Virus record (IMG/VR): IMGVR_UViG_2510065010_000001
Coordinates: 96,001-160,000 of that record
DNA from: a virus
Taxonomy: Duplodnaviria > Caudoviricetes
Length of the DNA stretch: 64,000 bases
Reading direction: 5' to 3' (one strand)
The notes beneath the pieces are model-generated. The model ran no database searches. It was not told the origin of the DNA and was given only the letters and a program-made list of their open reading frames with translations. The first letter of the stretch is position 1. Every line of letters begins with the position of its first letter. Position numbers and translations under genes: made by a program. Of the stretch, positions 1 through 64,000 are shown piece by piece.

Positions 1-2
1 CT

Positions 3-3000
3 GAAAAGCAACTCCGGCAACTGCAAGATTTACAAGAGACTTTAGAAGGGAGTAGAGCTTCAACTTTACGTTTGCTAGACACAGACTTCACCCGCAAAGC
101 GTTGGGCGATCGCCAGCAATTTGAAGGGACAGTAGGTATCGCAATAGGTTCTTTTGCACTTGATGCGACAGAAGCGGTATTGGGACAAAGGTACAACGCA
201 TTAGGTTCAACCCGAAATACTTTAGCTGTCGTTGAAAACCAATTTCGTTTAGTAGAGATGGCACTTAACAGGTCTTCTAAAACAAGTGCAGTTCCAGCTG
301 AACTACAGCAAACGTTAACTAACACCTATGAGTTGACTCGTGCATTAGGTTATAGAACAAATGAAGATCAGGTAAACCAGCAATTCCAGACAGCTCTTGA
401 AGCTGCAGAGCGTAAAACATTAACTCGTCAACAACTTGCAGATCTGAGGGTCCAAACGTTAAGTGCTTTAGCAAACATTCCGGCTGAAAGAGTACAGCAA
501 ACATCTCCAAATGACCTCGACAAGTTATTAAACTTGTCGTCCGGGTCTATCCGTCGAGGTGGTGCCCCCGCTGGCTCTGCCGCTTTAACTGCAGATTCTA
601 ACTTTTATGATGTACTTGATGTTCAGTCACTACAAGCGAGACTCACTAATGAAGGCAGTGGTTTAATACCTGAGTCTGAACGTTTCAAGACAGGAATGCA
701 GGTACCAGCAGTTGGTAGGTTGCTAGCCATGTTAGGTGACTTTGATGGAGATGCTTATCAGTTTTTATTAACTGGAGTAGGTGACCATGCATCTCAACTT
801 TCTCATTTACAGAGAGCAACTCTGCAATTAGGTCAAAAGTTGGGATTTCTCGATAGACAAATTAATCAGACCAATACTCAAGAGTTGCAGCAAGAGCGTC
901 AAGCGGTTCAACAGCAGTTTAACGAAGTTAGTCAACAACTTTCTGAACAAGTACAGAAGGTATCTCAGTTTTCTAGCAATATAGACCGCACTCAAAACAG
1001 AGCGTTAAAAGATGTCCGTAAATGGGTTGGATCTTATCTAGCTTTACCTGACTTTATCACTGATGAACAGAGTTCTCTCTCAACTGGAACTCTGATGAGC
1101 ATGGTTCAGCAAATGAGTGGAACTATGCCACAAATTGAAGATGCTGCACATCATATTAAATATGCGGAAGAACATCTCAGTTTATTAACTAGTGCTTTTG
1201 GTTCGTCAGACTCTCTTACGTCTGACCAGTCGGACCCGTCTAATCCTCAAACTCGAAGTAAAATAAACCAACTTCTCCAACAGAATAACTCTCTTTCAGC
1301 ATCAATGGTCGAGGGAGTTCTTCGTTACGCTAACCAACAAGAGTCTTTCACTTCAGAAGCATTTGAGTCATCAGCTCGTACTTATCTTGCTCTCCAATCA
1401 AATTTGTCTATGACTTTTGAGCAAGTTAATAAATCGATGAAGAAAGCTTCTGGTCTTATTCTCAACCCATTCGATTTTGAAGGATTGCAAGGTGTTATAG
1501 GTCAGGCGGGGACTGAACTAATCGGAAAGACGTACAACGTTTTAGTTCCGTTGCTTGACCAAACAATGTTGGACCAGGCGCTTGTAACTAGTTTGCAAAC
1601 TACAGGACAGTCTTCGTTTAGGTCTGTTATTGACCAAAACTTACAGGCGATGGCTCAAGAATCAACAATTGAAGAAGCAACAGAAATCAATAAACTACGA
1701 CGCAAGCTACTGACAGAAGACCATCAAGGTTTGCAGCAGCAACTTTCAGCTAGATTTAGTGCCGTAACAGGTACTCTTGCTTCTCTCCAACAAATAATTC
1801 GAGATGCTCTGAAAGAAAAATCAGATAAAGGAATTATTAATGTTTTGCGAGAGGCATCCTACGAGGGTAAACCTCTAGCAGAAGCATTAGAAACTGTTGA
1901 AGCTGACTCCCCATTAGAGGCGGATAAAAGAAGAAGTCAGATTCTTAAACAGGCAGTAATGACTCGTATTGGTCCAAACTTGGGAATTGGTTCTGATTCT
2001 CAGGACTATGGTATTACTGGATTTGGAGCTTTATTAAAGCTTTCTGAATTTGCTATGACAGATTCAGATGAGCAGCTGTATGAAAAATTTGTAACAGAAC
2101 CCGGTCTTGAAGATACATATCGTCAGCAAATTAAAGAAGGCAAAGTAAGTAGCGTTAGTGAATTTGCTGCCTCCCAAGTTTTATCTTTAGTAGAAAGAGC
2201 ACAGGCTTCGTTTATTTCAGGGACCTTTTCTTCGTCTACACAAGAGACATTAATAAATCAATTTAGACAGTTTCATAACGATGCTGACCAGTCAAAACTT
2301 TCTCCGGTGAACCATCAGATTTATCAAGTAATCGATGAGTACGAGCAGCAACGACAACAGCTTAGTGACAATTCTGAACTCACTAGACTTAATAACCGTC
2401 TATTGCAAGATACAACCCTAATTCAAATCCAACATCGTAATAAAGAGCAGCAAGTACTTTCTACGAATCAGTTACAGAACCTCCGAGAATTTTATCTAGA
2501 GTCTCAGAAAGTCAGATTTGATGACGGAGACGTTTACTCTAGAATGCTTGGTGCAAACGTTGATACCTACAATTCCTTTTTGAGAATGCTTCAAAGAGGA
2601 CAACAACCTACTGCTCAAGATGCCCTTTATCTTGCAGAGTATAAAATTAATGCTTTGTCAAACATCTATGATGACGAAGCTAATTTAGCGCCTGCTGATC
2701 AGATGAGAGTGGCAAGGTTGATGGGGCTTCGGGCTGGCAGCGGGTTTATATCAGACAGAGAGCAAGCATATCTCGCACAAGCTCTTACCAGAACTTCAAA
2801 AGGTGGAGTGAGTGGCTTACAGTCGCTCCAGTCTAGTACAGCTGCAATGACCCAAGGAGTTTTTCCATTAATTGATGAGTTAGAAAAAGAATTCGAATCA
2901 CCTACACAAGACCGAGCTGATGTTTTACGACAGCAACTAGCCGGACTTTATGAGTATGGAGTTAATGTTGACAAGTTACAAGAAGTTGGGGTTATTAAAA

Positions 3001-3857
3001 CTCCCCACTCTGTAGAACAGACACAAAGACTAGCTCAATCTGCTAGTGAACAACTTAATAAACTAATCTCTCCAGTCGAGGAGCTGGGAGAACGTCCCAT
3101 AGCTCATTCAATCTTGCAACCGGACTCAAGGTTAGAAGCATTAGGGTTATTTGTCGCTCCAGCTTTATTAGCCTTAGCAGGTTCCGATGTCAAATTAGAT
3201 GATCGGGTTGGAATGTTCACCCTAGACGTTTTGCAAGCAACAGCAACTCTAACTAGTAGGTCTGATACTTTAACAGCACAGTTAGCAGGTGGTTCTGCAT
3301 CGTCAAAGGCTGCATTTAATTTTTCTGCAGGACGAGTTCGACAATCTTTAGAGACTGAAGGGTTAGCCGTAGGTGCTGTGCAAGGGCTAATACAAGAGGG
3401 TGTTTTTCAAGGTATTAGTCGAGCTGCCTATTCAACAATTGACCATTTTGCAAACAAATTACCTGGGGGTAAAACAAAAGCAGGTAATGCTATAGCGACT
3501 GTAGCGGCTGAAGCTTTGTCAACAGTTTTATCTTTAGGAATCTCTCGCGCCGTAACAAAACAGCAAACTCGTGGAGAAGAATTTGTCCCAGATCGTATTG
3601 GAGATATTCTGAAAAATGTTACGGAGCAGATCTGGCAAATGGTAGAACAGGCACAGTTAGCAATGTCAGATCCAAATTATGAAGTGTTAGATACTACAGA
3701 AAACCAAAGTATGAACTTTGAAGTTAGTGCTGTTCCTTCCCAGTTTGAACAAGACATTCAATCCGGTTTAATTGTTTTAGATGAAGAAGGTAACCAAATT
3801 GCTACTGAGTTTGAGTCTAGCTCTTCTGAACAAGTTCAACTAGCTGGAAGTTTCTAA
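3..3857 (+). CDS. C-terminal part of a giant virion/ejection-type protein with a putative two-barrel RNA polymerase catalytic motif (5'-truncated)
   Basis: The frame is open from base 3, so the TTG at 72 is not the true start. Contains SIRRGGAP (546-569) and MQVPAVGRLLAMLGDFDGDAY (DFDGD at 738-752). The rest is Q/L/E-rich helical sequence with hydrophobic helices near the C-terminus. The CDS is secure; the function is inferred. Confidence 0.6.
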   Translation, partial: EKQLRQLQDLQETLEGSRASTLRLLDTDFTRKALGDRQQFEGTVGIAIGSFALDATEAVLGQRYNALGSTRNTLAVVENQFRLVEMALNRSSKTSAVPAELQQTLTNTYELTRALGYRTNEDQVNQQFQTALEAAERKTLTRQQLADLRVQTLSALANIPAERVQQTSPNDLDKLLNLSSGSIRRGGAPAGSAALTADSNFYDVLDVQSLQARLTNEGSGLIPESERFKTGMQVPAVGRLLAMLGDFDGDAYQFLLTGVGDHASQLSHLQRATLQLGQKLGFLDRQINQTNTQELQQERQAVQQQFNEVSQQLSEQVQKVSQFSSNIDRTQNRALKDVRKWVGSYLALPDFITDEQSSLSTGTLMSMVQQMSGTMPQIEDAAHHIKYAEEHLSLLTSAFGSSDSLTSDQSDPSNPQTRSKINQLLQQNNSLSASMVEGVLRYANQQESFTSEAFESSARTYLALQSNLSMTFEQVNKSMKKASGLILNPFDFEGLQGVIGQAGTELIGKTYNVLVPLLDQTMLDQALVTSLQTTGQSSFRSVIDQNLQAMAQESTIEEATEINKLRRKLLTEDHQGLQQQLSARFSAVTGTLASLQQIIRDALKEKSDKGIINVLREASYEGKPLAEALETVEADSPLEADKRRSQILKQAVMTRIGPNLGIGSDSQDYGITGFGALLKLSEFAMTDSDEQLYEKFVTEPGLEDTYRQQIKEGKVSSVSEFAASQVLSLVERAQASFISGTFSSSTQETLINQFRQFHNDADQSKLSPVNHQIYQVIDEYEQQRQQLSDNSELTRLNNRLLQDTTLIQIQHRNKEQQVLSTNQLQNLREFYLESQKVRFDDGDVYSRMLGANVDTYNSFLRMLQRGQQPTAQDALYLAEYKINALSNIYDDEANLAPADQMRVARLMGLRAGSGFISDREQAYLAQALTRTSKGGVSGLQSLQSSTAAMTQGVFPLIDELEKEFESPTQDRADVLRQQLAGLYEYGVNVDKLQEVGVIKTPHSVEQTQRLAQSASEQLNKLISPVEELGERPIAHSILQPDSRLEALGLFVAPALLALAGSDVKLDDRVGMFTLDVLQATATLTSRSDTLTAQLAGGSASSKAAFNFSAGRVRQSLETEGLAVGAVQGLIQEGVFQGISRAAYSTIDHFANKLPGGKTKAGNAIATVAAEALSTVLSLGISRAVTKQQTRGEEFVPDRIGDILKNVTEQIWQMVEQAQLAMSDPNYEVLDTTENQSMNFEVSAVPSQFEQDIQSGLIVLDEEGNQIATEFESSSSEQVQLAGSF

Positions 3858-3874
3858 GGTTTTCTTATTAATAG

Positions 3875-3909
3875 TTGGACACCGTAATGCTCTAGTTTTC
3901 AGTAAGTAT
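3875..3909 (+). promoter_or_regulatory. Putative late-promoter element (TTGGAC-N8-GCTCTA-N9-AAGTAT)
   Basis: Degenerate copy of the recurrent motif; ends about 24 nt before ATG 3933. Confidence 0.5.
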
Positions 3910-3932
3910 GTTAGTAGATTTTAGCTTCACAT

Positions 3933-4481
3933 ATGTCGAAATCTTCTACTGACAAATTATATCCAAAAGTTTTGCTGCACCACTTATGTGCAATTTCACC
4001 GTATGGTGATCCTTTCGATTTAGAGCGATTTTTGCCCCATCTTAATGAGGCTATGAACGAGTTTGGTATTAACACGCGGTTAAGACAATCTCACTTTTTG
4101 GCACAGATAGCTTACGAAAGTGAAGACTTTGCAAAAACCGAAGGGGGTGATTTTTACTCAGAAGAAGATCTAGGTAATGTTTACCCAGGAGATGAAGAAA
4201 TATTTGCTCCAAGGGGTTTAATAAAATTTTCTGGACGCACCGCCTATGAAGAATTATCTGAAGTTCTGGATGAAAATTTATTAGTTCACCCGCAACGGTT
4301 AGCTGATGAAGATGTTGCTTCTAGAAGTGCCGGGTGGTTTTGGCAAAGAGAAGAGCTAAATTATTCAGCTGATTCCAATGACTTTGACGGTATTGTAAAA
4401 ACCCTTAATCACTTAGATGGGGGTTATGGAGAAAGACGGAAAAAGTTAAACGAAGCAAAGAAAGTTTTTAACATTCAGTGA
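3933..4481 (+). CDS. Glycoside hydrolase family 19 (chitinase-like) endolysin, divergent and acidic
   Basis: HFLAQIAYES, DLGNxxPGD, RGLIKFSGRTAY and SAGWFW match the phage GH19 pattern (FLAQxxHES, RGLIQLTGRxNY, SAxWFW). Confidence 0.8.
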   Translation: MSKSSTDKLYPKVLLHHLCAISPYGDPFDLERFLPHLNEAMNEFGINTRLRQSHFLAQIAYESEDFAKTEGGDFYSEEDLGNVYPGDEEIFAPRGLIKFSGRTAYEELSEVLDENLLVHPQRLADEDVASRSAGWFWQREELNYSADSNDFDGIVKTLNHLDGGYGERRKKLNEAKKVFNIQ

Positions 4482-4505
4482 ACTTAAGCTATAACCCGGT
4501 TTAAG

Positions 4506-4540
4506 TTGAGCACTCAATCAGCTACTTCTACCTATAACTT
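4506..4540 (+). promoter_or_regulatory. Putative late-promoter element (TTGAGCAC...TAACTT)
   Basis: Left half-site plus TANNNT 29 nt downstream; about 25 nt before ATG 4565. Confidence 0.55.
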
Positions 4541-4564
4541 GGCTATGTAGCGCTACTTAGTTTA

Positions 4565-4960
4565 ATGAGTATTCCAGAGAAATTATTTGTTGGTTCGATT
4601 GTAGTGGGTTGGGCAGCAGAGCTTGTTAACCTGTCTTTATCTCACTTTAAGTACAAAAAATTCTTGCCTTACCTGCACAAAATTTTTGTACTAATTGATC
4701 CGATTATCAAATCGAATCTTCCTCATATGTCTTCTAATGACGTGTACAGTTTAGTAGAAAAGGCTGCGATTGCAGTTGCAGACGAAACTTTGTCTCCCAA
4801 AGAAATCTCAGAGTTGGTTTCTACCGTTCTAAAAACTTTCAAGGTTGACTTAGCTGCTAACTCTAACGTTGTAACTCAGACAGACAAACCAATCTCAACA
4901 CAAATTGATGAAGCAATAGACAGATATAAGAACTCTGCAAAAGAGTTATTTAGCTCTTAA
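4565..4960 (+). CDS. Small protein with an N-terminal hydrophobic helix, possible holin or lysis accessory
   Basis: Hydrophobic segment LFVGSIVVGWAAELVNLSL; lies next to the lysin; followed by a terminator. Confidence 0.4.
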   Translation: MSIPEKLFVGSIVVGWAAELVNLSLSHFKYKKFLPYLHKIFVLIDPIIKSNLPHMSSNDVYSLVEKAAIAVADETLSPKEISELVSTVLKTFKVDLAANSNVVTQTDKPISTQIDEAIDRYKNSAKELFSS

Positions 4961-5002
4961 AAAAGTCAAGTTGAACTCTACACATAGCAAAGGTTGAATT
5001 AG

Positions 5003-5027
5003 AACCGGGGTCTGTTCCCCGGTTTTT
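5003..5027 (+). terminator. Rho-independent terminator
   Basis: AACCGGGG-tctgtt-CCCCGGTT stem-loop followed by a T run. Confidence 0.8.
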
Positions 5028-5047
5028 CCGTAAATGCCCAGTTATAT

Positions 5048-5082
5048 GTGAGCACTCAACAGCACTGCATTTGTGGAAGAGT
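5048..5082 (+). promoter_or_regulatory. Putative late-promoter element (GTGAGC-N8-GCACTG-N9-AAGAGT)
   Basis: Shares TGAGCACTCAA (11 nt) with the copy at 4507; lies between the terminator and ATG 5114. Confidence 0.5.
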
Positions 5083-5113
5083 AAAGACGTGAAATTTATG
5101 TCACTTTGTCCTA

Positions 5114-5890
5114 ATGAATACGTTTACACTGCCAGCCGATCGGCTACCATCAAAAGCCTTTTCGTTGAGTTTTAAGGAGCCAACGTTTAGAGATAGAAGA
5201 GAAGTCAGCGCTGCATATCCTACTAAAGAAACACGACCTGGTTATTCTTTAGATGAGTTGTTGTTTGCTACGTCCATTACTGCTGTAAATGGTATAGAAC
5301 TTACTCAGTCTGCACCTCGTGATCCTATCGAGCTGTTGAAAGAAATGCCACAAGCCGATGAACAGTATGCGCTTATGGTCTTTTTATCAATGTTCACTTT
5401 AGATGAAGAGTTGGAAAAAAGCTCTCGTCAACTAGGAACTGCATTTAAGACCTTATTAGACGTGCAGCATACGATCAAAAAGGATCAGATGCCTCGTCAA
5501 AAGTTCAGTGTTACTTTTCGCAAACTAGTTTCTGGACAACGGATGGCACTGGAGCGGCATTATCCTGGACTTGACTCAAACTGTGGTTACTCGTTCGATG
5601 AGATGTTGTTAGCAGCATCAATAACTCATGTAGACGGACATCCGGTTGAACCTGTTAGCAATGCTCGTGACATTATTGGTCGTCTTGATGGCTGGAGTCA
5701 TCTTGACGCACAGTTTGTGTCAAATGTATTTTTGAATGCTGTAACTATTGATAAGCAAGAAGCTCAAGATGCTAAAGACTTGGGAAAGTTACTACTTCAG
5801 GGTACCCAAGAGGAGCTTATTGCCGTTGGTGCTCAAACCTCTGGCAAGCGCGGCAAAGCGTCCTCTCAAGAGTCTGTAACAGCGACTTAA
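5114..5890 (+). CDS. Tail assembly chaperone (gpG-like), internally duplicated
   Basis: Two repeats: FKEPTFRDR..YP..GYSLDELLFATSITAVNG and FRKLVSGQR..YP..GYSFDEMLLAASITHVDG. Slippery site G GGA AAG near the 3' end. Confidence 0.65.
   Translation: MNTFTLPADRLPSKAFSLSFKEPTFRDRREVSAAYPTKETRPGYSLDELLFATSITAVNGIELTQSAPRDPIELLKEMPQADEQYALMVFLSMFTLDEELEKSSRQLGTAFKTLLDVQHTIKKDQMPRQKFSVTFRKLVSGQRMALERHYPGLDSNCGYSFDEMLLAASITHVDGHPVEPVSNARDIIGRLDGWSHLDAQFVSNVFLNAVTIDKQEAQDAKDLGKLLLQGTQEELIAVGAQTSGKRGKASSQESVTAT
5782..5788 (+). other. Programmed -1 ribosomal frameshift site GGGAAAG
   Basis: Identical to the lambda G/T slippery heptamer and in the correct phase (ttG GGA AAG). The -1 frame opens just after TAA 5773-5775 and runs without a stop to 6279. 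Confidence 0.8.
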
Positions 5891-6279
5891 TACCATTAAC
5901 GTACTTTTTGACGCAACAGCTTGAGAAACACTCAATCTGGGAAAAATCCAGTTCCTATCTTGACAATGTTTTAACAGACCAAGATATTGCAAATCTTGTT
6001 TGGCAAAGGGATGATGCCGCCAAAAAACTTTCTCAAAAATTGGGTATAGACGTTTGGGTTTCTGTTAACCAATACGTGACGATCTCATGGGAAACCTGGC
6101 ATGACCTGGACGATTTAACAAAACGTGCAATCGGTCTTGAAATTGAAGCATTAGCACAGGACAAACAGAAAGCTGTGCGAGAGCAAGAAAGCAAATTGGA
6201 AAACTTAATAACTAAAGATTCTTTAGCACTTAAGTTTCCAAATCAAACCAACAGCTCTATCGGTAGGTTCATGAGTTAA
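5788..6279 (+). CDS. gpT-like frameshift extension of the tail assembly chaperone (track ORF 5908..6279)
   Basis: The only start is a weak TTG. The frame is continuous from the slippery site. The predicted fusion is 225 + 163 = 388 aa. Confidence 0.7.
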   Translation, partial: VTTSGYPRGAYCRWCSNLWQARQSVLSRVCNSDLIPLTYFLTQQLEKHSIWEKSSSYLDNVLTDQDIANLVWQRDDAAKKLSQKLGIDVWVSVNQYVTISWETWHDLDDLTKRAIGLEIEALAQDKQKAVREQESKLENLITKDSLALKFPNQTNSSIGRFMS

Positions 6280-6281
6280 TA

Positions 6282-7799
6282 ATGTATCAAGGTCAGAGTA
6301 AAGTTCTGGAACTTGTTGATGTTCCATTTAATCCTAATAGTCGCCCCCGCAACAAGTTAAAACAGCTAGGCGACTACAAGTCCATTGCTGGACACTACAG
6401 ACGACCGATGGCTCAACGTCTGTTGGAATTTGAGCAAATTGCTCTGTTTGACACAACAGTTTCGTATGTTCTCTTTATCCTGATTGACACGTTAATTTCT
6501 CTACTGGGTCCAATTGAGCATCCTGATAAAGAAATTAGGGATTTCCTTAGAGAAAATATTGATGTGCTAGGTGGATTGCCTGGTGCAAAAAATGAAGATG
6601 AGGAAAAGTCTAACAGCGATTTTAAGTCGAGTCAGATTTATCAAGCGCTTTACCGAGCAATACACTGTTCATTGTGGGCTGGGTTTTCAACCTCAGAAGT
6701 TCTTTACACAGTTAATAAAGGGCGACTTTTTATTGAAGATTTTCTAACCTACCACCCGGCAACAATCATAGTGAGACCGAATAAAAAAGGTAGGTTAACA
6801 GAGGGAGAACCTACTCATGAACACCGTCCGTCTGGAATATACCAGCAGACTGGACTGTTAAATTACGCTTCCCCCGGTGAGACGCAGTTACCGTTATGGA
6901 AAACTGTTCATCTTCCCAGACTTTCTTTTTATGGAAACTACTACGGCACTTCCGCAATTGAACCTATTTATAAGTGGCATCTATTAAAAGAAGCTTTCAT
7001 AGACATGCAAGCGATCGCATTAGATCGTAGCGGAACTCCAATTGTTGCCATAACGATTCCAGTGTACAACACCAATCAGACAGAAGTTGACCCAGTTACA
7101 GGAGAAGAACGTCAACTTACAACTCAAGAGATTTTAGAGCGGCAGACTCAAACTCAAAACTTCGGTGGAGGTGGAAACCTATTACTTTTGCCTCAGTTTG
7201 ATGAAAAGTTACCTCCTAAAGCCCAAGTACTAACATCAGGCTCAAACGTCGGTGAATCTTTCGAAATTGGGATTGATCGATGTGACAGAGAACTTGCAAA
7301 AGGATTGTGGGTACCTTTTGTGTTATTTCCCTTTGGCAATAGGGTTGAAGGAATGTCTGATACTTATCGGGCAATGGAACTCTTTAACCGCATAATAGTT
7401 AATCTTCACAGGCAGTTTATCCACCCATTAGTCTCACAAAGTTTTCATCAATGTGTAAAGCAGAATTTTAGTAGAGAATCCGCAAACATTGCCCCTTGGT
7501 TTCCAATACGGCAAACCACCCGACCAGAAGACCGTGTGGCATTGATGCAAATGATTTCAGGTTTAACTGACCGTGGTTACTTTAATCCTCTTAACGACCA
7601 AGATTGGCTAATGGTGCGTGAGATGGTAGATGCAATATCTCGTGCGCCAAATGATGTTGACCGCAAATTTATTAATGACATGATTATTGTGCCTAAGCAA
7701 CCTGCACCGGGCGGTTCCTCTAAAGGTTCAGTTAGAGGTAAAGGTGTAGGAGCCGGAAGACCAACGGGAACTTCAGCTCCTAAATCCAATAAGAGTTAA
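6282..7799 (+). CDS. Portal protein (Mu gp29/DUF935-like)
   Basis: GFSxxEVxY, GNYYGxSxIxPIYxxxxxK and DRxGxP motifs; 505 aa; lies upstream of the protease and capsid genes. Confidence 0.8.
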   Translation: MYQGQSKVLELVDVPFNPNSRPRNKLKQLGDYKSIAGHYRRPMAQRLLEFEQIALFDTTVSYVLFILIDTLISLLGPIEHPDKEIRDFLRENIDVLGGLPGAKNEDEEKSNSDFKSSQIYQALYRAIHCSLWAGFSTSEVLYTVNKGRLFIEDFLTYHPATIIVRPNKKGRLTEGEPTHEHRPSGIYQQTGLLNYASPGETQLPLWKTVHLPRLSFYGNYYGTSAIEPIYKWHLLKEAFIDMQAIALDRSGTPIVAITIPVYNTNQTEVDPVTGEERQLTTQEILERQTQTQNFGGGGNLLLLPQFDEKLPPKAQVLTSGSNVGESFEIGIDRCDRELAKGLWVPFVLFPFGNRVEGMSDTYRAMELFNRIIVNLHRQFIHPLVSQSFHQCVKQNFSRESANIAPWFPIRQTTRPEDRVALMQMISGLTDRGYFNPLNDQDWLMVREMVDAISRAPNDVDRKFINDMIIVPKQPAPGGSSKGSVRGKGVGAGRPTGTSAPKSNKS

Positions 7800-8407
7800 A
7801 CCATCTTTGCAGTATCTTGGAAGGCAAGCCGATCACTTAAATAGTAGTCCACTATTTTTAAGTGTATGCACTTAAACCCTGGAACATACTTCCCTACTTC
7901 AATAAATTGCTGACAATCACAATGATTTGGAGTACATCGTCTTCGTGCCCCAGACGGAGTGTTAATTATGATATGCGACCCAATTAATTCCGTTATAGTG
8001 TAGCCTTCATAAACTGCTCGTGCTACTAAAAGTAAATCGTAGTGCTCTTGAACATTTGCAATCGCCCTTAATTTTTTCTGCTTCTTTTTACCTCTAAACC
8101 AGTAGAGGAGTAACCAATCATCCCCAGTTTCAATTAAAGATGCTGACTCCATAGCGGTTAAGAAGCTTTCCGCTAAAACAAGTCTTACAAAGCATTCTTC
8201 AAAATCTTCTAAGCTCTTTCCTTTTAAAGACGCAGATATTTGATAGCGTCTTGCATATTCTTTCCAATTGTCTGGTAGTGGCAAGCTTAGTTTTTTACCG
8301 TCTTGCAAGATCACTTGCATCGTGTCTTGTGTTACTTCGGTTTTTGTAATGGATAAAGAATCCTGTAAATGTTCTAAGACTAAAAGGGTAGCTAACGAGT
8401 AATCCAC
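7796..8407 (-). CDS. SWIM zinc-finger protein
   Basis: C-terminal CDC-x13-CIH matches the SWIM CxC...CxH pattern; convergent with the portal gene (4-nt overlap). Confidence 0.65.
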   Translation of the reverse strand: MDYSLATLLVLEHLQDSLSITKTEVTQDTMQVILQDGKKLSLPLPDNWKEYARRYQISASLKGKSLEDFEECFVRLVLAESFLTAMESASLIETGDDWLLLYWFRGKKKQKKLRAIANVQEHYDLLLVARAVYEGYTITELIGSHIIINTPSGARRRCTPNHCDCQQFIEVGKYVPGFKCIHLKIVDYYLSDRLAFQDTAKMV

Positions 8408-8448
8408 GTAACCTTTAACTCCGAAGTATTGCTATAACGCCATTAAAA

Positions 8449-8482
8449 TTGAGCAGCCTTGCGCTCTTGATTTCCCTAAAGT
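8449..8482 (+). promoter_or_regulatory. Putative late promoter (TTGAGC-N8-GCTCTT-N8-TAAAGT)
   Basis: GAGC/GCTC dyad; near-identical to the 17291 copy (ttgagcagccttgcgctc vs ttgaacacccttgcgttc); precedes the head operon. Confidence 0.65.
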
Positions 8483-8510
8483 GTTAGAGAGAAATAAATC
8501 TCCCTAACTT

Positions 8511-10289
8511 ATGATTTCTGACAGCCAGCTGATTGCTGACTTGGTGATGAATAGTGTTAATGTCAAGCCTGACCTTATGGAAATACAGGCTGGACAACCT
8601 GTAAACCAAGTTGTTAATCAAACACCACAACCACAATCTTTGTCTCTGCCGGATGAAGTACTTACTGTAGCATCTACAGATAAGCTAAATAGTACTATAA
8701 ATGTTGACGCTCAAACACATCTAAGTCACGAATCTGATTCGGAAAAATTATCTATTTCGATTGGTGGTCATTGGTCGGATAGTAACAGCCAGTTAGCAGG
8801 CAACTTTCCGTTTTCTAAAATGTGGAGAGCTGCAAGATTTATCTCATGTGTCTTGTCAGAAGCGTCTGATTCTAAGTACCACCGTCTTTCTCTTGCTCTA
8901 AATTCCAGCGATGATAGTTCAGACTCAGACTGGGTTGTAACAGCTAATTTCAAGTATGAGTCGGAAGTTTCAGATACAGAGCTTTTGTTAGCTCACTATG
9001 CTAGCTATATTCATTTAAGAATCGGAGCTTTGCCTAGTTACTACGACGAGTACTACGCAAATCCTACTTCTCAGAATCAAGATGAACTTAATAAGTTAGC
9101 TGAATCTCTTCGATCCGATGCTATTAAACTGACTCAAAAAACTGAAGATGAGAGTTTCACCTGGGTTCAGAAATTAGCCGGACAACCTTTGGGCGTAGAC
9201 TCTTCCAAACGACTTATTAAGGTTCCATTCTGTGTTCTCGGCTCTTGGAGCCATCCGGTTTATGAAACGGTTAGTTTCACACAGAATGACTTTGACAACA
9301 TGAAGCAAAACTTTGCCAATGGTGAAGTTGGGTTTGAACCCCCCTTATTTCTAGGTCATCCGATTGATACGGATACTATGGAGGGTCATGCTGCAGAAGC
9401 CTTCTTACAAGAAATTGTTCAGGAAGGGAACGTACTTAGCGGCATCTTCGAGACGGTTTCTGACGAAACATATGCAGCGGTAGCGTTAGGGCGCTACCGC
9501 TATAGCAGTGGTGAGTTCATAAGAAATTGGCAGTCAAAGAGTAACGGTAAATCTGTTGGTACTGTGCTGATTGGAGTAGCACTAACAAATAGACCATTCT
9601 TGCCAAATTTGCCTCGCGTGAGTGCCCTGTCTGCTCCTTTGGAGTCTAGGGTGTCTCTAACTTTTCAACTTACAAACCCAGATTTAGTCCAACATATGAC
9701 TACCCAAACTTCTCCTGAAAAGCAACAGGAGCAGACATCTGTTGCTGCTTCACAACCCGTTCAATCGCCTTCACCAACACAAACACAGGACTTGTCAATG
9801 ACAACAGAACTTGAACAGTTCAAGAACTTAGTAAACCAACAGTTTACAGATCTTAAACAGTCTTACACACAACAGTTTGAAGCTCAAAAGCAGGAATTGG
9901 CGGCAGCTATTGCTCGTCTTACAACTGCAGAAGCCGAAAAGCAAGATTTAGCTACACGTCTTGCTGCAGCTGAAGAAAAGTTAAAAGCAACAGAAGTAAA
10001 CGCCAAACTTGCTGAGCTTGAAGCTTTGACCTTACCTGTTGAAGTGAAAGAGAAGTATAGCGAACTCATCAAGAACGGAACCCTTGGTGAGCAAGAGTCT
10101 GTTGTGATGGAAACGCTCAAACAGATGAGCCTTACTCGTGTGCAAGAAGCGACTACTCAACACGGGACTGTCACTGCAACACAAGCACTCAATGATCCAA
10201 ACGTTCAAGACCCTTATGCCTCAGTAATTGAGCGTAACCAACAGCTTGCAAAAGCCAAAGAAAAAGCGTTGATGTCTTTGCTTAGCTAA
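8511..10289 (+). CDS. Prohead protease plus scaffold (Mu gpI/gpZ-like) with a long N-terminal extension
   Basis: PPLFLGH, YRYSSGEF and GVALTNRPFL are Mu-type protease motifs. C-terminal coiled coil. Directly upstream of the capsid gene. Confidence 0.8.
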   Translation: MISDSQLIADLVMNSVNVKPDLMEIQAGQPVNQVVNQTPQPQSLSLPDEVLTVASTDKLNSTINVDAQTHLSHESDSEKLSISIGGHWSDSNSQLAGNFPFSKMWRAARFISCVLSEASDSKYHRLSLALNSSDDSSDSDWVVTANFKYESEVSDTELLLAHYASYIHLRIGALPSYYDEYYANPTSQNQDELNKLAESLRSDAIKLTQKTEDESFTWVQKLAGQPLGVDSSKRLIKVPFCVLGSWSHPVYETVSFTQNDFDNMKQNFANGEVGFEPPLFLGHPIDTDTMEGHAAEAFLQEIVQEGNVLSGIFETVSDETYAAVALGRYRYSSGEFIRNWQSKSNGKSVGTVLIGVALTNRPFLPNLPRVSALSAPLESRVSLTFQLTNPDLVQHMTTQTSPEKQQEQTSVAASQPVQSPSPTQTQDLSMTTELEQFKNLVNQQFTDLKQSYTQQFEAQKQELAAAIARLTTAEAEKQDLATRLAAAEEKLKATEVNAKLAELEALTLPVEVKEKYSELIKNGTLGEQESVVMETLKQMSLTRVQEATTQHGTVTATQALNDPNVQDPYASVIERNQQLAKAKEKALMSLLS

Positions 10290-10341
10290 TTTTTTTAATT
10301 CCGTAACCGTTCCCAGCGTACTAATTCCTGACTGATAAATT

Positions 10342-11652
10342 ATGGTAACAACTATTCAGCCGACGACAACTCCCTATGAATATGTGGGTGATGTGCCTGC
10401 ACTAGGGTCTTTGCAGCTAACTCGTTTAGCTAAATCATTTGAAGAAATAGACTCCCAAGGATTAGAAGATCTTTTTCCAACCGTTCAGTCTGAAGAGCGT
10501 ACTGTCGTTATTGAGACGATGCGTGAAGGTTTAGGAATTATGCCTATCGTTCAGATGGGTGTTCCTGCCGGAAACTTCCTAGAACCTGAGCGTGTAGAAA
10601 GACGTTACGTTCAACCCGTATTTTTGCGGGAAGACGATTTCGTTGACCAGGCGTTGATTAACCAACTTCGTAAGGTTGGAACTCTCAATGAAAAAGATCC
10701 TCCTTTACAGATTATTCAGCGTCGTGTTCAGCGACTAGTTAATCGCCACAACCGGACTCGAAATTTGCTGCAAGCAATGTGCTTACAGGGAGGTATTAAC
10801 TACACGGACCCTCGCACAAAAGCCACAATTAACGTTAGTACTCAAATTCCCACGCACAACTACTTCCGATACGACGGGTGGGATGCAACTCTAGCTTCTG
10901 GTGCTGCGATTGGCACTACTGGCTACGTTGCAGCTAAAAACTTGACGAACAACAAAGGACGTAAGGAAGCATTACTGTTTACAGATAAATCTGGTCGGGC
11001 GGGTGTTCCCTGGTCCCACCCACAAGCAGATCTAGTCCGGTGCTTACGTTTTCTACGACAGTATTGCTACAACAGCAACAAAGTGTTGCTCACGGACATG
11101 GTTATGTCCCGTGATTTGTACACTGTCATTCAAGAGAACGAAATCATTCAAGCTCAGATGGGTAGCGTCGGAGTCATAACGGTTCCAGGTGGAACAAACG
11201 GGGCAGTTAATGAAATTGCAGCAGCTTCGTCTCGTGTAACACCTCCAAGTATCCGCTTTGACAGTGCTGGAGATGTTCAGTCGATTGCAGGGTTGAACAT
11301 TCGTCTGATCGACTCAATGTATCGAGATCCTGTCGATAATGTCATTAAAAAGATGTGGCCATCTAACTTGGTGGCTGTGATTGCTAGATCACATCATCAA
11401 GACCGTAGTGCATCTCTTGGTCAGACAATGGAACCAGTTGGAGAATCTCCAGATGGAACTGCAGGTCTGTGGATGCGTACTGGTCCTGACCAAATGCCAC
11501 CTGCTGTACCTGGTAGAGCAATGCAGCTTGGCAACTGCTTCCTCCCATACGTAACTTATCCTCAGTGGATTATGTTACTGACCGTTGCCGATACCGGAAT
11601 GATCGATGAAACTCTCATCTTGCGTTCTGACCTTGAATACGGCACGTTCTAG
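10342..11652 (+). CDS. Major capsid protein (HK97 fold, gpE-like)
   Basis: 436 aa following the protease/scaffold; LFP..GIMPIVxxGxP N-terminal pattern and C-terminal LPxV..P pattern of gpE-type capsid proteins. Confidence 0.8.
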   Translation: MVTTIQPTTTPYEYVGDVPALGSLQLTRLAKSFEEIDSQGLEDLFPTVQSEERTVVIETMREGLGIMPIVQMGVPAGNFLEPERVERRYVQPVFLREDDFVDQALINQLRKVGTLNEKDPPLQIIQRRVQRLVNRHNRTRNLLQAMCLQGGINYTDPRTKATINVSTQIPTHNYFRYDGWDATLASGAAIGTTGYVAAKNLTNNKGRKEALLFTDKSGRAGVPWSHPQADLVRCLRFLRQYCYNSNKVLLTDMVMSRDLYTVIQENEIIQAQMGSVGVITVPGGTNGAVNEIAAASSRVTPPSIRFDSAGDVQSIAGLNIRLIDSMYRDPVDNVIKKMWPSNLVAVIARSHHQDRSASLGQTMEPVGESPDGTAGLWMRTGPDQMPPAVPGRAMQLGNCFLPYVTYPQWIMLLTVADTGMIDETLILRSDLEYGTF

Positions 11653-11687
11653 TTTTAATAAGCATTTGGAAATTTAGGAGATTATTA

Positions 11688-12389
11688 ATGAGTGCCACAT
11701 CAGGACAACGGTTTGATTATCAGGCATACACTGAGGGTCAGCGTGGTGGTCTGAGTCTTTATCCGTACTGCGGAATTATTAACGGTTTACAAGTCAGTAC
11801 CGTTGCTATCGCAGGTACAGGCAACGTGAACTTGACAATGAACGTGTCAGCGGGTGCTGCAAGACTTGATGGACAATACTGTTCACTAGCTGCTGGAATT
11901 ACGACTTTGGTTCTTCCAGTAGGATTAGACTTAAACGTAGGCGACTACACATTTAATGTTTGGCTGAACGCAAGACGCCTGGTTCCTGCACAAGCTTCTG
12001 CGCCAGGTGCGCCTGCTACAAATGATAAATACATCAAGGTAGTAGATAAAGGGTCATATCTAGAGGTAGATGATATTCTCTACTACACTGGAAGTGTGTG
12101 GGCTAAATATAACGCTATATCAGGACCCCCTGCATTGCAAGGACATAACAACCTTCCTCTTAACGAGGTCAATGCGACCATCCACAACGCAACATCCAGT
12201 AACCAATCTTTTGCACTCACAGCAGAAAAGCCTGTTTACCACAAGACAAATTATCCTGTGGGTTTATCATCACCTGGAGCCGCTTACTTAAGACAGCCAG
12301 CAGCCATAAAAATTGCGACAATTAATATCGCTAACGGCGGTACTATCACGTCTACCATTTATGGTGATGAAGTTCGCATTCCAATTTAG
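11688..12389 (+). CDS. Probable capsid decoration/cement protein
   Basis: Directly after the capsid gene, strong AGGAG RBS, G/A/T-rich beta sequence (GLQV..VSAGAARLDG). Confidence 0.5.
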   Translation: MSATSGQRFDYQAYTEGQRGGLSLYPYCGIINGLQVSTVAIAGTGNVNLTMNVSAGAARLDGQYCSLAAGITTLVLPVGLDLNVGDYTFNVWLNARRLVPAQASAPGAPATNDKYIKVVDKGSYLEVDDILYYTGSVWAKYNAISGPPALQGHNNLPLNEVNATIHNATSSNQSFALTAEKPVYHKTNYPVGLSSPGAAYLRQPAAIKIATINIANGGTITSTIYGDEVRIPI

Positions 12390-12409
12390 TAAGTTAATAA
12401 GTAACCACT

Positions 12410-12910
12410 ATGACCACATATAGATTTTTAGTTAAAACACAAACGTCTGTTATTGTAAACGGTCAGCGTCGAACGTTTAACTCAGTCGGAGAAGTTGCAG
12501 AGTTTCCTGAAGACATTGGGCGTTTAATTCAACAACGACAAGTCTCTGGTAGTGAACACCTTGATTTTATTGGGTTTCACCCACCAGATGATTCAGTTAT
12601 TCCTCTATCGGCTCCAACTACTCCTACTACTGATGAATTAAATGTCAACGAGGAAGAGGAGGAAGAGAAAAACATTGAAGAAGAGGAGCAAAGTCTAGAT
12701 GCTGACGAAGATAAATCATCTGGATCAGATGATCAGACTATCATAATTCCTTTAGATGCCAATGCTCATTGGAGTACTGTTCGTTCCTTCGTTTTAGACA
12801 TGGAACAAGAGGAACAGTATGAGATGATTGCAGCAGTTAAAGCCGCATATGACTATCCAAAGGTTAAAGAAGAGTGCGATCGTATCTTGAAGAAAGCTGG
12901 TCGTATTTAA
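12410..12910 (+). CDS. Hypothetical head-associated protein with an acidic linker
   Basis: Last gene of the head operon; poly-Glu tract between two small domains. Confidence 0.55.
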   Translation: MTTYRFLVKTQTSVIVNGQRRTFNSVGEVAEFPEDIGRLIQQRQVSGSEHLDFIGFHPPDDSVIPLSAPTTPTTDELNVNEEEEEEKNIEEEEQSLDADEDKSSGSDDQTIIIPLDANAHWSTVRSFVLDMEQEEQYEMIAAVKAAYDYPKVKEECDRILKKAGRI

Positions 12911-12940
12911 CATACTCGTACTTCAGCGACCGACTAAGCT
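12906..12940 (+). promoter_or_regulatory. Possible late-promoter element (TTTAACAT...TAAGCT)
   Basis: Degenerate half-site with TANNNT at the same 29-nt offset; about 22 nt before ATG 12962. Confidence 0.35.
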
Positions 12941-12959
12941 TAAATTTGGTCGGTTTTTT
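12928..12959 (+). terminator. Rho-independent terminator closing the head operon
   Basis: GACCGACTAA...TTGGTCGGTT imperfect stem followed by a T run. Confidence 0.6.
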
Positions 12960-12961
12960 AA

Positions 12962-14575
12962 ATGGATTTTACTGACAGATTTATTATTGCAACACCTGCT
13001 CTTTCTGGCGTGGACTTAGAAACACTAACAGATGAACAGCTGGAAACACTTTCTCCGCCTGTCAAAGATTTTTCTAGGATGGTGCGGGAGTACTCTGCAC
13101 TGCTTTCTAGAAAAGGTTCTAAAAGTATCTATTTAATATGCACAGAGCAGGTAGACCCACGAATTGCTCTGGTTTTAGCTGGTGCAAGAGATAAAGTAGG
13201 TGTCAGATTGTTTCCAGACTTAAACTCTGTTAAACAAGTAATGTTTGGGAAAACGGACCCTTCTGAATCGGCATTTGTCAATGCTGAACGTAACATGTTT
13301 ACACAAGGGGTTCGGCGTATTGCGGCTGCTCTAACGGCTGCTTTATTAATTGGACAACTTGCTCAAATCGAAGAGCAAGCAAAACATTCTGAGTTTTTAG
13401 AAAAATCAGCCTTAGCTGACCTTCAACGACTTCTAGAAGTCCCGGACATTGCTGTTGCTACAGCACAAAAACTAGAAGGTGAAGGAGAAGTCAAGTCTTT
13501 TTTCTTTCAGCCATTTTCTTTGGAGTTAGGTTCTAGAATTCTTCGAGCAGAATTCTTCATGCCATCGACAACTACATCGACTTGGCAGATAGTTAACAAC
13601 TATACGGGTAAATTTACTACTGCAAGAATCGTTGCAGATCTAGCTGATGCGATTAACTCTTACACTCTCACCCAACAAACGAGCAATATCATCGCAGCTC
13701 CTATCCTTGGTGACGAAAGTACACTCTACAAAATTGAATTTAAGGCGAGACACCGAGATGCCTCTATCGCCTGTGAAGTCATTACGGCAAGGTTTACATT
13801 TACCGACAATCCCAATGAACCTCTCCCATTCAAATGGGGAGTTAGTCCAGCCGGATTAAACGACCAGTTTATCAACTCGTTACTTTTAGCTGTTCAACAA
13901 GGAAAAGCATCGGTTGTTGGTGTCACTGCAGCAGATAGAGAGCGTGGCGAACCAACTGTTTTGTACTTCAAACGAGCACCTAAAAACTCTAACGGAGATA
14001 TTCTGGACTATGAAGGGGACGTAATTTCTTCCTCTATTTGGGGTGCTCAAGGTAATCTTACATTCCGAGTCTCACCCATGATGGATGAGAATGTAACTCT
14101 GCCTGTGCCTTACCTGACAAATGTTGATGCTATTCAACAAACAAAGTTAGATGCTATGCGTCCAAATCAGGTGGCAGAGCTGTTATTAAATCAGTTATTT
14201 CAGATTAAAGGGGACACGTTGGCGTTAGGGGCGTTGATAAGAAATGACTATCCAGACAATATCAACGCGCTAGTTGCCTTAGAATTAATACCTTTCTCAG
14301 TGACCAATCCAGAAGCCTGGTTAATTTTAGATTTAATTGATATTCCACAGGATATTTTGGTTGCTGTAGGAAATCTACAAGCACCGTTAACACCCTTTAG
14401 TTCTAAACCTCGTTCTGTTCGCGTGGAGTCCAAATTTTACGCTGCGCTTGCTCAAAATATTCGGACTACGAATCAACAAGTAACTGCAGTTCCTAAAGTG
14501 GTTAAGTCTCCTATTTCTGACAGGTTGCAAGCAGTTAGAGATGACTCCACTTATAGAGTCTTACGCAGACTATGA
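12962..14575 (+). CDS. Virion structural protein, probable head-tail adaptor/neck
   Basis: Position between head and sheath genes; helical N-terminus and beta-rich remainder. No diagnostic motif recognised. Confidence 0.45.
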   Translation: MDFTDRFIIATPALSGVDLETLTDEQLETLSPPVKDFSRMVREYSALLSRKGSKSIYLICTEQVDPRIALVLAGARDKVGVRLFPDLNSVKQVMFGKTDPSESAFVNAERNMFTQGVRRIAAALTAALLIGQLAQIEEQAKHSEFLEKSALADLQRLLEVPDIAVATAQKLEGEGEVKSFFFQPFSLELGSRILRAEFFMPSTTTSTWQIVNNYTGKFTTARIVADLADAINSYTLTQQTSNIIAAPILGDESTLYKIEFKARHRDASIACEVITARFTFTDNPNEPLPFKWGVSPAGLNDQFINSLLLAVQQGKASVVGVTAADRERGEPTVLYFKRAPKNSNGDILDYEGDVISSSIWGAQGNLTFRVSPMMDENVTLPVPYLTNVDAIQQTKLDAMRPNQVAELLLNQLFQIKGDTLALGALIRNDYPDNINALVALELIPFSVTNPEAWLILDLIDIPQDILVAVGNLQAPLTPFSSKPRSVRVESKFYAALAQNIRTTNQQVTAVPKVVKSPISDRLQAVRDDSTYRVLRRL

Positions 14576-15447
14576 CACGTATTTTTCCCACGCCACGACA
14601 ACTTGTTTTGGGCACGATCGTTGCCCTAGCAAGTCACCCACGAATACAAAATCCGGGTATATATTACATTGGTAGCAACACGGAAGAAAAGATAGTTTCG
14701 TGGAGGTCTTATGGTGGCTACGAACTAGAGGAAGAAGGGCTGGTTTGTTCAGTTTATCCAGCATACTCATCGAGAACGACGGCTGGTTCTGCACCCCCAT
14801 TAGGAAAACAAAAATCTATCCAAATAGAACCATACAATTTAGGTTCTAGAATGGATGCTTCTTCGCTAGAACAAGGCACTTACAACTTAATTGTGGAGCT
14901 TTCATACCGAGATGCTAACTTAGGAGAAATCGTTAAATTAGGCTACGATTTTATTCAATCTACGGATGGAATTCCTCCACTAAATACACCTCACGGCACT
15001 AATGTGATGCCGCACGAAGGAACTTCACTTAATTTAGCTTCAGAAGATTTAACTGCTTTTCAAGCAGAACCGCAAGGGTTGCAACGTCAGTTTCAAACTG
15101 TAGAAATTAAAGTCAGTCCGGCAGAAGAGTTGCTAAGAGAGTACACAGAATTATTACGTTTGGTGTTAAACGATATACCACATATTCGCCCTTACACAAT
15201 TCGCTCTTCGAGAGTCGTAACTATTGATTTTCCTACATCTGCTTGGACAAGAGAATCTGAAGATCTTTTGTTCCACACAGCGTATATTCATTGGGAACTA
15301 ACTTTGTATCCTCCCGGAAGCTGGAAGGATGTTTACTTTATGCCTGTGACTTCGATTTCTGCAACAGCTCAATCGGAGCAGCAGCAAATATTATCTCCTT
15401 ACTATTACGTTCAATTAGGGGATGGGACTAATCTAAGAATTCTTTGA
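14572..15447 (+). CDS. Probable neck/tail-completion (terminator) protein
   Basis: ATGA-coupled to the previous gene; position before the sheath; alpha/beta pattern. Confidence 0.45.
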   Translation: MTRIFPTPRQLVLGTIVALASHPRIQNPGIYYIGSNTEEKIVSWRSYGGYELEEEGLVCSVYPAYSSRTTAGSAPPLGKQKSIQIEPYNLGSRMDASSLEQGTYNLIVELSYRDANLGEIVKLGYDFIQSTDGIPPLNTPHGTNVMPHEGTSLNLASEDLTAFQAEPQGLQRQFQTVEIKVSPAEELLREYTELLRLVLNDIPHIRPYTIRSSRVVTIDFPTSAWTRESEDLLFHTAYIHWELTLYPPGSWKDVYFMPVTSISATAQSEQQQILSPYYYVQLGDGTNLRIL

Positions 15448-15455
15448 GGTCTAAA

Positions 15456-17276
15456 ATGAGTTCATTCCGGTCTATCGGAGATATTGAATTAATAGGTTCA
15501 GAGTCAATCGACCTAGACTATGACAGGTTGATACTTTGGGATGCATCTGCGTCTGTTAATAAAACTAAAGCAATTGTTCCCAGGTCTTTAGTAAACATAC
15601 TTAACAACAGTGGAGTTACTTCAGTTAATAACTTAAGTGGCACAGTAGTTTTGACTCCGAATATTATTGGTGCCGCAAACTTAGTCCACACTCATACTGC
15701 CAGTCAACTACCACAACTTGTCGGGGCAACCTCTACGGTAGCAGGTTCATCTGGATTAGTACCTCCACCAGCAATTGGAGATAATTCTAAGTTTCTATCA
15801 GGTGATGGTACTTGGAAAAGTATCTCAACTGGTTATACGAACCAAGATGCAATTGCAGCAGTTGGCTCAGCTTGGCAGGATACTTCCAGCATTGACTTCA
15901 CTTACAACTCAGGTTTAGGACAACTCAGTGTTGCAGTTGTATTTGGTAATCAAGCTGGTCAAGTTTGTCAAGGTAATGACTCTCGATTGTCTGATAATAG
16001 AACACCTATTGACGGTTCTATTACTAACGTTAAAGTTGCAACAAACGCTGCTATTTCTTGGACTAAATTAGACAAAACAGGTAGTGCTATTTCTGATATT
16101 AATGGTTTGCAGAATGCACTTGACCTTAAGATTTCTACGGTAGAGAAAGGAGCTGTTAATGGAGTTGCATCCTTAGATAGCAATGCTAAATTGCCCACTG
16201 AGCAATTACCTGAATCCGTCATCGGTTCCGTTAGTTATAAAGGAGTTTGGGATAGTAGTACAAACACACCTGCTATTCCATCAGCTACTACAACACAAAA
16301 GGGTTGGTACTATGTCGTTTCTAATAACGTAGCTAGTAATCACGGGTACCCTAATGTTCCTACAATCAGTTTTGCTGCAGGCGACTGGATTATTTGTAAC
16401 GGGTCTACTTGGGATAAGCTAGACGCTACTGACCAAGTATTTACCGTCCACGGTAGAACAGGCAATATTATTGCTCAAACAGGAGATTATACAACTGACC
16501 AGGTAACAGAAGGAACTAATAAATACTTTTCCAACACTCTCGCAAGAACAGCCCTGTCGGGCGGAACCGCAATTAGTTATAACTCTTCCACAGGTGTCAT
16601 TGCTGTTAATCCAGATAATTTGATCGTTATTAGCTATGATCAATCTTCAAAGCCTTCTAGCCCAACAGTCGGACAGTATTGGCTAGAACGGACAAGTTTT
16701 GGATTACCTGTCACTCTTTGGCGCTATGTTTTGTTACACGGTACAACTCATGCTTGGGTTACTGAACAAACATATCAAGTTAGTCAGAGAACAAGTCAGA
16801 CTTCAGTTAATGCAAGTGTCGGGACTACTTGGACAAATTTTAGTGGTGTAGACCAAGCGCCATCTACTTATGCGGTGCCTTTAATTTCACAGATTGGCGA
16901 TGGAATAGTGTGTTTAAAAGCTTTCTGGAACTTAAATTTATCCAGAACGTATGCGTCTAACGCCTCTTATTTTCCTATTTTTGGATTAACTTTTACAACG
17001 ATAGGAACGATTAATGATGCTGCAATGGTTACTTTACTAAATTTACAAGGAAACCCAACAAGTGGTTCTTTAATAGATAAAATTTACGAAGTCGATTTAG
17101 ACCCAACAAATACGACATACTCGTGGACTTATTTTAGTAGTGTTAGTAACTATACTATTCCTTCAATACTAAGACCTTACTATAAGTTTAATGCTGGTGG
17201 TGGCTCGGCTGGAGACAACCTTACTGTGTACAAACCATTTATGGGTGTTTTGTATAAAGGTTATAAATCCCCTTAA
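15456..17276 (+). CDS. Fibre protein (neck/head/tail fibre) with a C-terminal receptor-binding-like domain
   Basis: Fibre-shaft motifs VTSVNxxxGxV, GLVPPP..KFLSGDGTW, GVASLDSNAKLP, YKGVWD and VHGRTG. ATG 15456 has a GAGG RBS and is preferred over TTG 15444. Confidence 0.7.
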   Translation: MSSFRSIGDIELIGSESIDLDYDRLILWDASASVNKTKAIVPRSLVNILNNSGVTSVNNLSGTVVLTPNIIGAANLVHTHTASQLPQLVGATSTVAGSSGLVPPPAIGDNSKFLSGDGTWKSISTGYTNQDAIAAVGSAWQDTSSIDFTYNSGLGQLSVAVVFGNQAGQVCQGNDSRLSDNRTPIDGSITNVKVATNAAISWTKLDKTGSAISDINGLQNALDLKISTVEKGAVNGVASLDSNAKLPTEQLPESVIGSVSYKGVWDSSTNTPAIPSATTTQKGWYYVVSNNVASNHGYPNVPTISFAAGDWIICNGSTWDKLDATDQVFTVHGRTGNIIAQTGDYTTDQVTEGTNKYFSNTLARTALSGGTAISYNSSTGVIAVNPDNLIVISYDQSSKPSSPTVGQYWLERTSFGLPVTLWRYVLLHGTTHAWVTEQTYQVSQRTSQTSVNASVGTTWTNFSGVDQAPSTYAVPLISQIGDGIVCLKAFWNLNLSRTYASNASYFPIFGLTFTTIGTINDAAMVTLLNLQGNPTSGSLIDKIYEVDLDPTNTTYSWTYFSSVSNYTIPSILRPYYKFNAGGGSAGDNLTVYKPFMGVLYKGYKSP

Positions 17277-17290
17277 AAGTTAATCCCAGA

Positions 17291-17325
17291 TTGAACACCC
17301 TTGCGTTCAAACCTACAGTTACAGT
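17291..17325 (+). promoter_or_regulatory. Putative late promoter with a perfect dyad (TTGAAC-N8-GTTCAA-N9-TACAGT)
   Basis: Best copy of the motif; upstream of the sheath and tube genes. Confidence 0.7.
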
Positions 17326-17370
17326 GCTGATTAAAGTGCTCTAAGAATCCCCGCACTATTATTTGGCACT

Positions 17371-20190
17371 ATGACACAAGGTATTAGTATTCCCAGGAAC
17401 GAGTATGCGTTCCCCAATGTAAGTTTTACAGAATCAATTGTTGGTCCAATTCCCTTTGACGCTCAGTGGAGAAACACCATTGGAGTTGCGGGTGTATTCT
17501 CAAGAGGACCGATAGGACCATCTCGGATAACGGGACGAAGCGAATTTGCCTACAACTTTGGTGAAGATGACTCAGCCGGGTCGCTTTTTATCCGACAGGC
17601 AATGTTGCAAGGTGCAACAAACTTCGTTGTTAGTCGAGTGATGCCAAACCCTGCACGGTCTGCCGGGTCTATTCACCTTCAATCTGGTACTAACCCAACT
17701 ACTTCTGAAGCATTTGTTGCTACAGGTAACGCCCGTACCGTTGGGATGAAATTTGAAGCATCTTACGTAGGTAGCCCCCTTATTCGTCCTGGGGTTTACG
17801 TAGGTGCTGCTGTTCGAGTCGATGCTGCACAACCCCTGTTAATTCCAACTTATCAGGGCATTGGCTACTTTGATTTTCGAGTGATTGAAAAAGTGACAAA
17901 CGATGTCACTCCTTCTCCTACAGTTACCGTAAATATTTCAAATGCTGCAACGACATCAACTTTACAGGTTGTAAGTGCTTCTAGTACGGCTGGTACAGCC
18001 ATCTTAAATAATGCCAAACCCGGTAGAGTTCTTAGGGTTGGTACAGGTGGAACAGGAATTACGTTCAGCTCTGGTGCTGGTCAAGCATACTTACAAGTTG
18101 TAAGTTATCCCTTTCAAATTTCTGCTGGCACCTACGGTGTTTTAGTAAAAGGACAAGTCACAGGCATCGCTAATGATGAAGGTCCTATTACGATCGAAGC
18201 GAGTTCTGTCTCAGACCCAACTTATTTTACTGTTGCCTATTCTTATCGCTCAGGAGATGGCAGTGCTCTTCTGTCAAACTTAGCATCTGCAAGAACCTAT
18301 GAAGGCAACGTTGGTACAGCTGACGGATTTCTAAAAGTTTCAGTCAACAATAAAAACTATCAAAATTTGATAGTTTACACAGATACGTCTGGGACATTTG
18401 CGGAAGTAGACACTGGTATTGATATAGCCATCGGAAATCCTGGAGATTCCGGGGCAACAGAACTTGTACCAACCAGCTCGTTCTCTATTCCATTTATGAG
18501 AGGTGTCGCTAGTGTTGGTGAGAATAACACAGCGGCATCTGGATTCCCAAATACTGCATCAGCATTTGCAAGTGGGTTAGCAGCTGTTGAAGTTCTAAAA
18601 CTGTTACAAAGAGCGATCGCAACTAACACCATTTTGGTTTCGATGCTTGATGACATCAGCGTAAACGACTTCAACTTGCCTTACTCCCTCACGTTTACTT
18701 CAAACTTTTTAGGAGAAGAAGCTAATCGAGTCTCCTACAAGCTGACTCGAACTGTCGGATCTGGCACACCAACAGATTTACAGTTTCAAGATACTGGGGA
18801 TAAATACAACACTAGTATTGCGATGACAGGTGGGCGTAATGCGATGACAAACGCTCAACTGTTCCTGTATGACGTTAATGGTAACGCCTTAGTTCGAATT
18901 GACGCTATCTCACCAGGTAAAACTGGAAATAGCATTCGAGTTACAGTTCGACCGATTCCAGCAGGACAGTTTCGAGTAGAGATTGTAGATGAAACTGGGA
19001 TTAACTACAGTGTCCCAATTAATCCTGAATCTTTCCTTCTCAACAATTACTCTGTTGATCCTCAGACAGGTTTATACCCAGAAACGCTTGATTCTAAACT
19101 GATTCGAGCGTATTTCTTACCTGTTGTCAACTCAAATGGCCAAGCTATCAACAGCTCTATCTATGCGTTAACTCCACAAAGACTTGCACCCCCTGTTCAA
19201 TCATTAGCAAATACGTCTGCCACAACTAATCCCTTACATCCTTCTCACAAAGGTGTTGCATACCTGTCTAATATTTACTTAAAGGGTGGCACCGAACCTG
19301 TTGATTATCAAATAAACGACCCTGGCGAAAAAGATTACGTTGACGCTGTTCGTCGGTTAGAGGACGCGGATTGTGCAATTGTTGCTTTAGCTGGTGTATC
19401 TGCGTCAGACGCTCGATATGAGCTAGCAGTAACCGAACTCACAGCTCAAGCTGAAAGGTCTACAACACTTAACGGATTACGAATTGCTGTGATTTCTGCA
19501 CCTGCTCGTGTCTCAGAAGCAAGAGCATCCAGTGTCGCTTCTGGACTTTCGTCAGATCGCGTAGTAATTGTGTCTGGTTACTCGACCTTGGTTGGTGCCA
19601 GATACTTGGGGGTTAATAGCATCCCGCCTATTGGTATTTACACTGGGTTACTCGCAAACATTCCCCCTCATGTTTCACCAGCTTCAATTAGTAACGGTCA
19701 AGCTGCTGCGGGAGTGCTCTCAGTTGATTCTAAAAGTACTCCAGAATTTCTAGATGCTCTGACACGAGCACGGTTAGAAGTGTTGCATTATGACTCTGGG
19801 TTACGCCTATACAAATTCCTCAATGGGATAACCACAAGTAATGACCCACAGCGCAAGTATGTGTCCGTCAGACGTATGACTGACCAAATTATTATGGACA
19901 TGTATCGTAATCTGCAGTGGGTAAGAAGCGCTCCTAATAACCGGAGTTTACGTGCCAGAGTTGCTTCAGCTTGTGATGCTTATCTCCGTTCACTTCAGCG
20001 AGAAGAAAAGATCTACGCTTGGTCACCCACCATTTGCGATGAGTCAAATAACCCGATTCAAGACATTAGTAATGGTCGATTAAATATTCGACTCACGTTT
20101 ACACCTATCTACCCGGCAGATTTTATCCGGGTGAACGTTGTTCGTGATCTTACTACGGAATTCAGCATCAATACTTCTGCTGGCGCTTAA
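17371..20190 (+). CDS. Contractile tail sheath protein (large, with inserted beta domains)
   Basis: N-terminal PNVSFTE..GVAGVFSRGP..FG and C-terminal YVSVRR..CDESNNP..GRLNIRLTFTPIYPADFI, typical of sheath proteins. Confidence 0.92.
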   Translation: MTQGISIPRNEYAFPNVSFTESIVGPIPFDAQWRNTIGVAGVFSRGPIGPSRITGRSEFAYNFGEDDSAGSLFIRQAMLQGATNFVVSRVMPNPARSAGSIHLQSGTNPTTSEAFVATGNARTVGMKFEASYVGSPLIRPGVYVGAAVRVDAAQPLLIPTYQGIGYFDFRVIEKVTNDVTPSPTVTVNISNAATTSTLQVVSASSTAGTAILNNAKPGRVLRVGTGGTGITFSSGAGQAYLQVVSYPFQISAGTYGVLVKGQVTGIANDEGPITIEASSVSDPTYFTVAYSYRSGDGSALLSNLASARTYEGNVGTADGFLKVSVNNKNYQNLIVYTDTSGTFAEVDTGIDIAIGNPGDSGATELVPTSSFSIPFMRGVASVGENNTAASGFPNTASAFASGLAAVEVLKLLQRAIATNTILVSMLDDISVNDFNLPYSLTFTSNFLGEEANRVSYKLTRTVGSGTPTDLQFQDTGDKYNTSIAMTGGRNAMTNAQLFLYDVNGNALVRIDAISPGKTGNSIRVTVRPIPAGQFRVEIVDETGINYSVPINPESFLLNNYSVDPQTGLYPETLDSKLIRAYFLPVVNSNGQAINSSIYALTPQRLAPPVQSLANTSATTNPLHPSHKGVAYLSNIYLKGGTEPVDYQINDPGEKDYVDAVRRLEDADCAIVALAGVSASDARYELAVTELTAQAERSTTLNGLRIAVISAPARVSEARASSVASGLSSDRVVIVSGYSTLVGARYLGVNSIPPIGIYTGLLANIPPHVSPASISNGQAAAGVLSVDSKSTPEFLDALTRARLEVLHYDSGLRLYKFLNGITTSNDPQRKYVSVRRMTDQIIMDMYRNLQWVRSAPNNRSLRARVASACDAYLRSLQREEKIYAWSPTICDESNNPIQDISNGRLNIRLTFTPIYPADFIRVNVVRDLTTEFSINTSAGA

Positions 20191-20216
20191 TAAGCCGTTA
20201 ATTTAAGGACTTATCA

Positions 20217-20996
20217 ATGACTTTTAATAATGTAAGAACAGTCACTAGCTCGACTGGAAATCCAGTAAACGCTGTCTACGGTGCAGCAGTCAATAACGCC
20301 ATTCTGGACCCCCTTCAGGGGTATGATGCAGATGTTTGGGTGCTTGACCAAGCCACGGGGCGTTATCTGTTAGTTGGTCGGTTTACCAGTATTCAAATTA
20401 CTGTTCGGAACGCAACAGAACCGTATATGGAATTTAACCAACGGGTGCCTCGGTATCTGGATGGTGAAATTCAAATTGGTTGGGTACTAGAACGAGGAAT
20501 GCTCGACACCAGAATTTTGCAACAGACTTTCGGTATTAGTGCTCTTACTCGTGAGCTTAGACTAAACCGTATGGCGCGATTTCAGATCACGTTTGAGTTA
20601 AACGCTGAAGAGCTTCATAATGTGAACCAATCAACGGATGGCAACCGCAACAGCTTGCCACCAGATTATAATGAGTCGGCTGGGATTATCGGGAACGGAG
20701 AGCTGTTTATTAACAGAGGTCCGAGTGAATGGAACCCCAGACGAAGTGCAAAGGGGCAGCTAATGTTGACCTACTGTAAAGTGGATAGCTTTACACTAGG
20801 AGCAATGGCGGGGAGGTCAGTTATTGCAAATAGGTGGGAAGGCTTAGCGGAAGGAATAGAAGAAGTAAATCGTACTTCTATCTGGGCTGGTATCGCGCTT
20901 AACGCATCTTCTGCAGCTAACAACTTACCTGTTGCCAACAATGCCAACCCAGCAGACGGAGTAAACTTAGGCAGACCATCTGGGGTAATACTCTAG
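20217..20996 (+). CDS. Tail tube protein
   Basis: Immediately after the sheath gene; tube-like pattern VGRFTSIQ..EPYMEF..PRYLDG..LERG..LTYCKVDSF. Confidence 0.8.
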   Translation: MTFNNVRTVTSSTGNPVNAVYGAAVNNAILDPLQGYDADVWVLDQATGRYLLVGRFTSIQITVRNATEPYMEFNQRVPRYLDGEIQIGWVLERGMLDTRILQQTFGISALTRELRLNRMARFQITFELNAEELHNVNQSTDGNRNSLPPDYNESAGIIGNGELFINRGPSEWNPRRSAKGQLMLTYCKVDSFTLGAMAGRSVIANRWEGLAEGIEEVNRTSIWAGIALNASSAANNLPVANNANPADGVNLGRPSGVIL

Positions 20997-21002
20997 GTAT
21001 AC

Positions 21003-21035
21003 TCTCTACTTTCCAAACTGTTCGGAAAGTAGAGA
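21003..21035. terminator. Stem-loop between the convergent tube and HNH genes (likely bidirectional terminator)
   Basis: TCTCTACTTTCC / GGAAAGTAGAGA 12-bp perfect stem. Confidence 0.7.
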
Positions 21036-21044
21036 ATATCTTAG

Positions 21045-21698
21045 TTATGATTCTTTTGTTGTTGGAGACTTTCTAGCTGGTTGTGTAAACGCACGTTCAA
21101 TGTCCCATTTATGCTTGTTGATACGTGTGTTTAGAGTTTGGTATGTCATACCTAATGTTTCAGCCCACTCAGCTAAGCATTTTGTCTCACCTTTATAGGT
21201 GATCAATCTGTTTCTGCTGGTATTACGAGCTTGTTCAGTATAAGTTGCCCACTTACAGTTACCGGGTTCGTAGTCTTTGTTAAAGTCAATTCGTTCAATG
21301 GTTAAATTATCTGGCATTTCTCCCATGTCTTCTTTGAAATTTTCAAAGCTGTTTAACCATCGTTCACAAACTTTTATCCCTCTTCCACCGTAATCTTTAT
21401 AAAACTTGTTGTTTGGATTTGTGCACCTAGCTTTCATGTCTAACCAACATTTATACATTCGACTCTTCTTTCCTCTTGTCTGACCGTGACTAATATTGTG
21501 AGTAGCTAAGATTTCAGCTCTATAACACCCACAACTTTTGGTCTTTCCGTTCTTTAACTCTTTTGCGGCAGTCAGTTTCTCATTACCACAATCACAGATA
21601 CATCTCCACAACGGACGACCGCTTTTGTTTGTACCTTCTCGACTAACAGCTACTAACCTTCCGAACCGTTGACCACTTAAGTTATCTAGTTTTGGCAT
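21045..21698 (-). CDS. Free-standing HNH-type homing endonuclease
   Basis: LSGQRFGRL, WRCICDCG, SCGC, YGGRGIKVC.RW and TIERID..YEPGNCKWAT..EQARN match a widespread phage HNH family; antisense insertion in the tail module. Confidence 0.85.
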   Translation of the reverse strand: MPKLDNLSGQRFGRLVAVSREGTNKSGRPLWRCICDCGNEKLTAAKELKNGKTKSCGCYRAEILATHNISHGQTRGKKSRMYKCWLDMKARCTNPNNKFYKDYGGRGIKVCERWLNSFENFKEDMGEMPDNLTIERIDFNKDYEPGNCKWATYTEQARNTSRNRLITYKGETKCLAEWAETLGMTYQTLNTRINKHKWDIERAFTQPARKSPTTKES

Positions 21699-21757
21699 TT
21701 CTCAACACTAATAAAAAAAAACAAAGTATTTAATAAAGGCTTTAGAAATTTCCATTA

Positions 21758-21792
21758 TTGATCGTCTTACACTACCCTCATCCCCTTAAAAT
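21758..21792 (+). promoter_or_regulatory. Possible late-promoter element (TTGATC...TAAAAT)
   Basis: Left half-site and TANNNT at the 29-nt offset; no right half-site; about 28 nt before ATG 21820. Confidence 0.4.
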
Positions 21793-21819
21793 AAAATTGT
21801 CCCAACACTGGTTACTCAC

Positions 21820-22326
21820 ATGAATTCCAACTCTCTCGAAATGCTGAAATTTGTCGCTAATCTTGTTGCCTCCGCACTCGCCCTTAACGCTCAACTTCGA
21901 TCTGAAGTTTCGAAGTTGTCAAAGGAATTAGCAGATGCACTGACACGAGTACCAAATGCTGAACAAGAAGTTGAAGCTGCAAAAGTAGCCCAAGCTGAAG
22001 CTGAAGCTAAACAAAAGTTAGCCGAAGAAGCTAAAATATTAGCAGAAGAACGTGCAGCTGCATTTGAACTACAGCTCAAACAATTTGTTGAGGAAGAGCT
22101 TGCAGAAGACGAGGCTCAAGCTGCGACAGAAAGCGCTTTATATAGTGGTCTTTCTTCTCTAGCAACATCGCTAACGCAAGCACTAAATCCCCCTGTAGTA
22201 GAAGAACTTCCTGTAGAGGAACCCGCTGTAGAAACTCCGATTGAAGAACCTGTAGCAGAACTTCCGGTAGAAGAATCTCCTGGTTTGGAAGAAACAGCAG
22301 CAGAAGGCACTACTGTTGTAGAATAG
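21820..22326 (+). CDS. Acidic coiled-coil protein with a Pro/Glu-repeat tail
   Basis: Heptad A/E/K-rich helix; C-terminal PVEE-type repeats; has its own terminator. Confidence 0.65.
   Translation: MNSNSLEMLKFVANLVASALALNAQLRSEVSKLSKELADALTRVPNAEQEVEAAKVAQAEAEAKQKLAEEAKILAEERAAAFELQLKQFVEEELAEDEAQAATESALYSGLSSLATSLTQALNPPVVEELPVEEPAVETPIEEPVAELPVEESPGLEETAAEGTTVVE
22192..22280 (+). repeat. Imperfect 15-bp coding tandem repeat (PVEEx)
   Basis: cctgtagaggaa-type units recur with a 5-codon period. Confidence 0.6.
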
Positions 22327-22353
22327 TTTAATCAACATTGGAAAGTCGATAAC

Positions 22354-22383
22354 AAGCCGGGGTTTTAACCCCGGTTTCTTTTT
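22354..22383. terminator. Terminator between convergent genes
   Basis: CCGGGGTT-tt-AACCCCGG inverted repeat followed by a T-rich run. Confidence 0.75.
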
Positions 22384-22609
22384 ATTTAATTTGGTACCAC
22401 CAATTCAAGCCACTCTCTAAGGTTCCGCCAGGAATTTTTTTCATATCTCTAACTCCTTGAATTGCAAACATAAACTGTTTTACGTCTGGAACTTCCTTAC
22501 CAATCTCGTGAAGTTTCTTACATATCTGGTCGTACAGTGTGCTTTCTTCTTTGGTTAAAACTCTGGTAGTACCCGCAACAATTGCGCCGTATTTTCTTTG
22601 ATTACTCAT
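22382..22609 (-). CDS. Small hypothetical protein (75 aa)
   Basis: ATG at 22609 is preceded by GGGAGA; the gene ends at the terminator. Confidence 0.55.
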   Translation of the reverse strand: MSNQRKYGAIVAGTTRVLTKEESTLYDQICKKLHEIGKEVPDVKQFMFAIQGVRDMKKIPGGTLESGLNWWYQIK

Positions 22610-22675
22610 ATTGTTCTCCCATGTTTGAAATAATTTCGGGCACATGAACAGTTATTAAAACGTTAACCTACAAGT

Positions 22676-24400
22676 ATGCGACCTGACCTCGGTGACCTTT
22701 GCCACTTTCGTTCCACGTATGTTCCTGTTGCGGCGATTACTGACCTTAACGGGAATATTATTTTTAGCAATGAACAAAAAGACTTAAACGGTAACGCTAA
22801 ATGGTCCGTGTCAGGCATACGAATAATGACCACCCGATTTTGGAGTGCTGCATCTGCGTATGCAATTCTCACTACGGAAGCTTTAAGTCAAGGATTACCA
22901 GAGTACCCGACGAATGCTGCTGGGATTGAACGAGAACTTTGTTTATGGCAAGGATACCTACCAGCTCTCCGCCCAATAGTTCCCCAAGATTTAGGGTCTA
23001 GATTAATAAGACGGTTTGTAGGAGTTGTTGATGTTGTTAAAGCCGTTGGCTCGGCAACAGGCGGTTACACGATTAACATTCAAATGCGCGATCGCATGAA
23101 GTGGTTAATGGATACAGTAGTCACCTATAACCCAACAACTGACAAAGGCGTTGGTTCCAACCCGTTACGTTCCAATATCATTTTGGAAGTAGCTCAGCGT
23201 GGAATTGGGCAGGTTGAAGGAGAGCAGCAAGGTTCTGGATGTGCCGTCTGTGGTAAAAAGATTCTTTGGGACCAAAACTATCTCTACGATTTAGGTGATA
23301 AAGGAAAAGGTAGCTCTCCAAACATATCTTCAGTCCCACCTGCTAACTTGTGGTATCAACCAGGAGGTCCACTTGCTGCTTCTACTCGAACTCAATCTCT
23401 AAAAGTTAATAAAAACCCTTATTTCCGTATTTACACAACTCGCGCCCCTATTAATTTACAACAAGGGACTAACTTTCTTATCTCTCAACAGATTCCGGTT
23501 GACATTCTAAAATTTCTGGCAATGCAAGAAGTTTACCCTACGGAGGTTTTCCAGGATAGTCGAGATGGGAACTTGTATTATGCGCCAAGAGCAAACGACA
23601 CGAGTGGGTTGAAAGACCCCAAGAGGTTTTACAGAACGTACTACTTTAGAGATTACCCACAAACCTACGATATTGGCGGTGGGAATGCAGCACCACCTGA
23701 CCCAAATCAACTACTTATTGCATTTAGCGAAGAGCAATCTTCACTGGGGTTAAAGACAAATTTTTGGGTTCATAAAAATGCACCTACTGCCCAAGGTGCA
23801 TCTGGTGATGAGTGGAGCATTCATCTTAGAGTAAAACCTAAAATTCTTGAAGGGGTGGACTATGCCTGTAAGTTTACTCGTATTTTTGACGATACAATAA
23901 CCACTGCTGAAGAAGCAGCTGTGGTTGCTCTTAACGCAGCTCGGATTATGGGTAAAGAAGTAAGAGCAGCAACAGCAGTGATGCTTGGTGACCCATCTAT
24001 TACACCAGGTGAAGTTATCCAAATCTTAGGATCTCCAATTCAGCCAGGTCGTGGGTTTACAAATGCACTGCAAGACCGACAACAATTTGAGCAGTTTGAT
24101 AAAGCCTATAACGATAACTTGAAAGTTTATGCAGAGCAAGCGATCAAAAATGCTGGCGCAAGTGCTCCTGCTATTCAAGGAGCAGAAGTTACTTTACCTA
24201 TCCACGATGGGTCTAGCGCAAGAATTAAAATCGATGGAAAATCACAGGAAAATCAAGATAGATTAATTTGTGAAGCATCAAGTCAGACAAACGCTGCTTC
24301 AGAGCCTCCTACGATGTGGAGGGTAGAAGCGGTAATTGAAAAATTCAATATATCTGGCAAAGGCTGGACAACTGAAGTAGCTTTAGTTTCACCTTTTTAA
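22676..24400 (+). CDS. Baseplate hub protein (T4 gp27/Mu gp44/P2 gpD-like)
   Basis: EVFQDSRDGNLYY and C-terminal GDPSITPGEVIQI..WRVEAVIEKF..GWTTEVAL pattern; first gene of the baseplate cluster. Confidence 0.7.
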   Translation: MRPDLGDLCHFRSTYVPVAAITDLNGNIIFSNEQKDLNGNAKWSVSGIRIMTTRFWSAASAYAILTTEALSQGLPEYPTNAAGIERELCLWQGYLPALRPIVPQDLGSRLIRRFVGVVDVVKAVGSATGGYTINIQMRDRMKWLMDTVVTYNPTTDKGVGSNPLRSNIILEVAQRGIGQVEGEQQGSGCAVCGKKILWDQNYLYDLGDKGKGSSPNISSVPPANLWYQPGGPLAASTRTQSLKVNKNPYFRIYTTRAPINLQQGTNFLISQQIPVDILKFLAMQEVYPTEVFQDSRDGNLYYAPRANDTSGLKDPKRFYRTYYFRDYPQTYDIGGGNAAPPDPNQLLIAFSEEQSSLGLKTNFWVHKNAPTAQGASGDEWSIHLRVKPKILEGVDYACKFTRIFDDTITTAEEAAVVALNAARIMGKEVRAATAVMLGDPSITPGEVIQILGSPIQPGRGFTNALQDRQQFEQFDKAYNDNLKVYAEQAIKNAGASAPAIQGAEVTLPIHDGSSARIKIDGKSQENQDRLICEASSQTNAASEPPTMWRVEAVIEKFNISGKGWTTEVALVSPF

Positions 24401-24403
24401 TAT

Positions 24404-26440
24404 ATGTCTTTTGAAGTAGATAAGTTATTTGAGGAGTATCAACGGAATAAGTTTCGGCAGTTTGACCAGTACAACAGCCGAGCACAGTCTCCTGTGTTTA
24501 ATTCCATTGTGGGATACGTCGCAGACGTAGATGATATGTCCCGTTTGAGAAACACGTACAACATTATCGTGCCTTCTCTTAATAACATCATGCTTCGCCA
24601 GGTGCCTCGTAAAATTCCAGATGGATTTATTAATGCCAATGGCGTTGGACACTTACCAGCTCCCTTACGTCCAGGTCAGCCAGTTCTTATTAGTTTCACA
24701 AATAACAGTACATCCTTACCTTATATTGACGGTTCGTTTATGATGAACGGTCAGTTGGAGTTGTGGGAAGGAGATAAAATTCCACAGCTGGATACGAAAG
24801 ATACTACTAACCTTGCGTTATTTCCAACTCCACTTCCACCAGAAGCTCTCGCTATTAAAGGAGATGCAGAAGTTAAAGTTCACCCGCTAGTTCTTAGACT
24901 TTCTTCTCCTACTCAACCACAAAATTCTGCCACCGCCTTAGAAGTTCCTGGTACGACTTACATTACTGACGCCTATGGTAATGTTTTTACCTACTTCGCA
25001 GGCGAACGTATAGTCGTCGGTAAAAACGAGCAGAAAGCGCAGGCTGGTGCTCGACAATCTATGGCAGACATGCCGAAGCAGGAATCGCTCAAAAAAGCAA
25101 TTCGTCTTCAAGCACAGATGCTTGAGTCAATGGCACATTGGCGCGTAGCTCTAGCTGGTGAATTTACAATTCAAACTCCACACCCAGAAGCTAAGAGAAA
25201 AAGAAACTTTAATAACGATACATCTGGTAGTCTATCTATTTCTTCTTCTGGGATCTCCGGTCAATTCCAAACCCAAATTGGAGGCACTGAATTTCTCAAA
25301 GATGCTTTCAATAAAATGGACCAAATTAGTAGCTTACTTGATTTAGCTATTCAATCTGGTAATAAGCAGCTAAATTTTTTACAAAAAGTGTTGTTACCTC
25401 TTATTCGAAAGCTTAAAACTCTCTGGGGTAGTGCCAGTGGATTTGGATTGCAACAACTCAGTTTTTCTGTTGATTTACCTTTTAATTTGAAGCTTTCAGT
25501 GTCTATTAGATTCGATGTCAAGACCGGAAAGCTATCAATAAAGGCATCAATAGGTTTTGGCAGTGGTACACCTATTGTAGGTTCACAACCGTTACCCCTT
25601 CGAAGTGAAGGTACTATTATTGCTGGGGGTTACCAACGTCAAGAGAATCCTCAAATTGTTGTAAGGACAACTGTTTCAGAGTACGTTACCTCAACTATTT
25701 ACCAAGATTTTCCTGAACTAGAAGGGTATACTCCTCAAAACCTAAACCACAATCATGTTCCGTATGAGTATGTCAGTAGAGATTTTAATAACCTAAACTT
25801 CGGAACAAACCAAGAGGACGCTTTAACTAGTTTATTAACCCAGTATGGAGTCAGAGATTCGTATCTGATAATTCGTTATCTTGTGCCCTTGGTGAAGTAC
25901 GGGTCTGCCTTTGACTTTCTCAAAATTGCAGCAGTGTTGGCTGACCCACTTCTAACGATAATCATCACAGTGGGTCTTGCTGGTAATGATGCCTTCTCTA
26001 CGACTACACCCTCAACCACAAATGCAGATACGTTGACTCAACTTAATCCAGAGTTAGAAGAAGTAGTGAGCACAATTATTAAACCAGGTATTGTACAGTG
26101 CCCTACTTTACCCGATGAAGCCTATCGTATTCTTTTCTTAGCTCAAAGAGGAGATGTGCAAGGCGCAAAAGAGTTTACTCAGGAGTATTTTAATGTTTTG
26201 ACTCCAGACTATATTTCTTGGGTGGAAGACCTTGAAAACTTTATGGACTGGGCTAATGCAAACCAGCATCCGTTTTATCCTGCGTTATATCAGCTACACG
26301 ATGGTAACTTATTAAACTTTTTTGTCTTGCTTCTGTACCTAAAAACTGGAATAGATGTCAGAGCTTTCCCAAGAGCATATGATGAGCTACGTGCTTATAG
26401 CTTGTTGGCGTTTCCTCAACCAAGGTTGGGAGCAGAGTGA
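24404..26440 (+). CDS. Baseplate protein with an N-terminal gp5/gpV-like OB fold
   Basis: GYVADVDD..PLRPGQPVLISF..PYIDGS resembles the spike OB fold; follows the hub gene. Confidence 0.55.
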   Translation: MSFEVDKLFEEYQRNKFRQFDQYNSRAQSPVFNSIVGYVADVDDMSRLRNTYNIIVPSLNNIMLRQVPRKIPDGFINANGVGHLPAPLRPGQPVLISFTNNSTSLPYIDGSFMMNGQLELWEGDKIPQLDTKDTTNLALFPTPLPPEALAIKGDAEVKVHPLVLRLSSPTQPQNSATALEVPGTTYITDAYGNVFTYFAGERIVVGKNEQKAQAGARQSMADMPKQESLKKAIRLQAQMLESMAHWRVALAGEFTIQTPHPEAKRKRNFNNDTSGSLSISSSGISGQFQTQIGGTEFLKDAFNKMDQISSLLDLAIQSGNKQLNFLQKVLLPLIRKLKTLWGSASGFGLQQLSFSVDLPFNLKLSVSIRFDVKTGKLSIKASIGFGSGTPIVGSQPLPLRSEGTIIAGGYQRQENPQIVVRTTVSEYVTSTIYQDFPELEGYTPQNLNHNHVPYEYVSRDFNNLNFGTNQEDALTSLLTQYGVRDSYLIIRYLVPLVKYGSAFDFLKIAAVLADPLLTIIITVGLAGNDAFSTTTPSTTNADTLTQLNPELEEVVSTIIKPGIVQCPTLPDEAYRILFLAQRGDVQGAKEFTQEYFNVLTPDYISWVEDLENFMDWANANQHPFYPALYQLHDGNLLNFFVLLLYLKTGIDVRAFPRAYDELRAYSLLAFPQPRLGAE

Positions 26441-27624
26441 TGGTTAAAACTTATAAATCAGTTGGACTAAGCTATAACCCTAACGATCTCAAGTTTGGGC
26501 ATGTTAATAACCTAGAGTATTTTTTTGAACGCCGCCGCAATCAAGTAATCTTGCAAGGAGCTTTGAGACTTTATCAACTACAAGCTGCTTATGCCAGGTC
26601 ACTTGTGGAAACACCTTCATACACAGTACTTGCCTTTCGGGATAGTCTACTCTCTATTGCATTAAGTCTTTCTCTCCGGTGTGCTCAAACTAAAGATGTT
26701 TTGTACATGGAGATGACAAACCATGCTTCTACATATTGGGCAAAATACGGCAACACATTTTGGGTTGAGATTCCAGACTACTCTTCCGATCCTGAGTACG
26801 TACCGGATACTGCATTTTGTGGAGTAGCAGGTAGCTTAGCTTTTTTACTTCACCAAAATCAAGATACGGGTGCTGGGTTGTATCCGCATCAGTTATTGCA
26901 GAAAATGTTGGACTATCTCTGGGAAGAACTTGACATTTTGAGTTCGTTAAATCCATCTGAAAAAGTCAACACATTTCTTGAAAAAATTGGGGCTGACCAC
27001 ATTCCATTTGACAAATATGAGTCTGCTTTAACATCCATCGCATCTTCAAACTTAAACGGACTAAGCTCTGAACTACAAACATTTGTAGTTCAAAATATTC
27101 GCCGTAAATTATTAACGCCAAATGACTGGAGCCGTTTGAAACTGCGCTGGTTACTAAAAGAAGTCACCCCTGAAGTTGTTTCCGCAATTATTGCCTTACA
27201 ACTTATAGCTAACCAAGAAGAACAGGTTAGACAACGATTCGGATTACCCATCTCTTCCTTAAATTTAGAAGAGTTTGATGACACCTTGTTATCGTTACTT
27301 CCTCCTGCTGGCACCGTTTTAATGTTTGTAGGGTTTGCAGTTGAAGGATTGTTAAAAGCTATTGTTTCAATAACGGAGACAGACGAGCTTCACTCCATTG
27401 CATATCAAGATTTTTTAGGACGTTCTGATTACGCTGAATTTCGTAGGTCGGTAGCAATGAACCTTTCAACTACTTACGATGCTTTAGGTGCTTTAGGGGT
27501 GTTTAACACTTTGTACGAAGCGAGAGGACTAGCATACAGGATGTACCTAACAGCATTGCAATTAATAGCTGGTCAAACGCCAATATCTAAAACAGAGTTT
27601 ACTCGTCTAAATGGGTTCCTATGA
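26437..27624 (+). CDS. Hypothetical baseplate-cluster protein (helical)
   Basis: Translationally coupled on both sides; no motif recognised. Confidence 0.55.
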   Translation: MMVKTYKSVGLSYNPNDLKFGHVNNLEYFFERRRNQVILQGALRLYQLQAAYARSLVETPSYTVLAFRDSLLSIALSLSLRCAQTKDVLYMEMTNHASTYWAKYGNTFWVEIPDYSSDPEYVPDTAFCGVAGSLAFLLHQNQDTGAGLYPHQLLQKMLDYLWEELDILSSLNPSEKVNTFLEKIGADHIPFDKYESALTSIASSNLNGLSSELQTFVVQNIRRKLLTPNDWSRLKLRWLLKEVTPEVVSAIIALQLIANQEEQVRQRFGLPISSLNLEEFDDTLLSLLPPAGTVLMFVGFAVEGLLKAIVSITETDELHSIAYQDFLGRSDYAEFRRSVAMNLSTTYDALGALGVFNTLYEARGLAYRMYLTALQLIAGQTPISKTEFTRLNGFL

Positions 27625-29492
27625 CTTTTTTACCACTAGGATTTACGGAAATCTCCGATGAATATATAGCGCTCAATCCTCCACCTCCAATTACTGGATT
27701 GTCAGAGGACACAAACTTAACTAGTTTGCTGAGCCAAACTTACGTAGAGCTGCAAGAGGTTATACCAATTTCTTCAACTCCAGACAATTTGGCAGTTATT
27801 AACATTCAACCAGATACAAATTATCCGAAAGTAAACTCTACGGTCAGCGTTAAAGCTAGAGTTAGCGGAACAACATCTGGTTTGTTAGCCTTACGGATTC
27901 TTTCTCCAGCACCAGCTGTTTATGAAAACAGTTCGGCACCTGTTGTGCAGTGGCAAAATAATGTTTTAAGTAGTTTCCAATTTGTGGTCAAAGATACTGG
28001 ACTTATTCAATTAGTAGCCCACCCGGTTGAATCAAATGTAAATCTTCCGTTAGTAATTGCGTCCTCTGACTATCAAAGCCTTAGAAACAGAAGCAATCTG
28101 GTTACTCTTTTTGTTCAGCCAGCTTCCGACGACGCACAGCAAATTGTTGTTGCAGCCGAAGTTATTAACTCAAATCCTCTATATGATTTAGTTCCACAGT
28201 TGAGTGAGAACATCTTAAGAACGATTATCGTAGACCAAACTCTAGATTTAGCTCCAACAAATCCTCAACCTCATGGCTCACATGGAGTTGGTATCTACAA
28301 AGACGTTGGTATTCCGTCACCTCTAAGTGCCAACATGCACAAGAAAGTGCCGTCTGATAATCTACAAAAAATATTAGGTATGGCACTAGATCAACTTAAA
28401 CGGCTGGAAGGGTGGGCAAGAAAAGTACTTCACCATGTTCACTCAGATAAGAGCATTCTGCCTAACTCAGAACTAAATCTTTTATTAAATCTGTTGCCTG
28501 ATGAGCTTAAGTCTTCTATTGAGCGGTATGCAGAATTTGTTGAAGAGGCAGGCAAGTTAGCCAGTAGTGTTGCTCAAACTTACACACCTGATTATGCACA
28601 AGGCAACTCAATTTCGAAGACTAACGCGGTTGAACAACATAATGCAGGGCAGTTTAGAGTTCAAACTTCGAGTTTGTTTGACATTAACTCGCCTTCCTTC
28701 AATCTTGCTTCGCAGCAGGCAGTATTTCAAAACAGATTTGAGCATCATGTTGGTGATATTTATCAGGGAAGTCATATTCACGTCTTTGTTCGTGCAGAAG
28801 ATCAGCTTACTCAGATGAGTGCGAACGCCGTTCAATATACATCAGGAGACTTTGCACAGTACAGTTCCAACTCCCAACAAGTTGCAGGCTCCAGTGTTAA
28901 ATATCAGGACTCAGAATGGAGTCAAGTTGGTCAAACTTCTCAAACTCCTATTCACCCTCAGAATGCTGATCCGACTAAAGCAAACCAATATGGTAGTTCC
29001 ACTAAGTTAGTCAACAAGGACTACAAAGTAGCAACATCAACTGGTGAGATAGTTTTCAACAGCGGTACTCATACTCATATCCATGCAAAGCAGGGTTCTC
29101 TTAAACTTTCTTCTGCTACAGCTGATGTTCGTATTGATGCAGCAACTTCTATTACTCAAAAGGCTACTCAAAATATTCAGCTAAGTAGTACACAGAAAAC
29201 CTTAATAGGGGGTGGTGCTGTGCTTGTAACTGCCAGTAAAAACGTTATGGTTAGAGGCAAGTTGGTTTTAATCAACTCTGGTGGTAGTCTGAGTATTCCA
29301 GCACAATCACAACCCAAATTAATAACTGATCAACCAAAAGTGTTTTTGCCGATGACCGATCCAGCACCTTATAGTAAGGAAACTCCAGTCTCTCCTGGAC
29401 CGCTTGGACAAAACACTCCGAACACCCCAGAACCAAATAGCACTCCAGCCGGACCCGCTGATCTTGGTAAATATTTAACCAACTCCGATTAG
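27621..29492 (+). CDS. Baseplate spike-like protein with C-terminal gp5-type beta-helix repeats
   Basis: Roughly 8-residue strand repeats (GSLKLSSATADVRIDAATSITQKATQNIQLSS) ending GKLVLINSG. Confidence 0.55.
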   Translation: MTFLPLGFTEISDEYIALNPPPPITGLSEDTNLTSLLSQTYVELQEVIPISSTPDNLAVINIQPDTNYPKVNSTVSVKARVSGTTSGLLALRILSPAPAVYENSSAPVVQWQNNVLSSFQFVVKDTGLIQLVAHPVESNVNLPLVIASSDYQSLRNRSNLVTLFVQPASDDAQQIVVAAEVINSNPLYDLVPQLSENILRTIIVDQTLDLAPTNPQPHGSHGVGIYKDVGIPSPLSANMHKKVPSDNLQKILGMALDQLKRLEGWARKVLHHVHSDKSILPNSELNLLLNLLPDELKSSIERYAEFVEEAGKLASSVAQTYTPDYAQGNSISKTNAVEQHNAGQFRVQTSSLFDINSPSFNLASQQAVFQNRFEHHVGDIYQGSHIHVFVRAEDQLTQMSANAVQYTSGDFAQYSSNSQQVAGSSVKYQDSEWSQVGQTSQTPIHPQNADPTKANQYGSSTKLVNKDYKVATSTGEIVFNSGTHTHIHAKQGSLKLSSATADVRIDAATSITQKATQNIQLSSTQKTLIGGGAVLVTASKNVMVRGKLVLINSGGSLSIPAQSQPKLITDQPKVFLPMTDPAPYSKETPVSPGPLGQNTPNTPEPNSTPAGPADLGKYLTNSD

Positions 29493-29535
29493 CTGCTGAC
29501 TTTTTCTCCAATGTATATTACTGACAACTAGCATA

Positions 29536-30201
29536 ATGAGTTTTTTACCAGCGTATATTATTAACAACCCTTCATCGCAACGTTATCTCGTGAATAGTAT
29601 TGAAGGTTATGTTGTTTCTTTTATTTATGGGCAGGATGAAGTTCGTCCAGGTGTTCAAGTTCGATTTTTGAATGCAGCTCTAGAGTTGATTTCAACAGGA
29701 TTTGTTTATAAAGCTCAGAATAACGTAGCGTTCTCAGAAGCCTTCGAAGAACTTTCTCAATCTGCGTTAACAAGCATCAAATTTTGTGAGCTGGCGCGTG
29801 TCTGGAATGTTGCTATTCCCCAACCAACTCAACTTATAGACGATAATCAGCTGTTTGTAGCAACAACTGGACAAACTGCATTACTGAGATGTCGCTGCTT
29901 AACACCACCAGACCATACAGGTGGTCAGATTAGTTGGTCGCTATTTCGTGCTCCACTTGATGCTTCTACAGAGTATGTAGAAGCAATAAAGAGTCATGAT
30001 TATTTTTCTGTCAATTACGTCAGATTTCAAAAGCAGAATTATCTTTGGAAAGCTGGTGTTTATACAGTAATTGCACAGCGATATTCCAACAGAGGAAATA
30101 TATTGTCAGAAGATAGCAAGACTTGGACACTTAAACAGCCAACTAATCGTATATCGTGCGGAGAGTACGACGATCCACTATCTTCTATTAACCTTCTGTG
30201 A
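29536..30201 (+). CDS. Hypothetical baseplate-cluster protein
   Basis: ORF within the operon; beta-rich C-terminal half. Confidence 0.55.
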   Translation: MSFLPAYIINNPSSQRYLVNSIEGYVVSFIYGQDEVRPGVQVRFLNAALELISTGFVYKAQNNVAFSEAFEELSQSALTSIKFCELARVWNVAIPQPTQLIDDNQLFVATTGQTALLRCRCLTPPDHTGGQISWSLFRAPLDASTEYVEAIKSHDYFSVNYVRFQKQNYLWKAGVYTVIAQRYSNRGNILSEDSKTWTLKQPTNRISCGEYDDPLSSINLL

Positions 30202-30659
30202 ACGACTTAATTTACCGTCGCCACCCGAATTTTGAACGTTCTGTGGAGTTAACAGGTACAGACTTAGCTATTAAGGCTAAGGAAGACCTTGTTACTCAAC
30301 AAGGTGATGCTGCGACAATCTCAGGGGTAGACCTAATTGTTGAGTCTCTACTTCGGCGGTTAAATACACCAACAAATGGTTACAGACGATGGGTTCGCAC
30401 ACCAGATGGAATGGAGGTAGTTGACAGCTCTTATGGTAATAGAGCTTTTGACTATCTTTCTTCTCCTACTACACCTGCAACGATTGCAGAGATAGAACGC
30501 GCTTTTAAGGAAACAGTAGAAGCAGAACCTCAAGTTGAGCTGGTGAGCATAAAAGTCAAACAAGCTGCTAATTTCACAGATATTGATGTAGTTATTAATT
30601 ACCGTATTTTATCTGAGCAAGAACTCAGAGCTTTATCTATTACGTTAAATCCCGCTTAG
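30198..30659 (+). CDS. Baseplate wedge/sheath initiator (gp25/gpW-like)
   Basis: GD...SGVD...SLLRRLNTP...YG...EPQV pattern; precedes baseplate J. Confidence 0.8.
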   Translation: MNDLIYRRHPNFERSVELTGTDLAIKAKEDLVTQQGDAATISGVDLIVESLLRRLNTPTNGYRRWVRTPDGMEVVDSSYGNRAFDYLSSPTTPATIAEIERAFKETVEAEPQVELVSIKVKQAANFTDIDVVINYRILSEQELRALSITLNPA

Positions 30660-30660
30660 T

Positions 30661-31746
30661 ATGGTTCAACCCAGAACACTAACTGAAATCCAGCAAGAAT
30701 TTTTTCAGGCTTTGTTGTCTCAAAGCACTGCACTCAATGATGTGCGTCAAGGTTCTATACTTTTTAGTTTGAGTAGAGCGCTTTCAGCTATTCAGGTGCA
30801 GTCAGACCTACAACTATCTGAGCTGGCAAACGACTACTTTCTAAACACGGCAAGAGGTTCTACTTTAGATCTTAGAGCTTCTGACTTTGGCATCACTAGA
30901 AAATCAGGTGTTGCAGCGACAGGGTTTGTCTTAGTTATTAGTAGAACTGAAGGTTTTACCTTACAACCAAACACAATCCTGACTGATCCAATTACCAGCT
31001 TACAATTTGAAGTAACTGCTGCTACAGCTATTCCAGTTAGTGCTTTTACCGAAGTTAAAGTACCCATAAAGGCAACACTTGCGGGAGTTTCTGGAAACGT
31101 AGAGGCAGGTACAAGACTAATTTCACCTGTGTACCCGCAAGGACTATTTACGATCGGGTCGCACAGAACAAGTGCTGGCTCTCCTTGTGGCGACTTACAA
31201 AATGGTACAAATGAGGAAACTGATGAAGAACTTCGTCGTCGTGTTCAAGTAAATCTTTTACATTCTCGTTCTACGACGGAACAGGCAATTCGCAATGCTC
31301 TTTTAGCTGAAATAACTGTCCCTTGGGTTTCATTGCGTTATCCAAAACCAGGCATTATTCAAATTTGGGTTGATAATCCATCTTCCTTACCTGCTTCTGA
31401 GTTGGAACGTTTAAGACAGATAGTATTGCCATTACGTCCTGCAGGAATCCCAGTTGTAACCGCTCATCAGGCAACTAGATTACTAACAGATATAAGTATT
31501 CAGGTTTACCCAGAAAAGACTACAAATTTACAGGAATTGACTGGAAAACTTCAAGGGATAGTTAGTAATTATTTGTTAAAGCTATCACTTGGGCAGACCT
31601 TTAGAAAACAGGTTTTATTAGATGAATTAACTAGAACACTAGGGATTCTTAGTCTTGTGCTAACAAAACCGACGTTTGACGTAGTACCGCAAGCATTAGA
31701 AGTTGTAAGAGCTTCCAAAATTTTGGTGACTTATGAAACGCAATAA
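30661..31746 (+). CDS. Baseplate J-like wedge protein
   Basis: TARGSTLD..FGITRK..AATG, GVSGNV and GTNEETDEELRRR are gpJ/gp47 motifs. Confidence 0.9.
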   Translation: MVQPRTLTEIQQEFFQALLSQSTALNDVRQGSILFSLSRALSAIQVQSDLQLSELANDYFLNTARGSTLDLRASDFGITRKSGVAATGFVLVISRTEGFTLQPNTILTDPITSLQFEVTAATAIPVSAFTEVKVPIKATLAGVSGNVEAGTRLISPVYPQGLFTIGSHRTSAGSPCGDLQNGTNEETDEELRRRVQVNLLHSRSTTEQAIRNALLAEITVPWVSLRYPKPGIIQIWVDNPSSLPASELERLRQIVLPLRPAGIPVVTAHQATRLLTDISIQVYPEKTTNLQELTGKLQGIVSNYLLKLSLGQTFRKQVLLDELTRTLGILSLVLTKPTFDVVPQALEVVRASKILVTYETQ

Positions 31747-31751
31747 ATAAA

Positions 31752-34268
31752 ATGGTCGAGTCCTTTTACCCATTCTTCTTTACGCATCTAACGCAGTTTG
31801 TTAATTATCAACAAGGTGTGCAGACTTGGATCGACCCAATGCGTCCAGTCAGTTTTTTTCGCCCTGAGTCAGCTGAACAGAATAACGTATACTTCCTAAT
31901 TTCTGGGTTTCAACCTCAAGGTACGATCGCCATAGAGGTTGATAATGGGCAGTACCTTTTAGATACATCCTCAAGTCTTACAATTGACACAGCTTTAACA
32001 GTTGATTGTACAGTTCAAGACATCTCTGGGTTTAGCTCTGAGCTTAAAACTCCGATTACTTCTTCAAGTCTAACTAGGGAGTATAAACTGGACTGGCTAA
32101 ATCAGCACATTACGAGAAGTTACCCGGAAACTTTTTTTGCCCAGGTACTGGAGGGGGTTTACCCTTTTCAAAAAGTTTCAACTCAGAAATATACTATCAA
32201 CCCTGTACTCGTCGAACCACTGGAGTATCGCAAGGACTTAACCAGCGGTGATGAAATGCTTTATGAATCTCTTACAGTGGATAACTCATTGATTACGATC
32301 GATGCAACTCATATTCCAAACGATTTAGCAAATGGGTTATTAACTACTGACAGAACTGGGTTTTATGTACAAGCTGCTCCTGGACAGGCAGTTTTGGATG
32401 CATCTCCAAACGACTCAGAAGTGAGTCGAGTACTTGTCTCAGGAGTTGCTGACGGTAACGTTATCGTTTCGTGGAAGGTAGGAGATTTATTAACCAGCCA
32501 AATTTATTATCCAGCACTAGGACGAGGATTTTTACCTGCGTCAAATCTCGATTTAGATATGAAAGGAGCAACGCTTCACGAAATTGCACTTTCTATTCTC
32601 AGTTTAATCTCTCAAAGAGATGAAGTATTACTACTCTCTGCCTTGACAGAACTTTCTTATATCTGGTCTTCTGTCCTAAATAATATAAAAGACGGTCAAG
32701 CTAACTCTGAGGTTACACCTGGATTACCTTCTTTTCTTCCAAGAATGATACCGAGTGTTAAACCTATTCAATTAGAAAGGTCTACATTACAACAAGCTTG
32801 GATAGGTTATGCAATTACAAAAGCAGTCGCCTATCTACGGTCTAGACCAATCGCATCAATTATTAAACTACCAACGTGGTTACCGGAATTACTTAACCAA
32901 CTCGCAGCCGTTGTTTCTAGCGCGATTGACCCAGCAACAGGCATAACCTTTCAAGGTTTTGATGAGTTTGGATACTTAATAGACCAGGCTGATCTATCTG
33001 CTGCAGTTGTAGCAGAGATGTTTTTGCAAGAATATCTGTCGATAAAGTATGACGCTAAAGTGCATAGAGTTACAGCTCGTGCTCATGTGCATTTATTAAA
33101 AAACAACACAGTTCATCTTGAAGATGGTACGTCTGAACACTTAGCACCGCTCTATAAACTGTTTTGGAATGTCATCCATAACCGCCATTCGGATAGTGAC
33201 GTTCTGGTTAGTCAGATTCACACGTATACTCAGACAACTAAACTAAATGATTTCCAGGCAGGATTGTGGAAATTTGTTGTATCCAGGTTGCCTGTTATTT
33301 ATGAGCAACTAAATTACGAAAGTATTAATACACCTTTTGTTCAGATAGGAACAGGACTTTATGAACGGCGCAAAGTTGGAGGTATTCAAGATAAGATACC
33401 TGCGTTAGTTGCTTCAAGTTGGTCTTTGCTTTTAAGAGCAGAAGGGGAGATTGTTCTTAACGAAGAAGGTGAAGTACAGGTTAATGCTGAAGGAGAGATT
33501 TTACTAACAAATCAAACAAGTGCAAGCCTTTTACCTTCAAGAACATTTTCCTTAGGTGCTTTAGATGCTTTAGGATTTGAGTCTTTGGTTTTAGCAGAAG
33601 CTCAGAGAATGATGCCGTTTGGGTATCGCTGGGCATCCGAAGAAGCAAGTACCACCGGGCGTATTGGTGCTTTGTTAAAGGCAAGCGCTGAACTTGCCTT
33701 TGGTTGGTATTTGCAATACCGAGAACTTTTGCTCGGTCAGTACCTTACTCAAGCTCAAGGTGACCCACTTGACCAGTGGGCACAATTATTAAACTACGAC
33801 AGACCCCCTCTTCAGCCGGATAGCTACTTAAAAGAGCAATTACTTCCGTTGTTAAGAAACAACCGGACAACAATTTCTAATTTAATAAGTCTTGCAGATA
33901 AATACGGTGTTAGAGCTACCTATATTGAACCTGTTCCAATCAAAGCTCTGATTAATTCACAAGAGTTAAGTTGGGAGAGTTTAACACCTGAGCAGATAGA
34001 CCAACTTGATGAAACAAATGAATTTGTTGTTCCAAGAGATTTATATCCATCAAGTGTGCGGTTGGAACAAGGTAACAATTACCTTGTTGTTTGGGAAGCT
34101 GTAGTTCCATCTATTGTTATTTATAGTCAGGAAGTTTCTCCAGAATTTACAACCGAAGTTATAGACAGCGTTCCGGCCTCCGTGCCTATTCGAATATACG
34201 CACGGTTGCATCATGAGAATGTTGTTCAAACAAGTGCTAGTGCAAGTACGAGGAGGATAACTGGATGA
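31752..34268 (+). CDS. Large baseplate wedge protein with a C-terminal gpI/gp48-like domain
   Basis: QAQGDPLDQWAQLLNYDR..DSYLKEQL and C-terminal VPASV; follows gpJ; long N-terminal extension. Confidence 0.6.
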   Translation: MVESFYPFFFTHLTQFVNYQQGVQTWIDPMRPVSFFRPESAEQNNVYFLISGFQPQGTIAIEVDNGQYLLDTSSSLTIDTALTVDCTVQDISGFSSELKTPITSSSLTREYKLDWLNQHITRSYPETFFAQVLEGVYPFQKVSTQKYTINPVLVEPLEYRKDLTSGDEMLYESLTVDNSLITIDATHIPNDLANGLLTTDRTGFYVQAAPGQAVLDASPNDSEVSRVLVSGVADGNVIVSWKVGDLLTSQIYYPALGRGFLPASNLDLDMKGATLHEIALSILSLISQRDEVLLLSALTELSYIWSSVLNNIKDGQANSEVTPGLPSFLPRMIPSVKPIQLERSTLQQAWIGYAITKAVAYLRSRPIASIIKLPTWLPELLNQLAAVVSSAIDPATGITFQGFDEFGYLIDQADLSAAVVAEMFLQEYLSIKYDAKVHRVTARAHVHLLKNNTVHLEDGTSEHLAPLYKLFWNVIHNRHSDSDVLVSQIHTYTQTTKLNDFQAGLWKFVVSRLPVIYEQLNYESINTPFVQIGTGLYERRKVGGIQDKIPALVASSWSLLLRAEGEIVLNEEGEVQVNAEGEILLTNQTSASLLPSRTFSLGALDALGFESLVLAEAQRMMPFGYRWASEEASTTGRIGALLKASAELAFGWYLQYRELLLGQYLTQAQGDPLDQWAQLLNYDRPPLQPDSYLKEQLLPLLRNNRTTISNLISLADKYGVRATYIEPVPIKALINSQELSWESLTPEQIDQLDETNEFVVPRDLYPSSVRLEQGNNYLVVWEAVVPSIVIYSQEVSPEFTTEVIDSVPASVPIRIYARLHHENVVQTSASASTRRITG

Positions 34269-34810
34269 CAGAGTATAGCGCAACAACTTTTCAAGCGCGT
34301 TGTCGTTTGGCAGCATCTTATGTCGATCGTTATCTCGCTGACCCCAAATCTTATTGGGTTGCAATCGGTAAAGCGTCACCCTGGTTGGACGAGAACAATC
34401 CACCCTATCCAGCGATCACTGTAAATAGAGTGCCAGAACTAATTGGGTTTGTTTATGTGCATACGTGTAAATCCGTGTATGAGACGGATATAGGGATTAT
34501 TAAAACTCTCGATAAAAACTACGAACCTGTAAATAGTACTAACCCAAATCTGTTGGCTAGCGCCAAAGCAAACAAGCTTTATTTCGAAGCAATACTTCCA
34601 CATGAGGCTACTCCTCTTAGCTCAACTTATAGGATTAAAGCTCTATGCACAAACGTTGTATTTGCAAATACTCCAAACATTGTCGGTCCTGAACTGTTTA
34701 TCTCAGGCAGCGAAGTCCTGGACTATTTTGTAGATTGGATTGTCCACCACAAGGCTGTAGAGAATGATGGGCAGACAAACCAAGTTGTTCAGATTATCCG
34801 GGAGTTTTAG
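34265..34810 (+). CDS. Baseplate wedge protein (T4 gp8-like)
   Basis: YWVAIGKASPWLDENNPPxP motif and terminal QIIREF. Confidence 0.65.
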   Translation: MTEYSATTFQARCRLAASYVDRYLADPKSYWVAIGKASPWLDENNPPYPAITVNRVPELIGFVYVHTCKSVYETDIGIIKTLDKNYEPVNSTNPNLLASAKANKLYFEAILPHEATPLSSTYRIKALCTNVVFANTPNIVGPELFISGSEVLDYFVDWIVHHKAVENDGQTNQVVQIIREF

Positions 34811-35761
34811 ATGACAACTAGCGGATACCTACAAGGACAAGCCTCTATTAGTACAACTCAGAAGATTACAGATTTGCGTACTTCTGACCAAGCTACGGCT
34901 GGGTTAAGTGCTTCTGTAATTCCCCCAGGTGATGGACAAGCTCAAGTTTTGCCTAATCCAAATACTTACCAAATTTACGGTGCACAGCCGTTACCTCAGT
35001 TTTCTTTTACTAGCTTTTCAGATGAAGCTGGTAGAACCTTATTTGGTATACCACAGTCTATAACAACTCCAAACACGAACACGGTCAACTTAGGAGAAGA
35101 AGGTACTATCTCCACAGTTCGAGCGACACGTTTTGAAATTCGCTACACAAACGTTAACGGATCTAGTCAACTTTACCTCTTTAGTCTTCCACCAGCCATT
35201 GAAACAAACTTACGTTCAAATACAGCAGGTGCGTCTGTACCAGAAGTAAAACCAGGAATTTTGATAAGAACCAGTATGAACTACAAACGGTTTTTACTGC
35301 CTGGTGGTTCCCCCGCGTACCAGTCATTAGGGGTTGAACAAACAATGATCCAATTGGTTGGATTGTTTATCGGAGTAGAAGGGAACTTCTATGTAGCACC
35401 AGGGCAAGTACTTTATGGAAAATTTGCTGATACATTGAAGCTCAACTCGGCATACCAAACTGCACGACGTTTTGACGAGGAAGTTGTACAGTCTGCACGA
35501 GAAGTTGACCTTTTTATTAATTCTGAATCGCCACAAGGACTAACGCCTATTAGTATTAACTATAGGTGCATTCTCAGAAGTATGAGATTGTTTGTCGCAA
35601 GACATGACCGAGTTTATTACGCACTAGATGCAGAAGTTACTACATTTAAGACAAATAGAATTTCTCCTATTAATCCAACCATTAATTCAATTGGTAGTGC
35701 AGTTTCTTCTATAACTCAAAGACCATCCACTAGCCCACAATCAAATCCTGCTAAACCATGA
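34811..35761 (+). CDS. Tail/baseplate structural protein (possibly tube-initiator fold)
   Basis: LPGGSPAYQSLGVE..IQLVGLF pattern resembles tube-fold baseplate proteins; operon context. Confidence 0.4.
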   Translation: MTTSGYLQGQASISTTQKITDLRTSDQATAGLSASVIPPGDGQAQVLPNPNTYQIYGAQPLPQFSFTSFSDEAGRTLFGIPQSITTPNTNTVNLGEEGTISTVRATRFEIRYTNVNGSSQLYLFSLPPAIETNLRSNTAGASVPEVKPGILIRTSMNYKRFLLPGGSPAYQSLGVEQTMIQLVGLFIGVEGNFYVAPGQVLYGKFADTLKLNSAYQTARRFDEEVVQSAREVDLFINSESPQGLTPISINYRCILRSMRLFVARHDRVYYALDAEVTTFKTNRISPINPTINSIGSAVSSITQRPSTSPQSNPAKP

Positions 35762-37185
35762 CTCGTTTATCCGAACAAGCTCTTAAGTATTTAGACCAAT
35801 TCGCAGCACAATTTGGTGGAGCATCTGAAGTTCTTTCTTTACTACCAGATGTAGACCTTGAAAAGCTTTTAACTTTTCCTGGCAAAGTTTTTATTACAAA
35901 ACCTTGGTCGGCAGCTATCGATCTAAGAGAGCTTGGCTATGTTGAGGGTACACCATACTCTCTTCTAGATAATCAACTTAAACTTATTAAAACAGATTAT
36001 TCTGAAGATGGTTATTTTGGTGGAAAAGAAGAAGACCAACAAATTTTATTAAATGCTCAACATGCTTCGTTTTTGTATTTGCAGTTTTTGGATCAGTTAG
36101 TACTGCTTTGGGTCTGTAATCGTCTATCTCAGACCCAGTTAAAACAGCAGATTAACCAGTGGCAAAAACAAGCTAGTTTGTTTAATGAAGTACTTTCAAC
36201 ATATGAGTTGTTTTTGCAGACAAACTTTCTTCTATCCACTGACGTTATTCAAATAACACACGTCCCGGCTACATGGTCCGAACGATACACTATCCAGGAG
36301 TTGCGAAATCATCCAAATAAAGATGTTTCGGAACACAAAGGGTCAGATGAAATTATCAGCATATATTTCCAGAACTCTGGTTGGTATTTATTTGAAGTGA
36401 TTCGTGGTTCAACTAGGTCAACACTTATCCTAGATGAGTTACAGGGTGTTGGAGTTAATAAAGTTAGAAGTGCACATACTGGGGCATACTTTGTTGCCTT
36501 AACAGGAAGAGAGCAGACAACAGCTGCAAGTTCTTCTATCGTACAGTTACCATCTAAAACCTATGGGATACAAGGTGTGGAACCTTTTATTAGGTTGGAG
36601 GGAGTTCTTAAGTTCCGAGAACCTGAACTTTGCTTAGGTAAGACAACGGTTGTAGCAACTGCAAACGTTATGCGTCGAATGCTGCCAGCGACTTCTACAG
36701 GTAAGGCTACGGTCCAAGCTTCGCTTGCCGTTTCAATGGATGGCATAGCTACTGGAGTAGCGACCCCATCAACACGTTTACCTTTACCTTTAGAATCGGA
36801 GCGTTTAGTTGTAATAGGTGCTGCAGTTATTAACCCAACCGATAATGTTCGTTATTGTTCTGCAGATGGGAGAGCTACTGGCATTGCTTTAGCATCCGTT
36901 AACGGGTCAGCCTCCGATGATGAAGAAGCAATAGGAGAAGCTGAGGCTACTGCTGATATTGGCATTATTAAAAGCATAAATACTCTACAAACTCCTACTT
37001 ATCAAATTGACCCTCTAGAGTTAATCCCTTTGACGTATGACTTACCTGCAACGATGGACCCTCTAGAACGGGTATGGTTCAGTGTTGAGTACAAGCCTTA
37101 TACTTTCGTGAATGCAGATGATGTTGTGGATGAACCAATAGCTACAGGTGTTGCTTTTAGCAATGCAGAAATAACCATAATCTAA
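35758..37185 (+). CDS. Hypothetical virion protein
   Basis: Coupled ORF; C-terminal A/T/G-rich beta repeats. Confidence 0.5.
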   Translation: MTRLSEQALKYLDQFAAQFGGASEVLSLLPDVDLEKLLTFPGKVFITKPWSAAIDLRELGYVEGTPYSLLDNQLKLIKTDYSEDGYFGGKEEDQQILLNAQHASFLYLQFLDQLVLLWVCNRLSQTQLKQQINQWQKQASLFNEVLSTYELFLQTNFLLSTDVIQITHVPATWSERYTIQELRNHPNKDVSEHKGSDEIISIYFQNSGWYLFEVIRGSTRSTLILDELQGVGVNKVRSAHTGAYFVALTGREQTTAASSSIVQLPSKTYGIQGVEPFIRLEGVLKFREPELCLGKTTVVATANVMRRMLPATSTGKATVQASLAVSMDGIATGVATPSTRLPLPLESERLVVIGAAVINPTDNVRYCSADGRATGIALASVNGSASDDEEAIGEAEATADIGIIKSINTLQTPTYQIDPLELIPLTYDLPATMDPLERVWFSVEYKPYTFVNADDVVDEPIATGVAFSNAEITII

Positions 37186-37194
37186 CAGATATAA

Positions 37195-37229
37195 ATGAGC
37201 ACATACACGGTCAAGTAAGTCTCTACGCT
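37195..37229 (+). promoter_or_regulatory. Putative late promoter (ATGAGC-N8-GGTCAA-N9-TACGCT)
   Basis: Dyad plus -10-like hexamer; shares ACATAC and TACGCT with the 56665 copy; about 26 nt before ATG 37255. Confidence 0.65.
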
Positions 37230-37254
37230 AAAGCTGAAACTATAAGACCAGTGT

Positions 37255-37641
37255 ATGAGTGCTAAGTCTGATATTCTTGAAACAGAAATTATTAACCATT
37301 ACTTCGGTGGAAGTGGAGCACCGCAGCCAACTCAATGGTGGTTAGCCATCTATAGTAGTGATCCGACGGATGCGATTACTGCAACAGTACCGACGGCTAT
37401 TACCACACGTCTTGAAATTGATGGCTGGACTAGAAATGCGAATGAAGCCGTAAACACAAATAACTTACAGTTTCCTCCAGTACCCACCGGACAAACATGG
37501 ACTGTCACACACTTTGCGATCTTCAACGCAATAACAGGGGGTAAGCCTCTATACCACAGCCCTTTTCGTATAGCAAAAACTTTACAGGAAGGCGACATTC
37601 TGTTTATTGCTGCGGGACAACTTGCTATCCGGGAGACATAA
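37255..37641 (+). CDS. Small conserved phage tail/virion structural protein
   Basis: LExxIINH..LAIYSSDP..F...TVTHFAIF.A.TGG..Y...GD...G.L.I pattern common in tail modules. Confidence 0.7.
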   Translation: MSAKSDILETEIINHYFGGSGAPQPTQWWLAIYSSDPTDAITATVPTAITTRLEIDGWTRNANEAVNTNNLQFPPVPTGQTWTVTHFAIFNAITGGKPLYHSPFRIAKTLQEGDILFIAAGQLAIRET

Positions 37642-37642
37642 A

Positions 37643-38341
37643 ATGTCTAGTGTTGTCCCATCTATTGTTTTAGGAGATCCCTTAACTGGACAAAGCGGGG
37701 ATAACCTTTACCAGTGTTTTGGTAAGTTTAATGTCCACACACACAGAAACAGTGCAAGTGTAGTGGCATTGCTTCAAGATGTTTCTCCAGGAGATGCAGT
37801 ACAAACAGTCTCAGATTGTTTGCCCAACGCATTTCCCGCTGGAACAACTGTCTCCAGTATTTCTCGTACAACAATTACGGTAAGTCAAAACGCGACTAGA
37901 TCTGCTCAGGGTTGCAAGCTTCAAGTTGGCACCAAAGTTTTAGAACATGCCAATATCGCGCTAGATTCAAACGCTATAACGTTTAATCATTTCAGTGGTT
38001 TTGTACCCGGCGAGTATTTATCAGGACTTCATTCGAAACCTTTAAGCGGGTTAATAAACACAGCAAACTTAACATACCCTCTTTTGTGTAAAGTTCCCTG
38101 GAAAGGAATTCTAGACAGACTTGTTCTTAGAAACTTGAACGGTTCGAGTACTGTTGAACTTTTAATAAACACTCGTCAAGTAGCGATCGCAAACGTTACG
38201 ACCAATTACACTCAGATAGATTTCTTAGATACCGGAACAAACCGAACAGTGTTTGCTTCCGGGGATGATTTGTTTTTAAGAGTCACTAACGCCACTGGTA
38301 GTCCAAATCTTCATTACAGCTTGTATTTGCTGACTCTTTAA
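37643..38341 (+). CDS. Virion/fibre-associated protein
   Basis: FPAGTTVSSI..TITVSQNAT small beta-domain motif; ATG 37643 with upstream GGGAG is preferred over 37607. Confidence 0.55.
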   Translation: MSSVVPSIVLGDPLTGQSGDNLYQCFGKFNVHTHRNSASVVALLQDVSPGDAVQTVSDCLPNAFPAGTTVSSISRTTITVSQNATRSAQGCKLQVGTKVLEHANIALDSNAITFNHFSGFVPGEYLSGLHSKPLSGLINTANLTYPLLCKVPWKGILDRLVLRNLNGSSTVELLINTRQVAIANVTTNYTQIDFLDTGTNRTVFASGDDLFLRVTNATGSPNLHYSLYLLTL

Positions 38342-38342
38342 C

Positions 38343-40061
38343 GTGGCAAAAGATAATCGAATAGAACAACTAGAATTTAATAATCTTCTAGACAATTTAG
38401 TACTTGGGGTTGAGGAGCGATTAGCTAAGGCGGTTCCAGACACCCTAAATATTCTTGAGTTTTTAGAAGAGGAAGTAGACCTGGGCATCGAGCTGACTTT
38501 ACAGCAGCGTACTGTCCTCAAAGCTTTCTATAACTTACCGCTAACAGAGGAAGAAACCTCTGTATTAGAGTACTGGAACGCCAGAGATACATGTACTTGG
38601 CACCCTGATGATATTTACCAAGTACTTGTTTTAGAGGCTGGTCGGCGTTCTGGAAAAAGTTCTTTGGCGAGTATCATCACTGCGTATGAGTTCTATAAAC
38701 TTTGCCGCTTGGCTTGTCCTCAGGAACATTATGGAATTTCAAAAAACACGCCTATTTCAATCATCGTTTTAGCAACGACAGCATCCCAAGGTAAAAAGAC
38801 TATTTTTAAGGCTGTTGTTGGAGTTATACGCAATACCCGTTATTTCAACCAGCTTGAACAGCAAGGAAGACTCTTCGTTGGTAAAGAAGAGATCAGCTTT
38901 GAAGAGAAGCTTCTTTACATTTACTCAGGTAACTCCCAATCGGGGGCACAGGTAGGAGGCACTGTTAAGGTGCTTGTTATGGATGAAGTTGCCCGATTCA
39001 AAGACCTGGACGGAGAATCCAATGCATTAGAGTTATGGTCTAACCTTGGTATTTCAACAACTACCTTTGGTCGAGAAGCGAGAAGAGTTGCTATCTCTTC
39101 TGCTTGGTACGAAGGTGATGCAATCGAAAAGTTATTTGATGCATCAAAAACTGACCCAGTAGCTTTAGGAATCAGAGCTAAATCCTGGGATATGAATCCA
39201 ATCCATGCTGCCAGGGATAATCCGGTAGTTGCGTCAGAGTATATCCGTGATCCTGTTCATGCAGCTCTTGAATTTGAAGGTATTCGTCCTGCAGCTGTAG
39301 ATGCTTTCCTAAATGCAAATGAAGTAAAGGCAGCATTCAAAGGTCGTAGCGTTATTAAAGCATCTAGATACGAAGAAGAGGAGGCAGGGTTTAACCTTGT
39401 AAAACTCCGAGTTGAGCATATAGAACCGTTTAATGGAAGTACCGTTTTCCACGTAGACCCAGCTATTGGTACGGACACGTATGCAGCTGCTTTTGGACAC
39501 AATGAGTTTGATGAAGCTCACCGTCAGATTGTTGTAATCGACGGTTTTCTTTGCTGGGAGCCAAATCATAAAGCTCAAGTTTCTATCACTAACGTGCAAG
39601 AAGCAATACTTGCAGTCAATCGCCGCCGCCCAATCTCTAAACTTTCTGCCGATCACTACAACTCGGTAGAAACTGTGCAACGAATGCGACAGCATGGCAT
39701 TATGTGCGACATACAATACTTTAGCAACAATACACAAGTTGCCATGTATGACCTAGTTCGTATGTTGCTCCATGAACAACGGTTGATACTACCCTACGAT
39801 TCAATATGGACACCTTTAGCGTTATCAGAGTTATGTAAGGTACAATTAATTAAAGGGAGAAAAATCGATCACCCTGCTTCGGGAAGCAAAGATCTTTCTG
39901 ATTGTATAGCAGCTGTGTGCTGGCAACTTGCGTCTAGAGTTACACGCGACACAGTAGCAAAAAAAGGTGTTATTAAACATGTAAATTATCAATCTGGAAA
40001 CTCTTCTCTGCAAAACTATCAATCTGCACGGGACAGATGGTTTTCATTAAAAGGAAGATAA
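38343..40061 (+). CDS. terL: Terminase large subunit
   Basis: Walker A AGRRSGKS, Walker B VLVMDEVA, coupling motif ISS, RNase H-like HVDPA and C-terminal DHP..GSKDLSD. Confidence 0.93.
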   Translation: MAKDNRIEQLEFNNLLDNLVLGVEERLAKAVPDTLNILEFLEEEVDLGIELTLQQRTVLKAFYNLPLTEEETSVLEYWNARDTCTWHPDDIYQVLVLEAGRRSGKSSLASIITAYEFYKLCRLACPQEHYGISKNTPISIIVLATTASQGKKTIFKAVVGVIRNTRYFNQLEQQGRLFVGKEEISFEEKLLYIYSGNSQSGAQVGGTVKVLVMDEVARFKDLDGESNALELWSNLGISTTTFGREARRVAISSAWYEGDAIEKLFDASKTDPVALGIRAKSWDMNPIHAARDNPVVASEYIRDPVHAALEFEGIRPAAVDAFLNANEVKAAFKGRSVIKASRYEEEEAGFNLVKLRVEHIEPFNGSTVFHVDPAIGTDTYAAAFGHNEFDEAHRQIVVIDGFLCWEPNHKAQVSITNVQEAILAVNRRRPISKLSADHYNSVETVQRMRQHGIMCDIQYFSNNTQVAMYDLVRMLLHEQRLILPYDSIWTPLALSELCKVQLIKGRKIDHPASGSKDLSDCIAAVCWQLASRVTRDTVAKKGVIKHVNYQSGNSSLQNYQSARDRWFSLKGR

Positions 40062-40071
40062 AATAAGCCGT

Positions 40072-40593
40072 ATGACTAAGTACACACCGATAATTATTAA
40101 ATTTATTTCACCTGTTGTTGTTGAAGGACAAGAGCTTCCTCAACAATATCTAGAACCGCTTAAGTTAGCCATCTATAGTCCACAGACGAAGTTGTTGAGT
40201 GCCGAACAAGCTTTGCCACTGCCAACAGTTGTTACGGTCCCATTTGAAAAAGAGCTTCGTATGAAGCTTTTACCTTCTGCTGTGTATAACCCACACGGTC
40301 GATATAAAGTGAAGGTATATCAGGGGAAAAATAATGTACCGCTCTATGAGATGGATTGGGTTGTTCCACAAATTCCTGAGCAGAAGTTTGTAGATGTTAC
40401 ACACTCGGAGACAGGAAGAGATTATCTCAATTTAGCCTTTTCAGAAATAATTTCTATTTCTCATGAAGGAGTCTGGGAAGTAGAAGACCAACATATTGTT
40501 TGGGTTCAAGACCGTCCCGTAATTGGGTCTTCCTATAGAGTTAAGTATCAGCCTGCTGTAACTTTAGGTGACCTGATAGTTTCTAATCCTTAA
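40072..40593 (+). CDS. Hypothetical beta-rich virion protein
   Basis: ORF following terL; Ig-like strand pattern. Confidence 0.55.
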   Translation: MTKYTPIIIKFISPVVVEGQELPQQYLEPLKLAIYSPQTKLLSAEQALPLPTVVTVPFEKELRMKLLPSAVYNPHGRYKVKVYQGKNNVPLYEMDWVVPQIPEQKFVDVTHSETGRDYLNLAFSEIISISHEGVWEVEDQHIVWVQDRPVIGSSYRVKYQPAVTLGDLIVSNP

Positions 40594-40600
40594 GTAGAAC

Positions 40601-40635
40601 TTAGACACATGAGAGTTCTTGTTTTAATGCACATT
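40601..40635 (+). promoter_or_regulatory. Putative late promoter (TTAGAC-N8-GTTCTT-N9-CACATT)
   Basis: Degenerate dyad about 26 nt before GTG 40661, which supports that start codon. Confidence 0.5.
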
Positions 40636-40660
40636 AAATTGTCTGTTAGTACTATTTAAT

Positions 40661-43600
40661 GTGTTAGGTTTTAGTCCGATCAGCGAGTTAATACCTGCTT
40701 CGTCTGTTCCAACACGAACAGAAGATTTTTTGCGTTCAGCGGAATCGGGCACATTAACAGCAACTATATACTCGACGCCGCATGACCAGAGTTTATTAGA
40801 AAATGCTGGAAGAGTTGTCATCAACCGTGGCAAGCAGTCAGGTAGTACTGATAAATTAGACAGGTTTATTGAGAGTTCTTACTTAAAAGGATATGATGTT
40901 CGCACTTTTTCATCCCCTTCTGCTGAGCAGAGACTTCACGCAAAAACTTACACAGCCATACTAAATCAGGTTGCTACCGCTCACGTTTCAACAGCTAACC
41001 TTTCTGAGACAGCTCTACAACAAACTCCTGGTTCTAGGCAAGAGCGTATAAGACAGTATTCAGGAAAAGTTTTTCAAGAAAACTTAGCATTTCAAACAAC
41101 TGACAGGTCTTTAGTTGCACAGATTTCTCATTTTCAATCTGCAGTCTCTCAGAACCGAGTTCCTAGCTCTACTCAGAATGTTGCTGTAGGTGGAACTGCC
41201 TCGCAAGCTACTGCACATAGAATATCTAGAGCAAAGCGTGGCGATCGCGTTATTCTTAGTGGACCTTATTTAGATGACCCACTAGTTGTTGCTTCTCTGC
41301 TGACTGCAAAAGCACAAGGGGCAGAGGTAACTGTTTTAAGTGCTAATCCAAACACTCGGTTTGAAACAGCAACTAGTGGTACAGGTGAACATCGCGAAGC
41401 AGTAAACCAACTGTCAGCAGCCGGAGTTAAGGTTCTTACACCAACAGAGGATGACCCATTATTAATCCATACGAAAGCACTGGCGATTGTTGGAGAATCA
41501 GAGGCACTATTTGCGCTCGGCTCTCATAACTTCACTAATGCGGCTAAGTCTAATCGATCAGTTGACCTTTTATTAATGTTGAATGACCCGCGTCTTGCAA
41601 AAGAACTTTATCACAACTTAAGCAATACGCAGGGTGTTCAACAACAGAAGAGGGAAGCGGTAGAGGTACCATCTTTACTTGAGCTAAAAATGACGCTTCA
41701 AGGAAGAGGTGGACTCTACCGCGTGTCCAGTTTAGGAGAACGTGGACCAAACTTATCAATGCCGTTTTATCCAACTCGCATGGATGGGGCATTCTTCAAA
41801 TTTTTTAATGATAAAAATACACCGTTTCCTAATCTTAATATCTATTCAAACTTATACGTATCGCGTACTGGTAGAACTGAGACGCCCGATGTTATTAAGC
41901 AATTAGATAGAGAAATCAGTGACCCAGGATTAGGATATTCGTTTAATAAACTTGTAGGTCAACCTATTTATGAGTCTGGATTTGGTATTATCGGCTCTGG
42001 TCTAAAATCTGTAGGGAAATTAATTGATTGGGCATTAGGGTTTGAAGCTCACAAAGAACGAGAAGACGAAAGAGATAACAAGAGTATAGGCGGCATTCGC
42101 AAATACTTCAGTTCTGCCTATCAGAGTAGTTATGGAAAAGAGTCTCAAGGACCTTTTGAAAGTATTTTTTCAAACTTTTACCAACTTGGAGCTGGAGCTG
42201 CTGCGACTCTATCTTTCTATGTAGGAGTGGACTTACCTCTCAAGTATTTTAAGGCAATGCTTGAGACTGATTATGCAGAAATGTTACTTCAGTTACCAGG
42301 TGATTCTCCAAAAAACTGGATGGCTAAAGGCGTATTGCAAGTAGCGCCAATGCTTCGAACAACGATGTTTGGTCCTGCAATTGGTGGTGCCTTAAATGAA
42401 GTAATTCAAGATACAACCACAACTCCCCAAAATTTTACTACTCGACTGTATGACAGGCTTTATAAACCTGGGAATGTTCTAAAAGACCCAACCCGTGTAG
42501 CAGTAACTCAAGAGGGAAAGCTTACTAGCATTCAGTTAGGTGATGAAGGGTTATACGCAGCTTCTCAAATGTTGAGGCGTTTTGACCAAGTGCGGTTTGA
42601 GCAATTAACTGCTCCAATTTTAGAAGCGATTAACCCATACACTGTTGATTCTATCCATTATCAGACATACAAACAATCCTTAACTCAGTTAACTGAAACT
42701 GTTGGAAAACCCACTGAGATTTTATTTCAACAACGGGCTGAAGACCCTAATGTTTATCGTCCTGTATTTAAGAACTTGGGTGTTGAGCGTGTTCGAGAAA
42801 TTGCTAAACGCTATGACGACCTCGCATCTTTGCTGCCAGCAAACCTAACGTACTGGGTACCTCCCCTTCGCAGGCTATTAAACCTGGACGAGTTTGACCC
42901 AATGCAGCACATGACTGTGCGTGACGTTATTTCGTTCGAAGATGCAGTACTTTGGACAGACCGTTTCTATAAGCACACTGTTGCTGTTTTACAAAACCCG
43001 GCTCAGAATGTGCGTCAAATTCTAAAAGCTTGGTCGGGAGAGGTGGAACTTTTAAGAACTGAACGAAAACTGATCAAGGAACTGTCAAAAGAGTTTGCAC
43101 CAACTCAGTTTAGCTTTCAGGCACAACACGCTGATGATGTTGCTGCTAATCTTAGTGCTCTTCATAGATATGGTGAAAACGTTTTAGACAGAACAAACCA
43201 GCAAGTTCAAACTATTTTGAATGACCAACGTGTTGTCAAATACAGTAAGCAGCTGGAAGCTCAACGCAAATTACTGGAGCAATCACCCTTTCGTTTATTA
43301 AACGAGAATGTTGTCGTATCTGAAAGTAAGTACAAACCTTTTGAGTCGGATGCTCGACACAAAGTGTCAAACATGCGACGTATTTTGGCGCGAGTTGGCA
43401 TAGCACTACTTGCGGATCGAATTGCTGACCAGTTTATATTTCAACCTCTAGGAGCTAATTTATTAACTCAAATTAAGGCACACCAAGAACTATCTACTCA
43501 AGAAGGTCAAGTTGCACGATTTCAATTTACAGGAGACTTATCTAAAGAGTTTGTTATTGCTAGTCAATTAGGCGCGGGTGCTGCAGTTGGATTTTTACTA

Positions 43601-46600
43601 CCCGATGCTTTGGATAAAGGTAATCGTCCACAATCCATAAGTACAGTTCTAGACCCACTAAGAGAATTTCAGAAAAGTCTTAAGTTAACTGAGAGGTCCA
43701 TATATAAGTCAGCTAGCGAAGAAATTCTTGAATCTGCTGACATTCAGGTGTCTCGTCAAGCTTTGGCATCCACAAATAAACGGTACAAAACTCTACAAGC
43801 AGAAATTCAAGGTCTGAAGTATCGACGAGTAGGTTTAAGATTCAATACTTCAGCAGCAATTGCTGCAGGACTTGTTGCTGGATTTGGACTCAAAACACTG
43901 TCAATGGGTGCTGCCTATGTTCTTAATTTAATAAATAACAACACATCTGGCATATCGCCTTCAGGCATGGATGCTTACTTTTCATCCACGTTTGAGCGTT
44001 TAACTCAAGAAGGCATTGCAAAAGCGGTAACTCGCGAGGACTATGTAAACTTAGCGATCGGTCATACTTTAGCCCAATCATTTTTGAACAGTGGAAAACA
44101 AAAGCAGAAAGTTTATACGGTTGCAACTCAGCTAACTTCACCATTCATACAAGTTCCTTTTTTATTAAAAGCAGATTCCGTAACAGGAAAAGCTAGCCTT
44201 TCAGTTGGTCTACAGTTAATGCCTCTGTTAGGTTCTGGTGTGACTCCTGCTTTACCATTTTCAATCCGGCTTAATAAAGATGAGCTGGACTCATTCGACA
44301 TTGGCGCTCAAGTACCAGGATTGTTTAGCTCTTTTCAAATTGCTAGTGTCATGGCTAGAGGAATGCTCTCTGCTCTGACATTTGGAAACAGTCTTATTTA
44401 CGAAAAAGAGTCTGTATATGAAAAAGGGATGGAGTTTGTAGGACTCAGTACCGCTCTTCTTTTAGGAGCTAACAAACTGTCTCAAGCAGATATTCGGTCA
44501 AAGCTTGCCAATAGAATTGGGTCTAACCACTCGTTATTAAAACAACTTGATGATGTTGATAAACACACTCGTGCTCTTAGACAAATAAGTAGAGGAGCCT
44601 TAGAGTTTTCGAATAAAACACTAAGGTTTATCTACTCTTTGCCCGTCGCGTTTGCAAGTAGTACTCTCCAAGCTGTTGCACCCATTATCAATCCACAGCT
44701 TGCTAATTTCAAAGTACCAAAAGGGTTACGTAAAGCAGCACCTTACTATCTTAGTTTGGTGATGGCGAATCTTATGGCTGACCCTGATGGTGGTTATGTG
44801 GGTGAGTCTTTCAAAGATCCTTTGACAAAAGTTGGGGGAGTTCTTGGAGCAGGTTTATTAACAGGTGCAGTTTTAGATCGGATGGGAGTGTTTGCAGATA
44901 CAGAGAGTTTAGCTGCTCAATTTCAGGCTAGTACTCGAAATCTTTCTGCAAAAGAGTATAGGCAATTAGTTCAAGACTGGTTACCAAAGGCAAAGGCTGG
45001 AACATCTGCTGCAGACTATATTGACGAATTGGTTGAAAACTTACGTACAGCTCCAGCTTCGTCGATTACTTCAAAAAGAGCAGTCTCACGTCAACTTTTA
45101 TCTACTATAAGTGCTCCATCACTTTGGGAGCAGGCGCATCGAATTTCAGAACTGAAATTTCTACACGAAGTGAGTGACGGAAGTTTAAAAACTCCAAATA
45201 AAATAGACCTTCCTTACAAGAATCTAAAATCTATTGGGGGAAGAATTGCTGCTGCTGCAATGGGGCTATTTGCCTTAAGAGGTACAGCATATGCGTTAGC
45301 TTCGATGATGCCAGAAGGGTTATTAAGTAATCTGTATAATACTCCTGTGTTAGGTGCAACTTTACGATTACTTTCAGGAGTTGAGCCAGAGCCAAAGTCT
45401 AGACAAGGGGTTTTAGCCGGAGAACGTCCGAGGGGCGCGTATGGTGTTCTTAATAAACTGGCTAAAACTTTGTCTTTTGGTTTGTTTGAATTACCAAAAG
45501 CGTCAGGGTTGTACAGTGATACTACAGACCCATTCTTAAACCTGATTGGACCTCTCGGAGCTACTTTTAAGTCTCATAAGACTAACTACTATATTCAGTA
45601 TGCTTCTTCATTTAGTGATATTTCTGCTACTGCCTATGATTTTGTCCGAGGTGGACTATCAACAGATTTACTAGCTAGAACCTACGGTTTGATGCATTTA
45701 GGTCAAGCTAAGTCGTTAAGTGAAGCATTAGCACAAATAAGAGGTGCAGCCCCACGTCAAAAGCTTGCGACTTACGAAACGATCACACCATATGAAATGG
45801 ATGCGGTTCAAAGTGCTGGTATTTCACGCGCATTGGGACTAAGACAATTTAGACTCCAACATGCTTCGAATCAGAGAGCGTCGGAATTACTGTTAGATTT
45901 CTTGAAAGAAGGCTATGCATTTGGCGAACTAGGGCATGACATTATGCCTGGTTATCAGATGCAATACAGAGGGTATAAACCCTTTGATTTTCTGGCGCAT
46001 AGTGACTTTATTTATCAAAAGTCAACTATAGAAGGAGGTGAACCACGACAACAAGACCCCTACGAAGCCTTTCTAAACTGGTTTCAAAAGTCACAGTGGA
46101 AGAGTCGAAAGTTAGCTGAAAGCTATAACCCTTTTGATTTAACAAATGGGCTGGGTTCGTTTTCTAACGCAGCCTGGTTAACAGCCCCTCTTGGGGTGTT
46201 ACTAACATTTGGTGCAATAAGTGCTGGCACAGAAATCACTGCAAAATTGTCTGCATATGTAGCACAAACAGAAATTAGTAAACTTACAGAAGCTTCTAAG
46301 TTAAGTCAGGGTAAGCAGCTAACAGCCCCCTATCGATACGTCTTCACTTCTGGGAACCTTCCTGGTTCTGGCAAATCTACCATTTTTCAGATAGACAAAC
46401 TCAATCGGTATAGCAATGTACATCGCTTACCGATAGACGTGAGTGAAATTATCGATGGGTCACCCTTTGAGTTAGTATCTGGTATCAATAAGTCTTACCA
46501 GAATTTGCACAACAGAGTTGGCAAGTACTTTACAGGTTCTTATCTAACCCAAGTTAAAAACCTTTTAACGCAGGTTGAAGGAGCAACAGATACTCAGAAA

Positions 46601-49600
46601 GCACAACTTACGCGAACGTTTAAGTCCACGGTGCAAAACGAGGTTACTAAAATTGTTCGTCAACAGATGCAACGGGTCGTACTCAAAGGAACAGACCTAA
46701 ACTTGTACAGAGCGTTTTACGGGGGTAGTAGTCGAAATGCGCCGTCTAATATCCGTGCCTACGTTGATGAAACCAAGTTGTTATTAGGACAAGCTTTAGA
46801 TGAAGTATTAGACGAAGTTAATAAACTAGGTGACCTTACAGCAGAATCTAGATACTTGCAGATCTTAAAATTAAACGCCCGGTTTGAGCAAAGTGAGGGG
46901 TTGCAGCGATTTTTAGGCAGATTGTCTGAACCGATTCGCGGCTCTTATGACTTGGATACAGACCGCCGCTCCTGGATGAAGTGGGTAGACCAGCAACTTT
47001 CAGGAGAAGATGCCAAGTCATCAGTACCGCAAGGAAAGGTTCAACGCTCTCTTGGAAACTTTGCATTTAATCAACCAGCGTTTACCCGTCCTTGGACTGA
47101 AGGGTTTCTTACTACAACTATAAAAGGTTTGAAAGGAGCCTCCATGCTGACAGGTGCTTGGGTTGCAACCGGGCGTTCCCTTTACGAAATATTTGAGTCG
47201 GGGGCAATTTTATTGGGGGGTTCTTCACAACCAATCTCAACGAGGTTAGCGGCTGGTGAACAGATGACATCGGGTGCTTTGTACTGGGGGATTTCAGCCG
47301 GGATTGCTGGTGTGGCAGCGATGATCGGTTTAGGACCTCTGGGAGCAATCGCTTTAGGCATCGGTTCTTTAATTGGACTAGATCATCTTAAAGCAACCAG
47401 TACGCCACTTCGTCAACTAGAGCAGGGGTTAGTTAAATCAGTTGGTAGATTCTTAGCACAGCCTGTTGAGTCAGCAGCTAAACTAGCTGATTCATTTGGT
47501 TTAGGTTCATTCGTCAGAACCGCTGGTAATGCGATCGCAACTCCAATAAGTTTCATCGCTTCAACCGTGTCTGCTCCATTTCGGTTTTTACTAGAGAACT
47601 TCGCAGCACCTTTTTTACAGGAACAGAATTTAAGTCTTTTCTCGGATTCACTTCCAGTACAAGTTGTAAAAACTTTGCTTTTACCTAGAAGTGTTTACAC
47701 TCAGTTCGACTCGTATGAACCACGCTCTTCAACCCTTGCTGGGCGGGAACCTTTCGTTGGTGGGAACATTGCCCTTCATTTAAAACGGCAACAGACTGCA
47801 AACATTCAAAACGCCATATCTGCAAACACATTTATAGATGAGACTACTGTTTATCCTTTGGCTATCGGTAGATTAAGCAGTTCTGGAGATAGGTTAACTG
47901 AGCAAAAGTATTTTGACTCATCAGCGGGTGGTCGAGTGCTTCAAGCTTTTGGTCCAGGTAACTATCGGATTAGTAATTCACTCCGGTTAGCCTTGCAGCG
48001 GCGACAAGCTATGTACCATGCAATGGTAACGGTTGCTGCTATAGCTAGACCACCTGAACCTGCTAACCTCTCAAGTTACAGCTTTTTACACGCTGCCTCT
48101 AGCACTTTATTAAAATTACAACTTGAAGATCTTAGCCAACCTATCACTATTAAATTAAGTCAGCAGCTTTCTGACTCATTCATCACACTTAAGGGACTTT
48201 ACAGTAAAGTCTCTGAAGCTTTATGGAAACCAGCAAACTGGTTACTAACTGTAGCAAACAGAGTGAAGTCTCGCTTATCTTATTTAGTTGAACCAATCAC
48301 AAAGTTCAAGTTAGACTTCTCGTTTCTAAAAATTAATAAACCTGATTTCAGGTTTAATGTACCCAAAGTAGGTGTACCTAACGCTCTTAAGTCAATCAGA
48401 CTACCTAGTGTAGATTTTTCACGACTTACTGATAAAATATTTGATTCTTTAGACTGGGCTTTAGACAAAATCTCAGATTTTAATCTTGGAAGTAAAGTCC
48501 CGTCTTACGATATTGGAAACTTTTTCCCTAACGGTTCTTTGCCATCGTTTAGTCGAGTTACCACAAAGTTATCTAGTACTTTTTCTTTAGTATCAGAAAA
48601 ACTTGACCCAGTTATTAATCGCTTGAAGGTTGCTTTTTCTAATATTAGTGCAGCTAATCTACCTAATTTTACAACTCCCGATGTTAACGTATCTGGCATA
48701 GCAGACCCTCTTGAGAAAGTAGTTAAAACTGCTACTCGAAATGTTCAGAAGGCTATACCAAGAATTGGATTTGCATTATCAGATGCTTTAGCGTCTGTTC
48801 CAAAAGGTTTGTCCCCTGGACTATTTTTTGGTGGGTTAGACTTTCTCTCAGCATTTTTAGCTGATGCGCGTTTGAAATCTTTGGATGAAGCAGACCCTTT
48901 TAAGGAGTTTCAGAGAGCTTATCAAGAAGCTGGAGCATCATTTGTTGGATTCACTGTTGGGGGTTTTGTTGCAAGTTTAACTCGAAATCCCTTACTGAGT
49001 TTCGGGGCTTCTATTCTAGGTGGAATATTAGGATTAAATATTGGAGATTCACTTGCAAGGTCTGCCTACAAAAATCAGGAAGAAAATCCAGTACTTACTT
49101 ATATTCAACAGTCGTTAACAACAGCTAGCGCAGTTACATTAATCCAATTACCAAATCTTATTAAAAGTCGCTCAGTAGCTCGGACTGCTCTTCTTAATAT
49201 CGGTTTGAGCTTTGCGACAGGTGGGCTTGGTCCGGTGACTCAACTTTCAGCTGTACATAGTTTTTCCAACTTTATTAAGTCATTTCAGGAACAGCCAGGT
49301 AAGTTATCTACCTGGATAGCCAGAACAAAAGAGTTGATTCAAGATACTGCTGAAGCGTTTAAGTTTTGGAGTAGTGGCGAGGTTTCAGGTCAATACGTTA
49401 AAGCTACGAGATCGTTAAGTCGAAATATTCTTTTGGGCCTTGGTACGGAAGCTGACATTCCGTTGACCAGTGTTCGTACCCGTTCTTCTGGTAGTCGTTT
49501 CTCGATTGAAGGCAGCTATCAAAGTAAATACCGCTCTATTCAACTGAGTAAGGCAACGGCAAGAGTTTTAGGAAGAGAAGCTGTTGGACGTAGGGTACGC

Positions 49601-52600
49601 CCCACTGATTTAGCTGAAGCTCGGTTCACACTGCTGCACGAAGCTTCTCATGCTTTAGATGACTTGGGTCAAAAACAGCGTTTAACTTTGGATGATTTAG
49701 ACCAGTTTATTTATTCACACGCCACAACTCGGTCAAATGTTCAAGAACTTAAGGACTTGCTAACTAGATCTAGTCAATCATCCACTGTCGCTTTGTATCA
49801 GAGGTTTTCCGGTGATGTAAACGCTAGCTTTTTGCAGCAGGTTTACAGTGATGAGTTATCTGCCAATGTTCGAGCGTTAGATGAATATATCAAGCGTTAT
49901 CCCGGTCAGGTAGATGACTTGCTAAAAGTCCTGCGTAGGACTAGTAATGCAGGCATCACAGACAAATATGAATCAATTCTAGAGTTAATAAAAGATCGAA
50001 CGAGTTTTGTTGATCCAGGTGTTCGATACAGACGTGCAGCTAGTAAAGCTTTTCGTGTAGAACGAGCAGTTTTAGGTGACGTACTAAATGCACCTAAAAG
50101 GTTTGTTAAAGGTTTCGTTTCTCATAAGTCTACTGCCCCACTTATTAATTTACGGTTTGCTGGACAAGCGCCAGATATGTCTGGGTGGAACTTAGCAGTC
50201 CAAACTTTTAACGCTGATTTTTCTGACCTTCCAAAACCTGTTGGAAAAATTCTTGGAGGGGTAGCAAAAGGAATTGGTTCTTACAGAATGCTTCGTTCCG
50301 GTTCAAGCATTCTTGCAGCTTCTCTGAGAAATGTAGCATTAACTACGCTTGGTTCACTTGAGAAAGTTATTAACCCTGCCTACGCTGCAACCTACAATCT
50401 AAACTCTAAAATGTCTGCTGGCGGGGTTAGTGCTATTGGATTGGTTGATTCTGTATTTATAGGAGTTGATTTATTTCAAGGTATTCAGTCCAACGCTGAC
50501 TATGCTGCTCTTAATAAAAAGCTAAGACAGAACCCGGCACAAGTGCAGGCATTTAAGCGAGAGATTATTAAGCTACGAAATAGTCAATTAGGAGGATTTC
50601 TGGGAGCAACACTAGGCGCTGCTGCTGGTTTGATTTCGAAAAATCCTCTCTATGGATTTATCCTGGGAGGAGCTGCCGGACTTGTTGCACCTTTGGTTGG
50701 ATTCTTTGGACTCTCAGCTTATTTAGGTCAACAGGATTTAGAGTATGCAGCTAACGGTCATGCTCTATATGACCCAATGCAGTCACCTTCAATTTACTTA
50801 CGAGTTAATAAACAATTGCTAGCAGAGAAGGAAGCAACCACAAGAGTGCTGCGTCCTTTAAGGTCTAGTATTAAAAAGTTTGTTTCTCAAACAATGCGGT
50901 TAGTTGGACGAGCTGTGTTTCAGGCAGCTAAGCTTGGCTATAATGCTTTGTCGCATCTGACTGCACTGGGGGTTGCGGCTACCACAACAACGGCTGCATT
51001 TTTAGGCTCTTCTCTGGCACTTGCAATTCCAGTCTTAGGAAAGGCTTACAACTTACTAGAGTTTGGCGCAAAAGGATTTGGACGATTTGCCTACTCTCTT
51101 GGAAAACCGTTATTTCCAGTGGTTGCATACCCTATTCGGCAACTGGGTAAACTCACTAGAAAAGGTATAGCTTTAAGCGCGACGGTTGTTAACAAAGTGA
51201 CAGAATTTACTACCAATCAGGTAGCTAAACTAGGCAGATTCAGTCAGCAAATTCTTTCAAATGTTTGGTCGTCTGGAGTGTATGTTGCAAGTCAAGCTTT
51301 GCGTATGGCTTCAAAAGCTGAGAGCTACTTAGGAGAAGCTGCCGCTAAGTTATATCAATATATTCCTCAATTTTCTTACTGGTCGGATGACCTGTTTCTT
51401 CCAGCCTTAAAATTTGCAGGTAGTACTGCACTGAAAACTGCACAACTCTCGATGGCTGCTGGTCGGGCTGTATTAAGTTCTTCATTTAGCCTGGTTAAAT
51501 CAACAGTCAAAGCTTTTACACAGACTGTTAGGTTTGCTTCCGAGAATTCTTACAAGCTAGCCAAACCTATTATTAATGCATCAATCCAAGGATTACAGCT
51601 AGGAGTATCAGCAGCTTTCGAAATTGCTCGTCCGATAGCTAGCTTAACTAATAATCTTTTACGCTCTTCTTTTTACTTAGGTTCTAGTGTTCTTAAAGCT
51701 GGCGTTCATACTGTCTCGCTTCTTGCTCGAACAGGTTTTAACGTTTTAAGTAAAGTAACACAAGCACTGGCACAGTCAGCTGGATCTGAACTGCTACGAA
51801 TCGGGGGTGGTATCTATTCAGAGTTAGCTACGTTCGCAAAGTATATACCTGGTTATCTAAAAACAAAAGGTAGTTTGCTTCGTCAGCTTGGGCGGTCTGC
51901 GTCATCTCTAGTTAAAGCTACAGTCAATATAGGTTCAGCTATAGCTCTATCTGCGGGTAAAGCTTTAGTAAGAGGCTCTAGGTTTGCAGCATCGGTAATA
52001 GGTTCTTCTGCACAAGCACTATGGCAAACCACGCAACGACTTACAGGTTTAAGGTCAGTTTTTCCATTTTTAACAAATTTGGCAATAGGTGCAACAAACC
52101 TGCTCTACAAGACGTTAGGAAAACCAGCGATCGCTGCGACATCCCTTGCCTTAAAACTAGGTGGTAGAGTAATTACCACTTCAGCAAAAGCTGCATTCCA
52201 CTTATTAAAAACTACTCATTTGCCGAAAGGGTTTGTCTCCAAGACTATTTCTGCACTTAGAGATATTGGAGAGTATGCTTCTATAACCACGATGAGTGCC
52301 GCTCGGTCTTTTATTAAAACTACAGGTGCCTATCTTCGGGAATCATCTAAACTTTTAAGCAATCTGGGTACTCTTACAGGACAGACAGCTAAATTCTTAT
52401 TTGACTCTTCTGTAGCAACAACCAAAGCTGTAGCAACGTTTGGAAAGCACATAATTAACGGTACGGGTCAAGTAACGTCTTACGCTCTTAGATCAACACT
52501 TGCCGCCGCCCGGTTTGCTAAGTCAACTGTTAAAAGTGCCGGAAAGTTATTAGCGTTTGCAGGTAGTGTTACTAACCAACTGGTTGACCGAGGTATAAGA

Positions 52601-55600
52601 CAACTTGTTAGATACACACCAGGTCTTGCCAAAACCATATTAGCTCACGGATATAAAGAGACTTTCTTAAACGTTCTCAGCCCTGCTCTTGATCTTGCCA
52701 CAGTTGGTGGAGGAGTCTTTAAGGCAGGACAACTTAATGCTTACAGCTCTCTTTCAGAAGTAGAAGAAGCTTACATCCAAGCAGGTGCAGGGCGTGGCAG
52801 TTTAGTAGGCTCTGTTTTTGGACTCTTTGCAATGGGTCCGTTAGGCGATGTGGCTGGGTCTTTGTTAGGACAGTTTATTGGGTCTGAGGCTGCTAAAGAA
52901 CGTGCTCGACTTCGTTACGAAGCTAGAGATTACGGTATCGTCCCTATTCTGGAAGATTTCGTCGAACCTTTAACGAGAGATACCGTGCTGGCTGGATATG
53001 TAGGGAAACAAGTAGGTAAGATGGGCAGTGCTGCTGTGCAGTCTTACCTACAAAATTCCTTAGCAAAGATAGCCAGTGGAAAAGCTAATAAGCTCGATCG
53101 CATGGTTACAGCAGCGTCAGCTGCTTACCGACAAGGATTCCGCTCCCAAGTAGCACAAGCAACTGGTCGATTTAGTAGAGTGCTGGGTCATGCGCCAGGT
53201 GCAGCCTCTATTGGAAAACTAGTTGGTGGAACGTCTAAAGTTGTCACAAAAACTGCTGGAAAGATTCTTCAAATTCTCGGACCTGCAATAGACGTTACTC
53301 GGATAGGAGCTGGATATGTGCAATCTCAATCGGCACGAACTGAGGCTGAGTACCAAGTTTCTGTTCGAAGAACATCTGGTGGATTAGGTTCTATCGCAGG
53401 AGGTTTAATAGGGGGTGCTTTAGGAGGACCGATCGGTGCAGTCGCAGGTAGTCTCTTAGGTGATTTCGTTCTTGATAAAGTTGGTGAGAATCTGGCACAA
53501 GAAGCATACATGCGTAATGTGAGCGCTGGAACAATCACTACAGGGCAAATTGCAGGGGGTGTAATTGGTGCTGGAGTAGGGTTATTAGCTGGGGGGTTAT
53601 TAGTCGGTGCTGGATTAGTGGCAGCAGTGGCGACAGCTCCTATTCTTTTAGCAGCAGCAGGTATTGGTCTTTTGGTAGGTGCTGTAGCAGGCGGATACGC
53701 TATGCTCACTGGTAAGAAAAAAGACGAATCAAAAACTCGCCTGGTTCAAGTAGCTCAACGTCGCCGCGCAAGATGGAATACACCTGATGCTCTAAATCAA
53801 CCCATTAAAAAGCAAAGCATTATTAAACAAACTGATAATGAAATACTCGATGTAACCAAACGTTCTAAAGAGCGCTTAGCAATTGCACAGTCTTATTTGA
53901 GTCCTACTCAGCAACCTGAGTCAGCTACTAACGTAATGACTCAAGCTAAAACATCTAACCAGACACAGAGAGACCAGCAACGTCAATGGTGGTCTGGTGT
54001 TTATGAAGGAGTTGTTGCAGTCGGACGAAAAAGTATGGAGTTGGTTGAAGGAGTGCGATCGTACATCAAACGTACCTACTCTGATTTTCAAACGATTCTC
54101 TCTAAAGTGTCAGAGTTTAAGGCTTCACTGTTTAATAAATCCCAAAAAACGTCTGCTAAAGAATCTTTACCAACTACACAAGTTGAAGTAAGCGACCCTA
54201 CTGATACGTCTACGGTTACTGGTACACCAGTAACGGTTAAGGGAGGTGTGAAACTTAACGAGGCAGATGCTTACCGACTTGCAGCACTTGCAATCATGGA
54301 AGCTCCAACTCGGATGGGTCGTTTGGATGTTGCCCAAGCGGTTTTCAATAGAATAAACGCACCTAAAGTAGGAGCCGCTTCTTATGGTTCTAGTGTTACA
54401 GCAGTAGTGTTTGCGTCTGGACAGTTCGAACCGTATTTTGGTGTAAGTGCTTCTGAAATTAAGAATAGGTCTGATGCCGTCTCTATTCTTAAAAGAAAAC
54501 GAGGGATGAGCAGTGCCCAAGCGAACCAGTTATTAAACCAGTTTTTTGCAGATGTGGCTGACCCCGCAAAGATGGCTCAAGCCAGAAAACATGTTGGAGG
54601 ACGTACCGACTTTAAAGGTACAACCATGTATAGCAACATGGTTAAAGGTGAGGACAAGCTACGAACTTATGGAGAGAATTTCTTCCACATTGGTTCGGGT
54701 CAAAGCTATAAACAGCTTGCAAAATTGGAACAGCTCGGACCTTCTGTAATTGTTAAAGAAGGACAAGAGTTGCCTAAATCGGTTGCAGGTTCCTCTCCTC
54801 CACAAAATTTATCAGGAAGATTATCTGGCAAGGTAGTTCCGTTTAAGGGCATCATCGTTACTTCTGCAGTAGATGCTTCAGGTGAACCAGGTCTTGACTA
54901 TGTTGTTGAGTCAGGTAAGCGTGGTGCTCAGTTTGGTTCCCTAACTTCTGGACAAGTTATTGAAGTAGTAGCTAATCAAAACTGGGAGTCACATTTAGAG
55001 CGAGGAGATACCCGTAGAGGTTATGGTAATCGGGTAATTGTTCGTAGTAAAGATTCAAAAACTGGAGAATTCGTAGACATCCTTTACGCCCACTTAGACC
55101 GTGTGAACGTGAAGAAAGGTCAGAGTGTTGTGGTAGGTAGCGTTCTAGGTACTCAAGGTAGAACTGGTTCGACAACAGGTGCTCACGTTTCAGTTGACTT
55201 TTATGCAAAAGATGCAAATCACGCTTCAAGAGCATCCATAGCGATGCGCGACCGTTTAGCGCGTGAATTATCTAGAGGTGCCCCAAATCTTAATAAACAA
55301 GTGAAACAAACACAGCAAGCAGCCGCAACTCAGGCACCTGCTACTGTACCTACAACGGCTTCTACTATTTCTAAGTCTGCACCTACTGTTTCAACTGAAC
55401 AAAATGGTCAAATTGTAACAACCTCAAAGCTGAATACTACAAGACAATCAGCTACTACAAAGTCCGTTGATAAGATTGCATCTAGTACGCCAATTCGTAT
55501 TCCCTCTGGTTTGAATGCTAGAGGAAAAAAAATGGCGCAATACTTAGCAAATCCAAATGTTCGAGCGGTTTTAGACACGATCGCTTATGCAGAAGGGTTG

Positions 55601-56515
55601 TGGGGTAAACCCGGTGGTGGCTATGACTTAGGCTTTAACTACCGCAAGATTTCTAATATGTCGAAGCATCCGTTTCACGGAAACGAGAGAACACCAGGGG
55701 GTGGTAGCTCTGCCAGTGGACGTTATCAAGCTATGGGACACACATGGGCAGAAGCAGCAAGGAATTATGGACTGAAAGATTTTAGTCCTGCATCACAAGA
55801 TGTTTTTGCTGTCGCAAAACTAGCAGACCGAGGTATTTTAGAGCGTATTGCAGCTGGTAAGATTAACGATCCATTTGTGCGCCGTCAGTTAGGTTACGAA
55901 TGGGCATCGTTTGAAGGTAATCCGTATGGACAAGGAACCTCAATGGGTAGTTGGAGTAAAGCGATTCCTTTCTTTCACAAACGAGTAAAAGCTTACCGTA
56001 ACCCTATTGGTCCAGAGGAGATGGAAAAGGTAGCAGAATCGTTTACACCTCCGTCTGAAAGAGTTACACCTACTGAACAATCTGTCCCAGCTTCAGCACC
56101 AACTGAAACTATAAAACCTGCTCATGTTGTTTCACCTTCAAACCAAAAGCGACGTAGGAAGAACCTACATTCATCTGTGCACACGCCTGCTGCAGATGTG
56201 AATAAACTGAATCAAGCGGCAGTTGTTCAGCCTATGAATCTTGGCGTTGTTGAAAAGATGCTGGCAGTTGTTAACAACGTATCGGAGCAGGCAAAAAAAT
56301 CAATCAAGCCCCCAAGCAATAAACAAATTCAGGTTGCTACTGCACAGTTACCTCAATCAGTAGCCTCACTCGATACAACATGTAATTCTCAAAAGCATGA
56401 TTGCCTGCAAGCAGTTGTTGCAGGCAATCATATAGACTTAAGCTCTTTAACAGGATACCTAAAAGATTGGGTATCTGTTACGGGGATGACATCACCTTTA
56501 GAGTTTGCAAGTTAA
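40661..56515 (+). CDS. Giant (5284 aa) multidomain tape-measure/ejection protein: two PLD-like motifs, zincin motif, membrane modules, SleB-like hydrolase, M23-like domain, lambda-type lysozyme
   Basis: LHAK..STANL (H at 40937); IHTK..GSHNF (41468); LLHEASH (49637); MEA..VAQAVFNR..GQFEP (54299); GYGN..YAHL..QGRTG.TTGAH (about 54880-55200); LDTIAYAEG..SASGRYQ..TW..DFSPASQD (55592); many GxxxG hydrophobic helices. Confidence 0.8.
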   Translation: MLGFSPISELIPASSVPTRTEDFLRSAESGTLTATIYSTPHDQSLLENAGRVVINRGKQSGSTDKLDRFIESSYLKGYDVRTFSSPSAEQRLHAKTYTAILNQVATAHVSTANLSETALQQTPGSRQERIRQYSGKVFQENLAFQTTDRSLVAQISHFQSAVSQNRVPSSTQNVAVGGTASQATAHRISRAKRGDRVILSGPYLDDPLVVASLLTAKAQGAEVTVLSANPNTRFETATSGTGEHREAVNQLSAAGVKVLTPTEDDPLLIHTKALAIVGESEALFALGSHNFTNAAKSNRSVDLLLMLNDPRLAKELYHNLSNTQGVQQQKREAVEVPSLLELKMTLQGRGGLYRVSSLGERGPNLSMPFYPTRMDGAFFKFFNDKNTPFPNLNIYSNLYVSRTGRTETPDVIKQLDREISDPGLGYSFNKLVGQPIYESGFGIIGSGLKSVGKLIDWALGFEAHKEREDERDNKSIGGIRKYFSSAYQSSYGKESQGPFESIFSNFYQLGAGAAATLSFYVGVDLPLKYFKAMLETDYAEMLLQLPGDSPKNWMAKGVLQVAPMLRTTMFGPAIGGALNEVIQDTTTTPQNFTTRLYDRLYKPGNVLKDPTRVAVTQEGKLTSIQLGDEGLYAASQMLRRFDQVRFEQLTAPILEAINPYTVDSIHYQTYKQSLTQLTETVGKPTEILFQQRAEDPNVYRPVFKNLGVERVREIAKRYDDLASLLPANLTYWVPPLRRLLNLDEFDPMQHMTVRDVISFEDAVLWTDRFYKHTVAVLQNPAQNVRQILKAWSGEVELLRTERKLIKELSKEFAPTQFSFQAQHADDVAANLSALHRYGENVLDRTNQQVQTILNDQRVVKYSKQLEAQRKLLEQSPFRLLNENVVVSESKYKPFESDARHKVSNMRRILARVGIALLADRIADQFIFQPLGANLLTQIKAHQELSTQEGQVARFQFTGDLSKEFVIASQLGAGAAVGFLLPDALDKGNRPQSISTVLDPLREFQKSLKLTERSIYKSASEEILESADIQVSRQALASTNKRYKTLQAEIQGLKYRRVGLRFNTSAAIAAGLVAGFGLKTLSMGAAYVLNLINNNTSGISPSGMDAYFSSTFERLTQEGIAKAVTREDYVNLAIGHTLAQSFLNSGKQKQKVYTVATQLTSPFIQVPFLLKADSVTGKASLSVGLQLMPLLGSGVTPALPFSIRLNKDELDSFDIGAQVPGLFSSFQIASVMARGMLSALTFGNSLIYEKESVYEKGMEFVGLSTALLLGANKLSQADIRSKLANRIGSNHSLLKQLDDVDKHTRALRQISRGALEFSNKTLRFIYSLPVAFASSTLQAVAPIINPQLANFKVPKGLRKAAPYYLSLVMANLMADPDGGYVGESFKDPLTKVGGVLGAGLLTGAVLDRMGVFADTESLAAQFQASTRNLSAKEYRQLVQDWLPKAKAGTSAADYIDELVENLRTAPASSITSKRAVSRQLLSTISAPSLWEQAHRISELKFLHEVSDGSLKTPNKIDLPYKNLKSIGGRIAAAAMGLFALRGTAYALASMMPEGLLSNLYNTPVLGATLRLLSGVEPEPKSRQGVLAGERPRGAYGVLNKLAKTLSFGLFELPKASGLYSDTTDPFLNLIGPLGATFKSHKTNYYIQYASSFSDISATAYDFVRGGLSTDLLARTYGLMHLGQAKSLSEALAQIRGAAPRQKLATYETITPYEMDAVQSAGISRALGLRQFRLQHASNQRASELLLDFLKEGYAFGELGHDIMPGYQMQYRGYKPFDFLAHSDFIYQKSTIEGGEPRQQDPYEAFLNWFQKSQWKSRKLAESYNPFDLTNGLGSFSNAAWLTAPLGVLLTFGAISAGTEITAKLSAYVAQTEISKLTEASKLSQGKQLTAPYRYVFTSGNLPGSGKSTIFQIDKLNRYSNVHRLPIDVSEIIDGSPFELVSGINKSYQNLHNRVGKYFTGSYLTQVKNLLTQVEGATDTQKAQLTRTFKSTVQNEVTKIVRQQMQRVVLKGTDLNLYRAFYGGSSRNAPSNIRAYVDETKLLLGQALDEVLDEVNKLGDLTAESRYLQILKLNARFEQSEGLQRFLGRLSEPIRGSYDLDTDRRSWMKWVDQQLSGEDAKSSVPQGKVQRSLGNFAFNQPAFTRPWTEGFLTTTIKGLKGASMLTGAWVATGRSLYEIFESGAILLGGSSQPISTRLAAGEQMTSGALYWGISAGIAGVAAMIGLGPLGAIALGIGSLIGLDHLKATSTPLRQLEQGLVKSVGRFLAQPVESAAKLADSFGLGSFVRTAGNAIATPISFIASTVSAPFRFLLENFAAPFLQEQNLSLFSDSLPVQVVKTLLLPRSVYTQFDSYEPRSSTLAGREPFVGGNIALHLKRQQTANIQNAISANTFIDETTVYPLAIGRLSSSGDRLTEQKYFDSSAGGRVLQAFGPGNYRISNSLRLALQRRQAMYHAMVTVAAIARPPEPANLSSYSFLHAASSTLLKLQLEDLSQPITIKLSQQLSDSFITLKGLYSKVSEALWKPANWLLTVANRVKSRLSYLVEPITKFKLDFSFLKINKPDFRFNVPKVGVPNALKSIRLPSVDFSRLTDKIFDSLDWALDKISDFNLGSKVPSYDIGNFFPNGSLPSFSRVTTKLSSTFSLVSEKLDPVINRLKVAFSNISAANLPNFTTPDVNVSGIADPLEKVVKTATRNVQKAIPRIGFALSDALASVPKGLSPGLFFGGLDFLSAFLADARLKSLDEADPFKEFQRAYQEAGASFVGFTVGGFVASLTRNPLLSFGASILGGILGLNIGDSLARSAYKNQEENPVLTYIQQSLTTASAVTLIQLPNLIKSRSVARTALLNIGLSFATGGLGPVTQLSAVHSFSNFIKSFQEQPGKLSTWIARTKELIQDTAEAFKFWSSGEVSGQYVKATRSLSRNILLGLGTEADIPLTSVRTRSSGSRFSIEGSYQSKYRSIQLSKATARVLGREAVGRRVRPTDLAEARFTLLHEASHALDDLGQKQRLTLDDLDQFIYSHATTRSNVQELKDLLTRSSQSSTVALYQRFSGDVNASFLQQVYSDELSANVRALDEYIKRYPGQVDDLLKVLRRTSNAGITDKYESILELIKDRTSFVDPGVRYRRAASKAFRVERAVLGDVLNAPKRFVKGFVSHKSTAPLINLRFAGQAPDMSGWNLAVQTFNADFSDLPKPVGKILGGVAKGIGSYRMLRSGSSILAASLRNVALTTLGSLEKVINPAYAATYNLNSKMSAGGVSAIGLVDSVFIGVDLFQGIQSNADYAALNKKLRQNPAQVQAFKREIIKLRNSQLGGFLGATLGAAAGLISKNPLYGFILGGAAGLVAPLVGFFGLSAYLGQQDLEYAANGHALYDPMQSPSIYLRVNKQLLAEKEATTRVLRPLRSSIKKFVSQTMRLVGRAVFQAAKLGYNALSHLTALGVAATTTTAAFLGSSLALAIPVLGKAYNLLEFGAKGFGRFAYSLGKPLFPVVAYPIRQLGKLTRKGIALSATVVNKVTEFTTNQVAKLGRFSQQILSNVWSSGVYVASQALRMASKAESYLGEAAAKLYQYIPQFSYWSDDLFLPALKFAGSTALKTAQLSMAAGRAVLSSSFSLVKSTVKAFTQTVRFASENSYKLAKPIINASIQGLQLGVSAAFEIARPIASLTNNLLRSSFYLGSSVLKAGVHTVSLLARTGFNVLSKVTQALAQSAGSELLRIGGGIYSELATFAKYIPGYLKTKGSLLRQLGRSASSLVKATVNIGSAIALSAGKALVRGSRFAASVIGSSAQALWQTTQRLTGLRSVFPFLTNLAIGATNLLYKTLGKPAIAATSLALKLGGRVITTSAKAAFHLLKTTHLPKGFVSKTISALRDIGEYASITTMSAARSFIKTTGAYLRESSKLLSNLGTLTGQTAKFLFDSSVATTKAVATFGKHIINGTGQVTSYALRSTLAAARFAKSTVKSAGKLLAFAGSVTNQLVDRGIRQLVRYTPGLAKTILAHGYKETFLNVLSPALDLATVGGGVFKAGQLNAYSSLSEVEEAYIQAGAGRGSLVGSVFGLFAMGPLGDVAGSLLGQFIGSEAAKERARLRYEARDYGIVPILEDFVEPLTRDTVLAGYVGKQVGKMGSAAVQSYLQNSLAKIASGKANKLDRMVTAASAAYRQGFRSQVAQATGRFSRVLGHAPGAASIGKLVGGTSKVVTKTAGKILQILGPAIDVTRIGAGYVQSQSARTEAEYQVSVRRTSGGLGSIAGGLIGGALGGPIGAVAGSLLGDFVLDKVGENLAQEAYMRNVSAGTITTGQIAGGVIGAGVGLLAGGLLVGAGLVAAVATAPILLAAAGIGLLVGAVAGGYAMLTGKKKDESKTRLVQVAQRRRARWNTPDALNQPIKKQSIIKQTDNEILDVTKRSKERLAIAQSYLSPTQQPESATNVMTQAKTSNQTQRDQQRQWWSGVYEGVVAVGRKSMELVEGVRSYIKRTYSDFQTILSKVSEFKASLFNKSQKTSAKESLPTTQVEVSDPTDTSTVTGTPVTVKGGVKLNEADAYRLAALAIMEAPTRMGRLDVAQAVFNRINAPKVGAASYGSSVTAVVFASGQFEPYFGVSASEIKNRSDAVSILKRKRGMSSAQANQLLNQFFADVADPAKMAQARKHVGGRTDFKGTTMYSNMVKGEDKLRTYGENFFHIGSGQSYKQLAKLEQLGPSVIVKEGQELPKSVAGSSPPQNLSGRLSGKVVPFKGIIVTSAVDASGEPGLDYVVESGKRGAQFGSLTSGQVIEVVANQNWESHLERGDTRRGYGNRVIVRSKDSKTGEFVDILYAHLDRVNVKKGQSVVVGSVLGTQGRTGSTTGAHVSVDFYAKDANHASRASIAMRDRLARELSRGAPNLNKQVKQTQQAAATQAPATVPTTASTISKSAPTVSTEQNGQIVTTSKLNTTRQSATTKSVDKIASSTPIRIPSGLNARGKKMAQYLANPNVRAVLDTIAYAEGLWGKPGGGYDLGFNYRKISNMSKHPFHGNERTPGGGSSASGRYQAMGHTWAEAARNYGLKDFSPASQDVFAVAKLADRGILERIAAGKINDPFVRRQLGYEWASFEGNPYGQGTSMGSWSKAIPFFHKRVKAYRNPIGPEEMEKVAESFTPPSERVTPTEQSVPASAPTETIKPAHVVSPSNQKRRRKNLHSSVHTPAADVNKLNQAAVVQPMNLGVVEKMLAVVNNVSEQAKKSIKPPSNKQIQVATAQLPQSVASLDTTCNSQKHDCLQAVVAGNHIDLSSLTGYLKDWVSVTGMTSPLEFAS

Positions 56516-56531
56516 CTAACTTGTTCTACTT

Positions 56532-56660
56532 CTACATGCACTTTTCTTCCGTACCCACCCGCTTCAATTTTAATTGTAACGGCTTGGTTGTGCGGTCTGC
56601 CTTCTGCAGATACCGTGGGCTTACATACGCTTGGATGTATTGATTGTTGTTACCAGTCAT
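56532..56660 (-). CDS. Possible 42-aa small protein (MTGNNNQYIQAYVSPRYLQKADRTTKPLQLKLKRVGTEEKCM)
   Basis: ATG-to-TAG ORF below the track cut-off that fills most of the gap after the giant gene; no clear RBS. Confidence 0.25.
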   Translation of the reverse strand: MTGNNNQYIQAYVSPRYLQKADRTTKPLQLKLKRVGTEEKCM

Positions 56661-56664
56661 TTTT

Positions 56665-56699
56665 TTGAACACATACTCAACGGATAAGTGCACTACGCT
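56665..56699 (+). promoter_or_regulatory. Putative late promoter (TTGAACAC...TACGCT)
   Basis: Perfect left half-site and -10-like hexamer at the 29-nt offset; precedes the fibre operon. Confidence 0.6.
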
Positions 56700-56737
56700 G
56701 AGTGCGTTATAAAAGTTCGTTTTATTCTTGCTCCATT

Positions 56738-57106
56738 ATGGCAACTGACCACCTATCACTTTTTCTCTCAACTTCAGCGGAAGGTGTACCTGTTCTTGTT
56801 ACATCAACAACCCACCCGGCGCAACTTGTGCATGTAGCACACGCAACTGCTCACGACTACATTACTCTTTGGGTTAATAACTTTCACACTGATGACGTAG
56901 AAGTAAACACTTACGTCACAGCCAACGGAGTTGCTTCAGATAGTACGTCACCTGTTGCATCCACCATCATTATTCCACCTAAATCAGGAAAAGCCATTCT
57001 GGAACCAGGAGTACCTTTAACGGGTAGTCGAAATTTGAAAATAAGGGCGTCAGTCACAAATGTCGTGACTTTTCAAGGGTATGTCTATCGTCGCATCCAG
57101 ACTTAA
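56738..57106 (+). CDS. Small beta-sandwich virion protein (fibre adaptor-like)
   Basis: ITLWVNN..IIIPPKSG..L..S.NLKIRAS..VTFQGY pattern; ATG 56738 is preferred over GTG 56702. Confidence 0.6.
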   Translation: MATDHLSLFLSTSAEGVPVLVTSTTHPAQLVHVAHATAHDYITLWVNNFHTDDVEVNTYVTANGVASDSTSPVASTIIIPPKSGKAILEPGVPLTGSRNLKIRASVTNVVTFQGYVYRRIQT

Positions 57107-57109
57107 ACC

Positions 57110-58072
57110 ATGCGTTTATCCTTATCAAAAGGTTCAAGTGGGGTTATTAATCTCCCTAAAAACTTGAAAGTGAATGCACAAAGACTTCAGGGTGTTTTAG
57201 TAACAGTCCCGAACACCGATGATGAAGTTTTTGTGTGGAGGAATAATACCTGGTTACCAGACAAGTTTTTGCCCAGTATAGGGATAGAAGGACTTACTCT
57301 ATCTAATAATGCGATCGACGCTGACCACGATTTGAATTTTAGTGCGGGTGCTGCCCTAACTACGATTGGACAAAGAAGAGTCGCAAGACTCGATACAACT
57401 TTAGTAAAACAATTAGATAGTTCTTGGGAAGCTGGCAACAACAGCGGTGGTTTATTTAATGATGTAAACCTAGAAGCACCCAATACTTACCATTGCTTTC
57501 TTTTAGTTAATAACTCTACAGGAGAAGTGGATGCTGGTTTTGATGATAATCTAAATGCAGAAAATCGCCCAGCCGGATGGTCTGCTAGACGAGTTGGTTC
57601 CATTTTATATAGAGGTTCCAGCATTGTTGCGTTTAATCAGTTTGGGTGGTTTTTTGAGCATAAAACTCCCATAGTTGATTTGAATGGTGTTGAAATAGCC
57701 ACAACTAGTACTCTATATACGTTAAGTGTACCAACGGGATTACCTGTGGAGGCTTCCTTTATTTTTGCTGGTGGTTTAGCTGGTGATATTGAAGGCGGGG
57801 ACGTTAGTATTTCTGTGCAATCACCGGACCAAAACACGCAGACTCCAAATTTGGGTCCACACGTAGGTTCCTTTCGGGGAACTTATGGCAGCTTTTTTGT
57901 GTTTACTCCAGTAGACCTCACTGACACAACTACGGTTTTATCGTTACTCAGGCACACAAATGCAGAAGCAAAGATAAAGATGATTAGAACCGGAGAATAC
58001 TTAGGGAGTGCTTGGCAGACCACTTTAATAACTACTGGGTGGTATGACCATGCTTTGCTAAGGGGATACTGA
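57110..58072 (+). CDS. Tail fibre/receptor-binding protein, paralog 1
   Basis: EGLTLSNN..KQLD..W.AG...GG..TYH.FL..VDAGFD..P.GW..RR.GSI..F.Q.G..GWYD, shared with the next two genes. Confidence 0.7.
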   Translation: MRLSLSKGSSGVINLPKNLKVNAQRLQGVLVTVPNTDDEVFVWRNNTWLPDKFLPSIGIEGLTLSNNAIDADHDLNFSAGAALTTIGQRRVARLDTTLVKQLDSSWEAGNNSGGLFNDVNLEAPNTYHCFLLVNNSTGEVDAGFDDNLNAENRPAGWSARRVGSILYRGSSIVAFNQFGWFFEHKTPIVDLNGVEIATTSTLYTLSVPTGLPVEASFIFAGGLAGDIEGGDVSISVQSPDQNTQTPNLGPHVGSFRGTYGSFFVFTPVDLTDTTTVLSLLRHTNAEAKIKMIRTGEYLGSAWQTTLITTGWYDHALLRGY

Positions 58073-59028
58073 TGTACAGCAACCTGAACCCTTACGTAAT
58101 AAACGTATACTCTCAACGTCCGTTATGGAACGCTGCTTCTTTTCGTGGTCTGCATGTTAGAAGAACACAGGAGGCAACTACAAATGCACTCTTCTGGACA
58201 GGAACTCAATTTGAACCGCTGCCTTCTTTGAAAGCAACTCATCTCGAAGGTTTAACAATCGTAAACAACTCAACTAACCCAAACACGCATATCGATGTTA
58301 CACCCGGTTATTGTGTCACAACGGTTGGTGGTCGGTACGCTGTTCAAGCAGTTAGCTCGTTAACTAAAAACTTGGAAGCGACGTGGGCACCAGGAAACAA
58401 TAACGGTGGTCGTTTCAACTCTGTTTCTTTGACAGACAGCACTTACCATTTTTTCCTAATTTTCAACCCTCAAACAAAAGCGATCGATGCCGGGTTTGAT
58501 AGTGCAGTTAGCGGCACAAACATTCCTACAGGTTGGGTTGGTAGACGGTTAGGCTCAATCAGAAGGGTATCTGGTGCAATTGAGCTGTTTAATCAAATTG
58601 GTGCTTACTTTCAACGAAAGACTGTTGCTGTTGACTTAAACTCCATTGCTATACCAACTACGGGAGCTGATTATACGTTGAGTATTCCGGTTGGAAAATC
58701 CATGTTGGCGCATGGAAATTTTTCCCCTGGTGCAACCGCAATAAATGAAGCAATGGCACTAGTAGTCCATAGTCCTAATAAAACTAGTTTTGTGCCTAAC
58801 TCCAGTCCGGCTACTGCAGACTTTAAGGGTACATCTGGATCGTGGTTGTTTTACGATACCGTTGTTGACTACGCTCTGGTTTCACCAAACACAGAAGTTT
58901 GGGTACCAACTAACGGTAATGCTCAAGCTCATTTTCGTAGGACGGGAAACTATGCAGCTGACGTAAACCAGCAGTCAACTTTTCAGACTCTTGGGTGGTA
59001 TGATTTATCCCTACTGGAGGGTTTATGA
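58072..59028 (+). CDS. Tail fibre/receptor-binding protein, paralog 2
   Basis: Same motif series; TGATG coupling. Confidence 0.7.
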   Translation: MYSNLNPYVINVYSQRPLWNAASFRGLHVRRTQEATTNALFWTGTQFEPLPSLKATHLEGLTIVNNSTNPNTHIDVTPGYCVTTVGGRYAVQAVSSLTKNLEATWAPGNNNGGRFNSVSLTDSTYHFFLIFNPQTKAIDAGFDSAVSGTNIPTGWVGRRLGSIRRVSGAIELFNQIGAYFQRKTVAVDLNSIAIPTTGADYTLSIPVGKSMLAHGNFSPGATAINEAMALVVHSPNKTSFVPNSSPATADFKGTSGSWLFYDTVVDYALVSPNTEVWVPTNGNAQAHFRRTGNYAADVNQQSTFQTLGWYDLSLLEGL

Positions 59029-59990
59029 CACTCTTTCCAAGACGAAGTGGGTCTATTAACAATATCTGTCTGCATAGAAATTTTGACGCTACTTCAATTA
59101 AAAGTGTGCCTGTACCAACGCAAACTCCGTCAGTTGGGGAAATTCTTGGTAGGTTTAACACTGAGATTAAAACTGCTCCTTATTTTATTGCCACAGCACC
59201 AGAGGGGTTGAGTTTATCCTGGCATAGTAGCTCAGAGATAACGGTTAAATCTGGAAGAGCTGTCACAACTATTGGAGCTTACTGGCAAGCGTATTTACCT
59301 ACGGATGTAACAAAGAGTATTTCGTCCACCTGGACGTATGGAGGAGCTGGCGGAAGATTCTCTGGGGTAACTCTGGAAGCTGGCACCTATCATGTATTTT
59401 TGATTTACGATCTATCAACCGGATTAGTTGATGTTGGAATTGATAATAGTATAGTGGCAGCAAACAGACCGTCAGGATGGTTTGCTAGAAGGCTCGGCTC
59501 AATTGTCTACAAAGACGGTGTTATCTTAAAATTTTTCCAGAACGGGTTTTTGTTTGAGTACGATGTGCCTCAGCGAGATATTATTGACGGTGCAATTGCT
59601 GATACTCCAACGTTGTATGTGCTTACGTTACCAACAGGTTTAGCAGTAATCGCAAAAATAATACTCTCAGCTGGCGTACCTTTGATAGATTTAGGAGCAA
59701 AAGCCATAACGATTAGTATGCAATCTCCTTTGTCCACAATGTTACCCCCGCAAAGTACTATCCAGCTATCGACAGGTTTTCAGGGGATGGCAGGAGGTGT
59801 GTCCGTTGTTCACACTTTATCTTTTAATAACTCACTTACAGTAAACTCTTCGACTAGCGAGTATAAGATCCCCACAAATACGTCTGCTCAAATTCAAATG
59901 CAACGTATTGGTACGTATAACTGGACGCTAGCAACTACTAGTATTCAAACGCTTGGTTGGGAAGATTTCAACCTTTACAAAGGTGGGTAA
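59025..59990 (+). CDS. Tail fibre/receptor-binding protein, paralog 3
   Basis: Same motif series; ATGA coupling. Confidence 0.7.
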   Translation: MTLFPRRSGSINNICLHRNFDATSIKSVPVPTQTPSVGEILGRFNTEIKTAPYFIATAPEGLSLSWHSSSEITVKSGRAVTTIGAYWQAYLPTDVTKSISSTWTYGGAGGRFSGVTLEAGTYHVFLIYDLSTGLVDVGIDNSIVAANRPSGWFARRLGSIVYKDGVILKFFQNGFLFEYDVPQRDIIDGAIADTPTLYVLTLPTGLAVIAKIILSAGVPLIDLGAKAITISMQSPLSTMLPPQSTIQLSTGFQGMAGGVSVVHTLSFNNSLTVNSSTSEYKIPTNTSAQIQMQRIGTYNWTLATTSIQTLGWEDFNLYKGG

Positions 59991-60040
59991 ACTTCAATTA
60001 TCTAAAAGTAAATATTGACTGATCACAAAAGGTAAAACAA

Positions 60041-60493
60041 ATGTTTGTACAGAAAGATAGTAACGGCAATATCATTAGCGGAGCATTTGCAAACTTCCAG
60101 GAAGGCGTAGCTGAACACCCTATTACAGAAGAGGAGTGGCAAGAGTTTCAGGTGTCTCAGACAACTAATGTAAATGTGTTTTCAGTACAAACTCCAACAC
60201 AAAAACTATTTCAAAGGATAAAAGAACAGCCTGAGTTCCCTTGGCAAAAGTTTTACGATTCCGCAAAAATTTCAGTGGAAGCTCAAGCTGTTTTTACTTT
60301 ATTATTTACTGGACTAACTTCGAATCTATCCTTAGATTTTATTGCATCTAGATTCAAAGAACTTTTAGATATTTTAGAGCAAGATCCAAAACTTCCGAAG
60401 TTAACGGCTCCTGAAATGGATAAGTTTAGAGAAGTTTTACAAGAAAGTGGTATCGAACTAGCTTTATTTTTCGAATCAGAAACCTTTAACTAG
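60041..60493 (+). CDS. Probable tail-fibre assembly chaperone
   Basis: MFVQKDSNGNI..F...Q.G.AE N-terminus of the kind found after fibre genes; position. Confidence 0.5.
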   Translation: MFVQKDSNGNIISGAFANFQEGVAEHPITEEEWQEFQVSQTTNVNVFSVQTPTQKLFQRIKEQPEFPWQKFYDSAKISVEAQAVFTLLFTGLTSNLSLDFIASRFKELLDILEQDPKLPKLTAPEMDKFREVLQESGIELALFFESETFN

Positions 60494-60778
60494 CTTTACG
60501 AATTTTTGACCGCAGTATAACCCGATTAGCATAAAACAACTTGCAATAAGTGCTTGAACCCAGTTCATGTTTTTGATAAGCAATACTATTGGGATTGAAA
60601 GCTTGTTTACATGAAAAACAGAGAAGACAAAAACTAAAACAGCGATTAAAACGTGTTCTACTTTAGATCGTGTAGCTTTGTCCACTAAAGTATCTACAGT
60701 GAAGACAATGGCGGCTGCAGGTATAAAGGTTGCAATAAAGTAAGGGACAGTTAGCAGTAACAAGATGGGTAAACTCAT
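60476..60778 (-). CDS. Small multi-pass membrane protein
   Basis: About three hydrophobic segments; ATG 60778 lies just past the nrdJ terminator. Confidence 0.45.
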   Translation of the reverse strand: MSLPILLLLTVPYFIATFIPAAAIVFTVDTLVDKATRSKVEHVLIAVLVFVFSVFHVNKLSIPIVLLIKNMNWVQALIASCFMLIGLYCGQKFVKLVKGF

Positions 60779-60782
60779 GTTA

Positions 60783-60806
60783 GAAAGGGTGGGAAAACCC
60801 ACCCCG
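60783..60806 (-). terminator. Rho-independent terminator after nrdJ
   Basis: Minus strand GGGTGGG-tttt-CCCACCC followed by TTT, immediately after the stop codon. Confidence 0.7.
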
Positions 60807-60809
60807 GTA

Positions 60810-63800
60810 TTATTTTCTCGACTCACAAATCAGTCCTTCACAAGCACTATCCTGTGGTCCTGATTCAGTTTTGTTTTTTAAGTGTTTTGACAACAGCTTA
60901 TTAAAGTCTGAAGACTTCCGCCGTTGACTAACGCCTTTCATTAACTCGTTATACTTCTCTCTAGAAATAGCTTCATAGGGCAGTCTAGGAAAAGGAGCAT
61001 CGAATTTAGCTAATAGAGCCATCCCGACATAACCTTCATCATCCCGGATTGCTTCGTAAATGCGTTTTGCTAGCGGCTTAATCTCATCCTCTGATAATGA
61101 AATCGTAACACTACCTGTGTGTCCAATATAATTTTGCTGCACAACCATATAGAAATCAAAGTGCGCTAATGCGCTGAATTCTCGAAACTTGATATTTTCG
61201 AGTTCAGGGAAGGCATTCACAATTTGGTTTTTGACCGGAACTTCAACTAACCACTCTGTGCATCTATCATCAAAGGGGTCATTTAACAGTTTTCCAGTCT
61301 CGTCTTTGTCTGACTGAGAGGGAACTACATTGTACCCGTAGTCAATTGCAGCAAGTGCGACCGGATCGTTTTTACCAAAAGTCATCCGGCGTATAAAGTA
61401 AGCAGCAAACGGTGGGTGTAACCCGTTACAGTCGGTGCCCGTCAGCATAGACATAGAACCAGACGGTTTTACGGTAGTGCAGCGATTGGGTCGGCGTAGC
61501 CCGTGACGATCGCAATACTCGTATACAGTACACTCCACAACATCACGCCAGCGTTTGCAATACTCTGCCTCGATTCGTTTGTACAGTTTTCCAGCACAGT
61601 CATAGTCGAATCCGATTAGTTTACTGGCTCGAACAAGTAGGGAATCACCATCAGGAGATAAGTCATCCCAGTTAGGATTTCTTCCAGCCTCCCACCACCT
61701 TACATAATCAACACCAAACAGTTTGGTAAAGAACGTGAAAAACCCTGTAGCAGATACACCTACTATAGGGTCGATCGTTCTTGCATAGTTTATTCGAGGG
61801 TGTGCGAAGTCTCTTTGTAGTAGAGCACTTGCTTGCAGAGAGCTTGCTCTGAAAGCATCCTTCTGCTCCTGAAAGTTATACGGGTCTAATTGGTTTAAGT
61901 GAACTTCAGCTAAGTTGCACATGAAATCAGAGCCTATTATTTCGTGGCAATTGTGCGCAATATACCCTTCTACAACTCCCCAGTTTGTTGCTGGTTCAGA
62001 GAAATCATAAACTTTTTCGAAACCAATACTTTTGACAGATGTAATTCTCGGTGCCTGCCTAATTAGAAGACTTTGTAGTTTCTCTGTTTTATAACTCAGA
62101 GAGAAGTTAATTAAGTTGAAGAATAATAGACGTGATTCATACTGCTGAATACATACGTCATATGATTCTCTACAGGTGTACTCCCCGTTTCTAAACTTGA
62201 CTTTTTTAGGCTTATTTGTCGTGAAATAAGCGTTGATTCCAAATTCCCTTTTCAGTGAATTAATCACTTGAGTTACTAATTCTCTTGATGTTGTTTTGAG
62301 TGTCACCCTCCCTTCATTTTTCAAGACTGAACCGTTTGCTGTAAACAGCCCATTTAAAAACGCAGCTTTTTTATCTACGCTCCAATCTTTATAAGTTGTT
62401 GGTAAGCTTCTATCTGGGAGTGGTGCAGAAGAAAATCCGTCACTTATCAATTTGTCTTTTAAACCTTGAACGTAAACAGTAGACTGGCTGTTCCACTCAT
62501 ACATATATCCGCAGTCCTCTAAAAGACTAAGAAACTCTTGGTCTTTTGTGCCTATGTTTATTTCAACACCCAAATGGTTCGTTGATTTTAATCGACACAA
62601 ATTTCCATCTCCTTGAACAAAACCATCGATTACATACTCTTGCTTGTGATTCGGTACATTTAAGTAAGGAAGCAAGCGCTTACCTTTCAAATGTTTAGCG
62701 TCACAGTCTCCTTCAGTTGTGTACCATACGTGGTCTGGTGTACACTTTAGAATTTTTTTACTAGATAGCCTTAACCGAACAACCTCTTTTTCTCCTGAGC
62801 ACCAAACTTTAGAGTTGGATATGTTCCCATTCTTGTTTATTATTTTTGGTTCGGTATTTTCCAACTCAGCAAAAGACTTATAACCAGTTACGGTTAACAG
62901 TTTCATGTCTCCGGTAAAACAAGGATTTGCTGAATACCTCCTAATCCTATTCTCAAGAACTTTTTCGTCTAAGTCAGACCCGTTACTCAGAGACTTTAAG
63001 TATGCTTTTGCTGCTTCAATGCTCTCCTGGTATAGAGATAAAAATAAAGCTTTCTTTTCAGGTGAGTTTAATAAGTCGGCATTGGCACGGGCAACTGCTT
63101 CGCCGCTCCATTGAATTGCACCTTCACCAGAGTGATACTGTTTAGTAACAGCCTCAAGACATTCTTCGTAGGTTGGTTTTTTATGAAATGCACGAGTGTG
63201 GTTTGCACTCCTGAGCGCATCGCGTTTGTGATCGATCACCCAGTTACCACTTTCATCTTGCTGCCACAGGTTGTCTTTAGACGTAGTAAAATCAGGATCG
63301 TCTGAAGACCCTACACGTAGACCTGCTGAGTTATGTGTTAAGTAACCGTTGCAATAGAAACAATTAACTTCTTCAACTTCTATGTCATAAGTTTCCATAG
63401 TCTCGAAAAACTCTACAGATTCAACCGTAACCGGAATATCGATTTCTACGTCTGACTCCTGAGAATATTTCTCATAGTTTGAGTCATGCTGTCTGCTAGC
63501 GCTCAGTTTCATACCTCTCATTTGTGTGTAGGTATATTCTTCTCGCATTAAAGTCGCTGGTATTGTATACCCGTACATTTTGAGTCCTATTTTAATTGGA
63601 CCCTTCAGAGAGTATGGAGCTATCAAGCTGTTATACAAAGGCTTTAATGCTGGAATGTTTACGCTATGTCTAATATTCCAGTTGGGATTGCTTGGTAGAG
63701 ACATTGCATATCTGCCTGCAATTCCCAAACTAGATAGTACAGATCCAACCTGATAAATGAATGTTTTACTAATGTTTGTCACTAAAACGGGAGGTCTGTT

Positions 63801-63998
63801 GTAAATAGCGCCGTCACTATCTACTAAACCAGCTAAGTAAGCTGATCTGATCGAGGCATCCCCTTTTAGAATGAAATCTGGAACTTCTAATGACCGTCCA
63901 GCCTGTTTAATAAACTTGTGAAAGTATTCAGCCAAACGAATGGAACAGCAGTTAAACCTTATTGTGTTTTCACCTTTTATTGGAGTGACTTCTATATC
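60810..63998 (-). CDS. nrdJ: Class II (adenosylcobalamin) ribonucleotide reductase, monomeric/cyanobacterial type, with two inteins (5'-truncated)
   Basis: Spliced NP|CHEI active-site loop, CNLAEVHL, TTVKPSG, C-terminal CEGLIC and the PVALAAIDYGY..PSQSDKDE.G.LLNDPFD segment. The frame is open to the window edge. Confidence 0.92.
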   Translation of the reverse strand, partial: DIEVTPIKGENTIRFNCCSIRLAEYFHKFIKQAGRSLEVPDFILKGDASIRSAYLAGLVDSDGAIYNRPPVLVTNISKTFIYQVGSVLSSLGIAGRYAMSLPSNPNWNIRHSVNIPALKPLYNSLIAPYSLKGPIKIGLKMYGYTIPATLMREEYTYTQMRGMKLSASRQHDSNYEKYSQESDVEIDIPVTVESVEFFETMETYDIEVEEVNCFYCNGYLTHNSAGLRVGSSDDPDFTTSKDNLWQQDESGNWVIDHKRDALRSANHTRAFHKKPTYEECLEAVTKQYHSGEGAIQWSGEAVARANADLLNSPEKKALFLSLYQESIEAAKAYLKSLSNGSDLDEKVLENRIRRYSANPCFTGDMKLLTVTGYKSFAELENTEPKIINKNGNISNSKVWCSGEKEVVRLRLSSKKILKCTPDHVWYTTEGDCDAKHLKGKRLLPYLNVPNHKQEYVIDGFVQGDGNLCRLKSTNHLGVEINIGTKDQEFLSLLEDCGYMYEWNSQSTVYVQGLKDKLISDGFSSAPLPDRSLPTTYKDWSVDKKAAFLNGLFTANGSVLKNEGRVTLKTTSRELVTQVINSLKREFGINAYFTTNKPKKVKFRNGEYTCRESYDVCIQQYESRLLFFNLINFSLSYKTEKLQSLLIRQAPRITSVKSIGFEKVYDFSEPATNWGVVEGYIAHNCHEIIGSDFMCNLAEVHLNQLDPYNFQEQKDAFRASSLQASALLQRDFAHPRINYARTIDPIVGVSATGFFTFFTKLFGVDYVRWWEAGRNPNWDDLSPDGDSLLVRASKLIGFDYDCAGKLYKRIEAEYCKRWRDVVECTVYEYCDRHGLRRPNRCTTVKPSGSMSMLTGTDCNGLHPPFAAYFIRRMTFGKNDPVALAAIDYGYNVVPSQSDKDETGKLLNDPFDDRCTEWLVEVPVKNQIVNAFPELENIKFREFSALAHFDFYMVVQQNYIGHTGSVTISLSEDEIKPLAKRIYEAIRDDEGYVGMALLAKFDAPFPRLPYEAISREKYNELMKGVSQRRKSSDFNKLLSKHLKNKTESGPQDSACEGLICESRK
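61950..62921 (-). mobile_element. Intein (324 aa) with a LAGLIDADG endonuclease, inserted at the catalytic NP|C site
   Basis: Starts CFTGD, block B CTPDH, GFVQGDG and FLNGLFTANGS, ends VYDF..GYIAHN followed by Cys. Confidence 0.92.
63330..63998 (-). mobile_element. Intein with a LAGLIDADG endonuclease (N-terminal part outside the window)
   Basis: AYLAGLVDSDG; ends TYDIEV..FYCNGYLTHN followed by Ser (SAG). Confidence 0.9.
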
Positions 63999-64000
63999 TA

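Follow-up and report, generated by a model that had tools for sequence, protein, structure and literature searches.

A giant prophage protein of the Ma-LMM01-type cyanophage lineage contains a probable, highly diverged single-chain two-barrel RNA polymerase core

The window, a stretch of 64,000 nucleotides, opens inside a giant gene. The first-pass annotation had placed an open reading frame at this left edge, and retrieval of the full frame showed that it continues leftward to 3,311 codons in a single open frame (genome positions 708725-718660), whose start lies 6,078 nt to the left of window position 1 and whose end is at window position 3857. The closest homologues were of similar length (3,217-3,363 aa), indicating that the frame is intact. 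The source element was a prophage within a cyanobacterial chromosome, a setting that the first-pass annotation had missed. Directly 3' of the giant gene were genes for an endolysin, a portal, a protease/scaffold, a major capsid protein, and a tail sheath (Table 1), in keeping with the position beside a structural module that had been proposed. This linkage was conserved: a homologue of the overlapping ORF pair was present in 18 of 26 related loci and a portal in 16 of 26 (within the flank examined), Ma-LMM01 included.

The same prophage carried a second, small, split pair of two-barrel RNA polymerase (RNAP)-like genes with the motifs S-R-A-P...G-D-C-D-G-D, which had been overlooked earlier. 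A tblastn search of cultured phages with the small 377-aa RNAP-like protein gave no match, and the protein was not found in the Ma-LMM01 record or in one 216-kb viral contig. The pair lay 12 kb upstream of the giant gene, and a PIF1-type helicase gene came after it.

Table 1. Features of the giant gene and the adjoining virion module (window positions unless marked as genome positions)
Feature	Position	Strand	Evidence or remarks
3' end of the 3,311-codon giant gene (1,284 codons and stop)	1..3857	+	In-frame ORF, frame 3
PLD/HKD N-terminal domain (aa 211-439)	genome 709355-710041 (left of window)	same gene	Residues and Pfam match, see text
Beta/Rpb2-like module (aa 780-1460)	genome 711062-713104 (left of window)	same gene	First barrel with D1090-x4-N1095, R1293-x7-K1301-G-P
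Beta'/Rpb1-like catalytic barrel (DPBB-A, aa ~2055-2295)	84..806	+	Helical insert aa ~2089-2204 (window 186-533)
First barrel motif, R-K-A-L-G-D-R-x4-G-x-V-x-I-A, RKALGDRQQFEGTVGIAIGSF	93..155	+	Family consensus RQAxGDRxxxxGxSxIA
R2212-G-G-A-P2216-A-G (RGGAPAG), candidate counterpart of the beta' NRAP element	555..575	+	Strand end at R2212 in model
G-D-F-D-G-D, predicted metal-binding loop (D2273, D2275, D2277)	735..752	+	Loop before model strand 339-344
Long helical hairpin after barrel (aa 2286-2373)	777..1040	+	Model helices 347-378 and 381-434; generic coiled-coil matches only
Conserved block G2527..G2530..G2535..Y2538-N2539..P-L-L-D (aa 2527-2546)	1500..1559	+	Low pLDDT
Conserved helix Q-Q-x-x-R2627-D2628-x-x-K2631-x-K (aa 2623-2633)	1788..1820	+	Model helix 666-692
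Conserved C-terminal region, two moderately hydrophobic segments (aa 3069-3092, 3189-3208)	3126..3545	+	Hydropathy
Virion module downstream of giant gene	3933..20190	+	
Endolysin	3933-4481	+	Downstream virion module
Overlapping ORF pair	5114-6279	+	Downstream virion module
Portal	6282-7799	+	Downstream virion module
Protease/scaffold	8511-10289	+	Downstream virion module
Major capsid protein	10342-11652	+	Downstream virion module
Tail sheath	17371-20190	+	Downstream virion module

All of the motif elements picked out in the first-pass annotation were found in frame 3 of the plus strand, with DFDGD exactly at 738-752, and the AlphaFold2 model agreed with the helical reading of the insert (model residues 150-265). 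The first barrel motif paralleled RQNLLGKRVDYSGRSVI of the host RpoC1, a likeness at the motif level only; its G2069 was invariant in the family alignment, and hhalign placed the motif with a probability of 0.18%. The proposed R..P element was present upstream of the Asp triad, but its spacing was R-x3-P rather than the canonical R-x-P (Rpb1 R446-x-P448). Among sequences with a residue in the column, R2212 was kept in 124 of 125 and P2216 in 114 of 126. Conservation of DxDGD in homologues, which had been left to be checked, was complete: D2273, D2275, G2276, and D2277 were kept in all 128 sequences with residues there (135 were aligned, and the other 7 had gaps). When the protein was shuffled 20,000 times with its composition preserved, the word D.DGD also arose in 501 shuffles (2.5%), so that the motif by itself is weak evidence, whereas its conservation is not.

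The lysine-bearing second barrel that had been predicted to lie left of the window was present in the same protein, at aa ~1040-1350, and bore R1293-x7-K1301-G. R1293 and K1301 were each kept in 102 of the 103 sequences with a residue in the column, and their spacing of 8 equaled that of Rpb2 K979 and K987 and that of K-M-A-G-R-H-G-N-K in the host RpoB, with G next in both. D1090 was kept in 104 of 104 sequences, and N1095, five residues later, in 103 of 104; D1090 is a candidate for Rpb2 D837, and the host RpoB reads N-Y-E-D-A-I-L-I-S at the equivalent motif. Interpolation from the VIA alignment ranges would put residue 522 of the aa 780-1460 model near Rpb2 ~987. In PMC2919709, eight residues are given as invariant in two-barrel RNAPs (Rpb1 R446, P448, and the DxDxD triad; Rpb2 D837, K979, and K987), and QDE-1 is described as having Arg for the first basic residue of the pair, as the giant protein does. 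Sequence candidates for all eight of these signature residues exist in the giant protein and are near-invariant in its family.

Two segments, aa 1940-2700 and aa 780-1460, were modelled separately with AlphaFold2 and no templates. The model of aa 1940-2700 (pLDDT 73.1, only ~55-87 near the catalytic loop) resembled the largest RNAP subunits (beta'/Rpb1), which made up 45 of the 48 Foldseek matches listed from the PDB, the AR9 and PhiKZ phage enzymes included (best E 0.053, probability 0.91), and its BFVD matches included phage “DNA-directed RNA polymerase” models with probabilities of 0.97-0.98. The model of aa 780-1460 (pLDDT 79.2, pTM 0.75) resembled the second-largest subunits (beta/Rpb2), with 43 of 49 Foldseek matches, a best E of 1.2e-3, and probabilities up to 0.98. 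These scores were moderate, with no Foldseek match at E<=0.001 for either module. As modelled, the beta-like module precedes the beta'-like module within one chain, the arrangement that a single-chain two-barrel polymerase should have and that PMC10770324 gives for such enzymes. In a wide structure search of the PDB, generic helical hairpins covering model residues 344-434 took up the matches of the 761-residue model. Those of the 681-residue model were mostly helical matches of 41-69 residues, nearly all on residues 589-636, and RNAPs alone covered the domain. QDE-1, phi14:2 gp66, YonO, P23-45 gp96 and gp64, and PolD were absent among the structural matches listed, for which the whole long models served as queries.

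Sequence-profile methods detected nothing of an RNAP beyond the motifs. Pfam gave no polymerase match for the whole protein, its window part, or 12 family members; PF00623 (RNA_pol_Rpb1_2) did not match the protein or these members even at E<=10, and in a search of the whole genome it matched host rpoC1 only. Searches of the PDB by phmmer and hmmsearch, whether from the protein or from the profiles of the two modules, returned coiled-coil or chance matches only, and the ESM Atlas gave no usable match for either barrel. The hhalign comparison of the family with the host RpoC1 covered 8 columns, overlapping DFDGD, at a probability of 0.39%, and with deeper alignments, roughly formatted, the probabilities against RpoC1 and one RpoB sequence were <=0.5%. 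The family itself was readily recovered: a profile of aa 1940-2700 found 118 proteins at E<=1e-3, 87 of them at <=1e-30, among 1.84 billion. The family comprised about 118 clusters of giant phage proteins, nearly all of 3,000-5,400 aa and diverged to about 20% identity, and 11 family loci were on IMG/VR viral contigs. In PHROGs, phrog_31006 alone matched (E 1.2e-15), with unknown function.

A full-length member of the family, also in phrog_31006, was gp080 of Ma-LMM01 (YP_851094.1, 3,562 aa, “hypothetical protein”), together with its MaMV orthologues. It scored 5e-66, 2e-38, and 1e-9 with the family HMMs of the beta'-like, beta-like, and PLD modules, respectively, carried R-S-P-P-P-G...G-D-F-D-G-D, and adjoined the portal, protease, and major head genes. 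It differed in that its best tblastn piece was no more than about 29% identical, its phage is a lytic 162-kb phage rather than a prophage, its gene is divergent from the head genes, and it has no polymerase annotation. No paper naming the gp080/phrog_31006 family a polymerase was found in the article texts searched, and no enzyme of this kind was described for a cyanomyovirus in the literature searched, as the first-pass annotation had held.

The virion RNAP of coliphage N4 is a T7-like right-hand polymerase of unrelated fold. Its likeness to the giant protein is one of lifestyle and size, since it is giant (~3,500 aa), capsid-borne, and ejected for early genes, according to PMC13434306. In Thermus phage P23-45, described in PMC10770324, a two-barrel RNAP lies inside a giant, tape-measure-fused virion protein (gp96) and a second, smaller, non-virion two-barrel RNAP (gp64) is also encoded; the order DPBB-B, connector, DPBB-A, helices given there is that of the giant protein. 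Unlike in gp96, the polymerase is central and not N-terminal, the carrier has no recognisable tape measure, and a PLD domain stands in front; no sequence similarity was found between gp96 or gp64 and the giant protein. Protein gp66 from crAss-like phage phi14:2 (2,180 aa, PDB 6VR4), which is carried in the virion and ejected according to 10.1101/2020.03.07.982082, and Neurospora crassa QDE-1 are likewise large two-barrel enzymes made of one chain, each with a DxDxD motif. They differ from the giant protein in having no detectable sequence relation to it; the matches listed for the giant protein were multisubunit beta/beta'-type chains, and its motif is DxDGD, as in cellular enzymes. YonO of the Bacillus subtilis prophage SPbeta, according to PMC5467207, is also a prophage-encoded single-chain two-barrel RNAP very distant from cellular RNAP; it is set apart by its size of about 100 kDa, with no fused domains and no virion role described. 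Both modules had their best fold matches in the beta and beta' chains of cellular and jumbo-phage RNAPs (for example, host RpoB and RpoC1; AR9 and PhiKZ non-virion enzymes), with which the giant protein shares the motif order RQ..G.R....G.S.I, R..P, DFDGD, and K/R-x7-K-G in the other barrel. It is unlike these multisubunit enzymes in being one chain, in lacking a PF00623 match, in its large helical inserts, and in the R-x3-P spacing.

Taken together, the middle 1,900 residues of the 3,311-residue prophage protein probably constitute a highly diverged single-chain two-barrel RNAP of the cellular type (rough probability 0.7). The core of the first-pass annotation, a divergent enzyme of this class in a giant protein beside structural genes, was supported by the invariant motif, the beta'-like barrel, and the upstream beta-like barrel. 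That DFDGD is a chance or calcium-binding (EF-hand/FG-GAP) loop, and that low-confidence models produced the RNAP likeness, is very improbable: the frequency of D.DGD in shuffles, the uniformly moderate structural scores, and the silence of sequence profiles speak for it, but each of two independent segment models picked out its own RNAP subunit, with the order correct, strands flank the motif as in beta', and the motif is unrepeated, unlike calcium-binding repeats, and conserved throughout the family. The region, for which a calcium-binding loop had been named as the alternative, modelled instead as a beta'-type barrel. Only a little less improbable is a role in structure or ejection, as a scaffold inside the head or one like a tape measure, with the polymerase fold a non-catalytic relic. 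Long helices do make up much of the protein, and weak BFVD matches include tape-measure and minor tail proteins (probability 0.05-0.85), but these matches rest on helices with rmsd of 25-45 A, and the near-invariance of the Asp triad and basic pair in more than 100 sequences of such divergence is hard to explain without catalysis.

Under the preferred reading of a two-barrel RNAP, the beta-like barrel would supply D1090, R1293, and K1301, and a connector of ~700 residues would join it to the beta'-like barrel, which would contribute R2212 and P2216 and in which D2273, D2275, and D2277 would hold the catalytic Mg2+. Conserved helices would follow, with a PLD/HKD phosphodiesterase-type domain in front of the polymerase core and the two-segment hydrophobic C-terminal region behind it, and the protein would presumably polymerise RNA on DNA. 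From gene position and analogy with other phages, there is about an even chance that the protein is produced alongside the head proteins, becomes packaged, and is ejected together with the genome. The ejected enzyme might then begin transcribing without the host polymerase, possibly including the operon of the small split polymerase, a course that would parallel P23-45. A true two-barrel polymerase that is not delivered in the virion, whether an RNAP produced in the course of infection, a QDE-1-like RdRP, an enzyme resembling a primase, or a DNA polymerase of the PolD kind, is unlikely but deserves more weight than the two preceding alternatives. Fold and residues fix the superfamily only, PolD has both barrels (PMC10770324), and all three temporal gene classes of Ma-LMM01 were assigned to SigA-like promoters in PMC5780444, which also counts against a virion-borne enzyme. 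Against non-virion roles, the gene is fixed by head-morphogenesis genes in 16-18 of the 26 loci, its giant size and extra domains resemble those of the virion RNAPs N4, phi14:2 gp66, and P23-45 gp96, the separate small RNAP-like pair already fits a non-virion role, and PolD chains were not among the structural matches listed.

Extended to Ma-LMM01-type cyanomyoviruses and their prophage relatives, the RNAP reading suggests a capsid-borne PLD-RNAP fusion of 3,200-5,400 residues that is ejected, starts transcription independently of the host, and in this prophage hands over to the split polymerase; this scenario is tentative and falls somewhat short of an even chance. The transcription programme of Ma-LMM01 was interpreted in PMC5780444 as driven entirely by the host. 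A close relative was described without any RNA polymerase (PMC9927357), mass spectrometry being stated there as still needed, and a search for the proteome of any related phage came up empty. Single-chain two-barrel RNAPs are rare and fast-evolving and inform both the origin of the cellular transcription machinery and phage escape from host dependence. The present family, invisible to Pfam and profile searches, is a core gene of a large-cyanophage lineage that includes Ma-LMM01, which serves as the model phage for toxic blooms of Microcystis, and the presence of a member in a cultured phage makes the idea directly testable. If the enzyme were active and carried in the virion, what is held about early infection by Ma-LMM01-type phages would need re-reading, and the view of these bloom-controlling phages as polymerase-less and wholly reliant on host SigA would be overturned.

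Conservation extended beyond the two barrels. In the block at 1500..1559, G2535 was kept in 129 of 129 sequences, Y2538 in 126 of 129, and N2539 in 128 of 129, and one may guess at a trigger-loop-like element here. R2627, D2628, and K2631 of the helix at 1788..1820 were each kept in 128 of 128; this helix is, equally speculatively, a bridge-helix-like candidate, and loose VIA structural alignments extended to E. coli beta' ~795 with an rmsd of about 20 A. The conserved C-terminal columns were G3075, P3080, Q3105, and E3159. The terminal hydrophobic helices of the first-pass annotation corresponded to two stretches there, but their hydrophobicity was only moderate (Kyte-Doolittle 19-residue maximum ~1.6); gene position and phage analogy suggest that the C-terminal ~1,000 residues may serve as delivery domains. 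A tape-measure role for the protein was rejected, given that the gene lies upstream of the head genes and that the tape-measure-like matches were low-probability helix matches.

The N-terminal PLD domain had been missed in the first-pass annotation. Its residues H211, K213, H417, K419, G436, S437, and N439, which form two HxK...G-S/T-x-N motifs, were invariant in 14 of 14 sequences, and the Pfam PLDc_2 match (E 6.5e-6) scored 26.5 bits, just below the cut-off of 27. Such a domain would be a new partner, and the fusion a new architecture, for a virion polymerase, were the giant protein one. UniProt/BFVD names the Ma-LMM01 homologue by this domain alone, as a PLD phosphodiesterase domain protein.

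The window, located at G000:C1:714804-778803 on one 5.53-Mb contig, begins inside a very large gene. Frame 3 of the plus strand is open from the first bases to position 3857 and extends left to an ATG at genome position 708725, giving one gene of 3,311 codons, the last 1,284 of which are inside the window. The first-pass annotation had proposed a divergent polymerase active site in this frame, and its observation of a DFDGD-bearing giant ORF was exact in both strings and coordinates, every quoted string being present. The motif alone is little proof, because a D.DGD word appeared in 501 of 20,000 shuffles of the giant protein.

The host genome has rpoC1 in the split, cyanobacterial form (an ORF of 631 aa; PF00623, 1.2e-28), the sole PF00623 match over that genome. 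Endolysin, Mu-like portal, protease/scaffold, major capsid protein, and tail sheath genes lie downstream of the giant gene, placing it beside the structural module as had been claimed. This identifies the element as a prophage of the myovirus type within a cyanobacterial chromosome. Gene context was scanned in 26 related loci (L002-L026 and L039, the Ma-LMM01 record). A homolog of the overlapping ORF pair found after the prophage's giant gene adjoined the giant gene in 18 of the 26, and the fetched flanks contained the portal in 16 and the capsid protein in 12; the remaining 8 loci, 4 of them contigs of <8 kb, had no homolog of any query. Most phages have the head module and the giant gene in divergent orientation, whereas the two are codirectional in the prophage and its two closest relatives. 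The first member of the ORF pair lay beside the giant gene in 18 loci and both members did so in 13, their frames often overlapping by ~100 nt.

Positions of motifs in the giant gene and of other open reading frames (L040, prophage DNA left of the window; L039, Ma-LMM01 record)
Feature	Position	Strand	Remark
RKALGDRQQFEGTVGIAIGSF	window 93-155	+	first barrel motif, as quoted in the first-pass annotation
RGGAPAG	window 555-575	+	
GDFDGD	window 735-752	+	DFDGD at 738-752
ORF pair (258 aa and 123 aa)	window 5114-6279	+	between endolysin and portal
Second giant ORF (5,284 aa)	window 40661-56515	+	N-terminal HxK...GSxN-like strings
Adjacent ORFs (1,109 aa and 377 aa)	L040 12747-17255 = genome 697747-702255	-	~12.5-17 kb left of the window; recognized by motifs
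PIF1-type helicase	L040 10800-12674		after the 377-aa ORF
408-aa ORF	L040 6493-7716	-	prophage left arm; MerR-type HTH and Cas12f1/TnpB-like zinc-ribbon domain
Ma-LMM01 gp064	L039 25334-28465		large ORF of 5,022 nt adjoining the published early-gene window gp054-gp063

A word-indexed search with residues 1950-2700 returned 14 proteins including the query (3,217-4,900 aa; identity from 68% down to 25%), all with GD[FY]DGD. A profile of residues 1940-2700 matched 118 proteins among 1.84 billion representatives at an E value of ≤1e-3 (114 at ≤1e-10 and 87 at ≤1e-30), nearly all of 3,000-5,400 aa, with no tail of known polymerases. The D.DGD word was present in 118 of 125 stored family proteins, the other 7 being fragments of 64-1,193 aa. 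Related DNA comprised 11 IMG/VR contigs (18-216 kb), 12 metagenome contigs, and 2 contigs from metagenome-assembled genomes (MAGs), and among cultured phages only the Ma-LMM01/MaMV group of Microcystis phages matched (9 records). Ma-LMM01 gp080, a 3,562-aa protein annotated “hypothetical protein,” matched the family HMMs of three conserved modules (5e-66, 2e-38, and 1e-9) and carries R-S-P-P-P-G...G-D-F-D-G-D; the single PHROG match, phrog_31006 (E value, 1.2e-15), has 3,562 profile positions, the length of gp080. The family is a core gene of Ma-LMM01-like cyanomyoviruses. One member, 26% identical over residues 1919-3310, is on L002 (JBDGRN010000100.1, 7,843 bp), from a MAG binned as a Halobacteria archaeon; a phage contig swept into the archaeal bin is more likely than an archaeal gene.

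Two segments of the giant protein were folded separately, without templates, from alignments of 44 and 37 rows. The model of residues 1940-2700 (mean pLDDT, 73.1; pTM, 0.47) has strands at model residues 130-138, 145-148, 268-273, 289-293, 319-323, and 339-344 and a helical insert at 150-265, with D2273, D2275, and D2277 in the loop preceding the last strand (pLDDT, ~62). As the annotation had anticipated in naming beta', largest RNA polymerase subunits (bacterial beta', Pol I/II, and the AR9 and PhiKZ phage enzymes) made up 45 of the 48 Foldseek matches shown against PDB, the best being 1iw7_D (E value, 0.053; probability, 0.91) and none reaching an E value of ≤0.001. In BFVD, the best match was a piece of Ma-LMM01 gp080 (1e-4), followed by phage “DNA-directed RNA polymerase” models (probability, 0.97-0.98) among low-probability tape-measure matches. 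Residues 780-1460 (mean pLDDT, 79.2; pTM, 0.75) resembled second-largest subunits (Pol II/III, archaeal, vaccinia, and bacterial beta) in 43 of the 49 Foldseek matches shown, the best being 8iue_B (E value, 1.2e-3); 7a6h_B had a probability of 0.98. This model, together with the near-invariant R1293 and K1301, locates the second, lysine-bearing barrel left of the window, where it had been predicted. The two segments thus each select a different subunit, in the order beta-type barrel (DPBB-B) and then beta'-type barrel (DPBB-A), the order described for single-chain two-barrel enzymes in the available text of PMC10770324; these subunit matches in that order, together with the residue pattern, form the main argument for a predicted polymerase.

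Conservation was counted in 137 pooled family sequences aligned to the module HMMs, with sequences having a residue in the column as the denominator; the sequences are kin, some also being HMM sources, so that the counts indicate constraint and not independent events. As the DxDGD proposal implied, D2273, D2275, G2276, and D2277 were each conserved in 128/128. The proposed R..P element was kept in the family (R2212, 124/125; P2216, 114/126), but its spacing is R-x3-P rather than the canonical R-x-P. Also conserved were R990 and D1090 (104/104 each), N1095 (103/104), R1293 and K1301 (102/103 each), K1345 (102/102), G2535 (129/129), N2539 (128/129), and R2627, D2628, and K2631 (128/128 each). 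Eight residues are described as invariant across two-barrel enzymes in the accessible part of Ruprich-Robert and Thuriaux (PMC2919709), namely, Rpb1 R446, P448, and the aspartate triad and Rpb2 D837, K979, and K987, with R738, K743, R962, and P964 as QDE-1 counterparts. From the alignments, the family has a candidate for each of the eight: D2273, D2275, and D2277 for the triad, R2212 and P2216 for the Arg and Pro, R1293 and K1301 for the basic pair, and D1090 for the remaining Asp. R1293 and K1301 are 8 apart and followed by Gly, like host RpoB K-M-A-G-R-H-G-N-K-G; D1090-x4-N1095 may be compared with host RpoB N-Y-E-D-A-I-L-I-S, and the family consensus of the first barrel motif, RQAxGDRxxxxGxSxIA, parallels host RpoC1 RQNLLGKRVDYSGRSVI.

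Fold likeness and residue pattern favor the polymerase reading; against it, structural scores for both segments were all moderate, and sequence and profile methods (Pfam, PDB, hhalign against host RpoC1/RpoB, and ESM Atlas) recognized no polymerase. This silence is expected, because two-barrel families often lack significant sequence similarity outside the DxDxD region (PMC10770324, available text), and it is not evidence in favor. The solved single-chain relatives (QDE-1, phi14:2 gp66, and P23-45 gp96/gp64) were absent among the structural matches listed. Overall, the polymerase reading is well supported: homology of the giant protein to two-barrel RNA polymerases has a probability of about 0.85, and the protein is probably an active polymerase. 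At its N-terminus are two HKD-type motifs, invariant in 14/14 proteins, and a near-threshold PLDc_2 match (26.5 bits; cutoff, 27). The proteins constitute a new, Pfam-invisible family of predicted single-chain two-barrel polymerases with a fused PLD module. Residues ~1460-1940, between the barrels, are the least conserved; the catalytic barrel is followed by a long hairpin of helices and by two blocks of strong conservation, the latter being, at a guess, trigger-loop and bridge-helix counterparts, and the conserved last 250 residues include two moderately hydrophobic stretches. A literature search found no paper naming the family a polymerase. In the accessible text of the Ma-LMM01 transcriptome study, host SigA is held responsible for the early, middle, and late promoters, and a phage polymerase is not mentioned (PMC5780444); that of the MaMV-DH01 report states a genome without RNA polymerase, with virion mass spectrometry still due (PMC9927357).

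The 1,109-aa and 377-aa ORFs resemble, in their motifs, a small two-barrel polymerase split inside the catalytic barrel; the 377-aa ORF starts with ...M-S-R-A-P..., and G-D-C-D-G-D follows at residue 65. A single unsplit 1,445-aa frame in viral contig L004 matched the 377-aa piece (1.4e-98), two other viral contigs had the matching stretch within other giant frames (3,923 and 4,195 aa), and the Ma-LMM01 record had no match to the 377-aa protein. A giant RNAP-like gene with a smaller split pair parallels phage P23-45, for which the available text describes a virion polymerase and a smaller nonvirion polymerase (PMC10770324). By this analogy, the sole basis for the proposed mode of action, the giant protein would be the virion polymerase and the split pair the nonvirion one; virion delivery is plausible, at roughly an even chance. 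Ma-LMM01 gp064 and the prophage 408-aa ORF are listed in the table as further observations. The second giant ORF lacks a D.DGD word, and Pfam matched nothing in its first 3,000 aa; its N-terminus weakly matched the HMM of the PLD module of the first (E value, 0.0014).

Follow-up and report, generated by a model that had tools for sequence, protein, structure and literature searches.

We describe a rare and unstudied family of giant phage proteins that, judging from sequence evidence, are probably shot into the host. New here are the giant family itself, its compact core without a match to a known fold, and its linkage to the terminase gene, which extends to Microcystis phage Ma-LMM01. The member under study is encoded in a 64,000-nucleotide stretch of DNA, referred to below as the window. 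The predicted features of the gene and its upstream neighbours are as follows (window coordinates and strand):

38343..40061, +, large terminase subunit (TerL); its homologue immediately precedes the giant gene at four of five other loci
40072..40593, +, 173-aa ORF directly upstream of the giant gene; conserved beside it at loci L002 and L005
40661..56515, +, giant ORF of 5,284 aa with a GTG start; one uninterrupted frame
40661..41650, +, PLD/Nuc-like predicted nuclease head, aa 1-330; second half-site HMM-backed, first motif-only
41651..48160, +, conserved family core, aa 331-2500, without a known domain
47264..47380, +, charge-free hydrophobic hairpin, aa 2202-2240, from hydropathy
49451..50050, +, HExxH island, a candidate zincin by motif only; HEASH at aa 2993 (nt 49637-49651) and a downstream DExSANVRA
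50645..51040, +, two hydrophobic Gly-rich TM-like segments, aa 3329-3356 and 3433-3460, from hydropathy
50861..52660, +, basic, acid-poor tract, aa 3401-4000; the least conserved part of the protein
52661..53740, +, glycine-zipper/TM-like module, aa 4001-4360 (including 4238-4267 and 4297-4351); 11 of 41 relatives keep it
54221..54730, +, SleB/CwlJ-like (Hydrolase_2) module, under the Pfam cut-off; in 8 of 41 relatives
54923..55210, +, M23 peptidase domain, aa 4755-4850; EPGLD replaces HxxxD and HVS replaces HxH
55556..55936, +, lambda-R-type lysozyme/lytic transglycosylase, aa 4966-5092; AYAEG kept
56258..56512, +, C-terminal tail with a W..(V/I/F)TG motif, common to closer relatives

The giant gene and its family

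The window belongs to a Ma-LMM01-like myophage island, ~205 kb long and low in GC, within a 5.5-Mb cyanobacterial genome. This corrects an earlier sequence-only reading that had taken the DNA for a phage: the 'phage' is an island in a chromosome, and as such it is relevant to the disputed lysogeny of Ma-LMM01-type phages. The cyanobacterial host assumed in that reading was borne out by eight Photo_RC genes in the genome. An assembly chimera, a possibility named in the same reading, was ruled out by full-length collinear homologues (53%, 53%, 37%, and 25% identity) in other, independent assemblies and by a 99%-identical, gap-free piece of 3,294 aa; in addition, the N-terminus of the ORF aligns with those of its homologues, and the contig has zero N runs between its positions 208,723 and 1,657,102. 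A hot-spring metagenome DNA run contained 7% of the words of the giant gene, and the six contigs from this run that mapped to the gene (151-213 nt, at least 99% identity) cover only 43.4-46.2 kb of the window, which is too little to bridge the ORF.

The family is rare: a search of 1.84e9 proteins gave 40 relatives at E<=1e-3. Thirty-five of them are 3,200-7,866 aa long and the remainder look like fragments; a search with aa 330-2500 turned up nothing below 2,906 aa. Including the Ma-LMM01 member, lengths range from 2,898 to 7,866 aa, with enzyme cassettes gained and lost. Contigs bearing relatives span 192-217 kb, and one of them is a 195-kb IMG/VR viral contig with identical gene order. Nothing was returned by megablast of 20 kb against phages, by tblastn of the core against phages at E<=1e-5, by a related-loci search with the single protein in viral or genome contigs, or by the same search with the family alignment in genome contigs, and none of 400 further genomes sampled from the phylum matched the core profile at E<=1e-5. 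Relatives are labelled 'endolysin' in PHROGs and 'muramidase (phage lysozyme)' by JGI.

The family is almost free of cysteine, a property that is also new here. The 5,284-aa protein has two Cys, both within its last 45 residues, and the 41 relatives together have 21 in 196,321 aa, with 28 of them lacking Cys altogether. With Cys at 0.46% in 32 neighbouring ORFs, the depletion is 40-fold. ORF1, which the sequence-only reading had grouped with the giant protein, has no Cys in 3,311 aa; searches with this protein yielded neither a Pfam family nor, for aa 1-600, a PDB match, and BLASTP detected nothing in common with the giant family.

Domain architecture

The N-terminal head was first read as two HxK PLD-like motifs. 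The second is backed by Pfam PLDc_2, which scores 51.4 bits over aa 186-318 (cut-off 27, E 1.2e-13), and its half-site H270xK272...G287S288xN290 is invariant in five of five aligned proteins. The first half-site, H93xK95...T111xN113, is equally invariant; an HMM search for a PLD family in aa 1-175 and a BLASTP comparison of the two halves both came back empty, so this site stands as a conserved motif only. The Asp of HxKxxxxD is absent from the sequence of both halves, and Nuc (PDB 1byr) matches the head weakly (E 0.095 with the single sequence, 0.011 with the profile). A PLD head occurs in 16 of 41 relatives; in a separate check of 12 relatives, PLDc_2 was found in six and SNase in one. Other relatives begin with Endonuclease_NS (P0011, E 2.8e-41), SNase (P0013, P0020, P0025), or Exo_endo_phos (EEP; P0018). 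The head is exchanged, as far as domain assignments tell, among four unrelated nuclease folds (PLD, SNase, Endonuclease_NS, and EEP), a pattern that is new here and that points to a nuclease as the predicted function of this position.

The core follows the head. Modelling of residues 334-1333 gave a compact body of helices and small sheets (pLDDT 76, pTM 0.63). Foldseek searches of this model against PDB and BFVD returned nothing at E<=1e-3, with every TM score below 0.1, and the best VIA match (Z 7.7) fell on a terminal helical hairpin. In ESM Atlas the best score for aa 330-2200 was 0.81, which serves as a lead only. The modelled core is without a known-fold match, and these searches mark its fold as neither new nor not new.

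In the middle of the protein, HEASH at aa 2993 and the DExSANVRA motif ~70 aa downstream are kept in four of five aligned proteins, and a regular-expression search located HExxH mid-protein in 15 of 41 relatives. The HExxH domain of the first reading stands as a conserved motif, and its zincin assignment remains that of a candidate: no Pfam family was found for the island, and its AF2 model is poor (pLDDT 52.8). At this low model confidence, Foldseek returned nothing at E<=1e-3 and no zincin match, and the best VIA match (Z 6.6) lay on a low-confidence helix outside the motif.

The hydrophobic and glycine-zipper segments proposed from the sequence were recovered. The protein has six charge-free stretches of 20-55 aa and 29 glycine-zipper-like motifs (9.6 +/- 3.2 in shuffles), 16 of which fall in aa 4001-4500; hydropathy is the sole basis for the TM-like calls. 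The region described earlier as a basic amphipathic repeat is basic in composition (K+R 11-13%, D+E 2-3% in aa 3401-4000), and self-BLASTP at E<=0.01 found no internal repeats in it, which leaves the word 'repeat' unconfirmed.

Three putative wall-degrading modules occupy the C-terminal part. The SleB-like module scores 24.7 bits with PF07486, short of the cut-off of 27 (E 3.7e-5, profile positions 5-59 of 100), and no SleB structure was among the matches listed in a PDB profile search at E<=5. M23 is clearer by score (PF01551, E 4.3e-10, 40.1 bits against 28.7), and the family profile matches many M23 structures with E values down to 5e-24. In the present copy, HVS aligns with HLH of ShyA, and the alignment would place EPGLD at the HxxxD position. 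By this alignment two of the three canonical zinc ligands are replaced, which corrects the first reading; relatives P0004 and P0005 retain HxH. The lambda-type lysozyme matches PDB 1am7/3d3d at E 5e-12 as a single sequence (residues 7-135 of 158) and at 1.6e-24 as a profile, and it keeps the AYAEG glutamate, which we take to be catalytic. Of the five enzyme-like modules first proposed, PLD, M23, and lambda lysozyme pass their thresholds, with SleB below its Pfam cut-off and HExxH at the level of a motif. At least one of the three wall modules occurs in 20 of 41 relatives, always near the C-terminal end, with VanY in two of 12 relatives and NlpC/P60 in relative P0006. By these domain matches, the wall hydrolases are cassettes shuffled across the family, which is again new here.

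Relatives in known phages and comparable systems

The isolated model phage Ma-LMM01 (AB231700.1), which is lytic on Microcystis NIES-298, encodes a member of the family, and its presence there makes the family testable. MAP_120 (BAF36211.1), a 2,898-aa 'hypothetical protein', aligns to the core profile in three collinear stretches (E 2.9e-7, 5.4e-5, and 1.3e-5) and has a tblastn match of E 1.3e-4. The present protein falls into the same MAP_120-like family, marked by the conserved core (its aa ~360-2500) within a chain of ~3,000 aa or more that is encoded beside the terminase. The setting is the same, namely a small ORF, the terminase, a small ORF, and the giant gene, with replication genes on the opposite strand, and the two terminases share 34-36% identity over their full length. 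MAP_120 differs in being half the size, and tblastn with the core at E<=1e-5 misses Ma-LMM01. The 2,898-position family phrog_6700 matches the M23 part of the present protein. A limited search of the literature on Ma-LMM01-type phages, including the accessible text of PMC9927357 and PMC3426561, returned nothing on the giant gene or on a tape measure.

A more distant relative occurs in Microcoleus phage My-WqHQDG (OR578706.1), whose genome is metagenome-derived and partial. WOL31340.1, a 4,151-aa 'hypothetical protein' with a TerL homologue just upstream, shows a collinear PLD-like part (E 3e-7), the start of the core (E 6e-4), and a core-profile match (E 2.8e-5); it differs in having the PLD part ~1,000 aa from the N-terminus and in a very low overall similarity. 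A TerL homologue immediately precedes the giant gene at L002, L005, Ma-LMM01, and My-WqHQDG, the exception being L004. The small conserved ORF between the two genes may encode a partner or chaperone.

The closest conceptual parallel is with the polyvalent proteins of phages. As described in the text of Iyer, Burroughs, Anand, de Souza, and Aravind (2017; PMC5512222), these combine a zincin (MPTase), lysozyme, and PF07486 domains, are encoded beside late or packaging genes, and are proposed to be co-injected with DNA, the lysozyme and PF07486 domains breaching peptidoglycan on entry and the zincin, treated as a hub domain, processing the chain. The same text reports that cyanobacteria are poor in such proteins. 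Like them, the present protein unites several unrelated effector domains in one huge polypeptide, in a late or packaging gene context. It is unlike them in that its zincin is a candidate only and a conserved 2,000-aa core of unmatched fold dominates; the text of PMC5512222 names no PLD/HKD, M23, NlpC, or transmembrane parts, and its domain tables may list cyanophage or PLD cases.

A second comparison is with the Anabaena myophage A-1(L), whose baseplate hub gp15 (PDB 8KEA) has a C-terminal peptidase that matches the family M23 profile at E 5.2e-24. According to the text of PMC10966104, this peptidase domain lyses Anabaena cells and the hub also has a lysozyme domain. A-1(L) thereby places its hydrolases on an 899-aa hub, next to a separate 689-aa tape measure (PMC10966104), whereas here they sit on the giant protein.

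Possible roles at infection

Our leading reading, which we judge from sequence to have about an even chance of being correct, is that of a 'polyvalent' giant protein carried in the virion of a Ma-LMM01-like contractile-tailed cyanophage and injected into the host. The protein would be made late and packed with or beside the DNA, and during infection would exit by way of the tail while unfolded or extended, which would account for the avoidance of Cys. Its C-terminal cassette would then cleave peptidoglycan, with the lambda-type transglycosylase and the SleB-like module as cutters and the M23 of the present copy probably serving as a binding or altered-metal domain only. Glycine-zipper and hydrophobic segments may insert into the cytoplasmic membrane, the HExxH island may cleave the chain into working pieces, and a sugar-non-specific nuclease head could reach the host side and attack host or competitor nucleic acid. 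The idea of an injected toolkit, raised earlier for this protein together with ORF1, draws support, short of demonstration, from the swapped heads, the shuffled hydrolases, the Cys avoidance of both the family and ORF1, and the terminase linkage.

Several observations weigh against the polyvalent or injected reading. The zincin, a hub domain in the text of PMC5512222, is motif-only here and, by regular expression, missing from 26 of 41 relatives; that text mentions neither PLD, M23, nor membrane segments and reports few such proteins in cyanobacteria; the TM-like calls come from hydropathy; no tape measure gene was found in the tail module or elsewhere in the genome, which leaves room for a role in the tail lumen; and the PHROGs and JGI names of relatives are those of lysis enzymes. 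The subject bears on how contractile-tailed cyanophages cross the thick cyanobacterial envelope, which is poorly known, and on what cargo they deliver besides DNA. If the protein is injected, the polyvalent-protein idea would extend to cyanophages, where such proteins are reported scarce, with two additions, the logic of a nuclease 'warhead' and a large conserved core that lacks a known fold.

The main rival reading, unlikely yet deserving of serious weight, is that the protein is or includes the tail tape measure. Its C-terminal third (basic tract, zippers, hydrolases, and tail) would lie in the tube with the C-end at the spike, and the N-terminal 3,000 aa would either ride as cargo at the neck or head or be cleaved off. 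T5 pb2 and phiKZ gp181, which we take to be tape-measure or tail-lumen proteins with muralytic domains, have hydrophobic or Gly-rich segments followed by a C-terminal wall hydrolase, as does the present protein. It differs from both in gene position, in its compact 2,000-aa core, in its nuclease head, and in size. Three HMMs for tape-measure families (PF10145, TIGR02675, and PF20155) found none in the genome, although such proteins are very diverse and these failures are therefore weak evidence. The ORFs between tube and gp25 (168, 574, 678, 395, 623, and 221 aa) have no tape-measure family and, by eye, none is long, helical, and Ala/Gly-rich; PDB sequence searches with the 574-, 678-, and 623-aa candidates produced no meaningful match. 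The hub and spike candidates of the island showed no wall-hydrolase domains. Also in keeping with this role, the M23 part hits phrog_4070 ('tail length tape measure protein', E 9.5e-5), glycine-zipper motifs cluster just N-terminal of the hydrolases, the W..TG tail is kept in closer relatives, and the C-terminal helices of the A-1(L) tape measure bind N-terminal helices of the spike, as described in the text of PMC10966104.

Against it stands the position of the gene, which follows the baseplate genes and the terminase instead of lying between tube/chaperone and baseplate hub; this placement outside the usual slot, noted from the start, held up, and the gene is behind the terminase and outside the tail module in the window and at four of five other loci. 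The doubt cast earlier on a full-length ruler was also justified, since the model of residues 334-1333 is compact instead of forming one long helix. Moreover, the span of lengths in the family, with cassettes that come and go, is ill-suited to a ruler, conservation is lowest in the basic tract, and the sole PDB tape-measure match (9ki1_g, E 1.3) is non-significant.

A bolder variant, which we consider rather improbable, is that one polypeptide forms a head-to-tail-tip injection device in a phage without a separate tape measure. The Cys-free C-terminal third would be ruler and membrane-channel former in the tube, with the hydrolases at the tip, and the N-terminal 3,000 aa (nuclease head and what would be a new-fold core) would be stored at the neck or head, follow through the tube, and deliver an exchangeable nuclease warhead before the DNA. 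The swapped heads would then be the phage counterpart of polymorphic-toxin tips.

We give little credence to a late, cell-bound factor for lysis or takeover outside the virion, that is, a membrane-anchored 'exolysin' with a nuclease degrading host DNA. The labels of phrog_90 and phrog_6700 ('endolysin') and of JGI would suit it, as would hydrophobic segments as possible membrane anchors and a lysozyme domain that matches endolysins of 588 phage records. These labels, however, stem from a single lysozyme or M23 domain, and the 2,000-aa core, the swapped secretion-type nuclease heads, and the 40-fold depletion of Cys are atypical of endolysins; no holin-like neighbour was noted, the only holin match being at chance level (E 0.051) in a downstream paralogue.

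Least probable is a decaying or domesticated remnant, either a non-functional ORF in a dead prophage or a host-co-opted island: the chromosomal island has no internal tyrosine integrase and no direct repeats of at least 16 bp at its edges as far as searches found, but the 15.9-kb frame is free of stops, a 99%-identical 3,294-aa copy in another assembly has no gaps or frameshift, collinear conservation persists down to 25% identity, and the surrounding head, tail, terminase, and replication genes are intact.

The giant open reading frame and its family

The ORF listing and translation give a single open frame with a GTG start:

40661..56515 (+), giant ORF, 5,284 aa

The reading frame is open from 40628, with a nearby but out-of-frame ATG at 40659; the N-terminus of the predicted protein lines up with those of its homologues in the alignment. 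A word-index search recovered only five proteins. Four are full-length, collinear homologues of 4,614-5,260 aa, and the fifth is a C-terminal piece that is 99% identical without gaps. With aa 500-1699 as the query, a full HMMER search of 1.84 billion representatives yielded 40 relatives (E ≤ 1e-3). Most (35 of 40) are 3,200 to 7,866 aa long, and a search for shorter proteins related to aa 330-2500 came back empty. Contigs bearing relatives are 192, 195 and 217 kb, and one relative, an NCBI protein from a Leptolyngbya genome, is named only “thermonuclease family protein.”

An unstudied protein, MAP_120 (2,898 aa) of the phage Ma-LMM01, is the nearest relative with a name. A profile of the core (A6) has three collinear matches to MAP_120 and a single match to a 4,151-aa protein encoded by Microcoleus phage My-WqHQDG; the latter also has the phospholipase D-like (PLD) part in common with the giant protein. 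Both are annotated “hypothetical protein.” The similarity is weak, and on sequence comparison both can be held to belong with the giant family. Six short contigs (151-213 nt, at least 99% identical) from a hot-spring metagenome run fall on the giant gene (window 43409-46165), so the phage or its host is present in the source of that run at low depth.

The protein has two cysteines in 5,284 aa. Its 41 relatives together have 21 in 196,321 aa, with none at all in 28; cysteine makes up 0.46% of the 32 neighboring ORFs. We infer that this scarcity suits the proteins to threading through a narrow channel or to extracytoplasmic work. A second giant gene, ORF1 (window 3-3857; full gene G000:C1:708725-718660, 3,311 aa), lies just upstream of the portal gene and encodes zero cysteines. 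Searches turned up neither a Pfam family for ORF1 nor a PDB match to its first 600 aa, and detected no similarity to the family of the 5,284-aa protein. By eye, an HxK…GTxN-like string occurs at ORF1 aa ~210-235.

Exchangeable ends around a conserved core

Most of the domains named in the sequence-only reading stand up. That reading had proposed two HxK PLD-like motifs at the N-terminus, and both H93xK95…T111xN113 and H270xK272…G287S288xN290 are invariant among five aligned proteins. As a domain, the second half-site is supported by a Pfam PLDc_2 match (aa 186-318, 51.4 bits; cut-off, 27), but neither HMM nor BLAST searches support the first by itself. PLDc_2 was absent from the Pfam scan of a 2,000-aa piece, so very long pieces under-report domains. 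The PLD head is common to 16 of the 41 relatives; in others, unrelated nuclease folds stand in its place, namely Endonuclease_NS (E 2.8e-41), SNase (three proteins; 1 of 12 relatives in a separate domain scan) and Exo_endo_phos. These four families comprise sugar-non-specific nucleases, typically secreted or periplasmic. That non-homologous enzymes sharing one activity replace each other here is the strongest reason at hand to regard the PLD head as a nuclease and not a phospholipase.

Sequence conservation peaks in aa 1-2500 and drops furthest in aa 2500-2700 and 3400-4000. AlphaFold2, run with a 22-sequence alignment, predicts aa 334-1333 to form a compact body of helices and small sheets (pLDDT 76.1, pTM 0.63), so this part is probably not an extended ruler. 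Foldseek (PDB, BFVD) and VIA-align returned nothing above background for this model, leaving its fold unrecognized, and the size of the 1,000-residue model may mask domain-level matches. Farther along, the proposed HExxH domain survives as a motif conserved in four of five aligned proteins, but neither Pfam HMMs nor the predicted structure supported it. The hydropathy profile has six charge-free stretches of 20-55 aa. Glycine-zipper-like motifs, also anticipated, are three times commoner than in shuffled sequences and cluster at aa 4001-4500. What had been read as a basic amphipathic repeat region is indeed a basic, acid-poor tract (aa 3401-4000), but no internal repeats were seen in it.

Two of the three predicted wall-degrading domains were confirmed: M23 passes the Pfam cut-off, and the lysozyme domain matches the solved lambda lysozyme (E 5e-12 with the single sequence, 1.6e-24 with the family profile). 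The SleB-like module falls just short (24.7 bits against a cut-off of 27). At least one of these modules occurs in 20 of 41 relatives, always near the C-terminus, and other relatives carry VanY (2 of 12) or NlpC/P60; the hydrolases are thus shuffled cassettes. In the giant protein and one relative (P0003), M23 has HVS where ShyA has HLH, and EPGLD at the expected HxxxD by our reading of the alignment; their M23 domains are thus probably inactive or altered. Two other relatives, P0004 and P0005, keep HxH. Among deposited phages, the M23 subtype (window 54728-55270) has matches in just two, the Synechococcus podoviruses S-CBP2 and S-CBP4, all of them to hypothetical proteins (six records, E 5e-7 to 1e-5).

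Possible roles of the giant protein

The reading we prefer, at about even odds, is that the giant protein is a polyvalent protein carried in the virion and ejected. Its hydrolases at the C-terminus would breach the cell wall, its segments with glycine zippers would insert into the membrane and the nuclease head would be delivered, with the HExxH island possibly processing the chain. Polyvalent proteins are the closest concept; phage-type members combine zincin, lysozyme and PF07486 domains and are proposed to enter with DNA (PMC5512222), and the ejection reading fits them. Of solved structures, the one nearest to any part of the giant protein is the peptidase domain carried by the hub of the Anabaena myophage A-1(L) (PDB 8KEA; E 5e-24), which lyses Anabaena according to the hub paper (PMC10966104). 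The giant family is set apart by an exchangeable nuclease head, a large conserved core and membrane segments, together with cysteine avoidance and a cyanobacterial host range.

The leading alternative, a tape-measure-like role, is rather unlikely, even though no tape measure gene was found: three tape measure families are absent from the genome, and no such gene is recognizable from tube to baseplate (window 20217-29492). The ORFs between tube and gp25 belong to no such family and do not look like tape measures; among them are:

24404-26440, 678-aa ORF, N-terminal helix, then a gpV/spike-type OB-fold start, by eye
21820-22326, 168-aa ORF, acidic, coiled-coil-like

The last third of the giant protein has tape-measure-like features, and closer relatives keep a W..TG C-terminal tail. 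Four points speak against a ruler: the position of the gene, the predicted compact core, the low conservation in the basic tract and the broad spread of lengths across the family. A combined head-to-tip device is the boldest reading and an improbable one.

Genomic setting

The window corresponds to 714,804-778,803 of a 5.53-Mb single-scaffold genome, by gene content a cyanobacterium (eight Photo_RC genes). It lies in a low-GC island (~41% versus 47.5% genome-wide) of ~205 kb, from ~606 kb to ~812-816 kb, without N gaps. The island (G000:C1 ~606,000-815,000) is contiguous with host flanks and encodes Ma-LMM01-like head, tail, terminase and replication genes. We found no tyrosine integrase inside it, no direct repeats of at least 16 bp at its edges, and no matches to the core profile among 400 further genomes sampled from the same phylum. 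The island may be an integrated phage of jumbo size, related to a type that, to our knowledge, is known only as lytic.

Window genes encode a Mu-type portal, protease/scaffold, E-type capsid protein, sheath, DUF2345/VgrG-like protein, gp25, Baseplate_J, large terminase (34-36% identity to that of Microcystis phage Ma-LMM01 over its full length) and ribonucleotide reductase. Around the giant gene are:

40072-40593, 173-aa ORF, immediately 5′ of the giant gene
57110-59990, three paralogues in tandem, ~320 aa each, 3′ of the giant gene
60810-63998 (-), ribonucleotide reductase with intein, full ORF to ~65381

A terminase homologue is directly upstream of the giant gene in four of five other loci. 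The 173-aa ORF keeps its place in a 195-kb viral contig (L002, 36% identity) and another of these loci (L005, 28%), even where the terminase has the opposite orientation, and is a candidate partner or chaperone. In L002 a single homologue (42% identity) occupies the place of the paralogues. The reductase intein carries a LAGLIDADG homing endonuclease (Pfam LAGLIDADG_3, Hom_end, Intein_splicing). Elsewhere in the island is a tRNA-Arg(TCT) gene (G000:C1:687401-687473, outside the window); in My-WqHQDG, too, a tRNA-Arg gene lies close to the giant gene.
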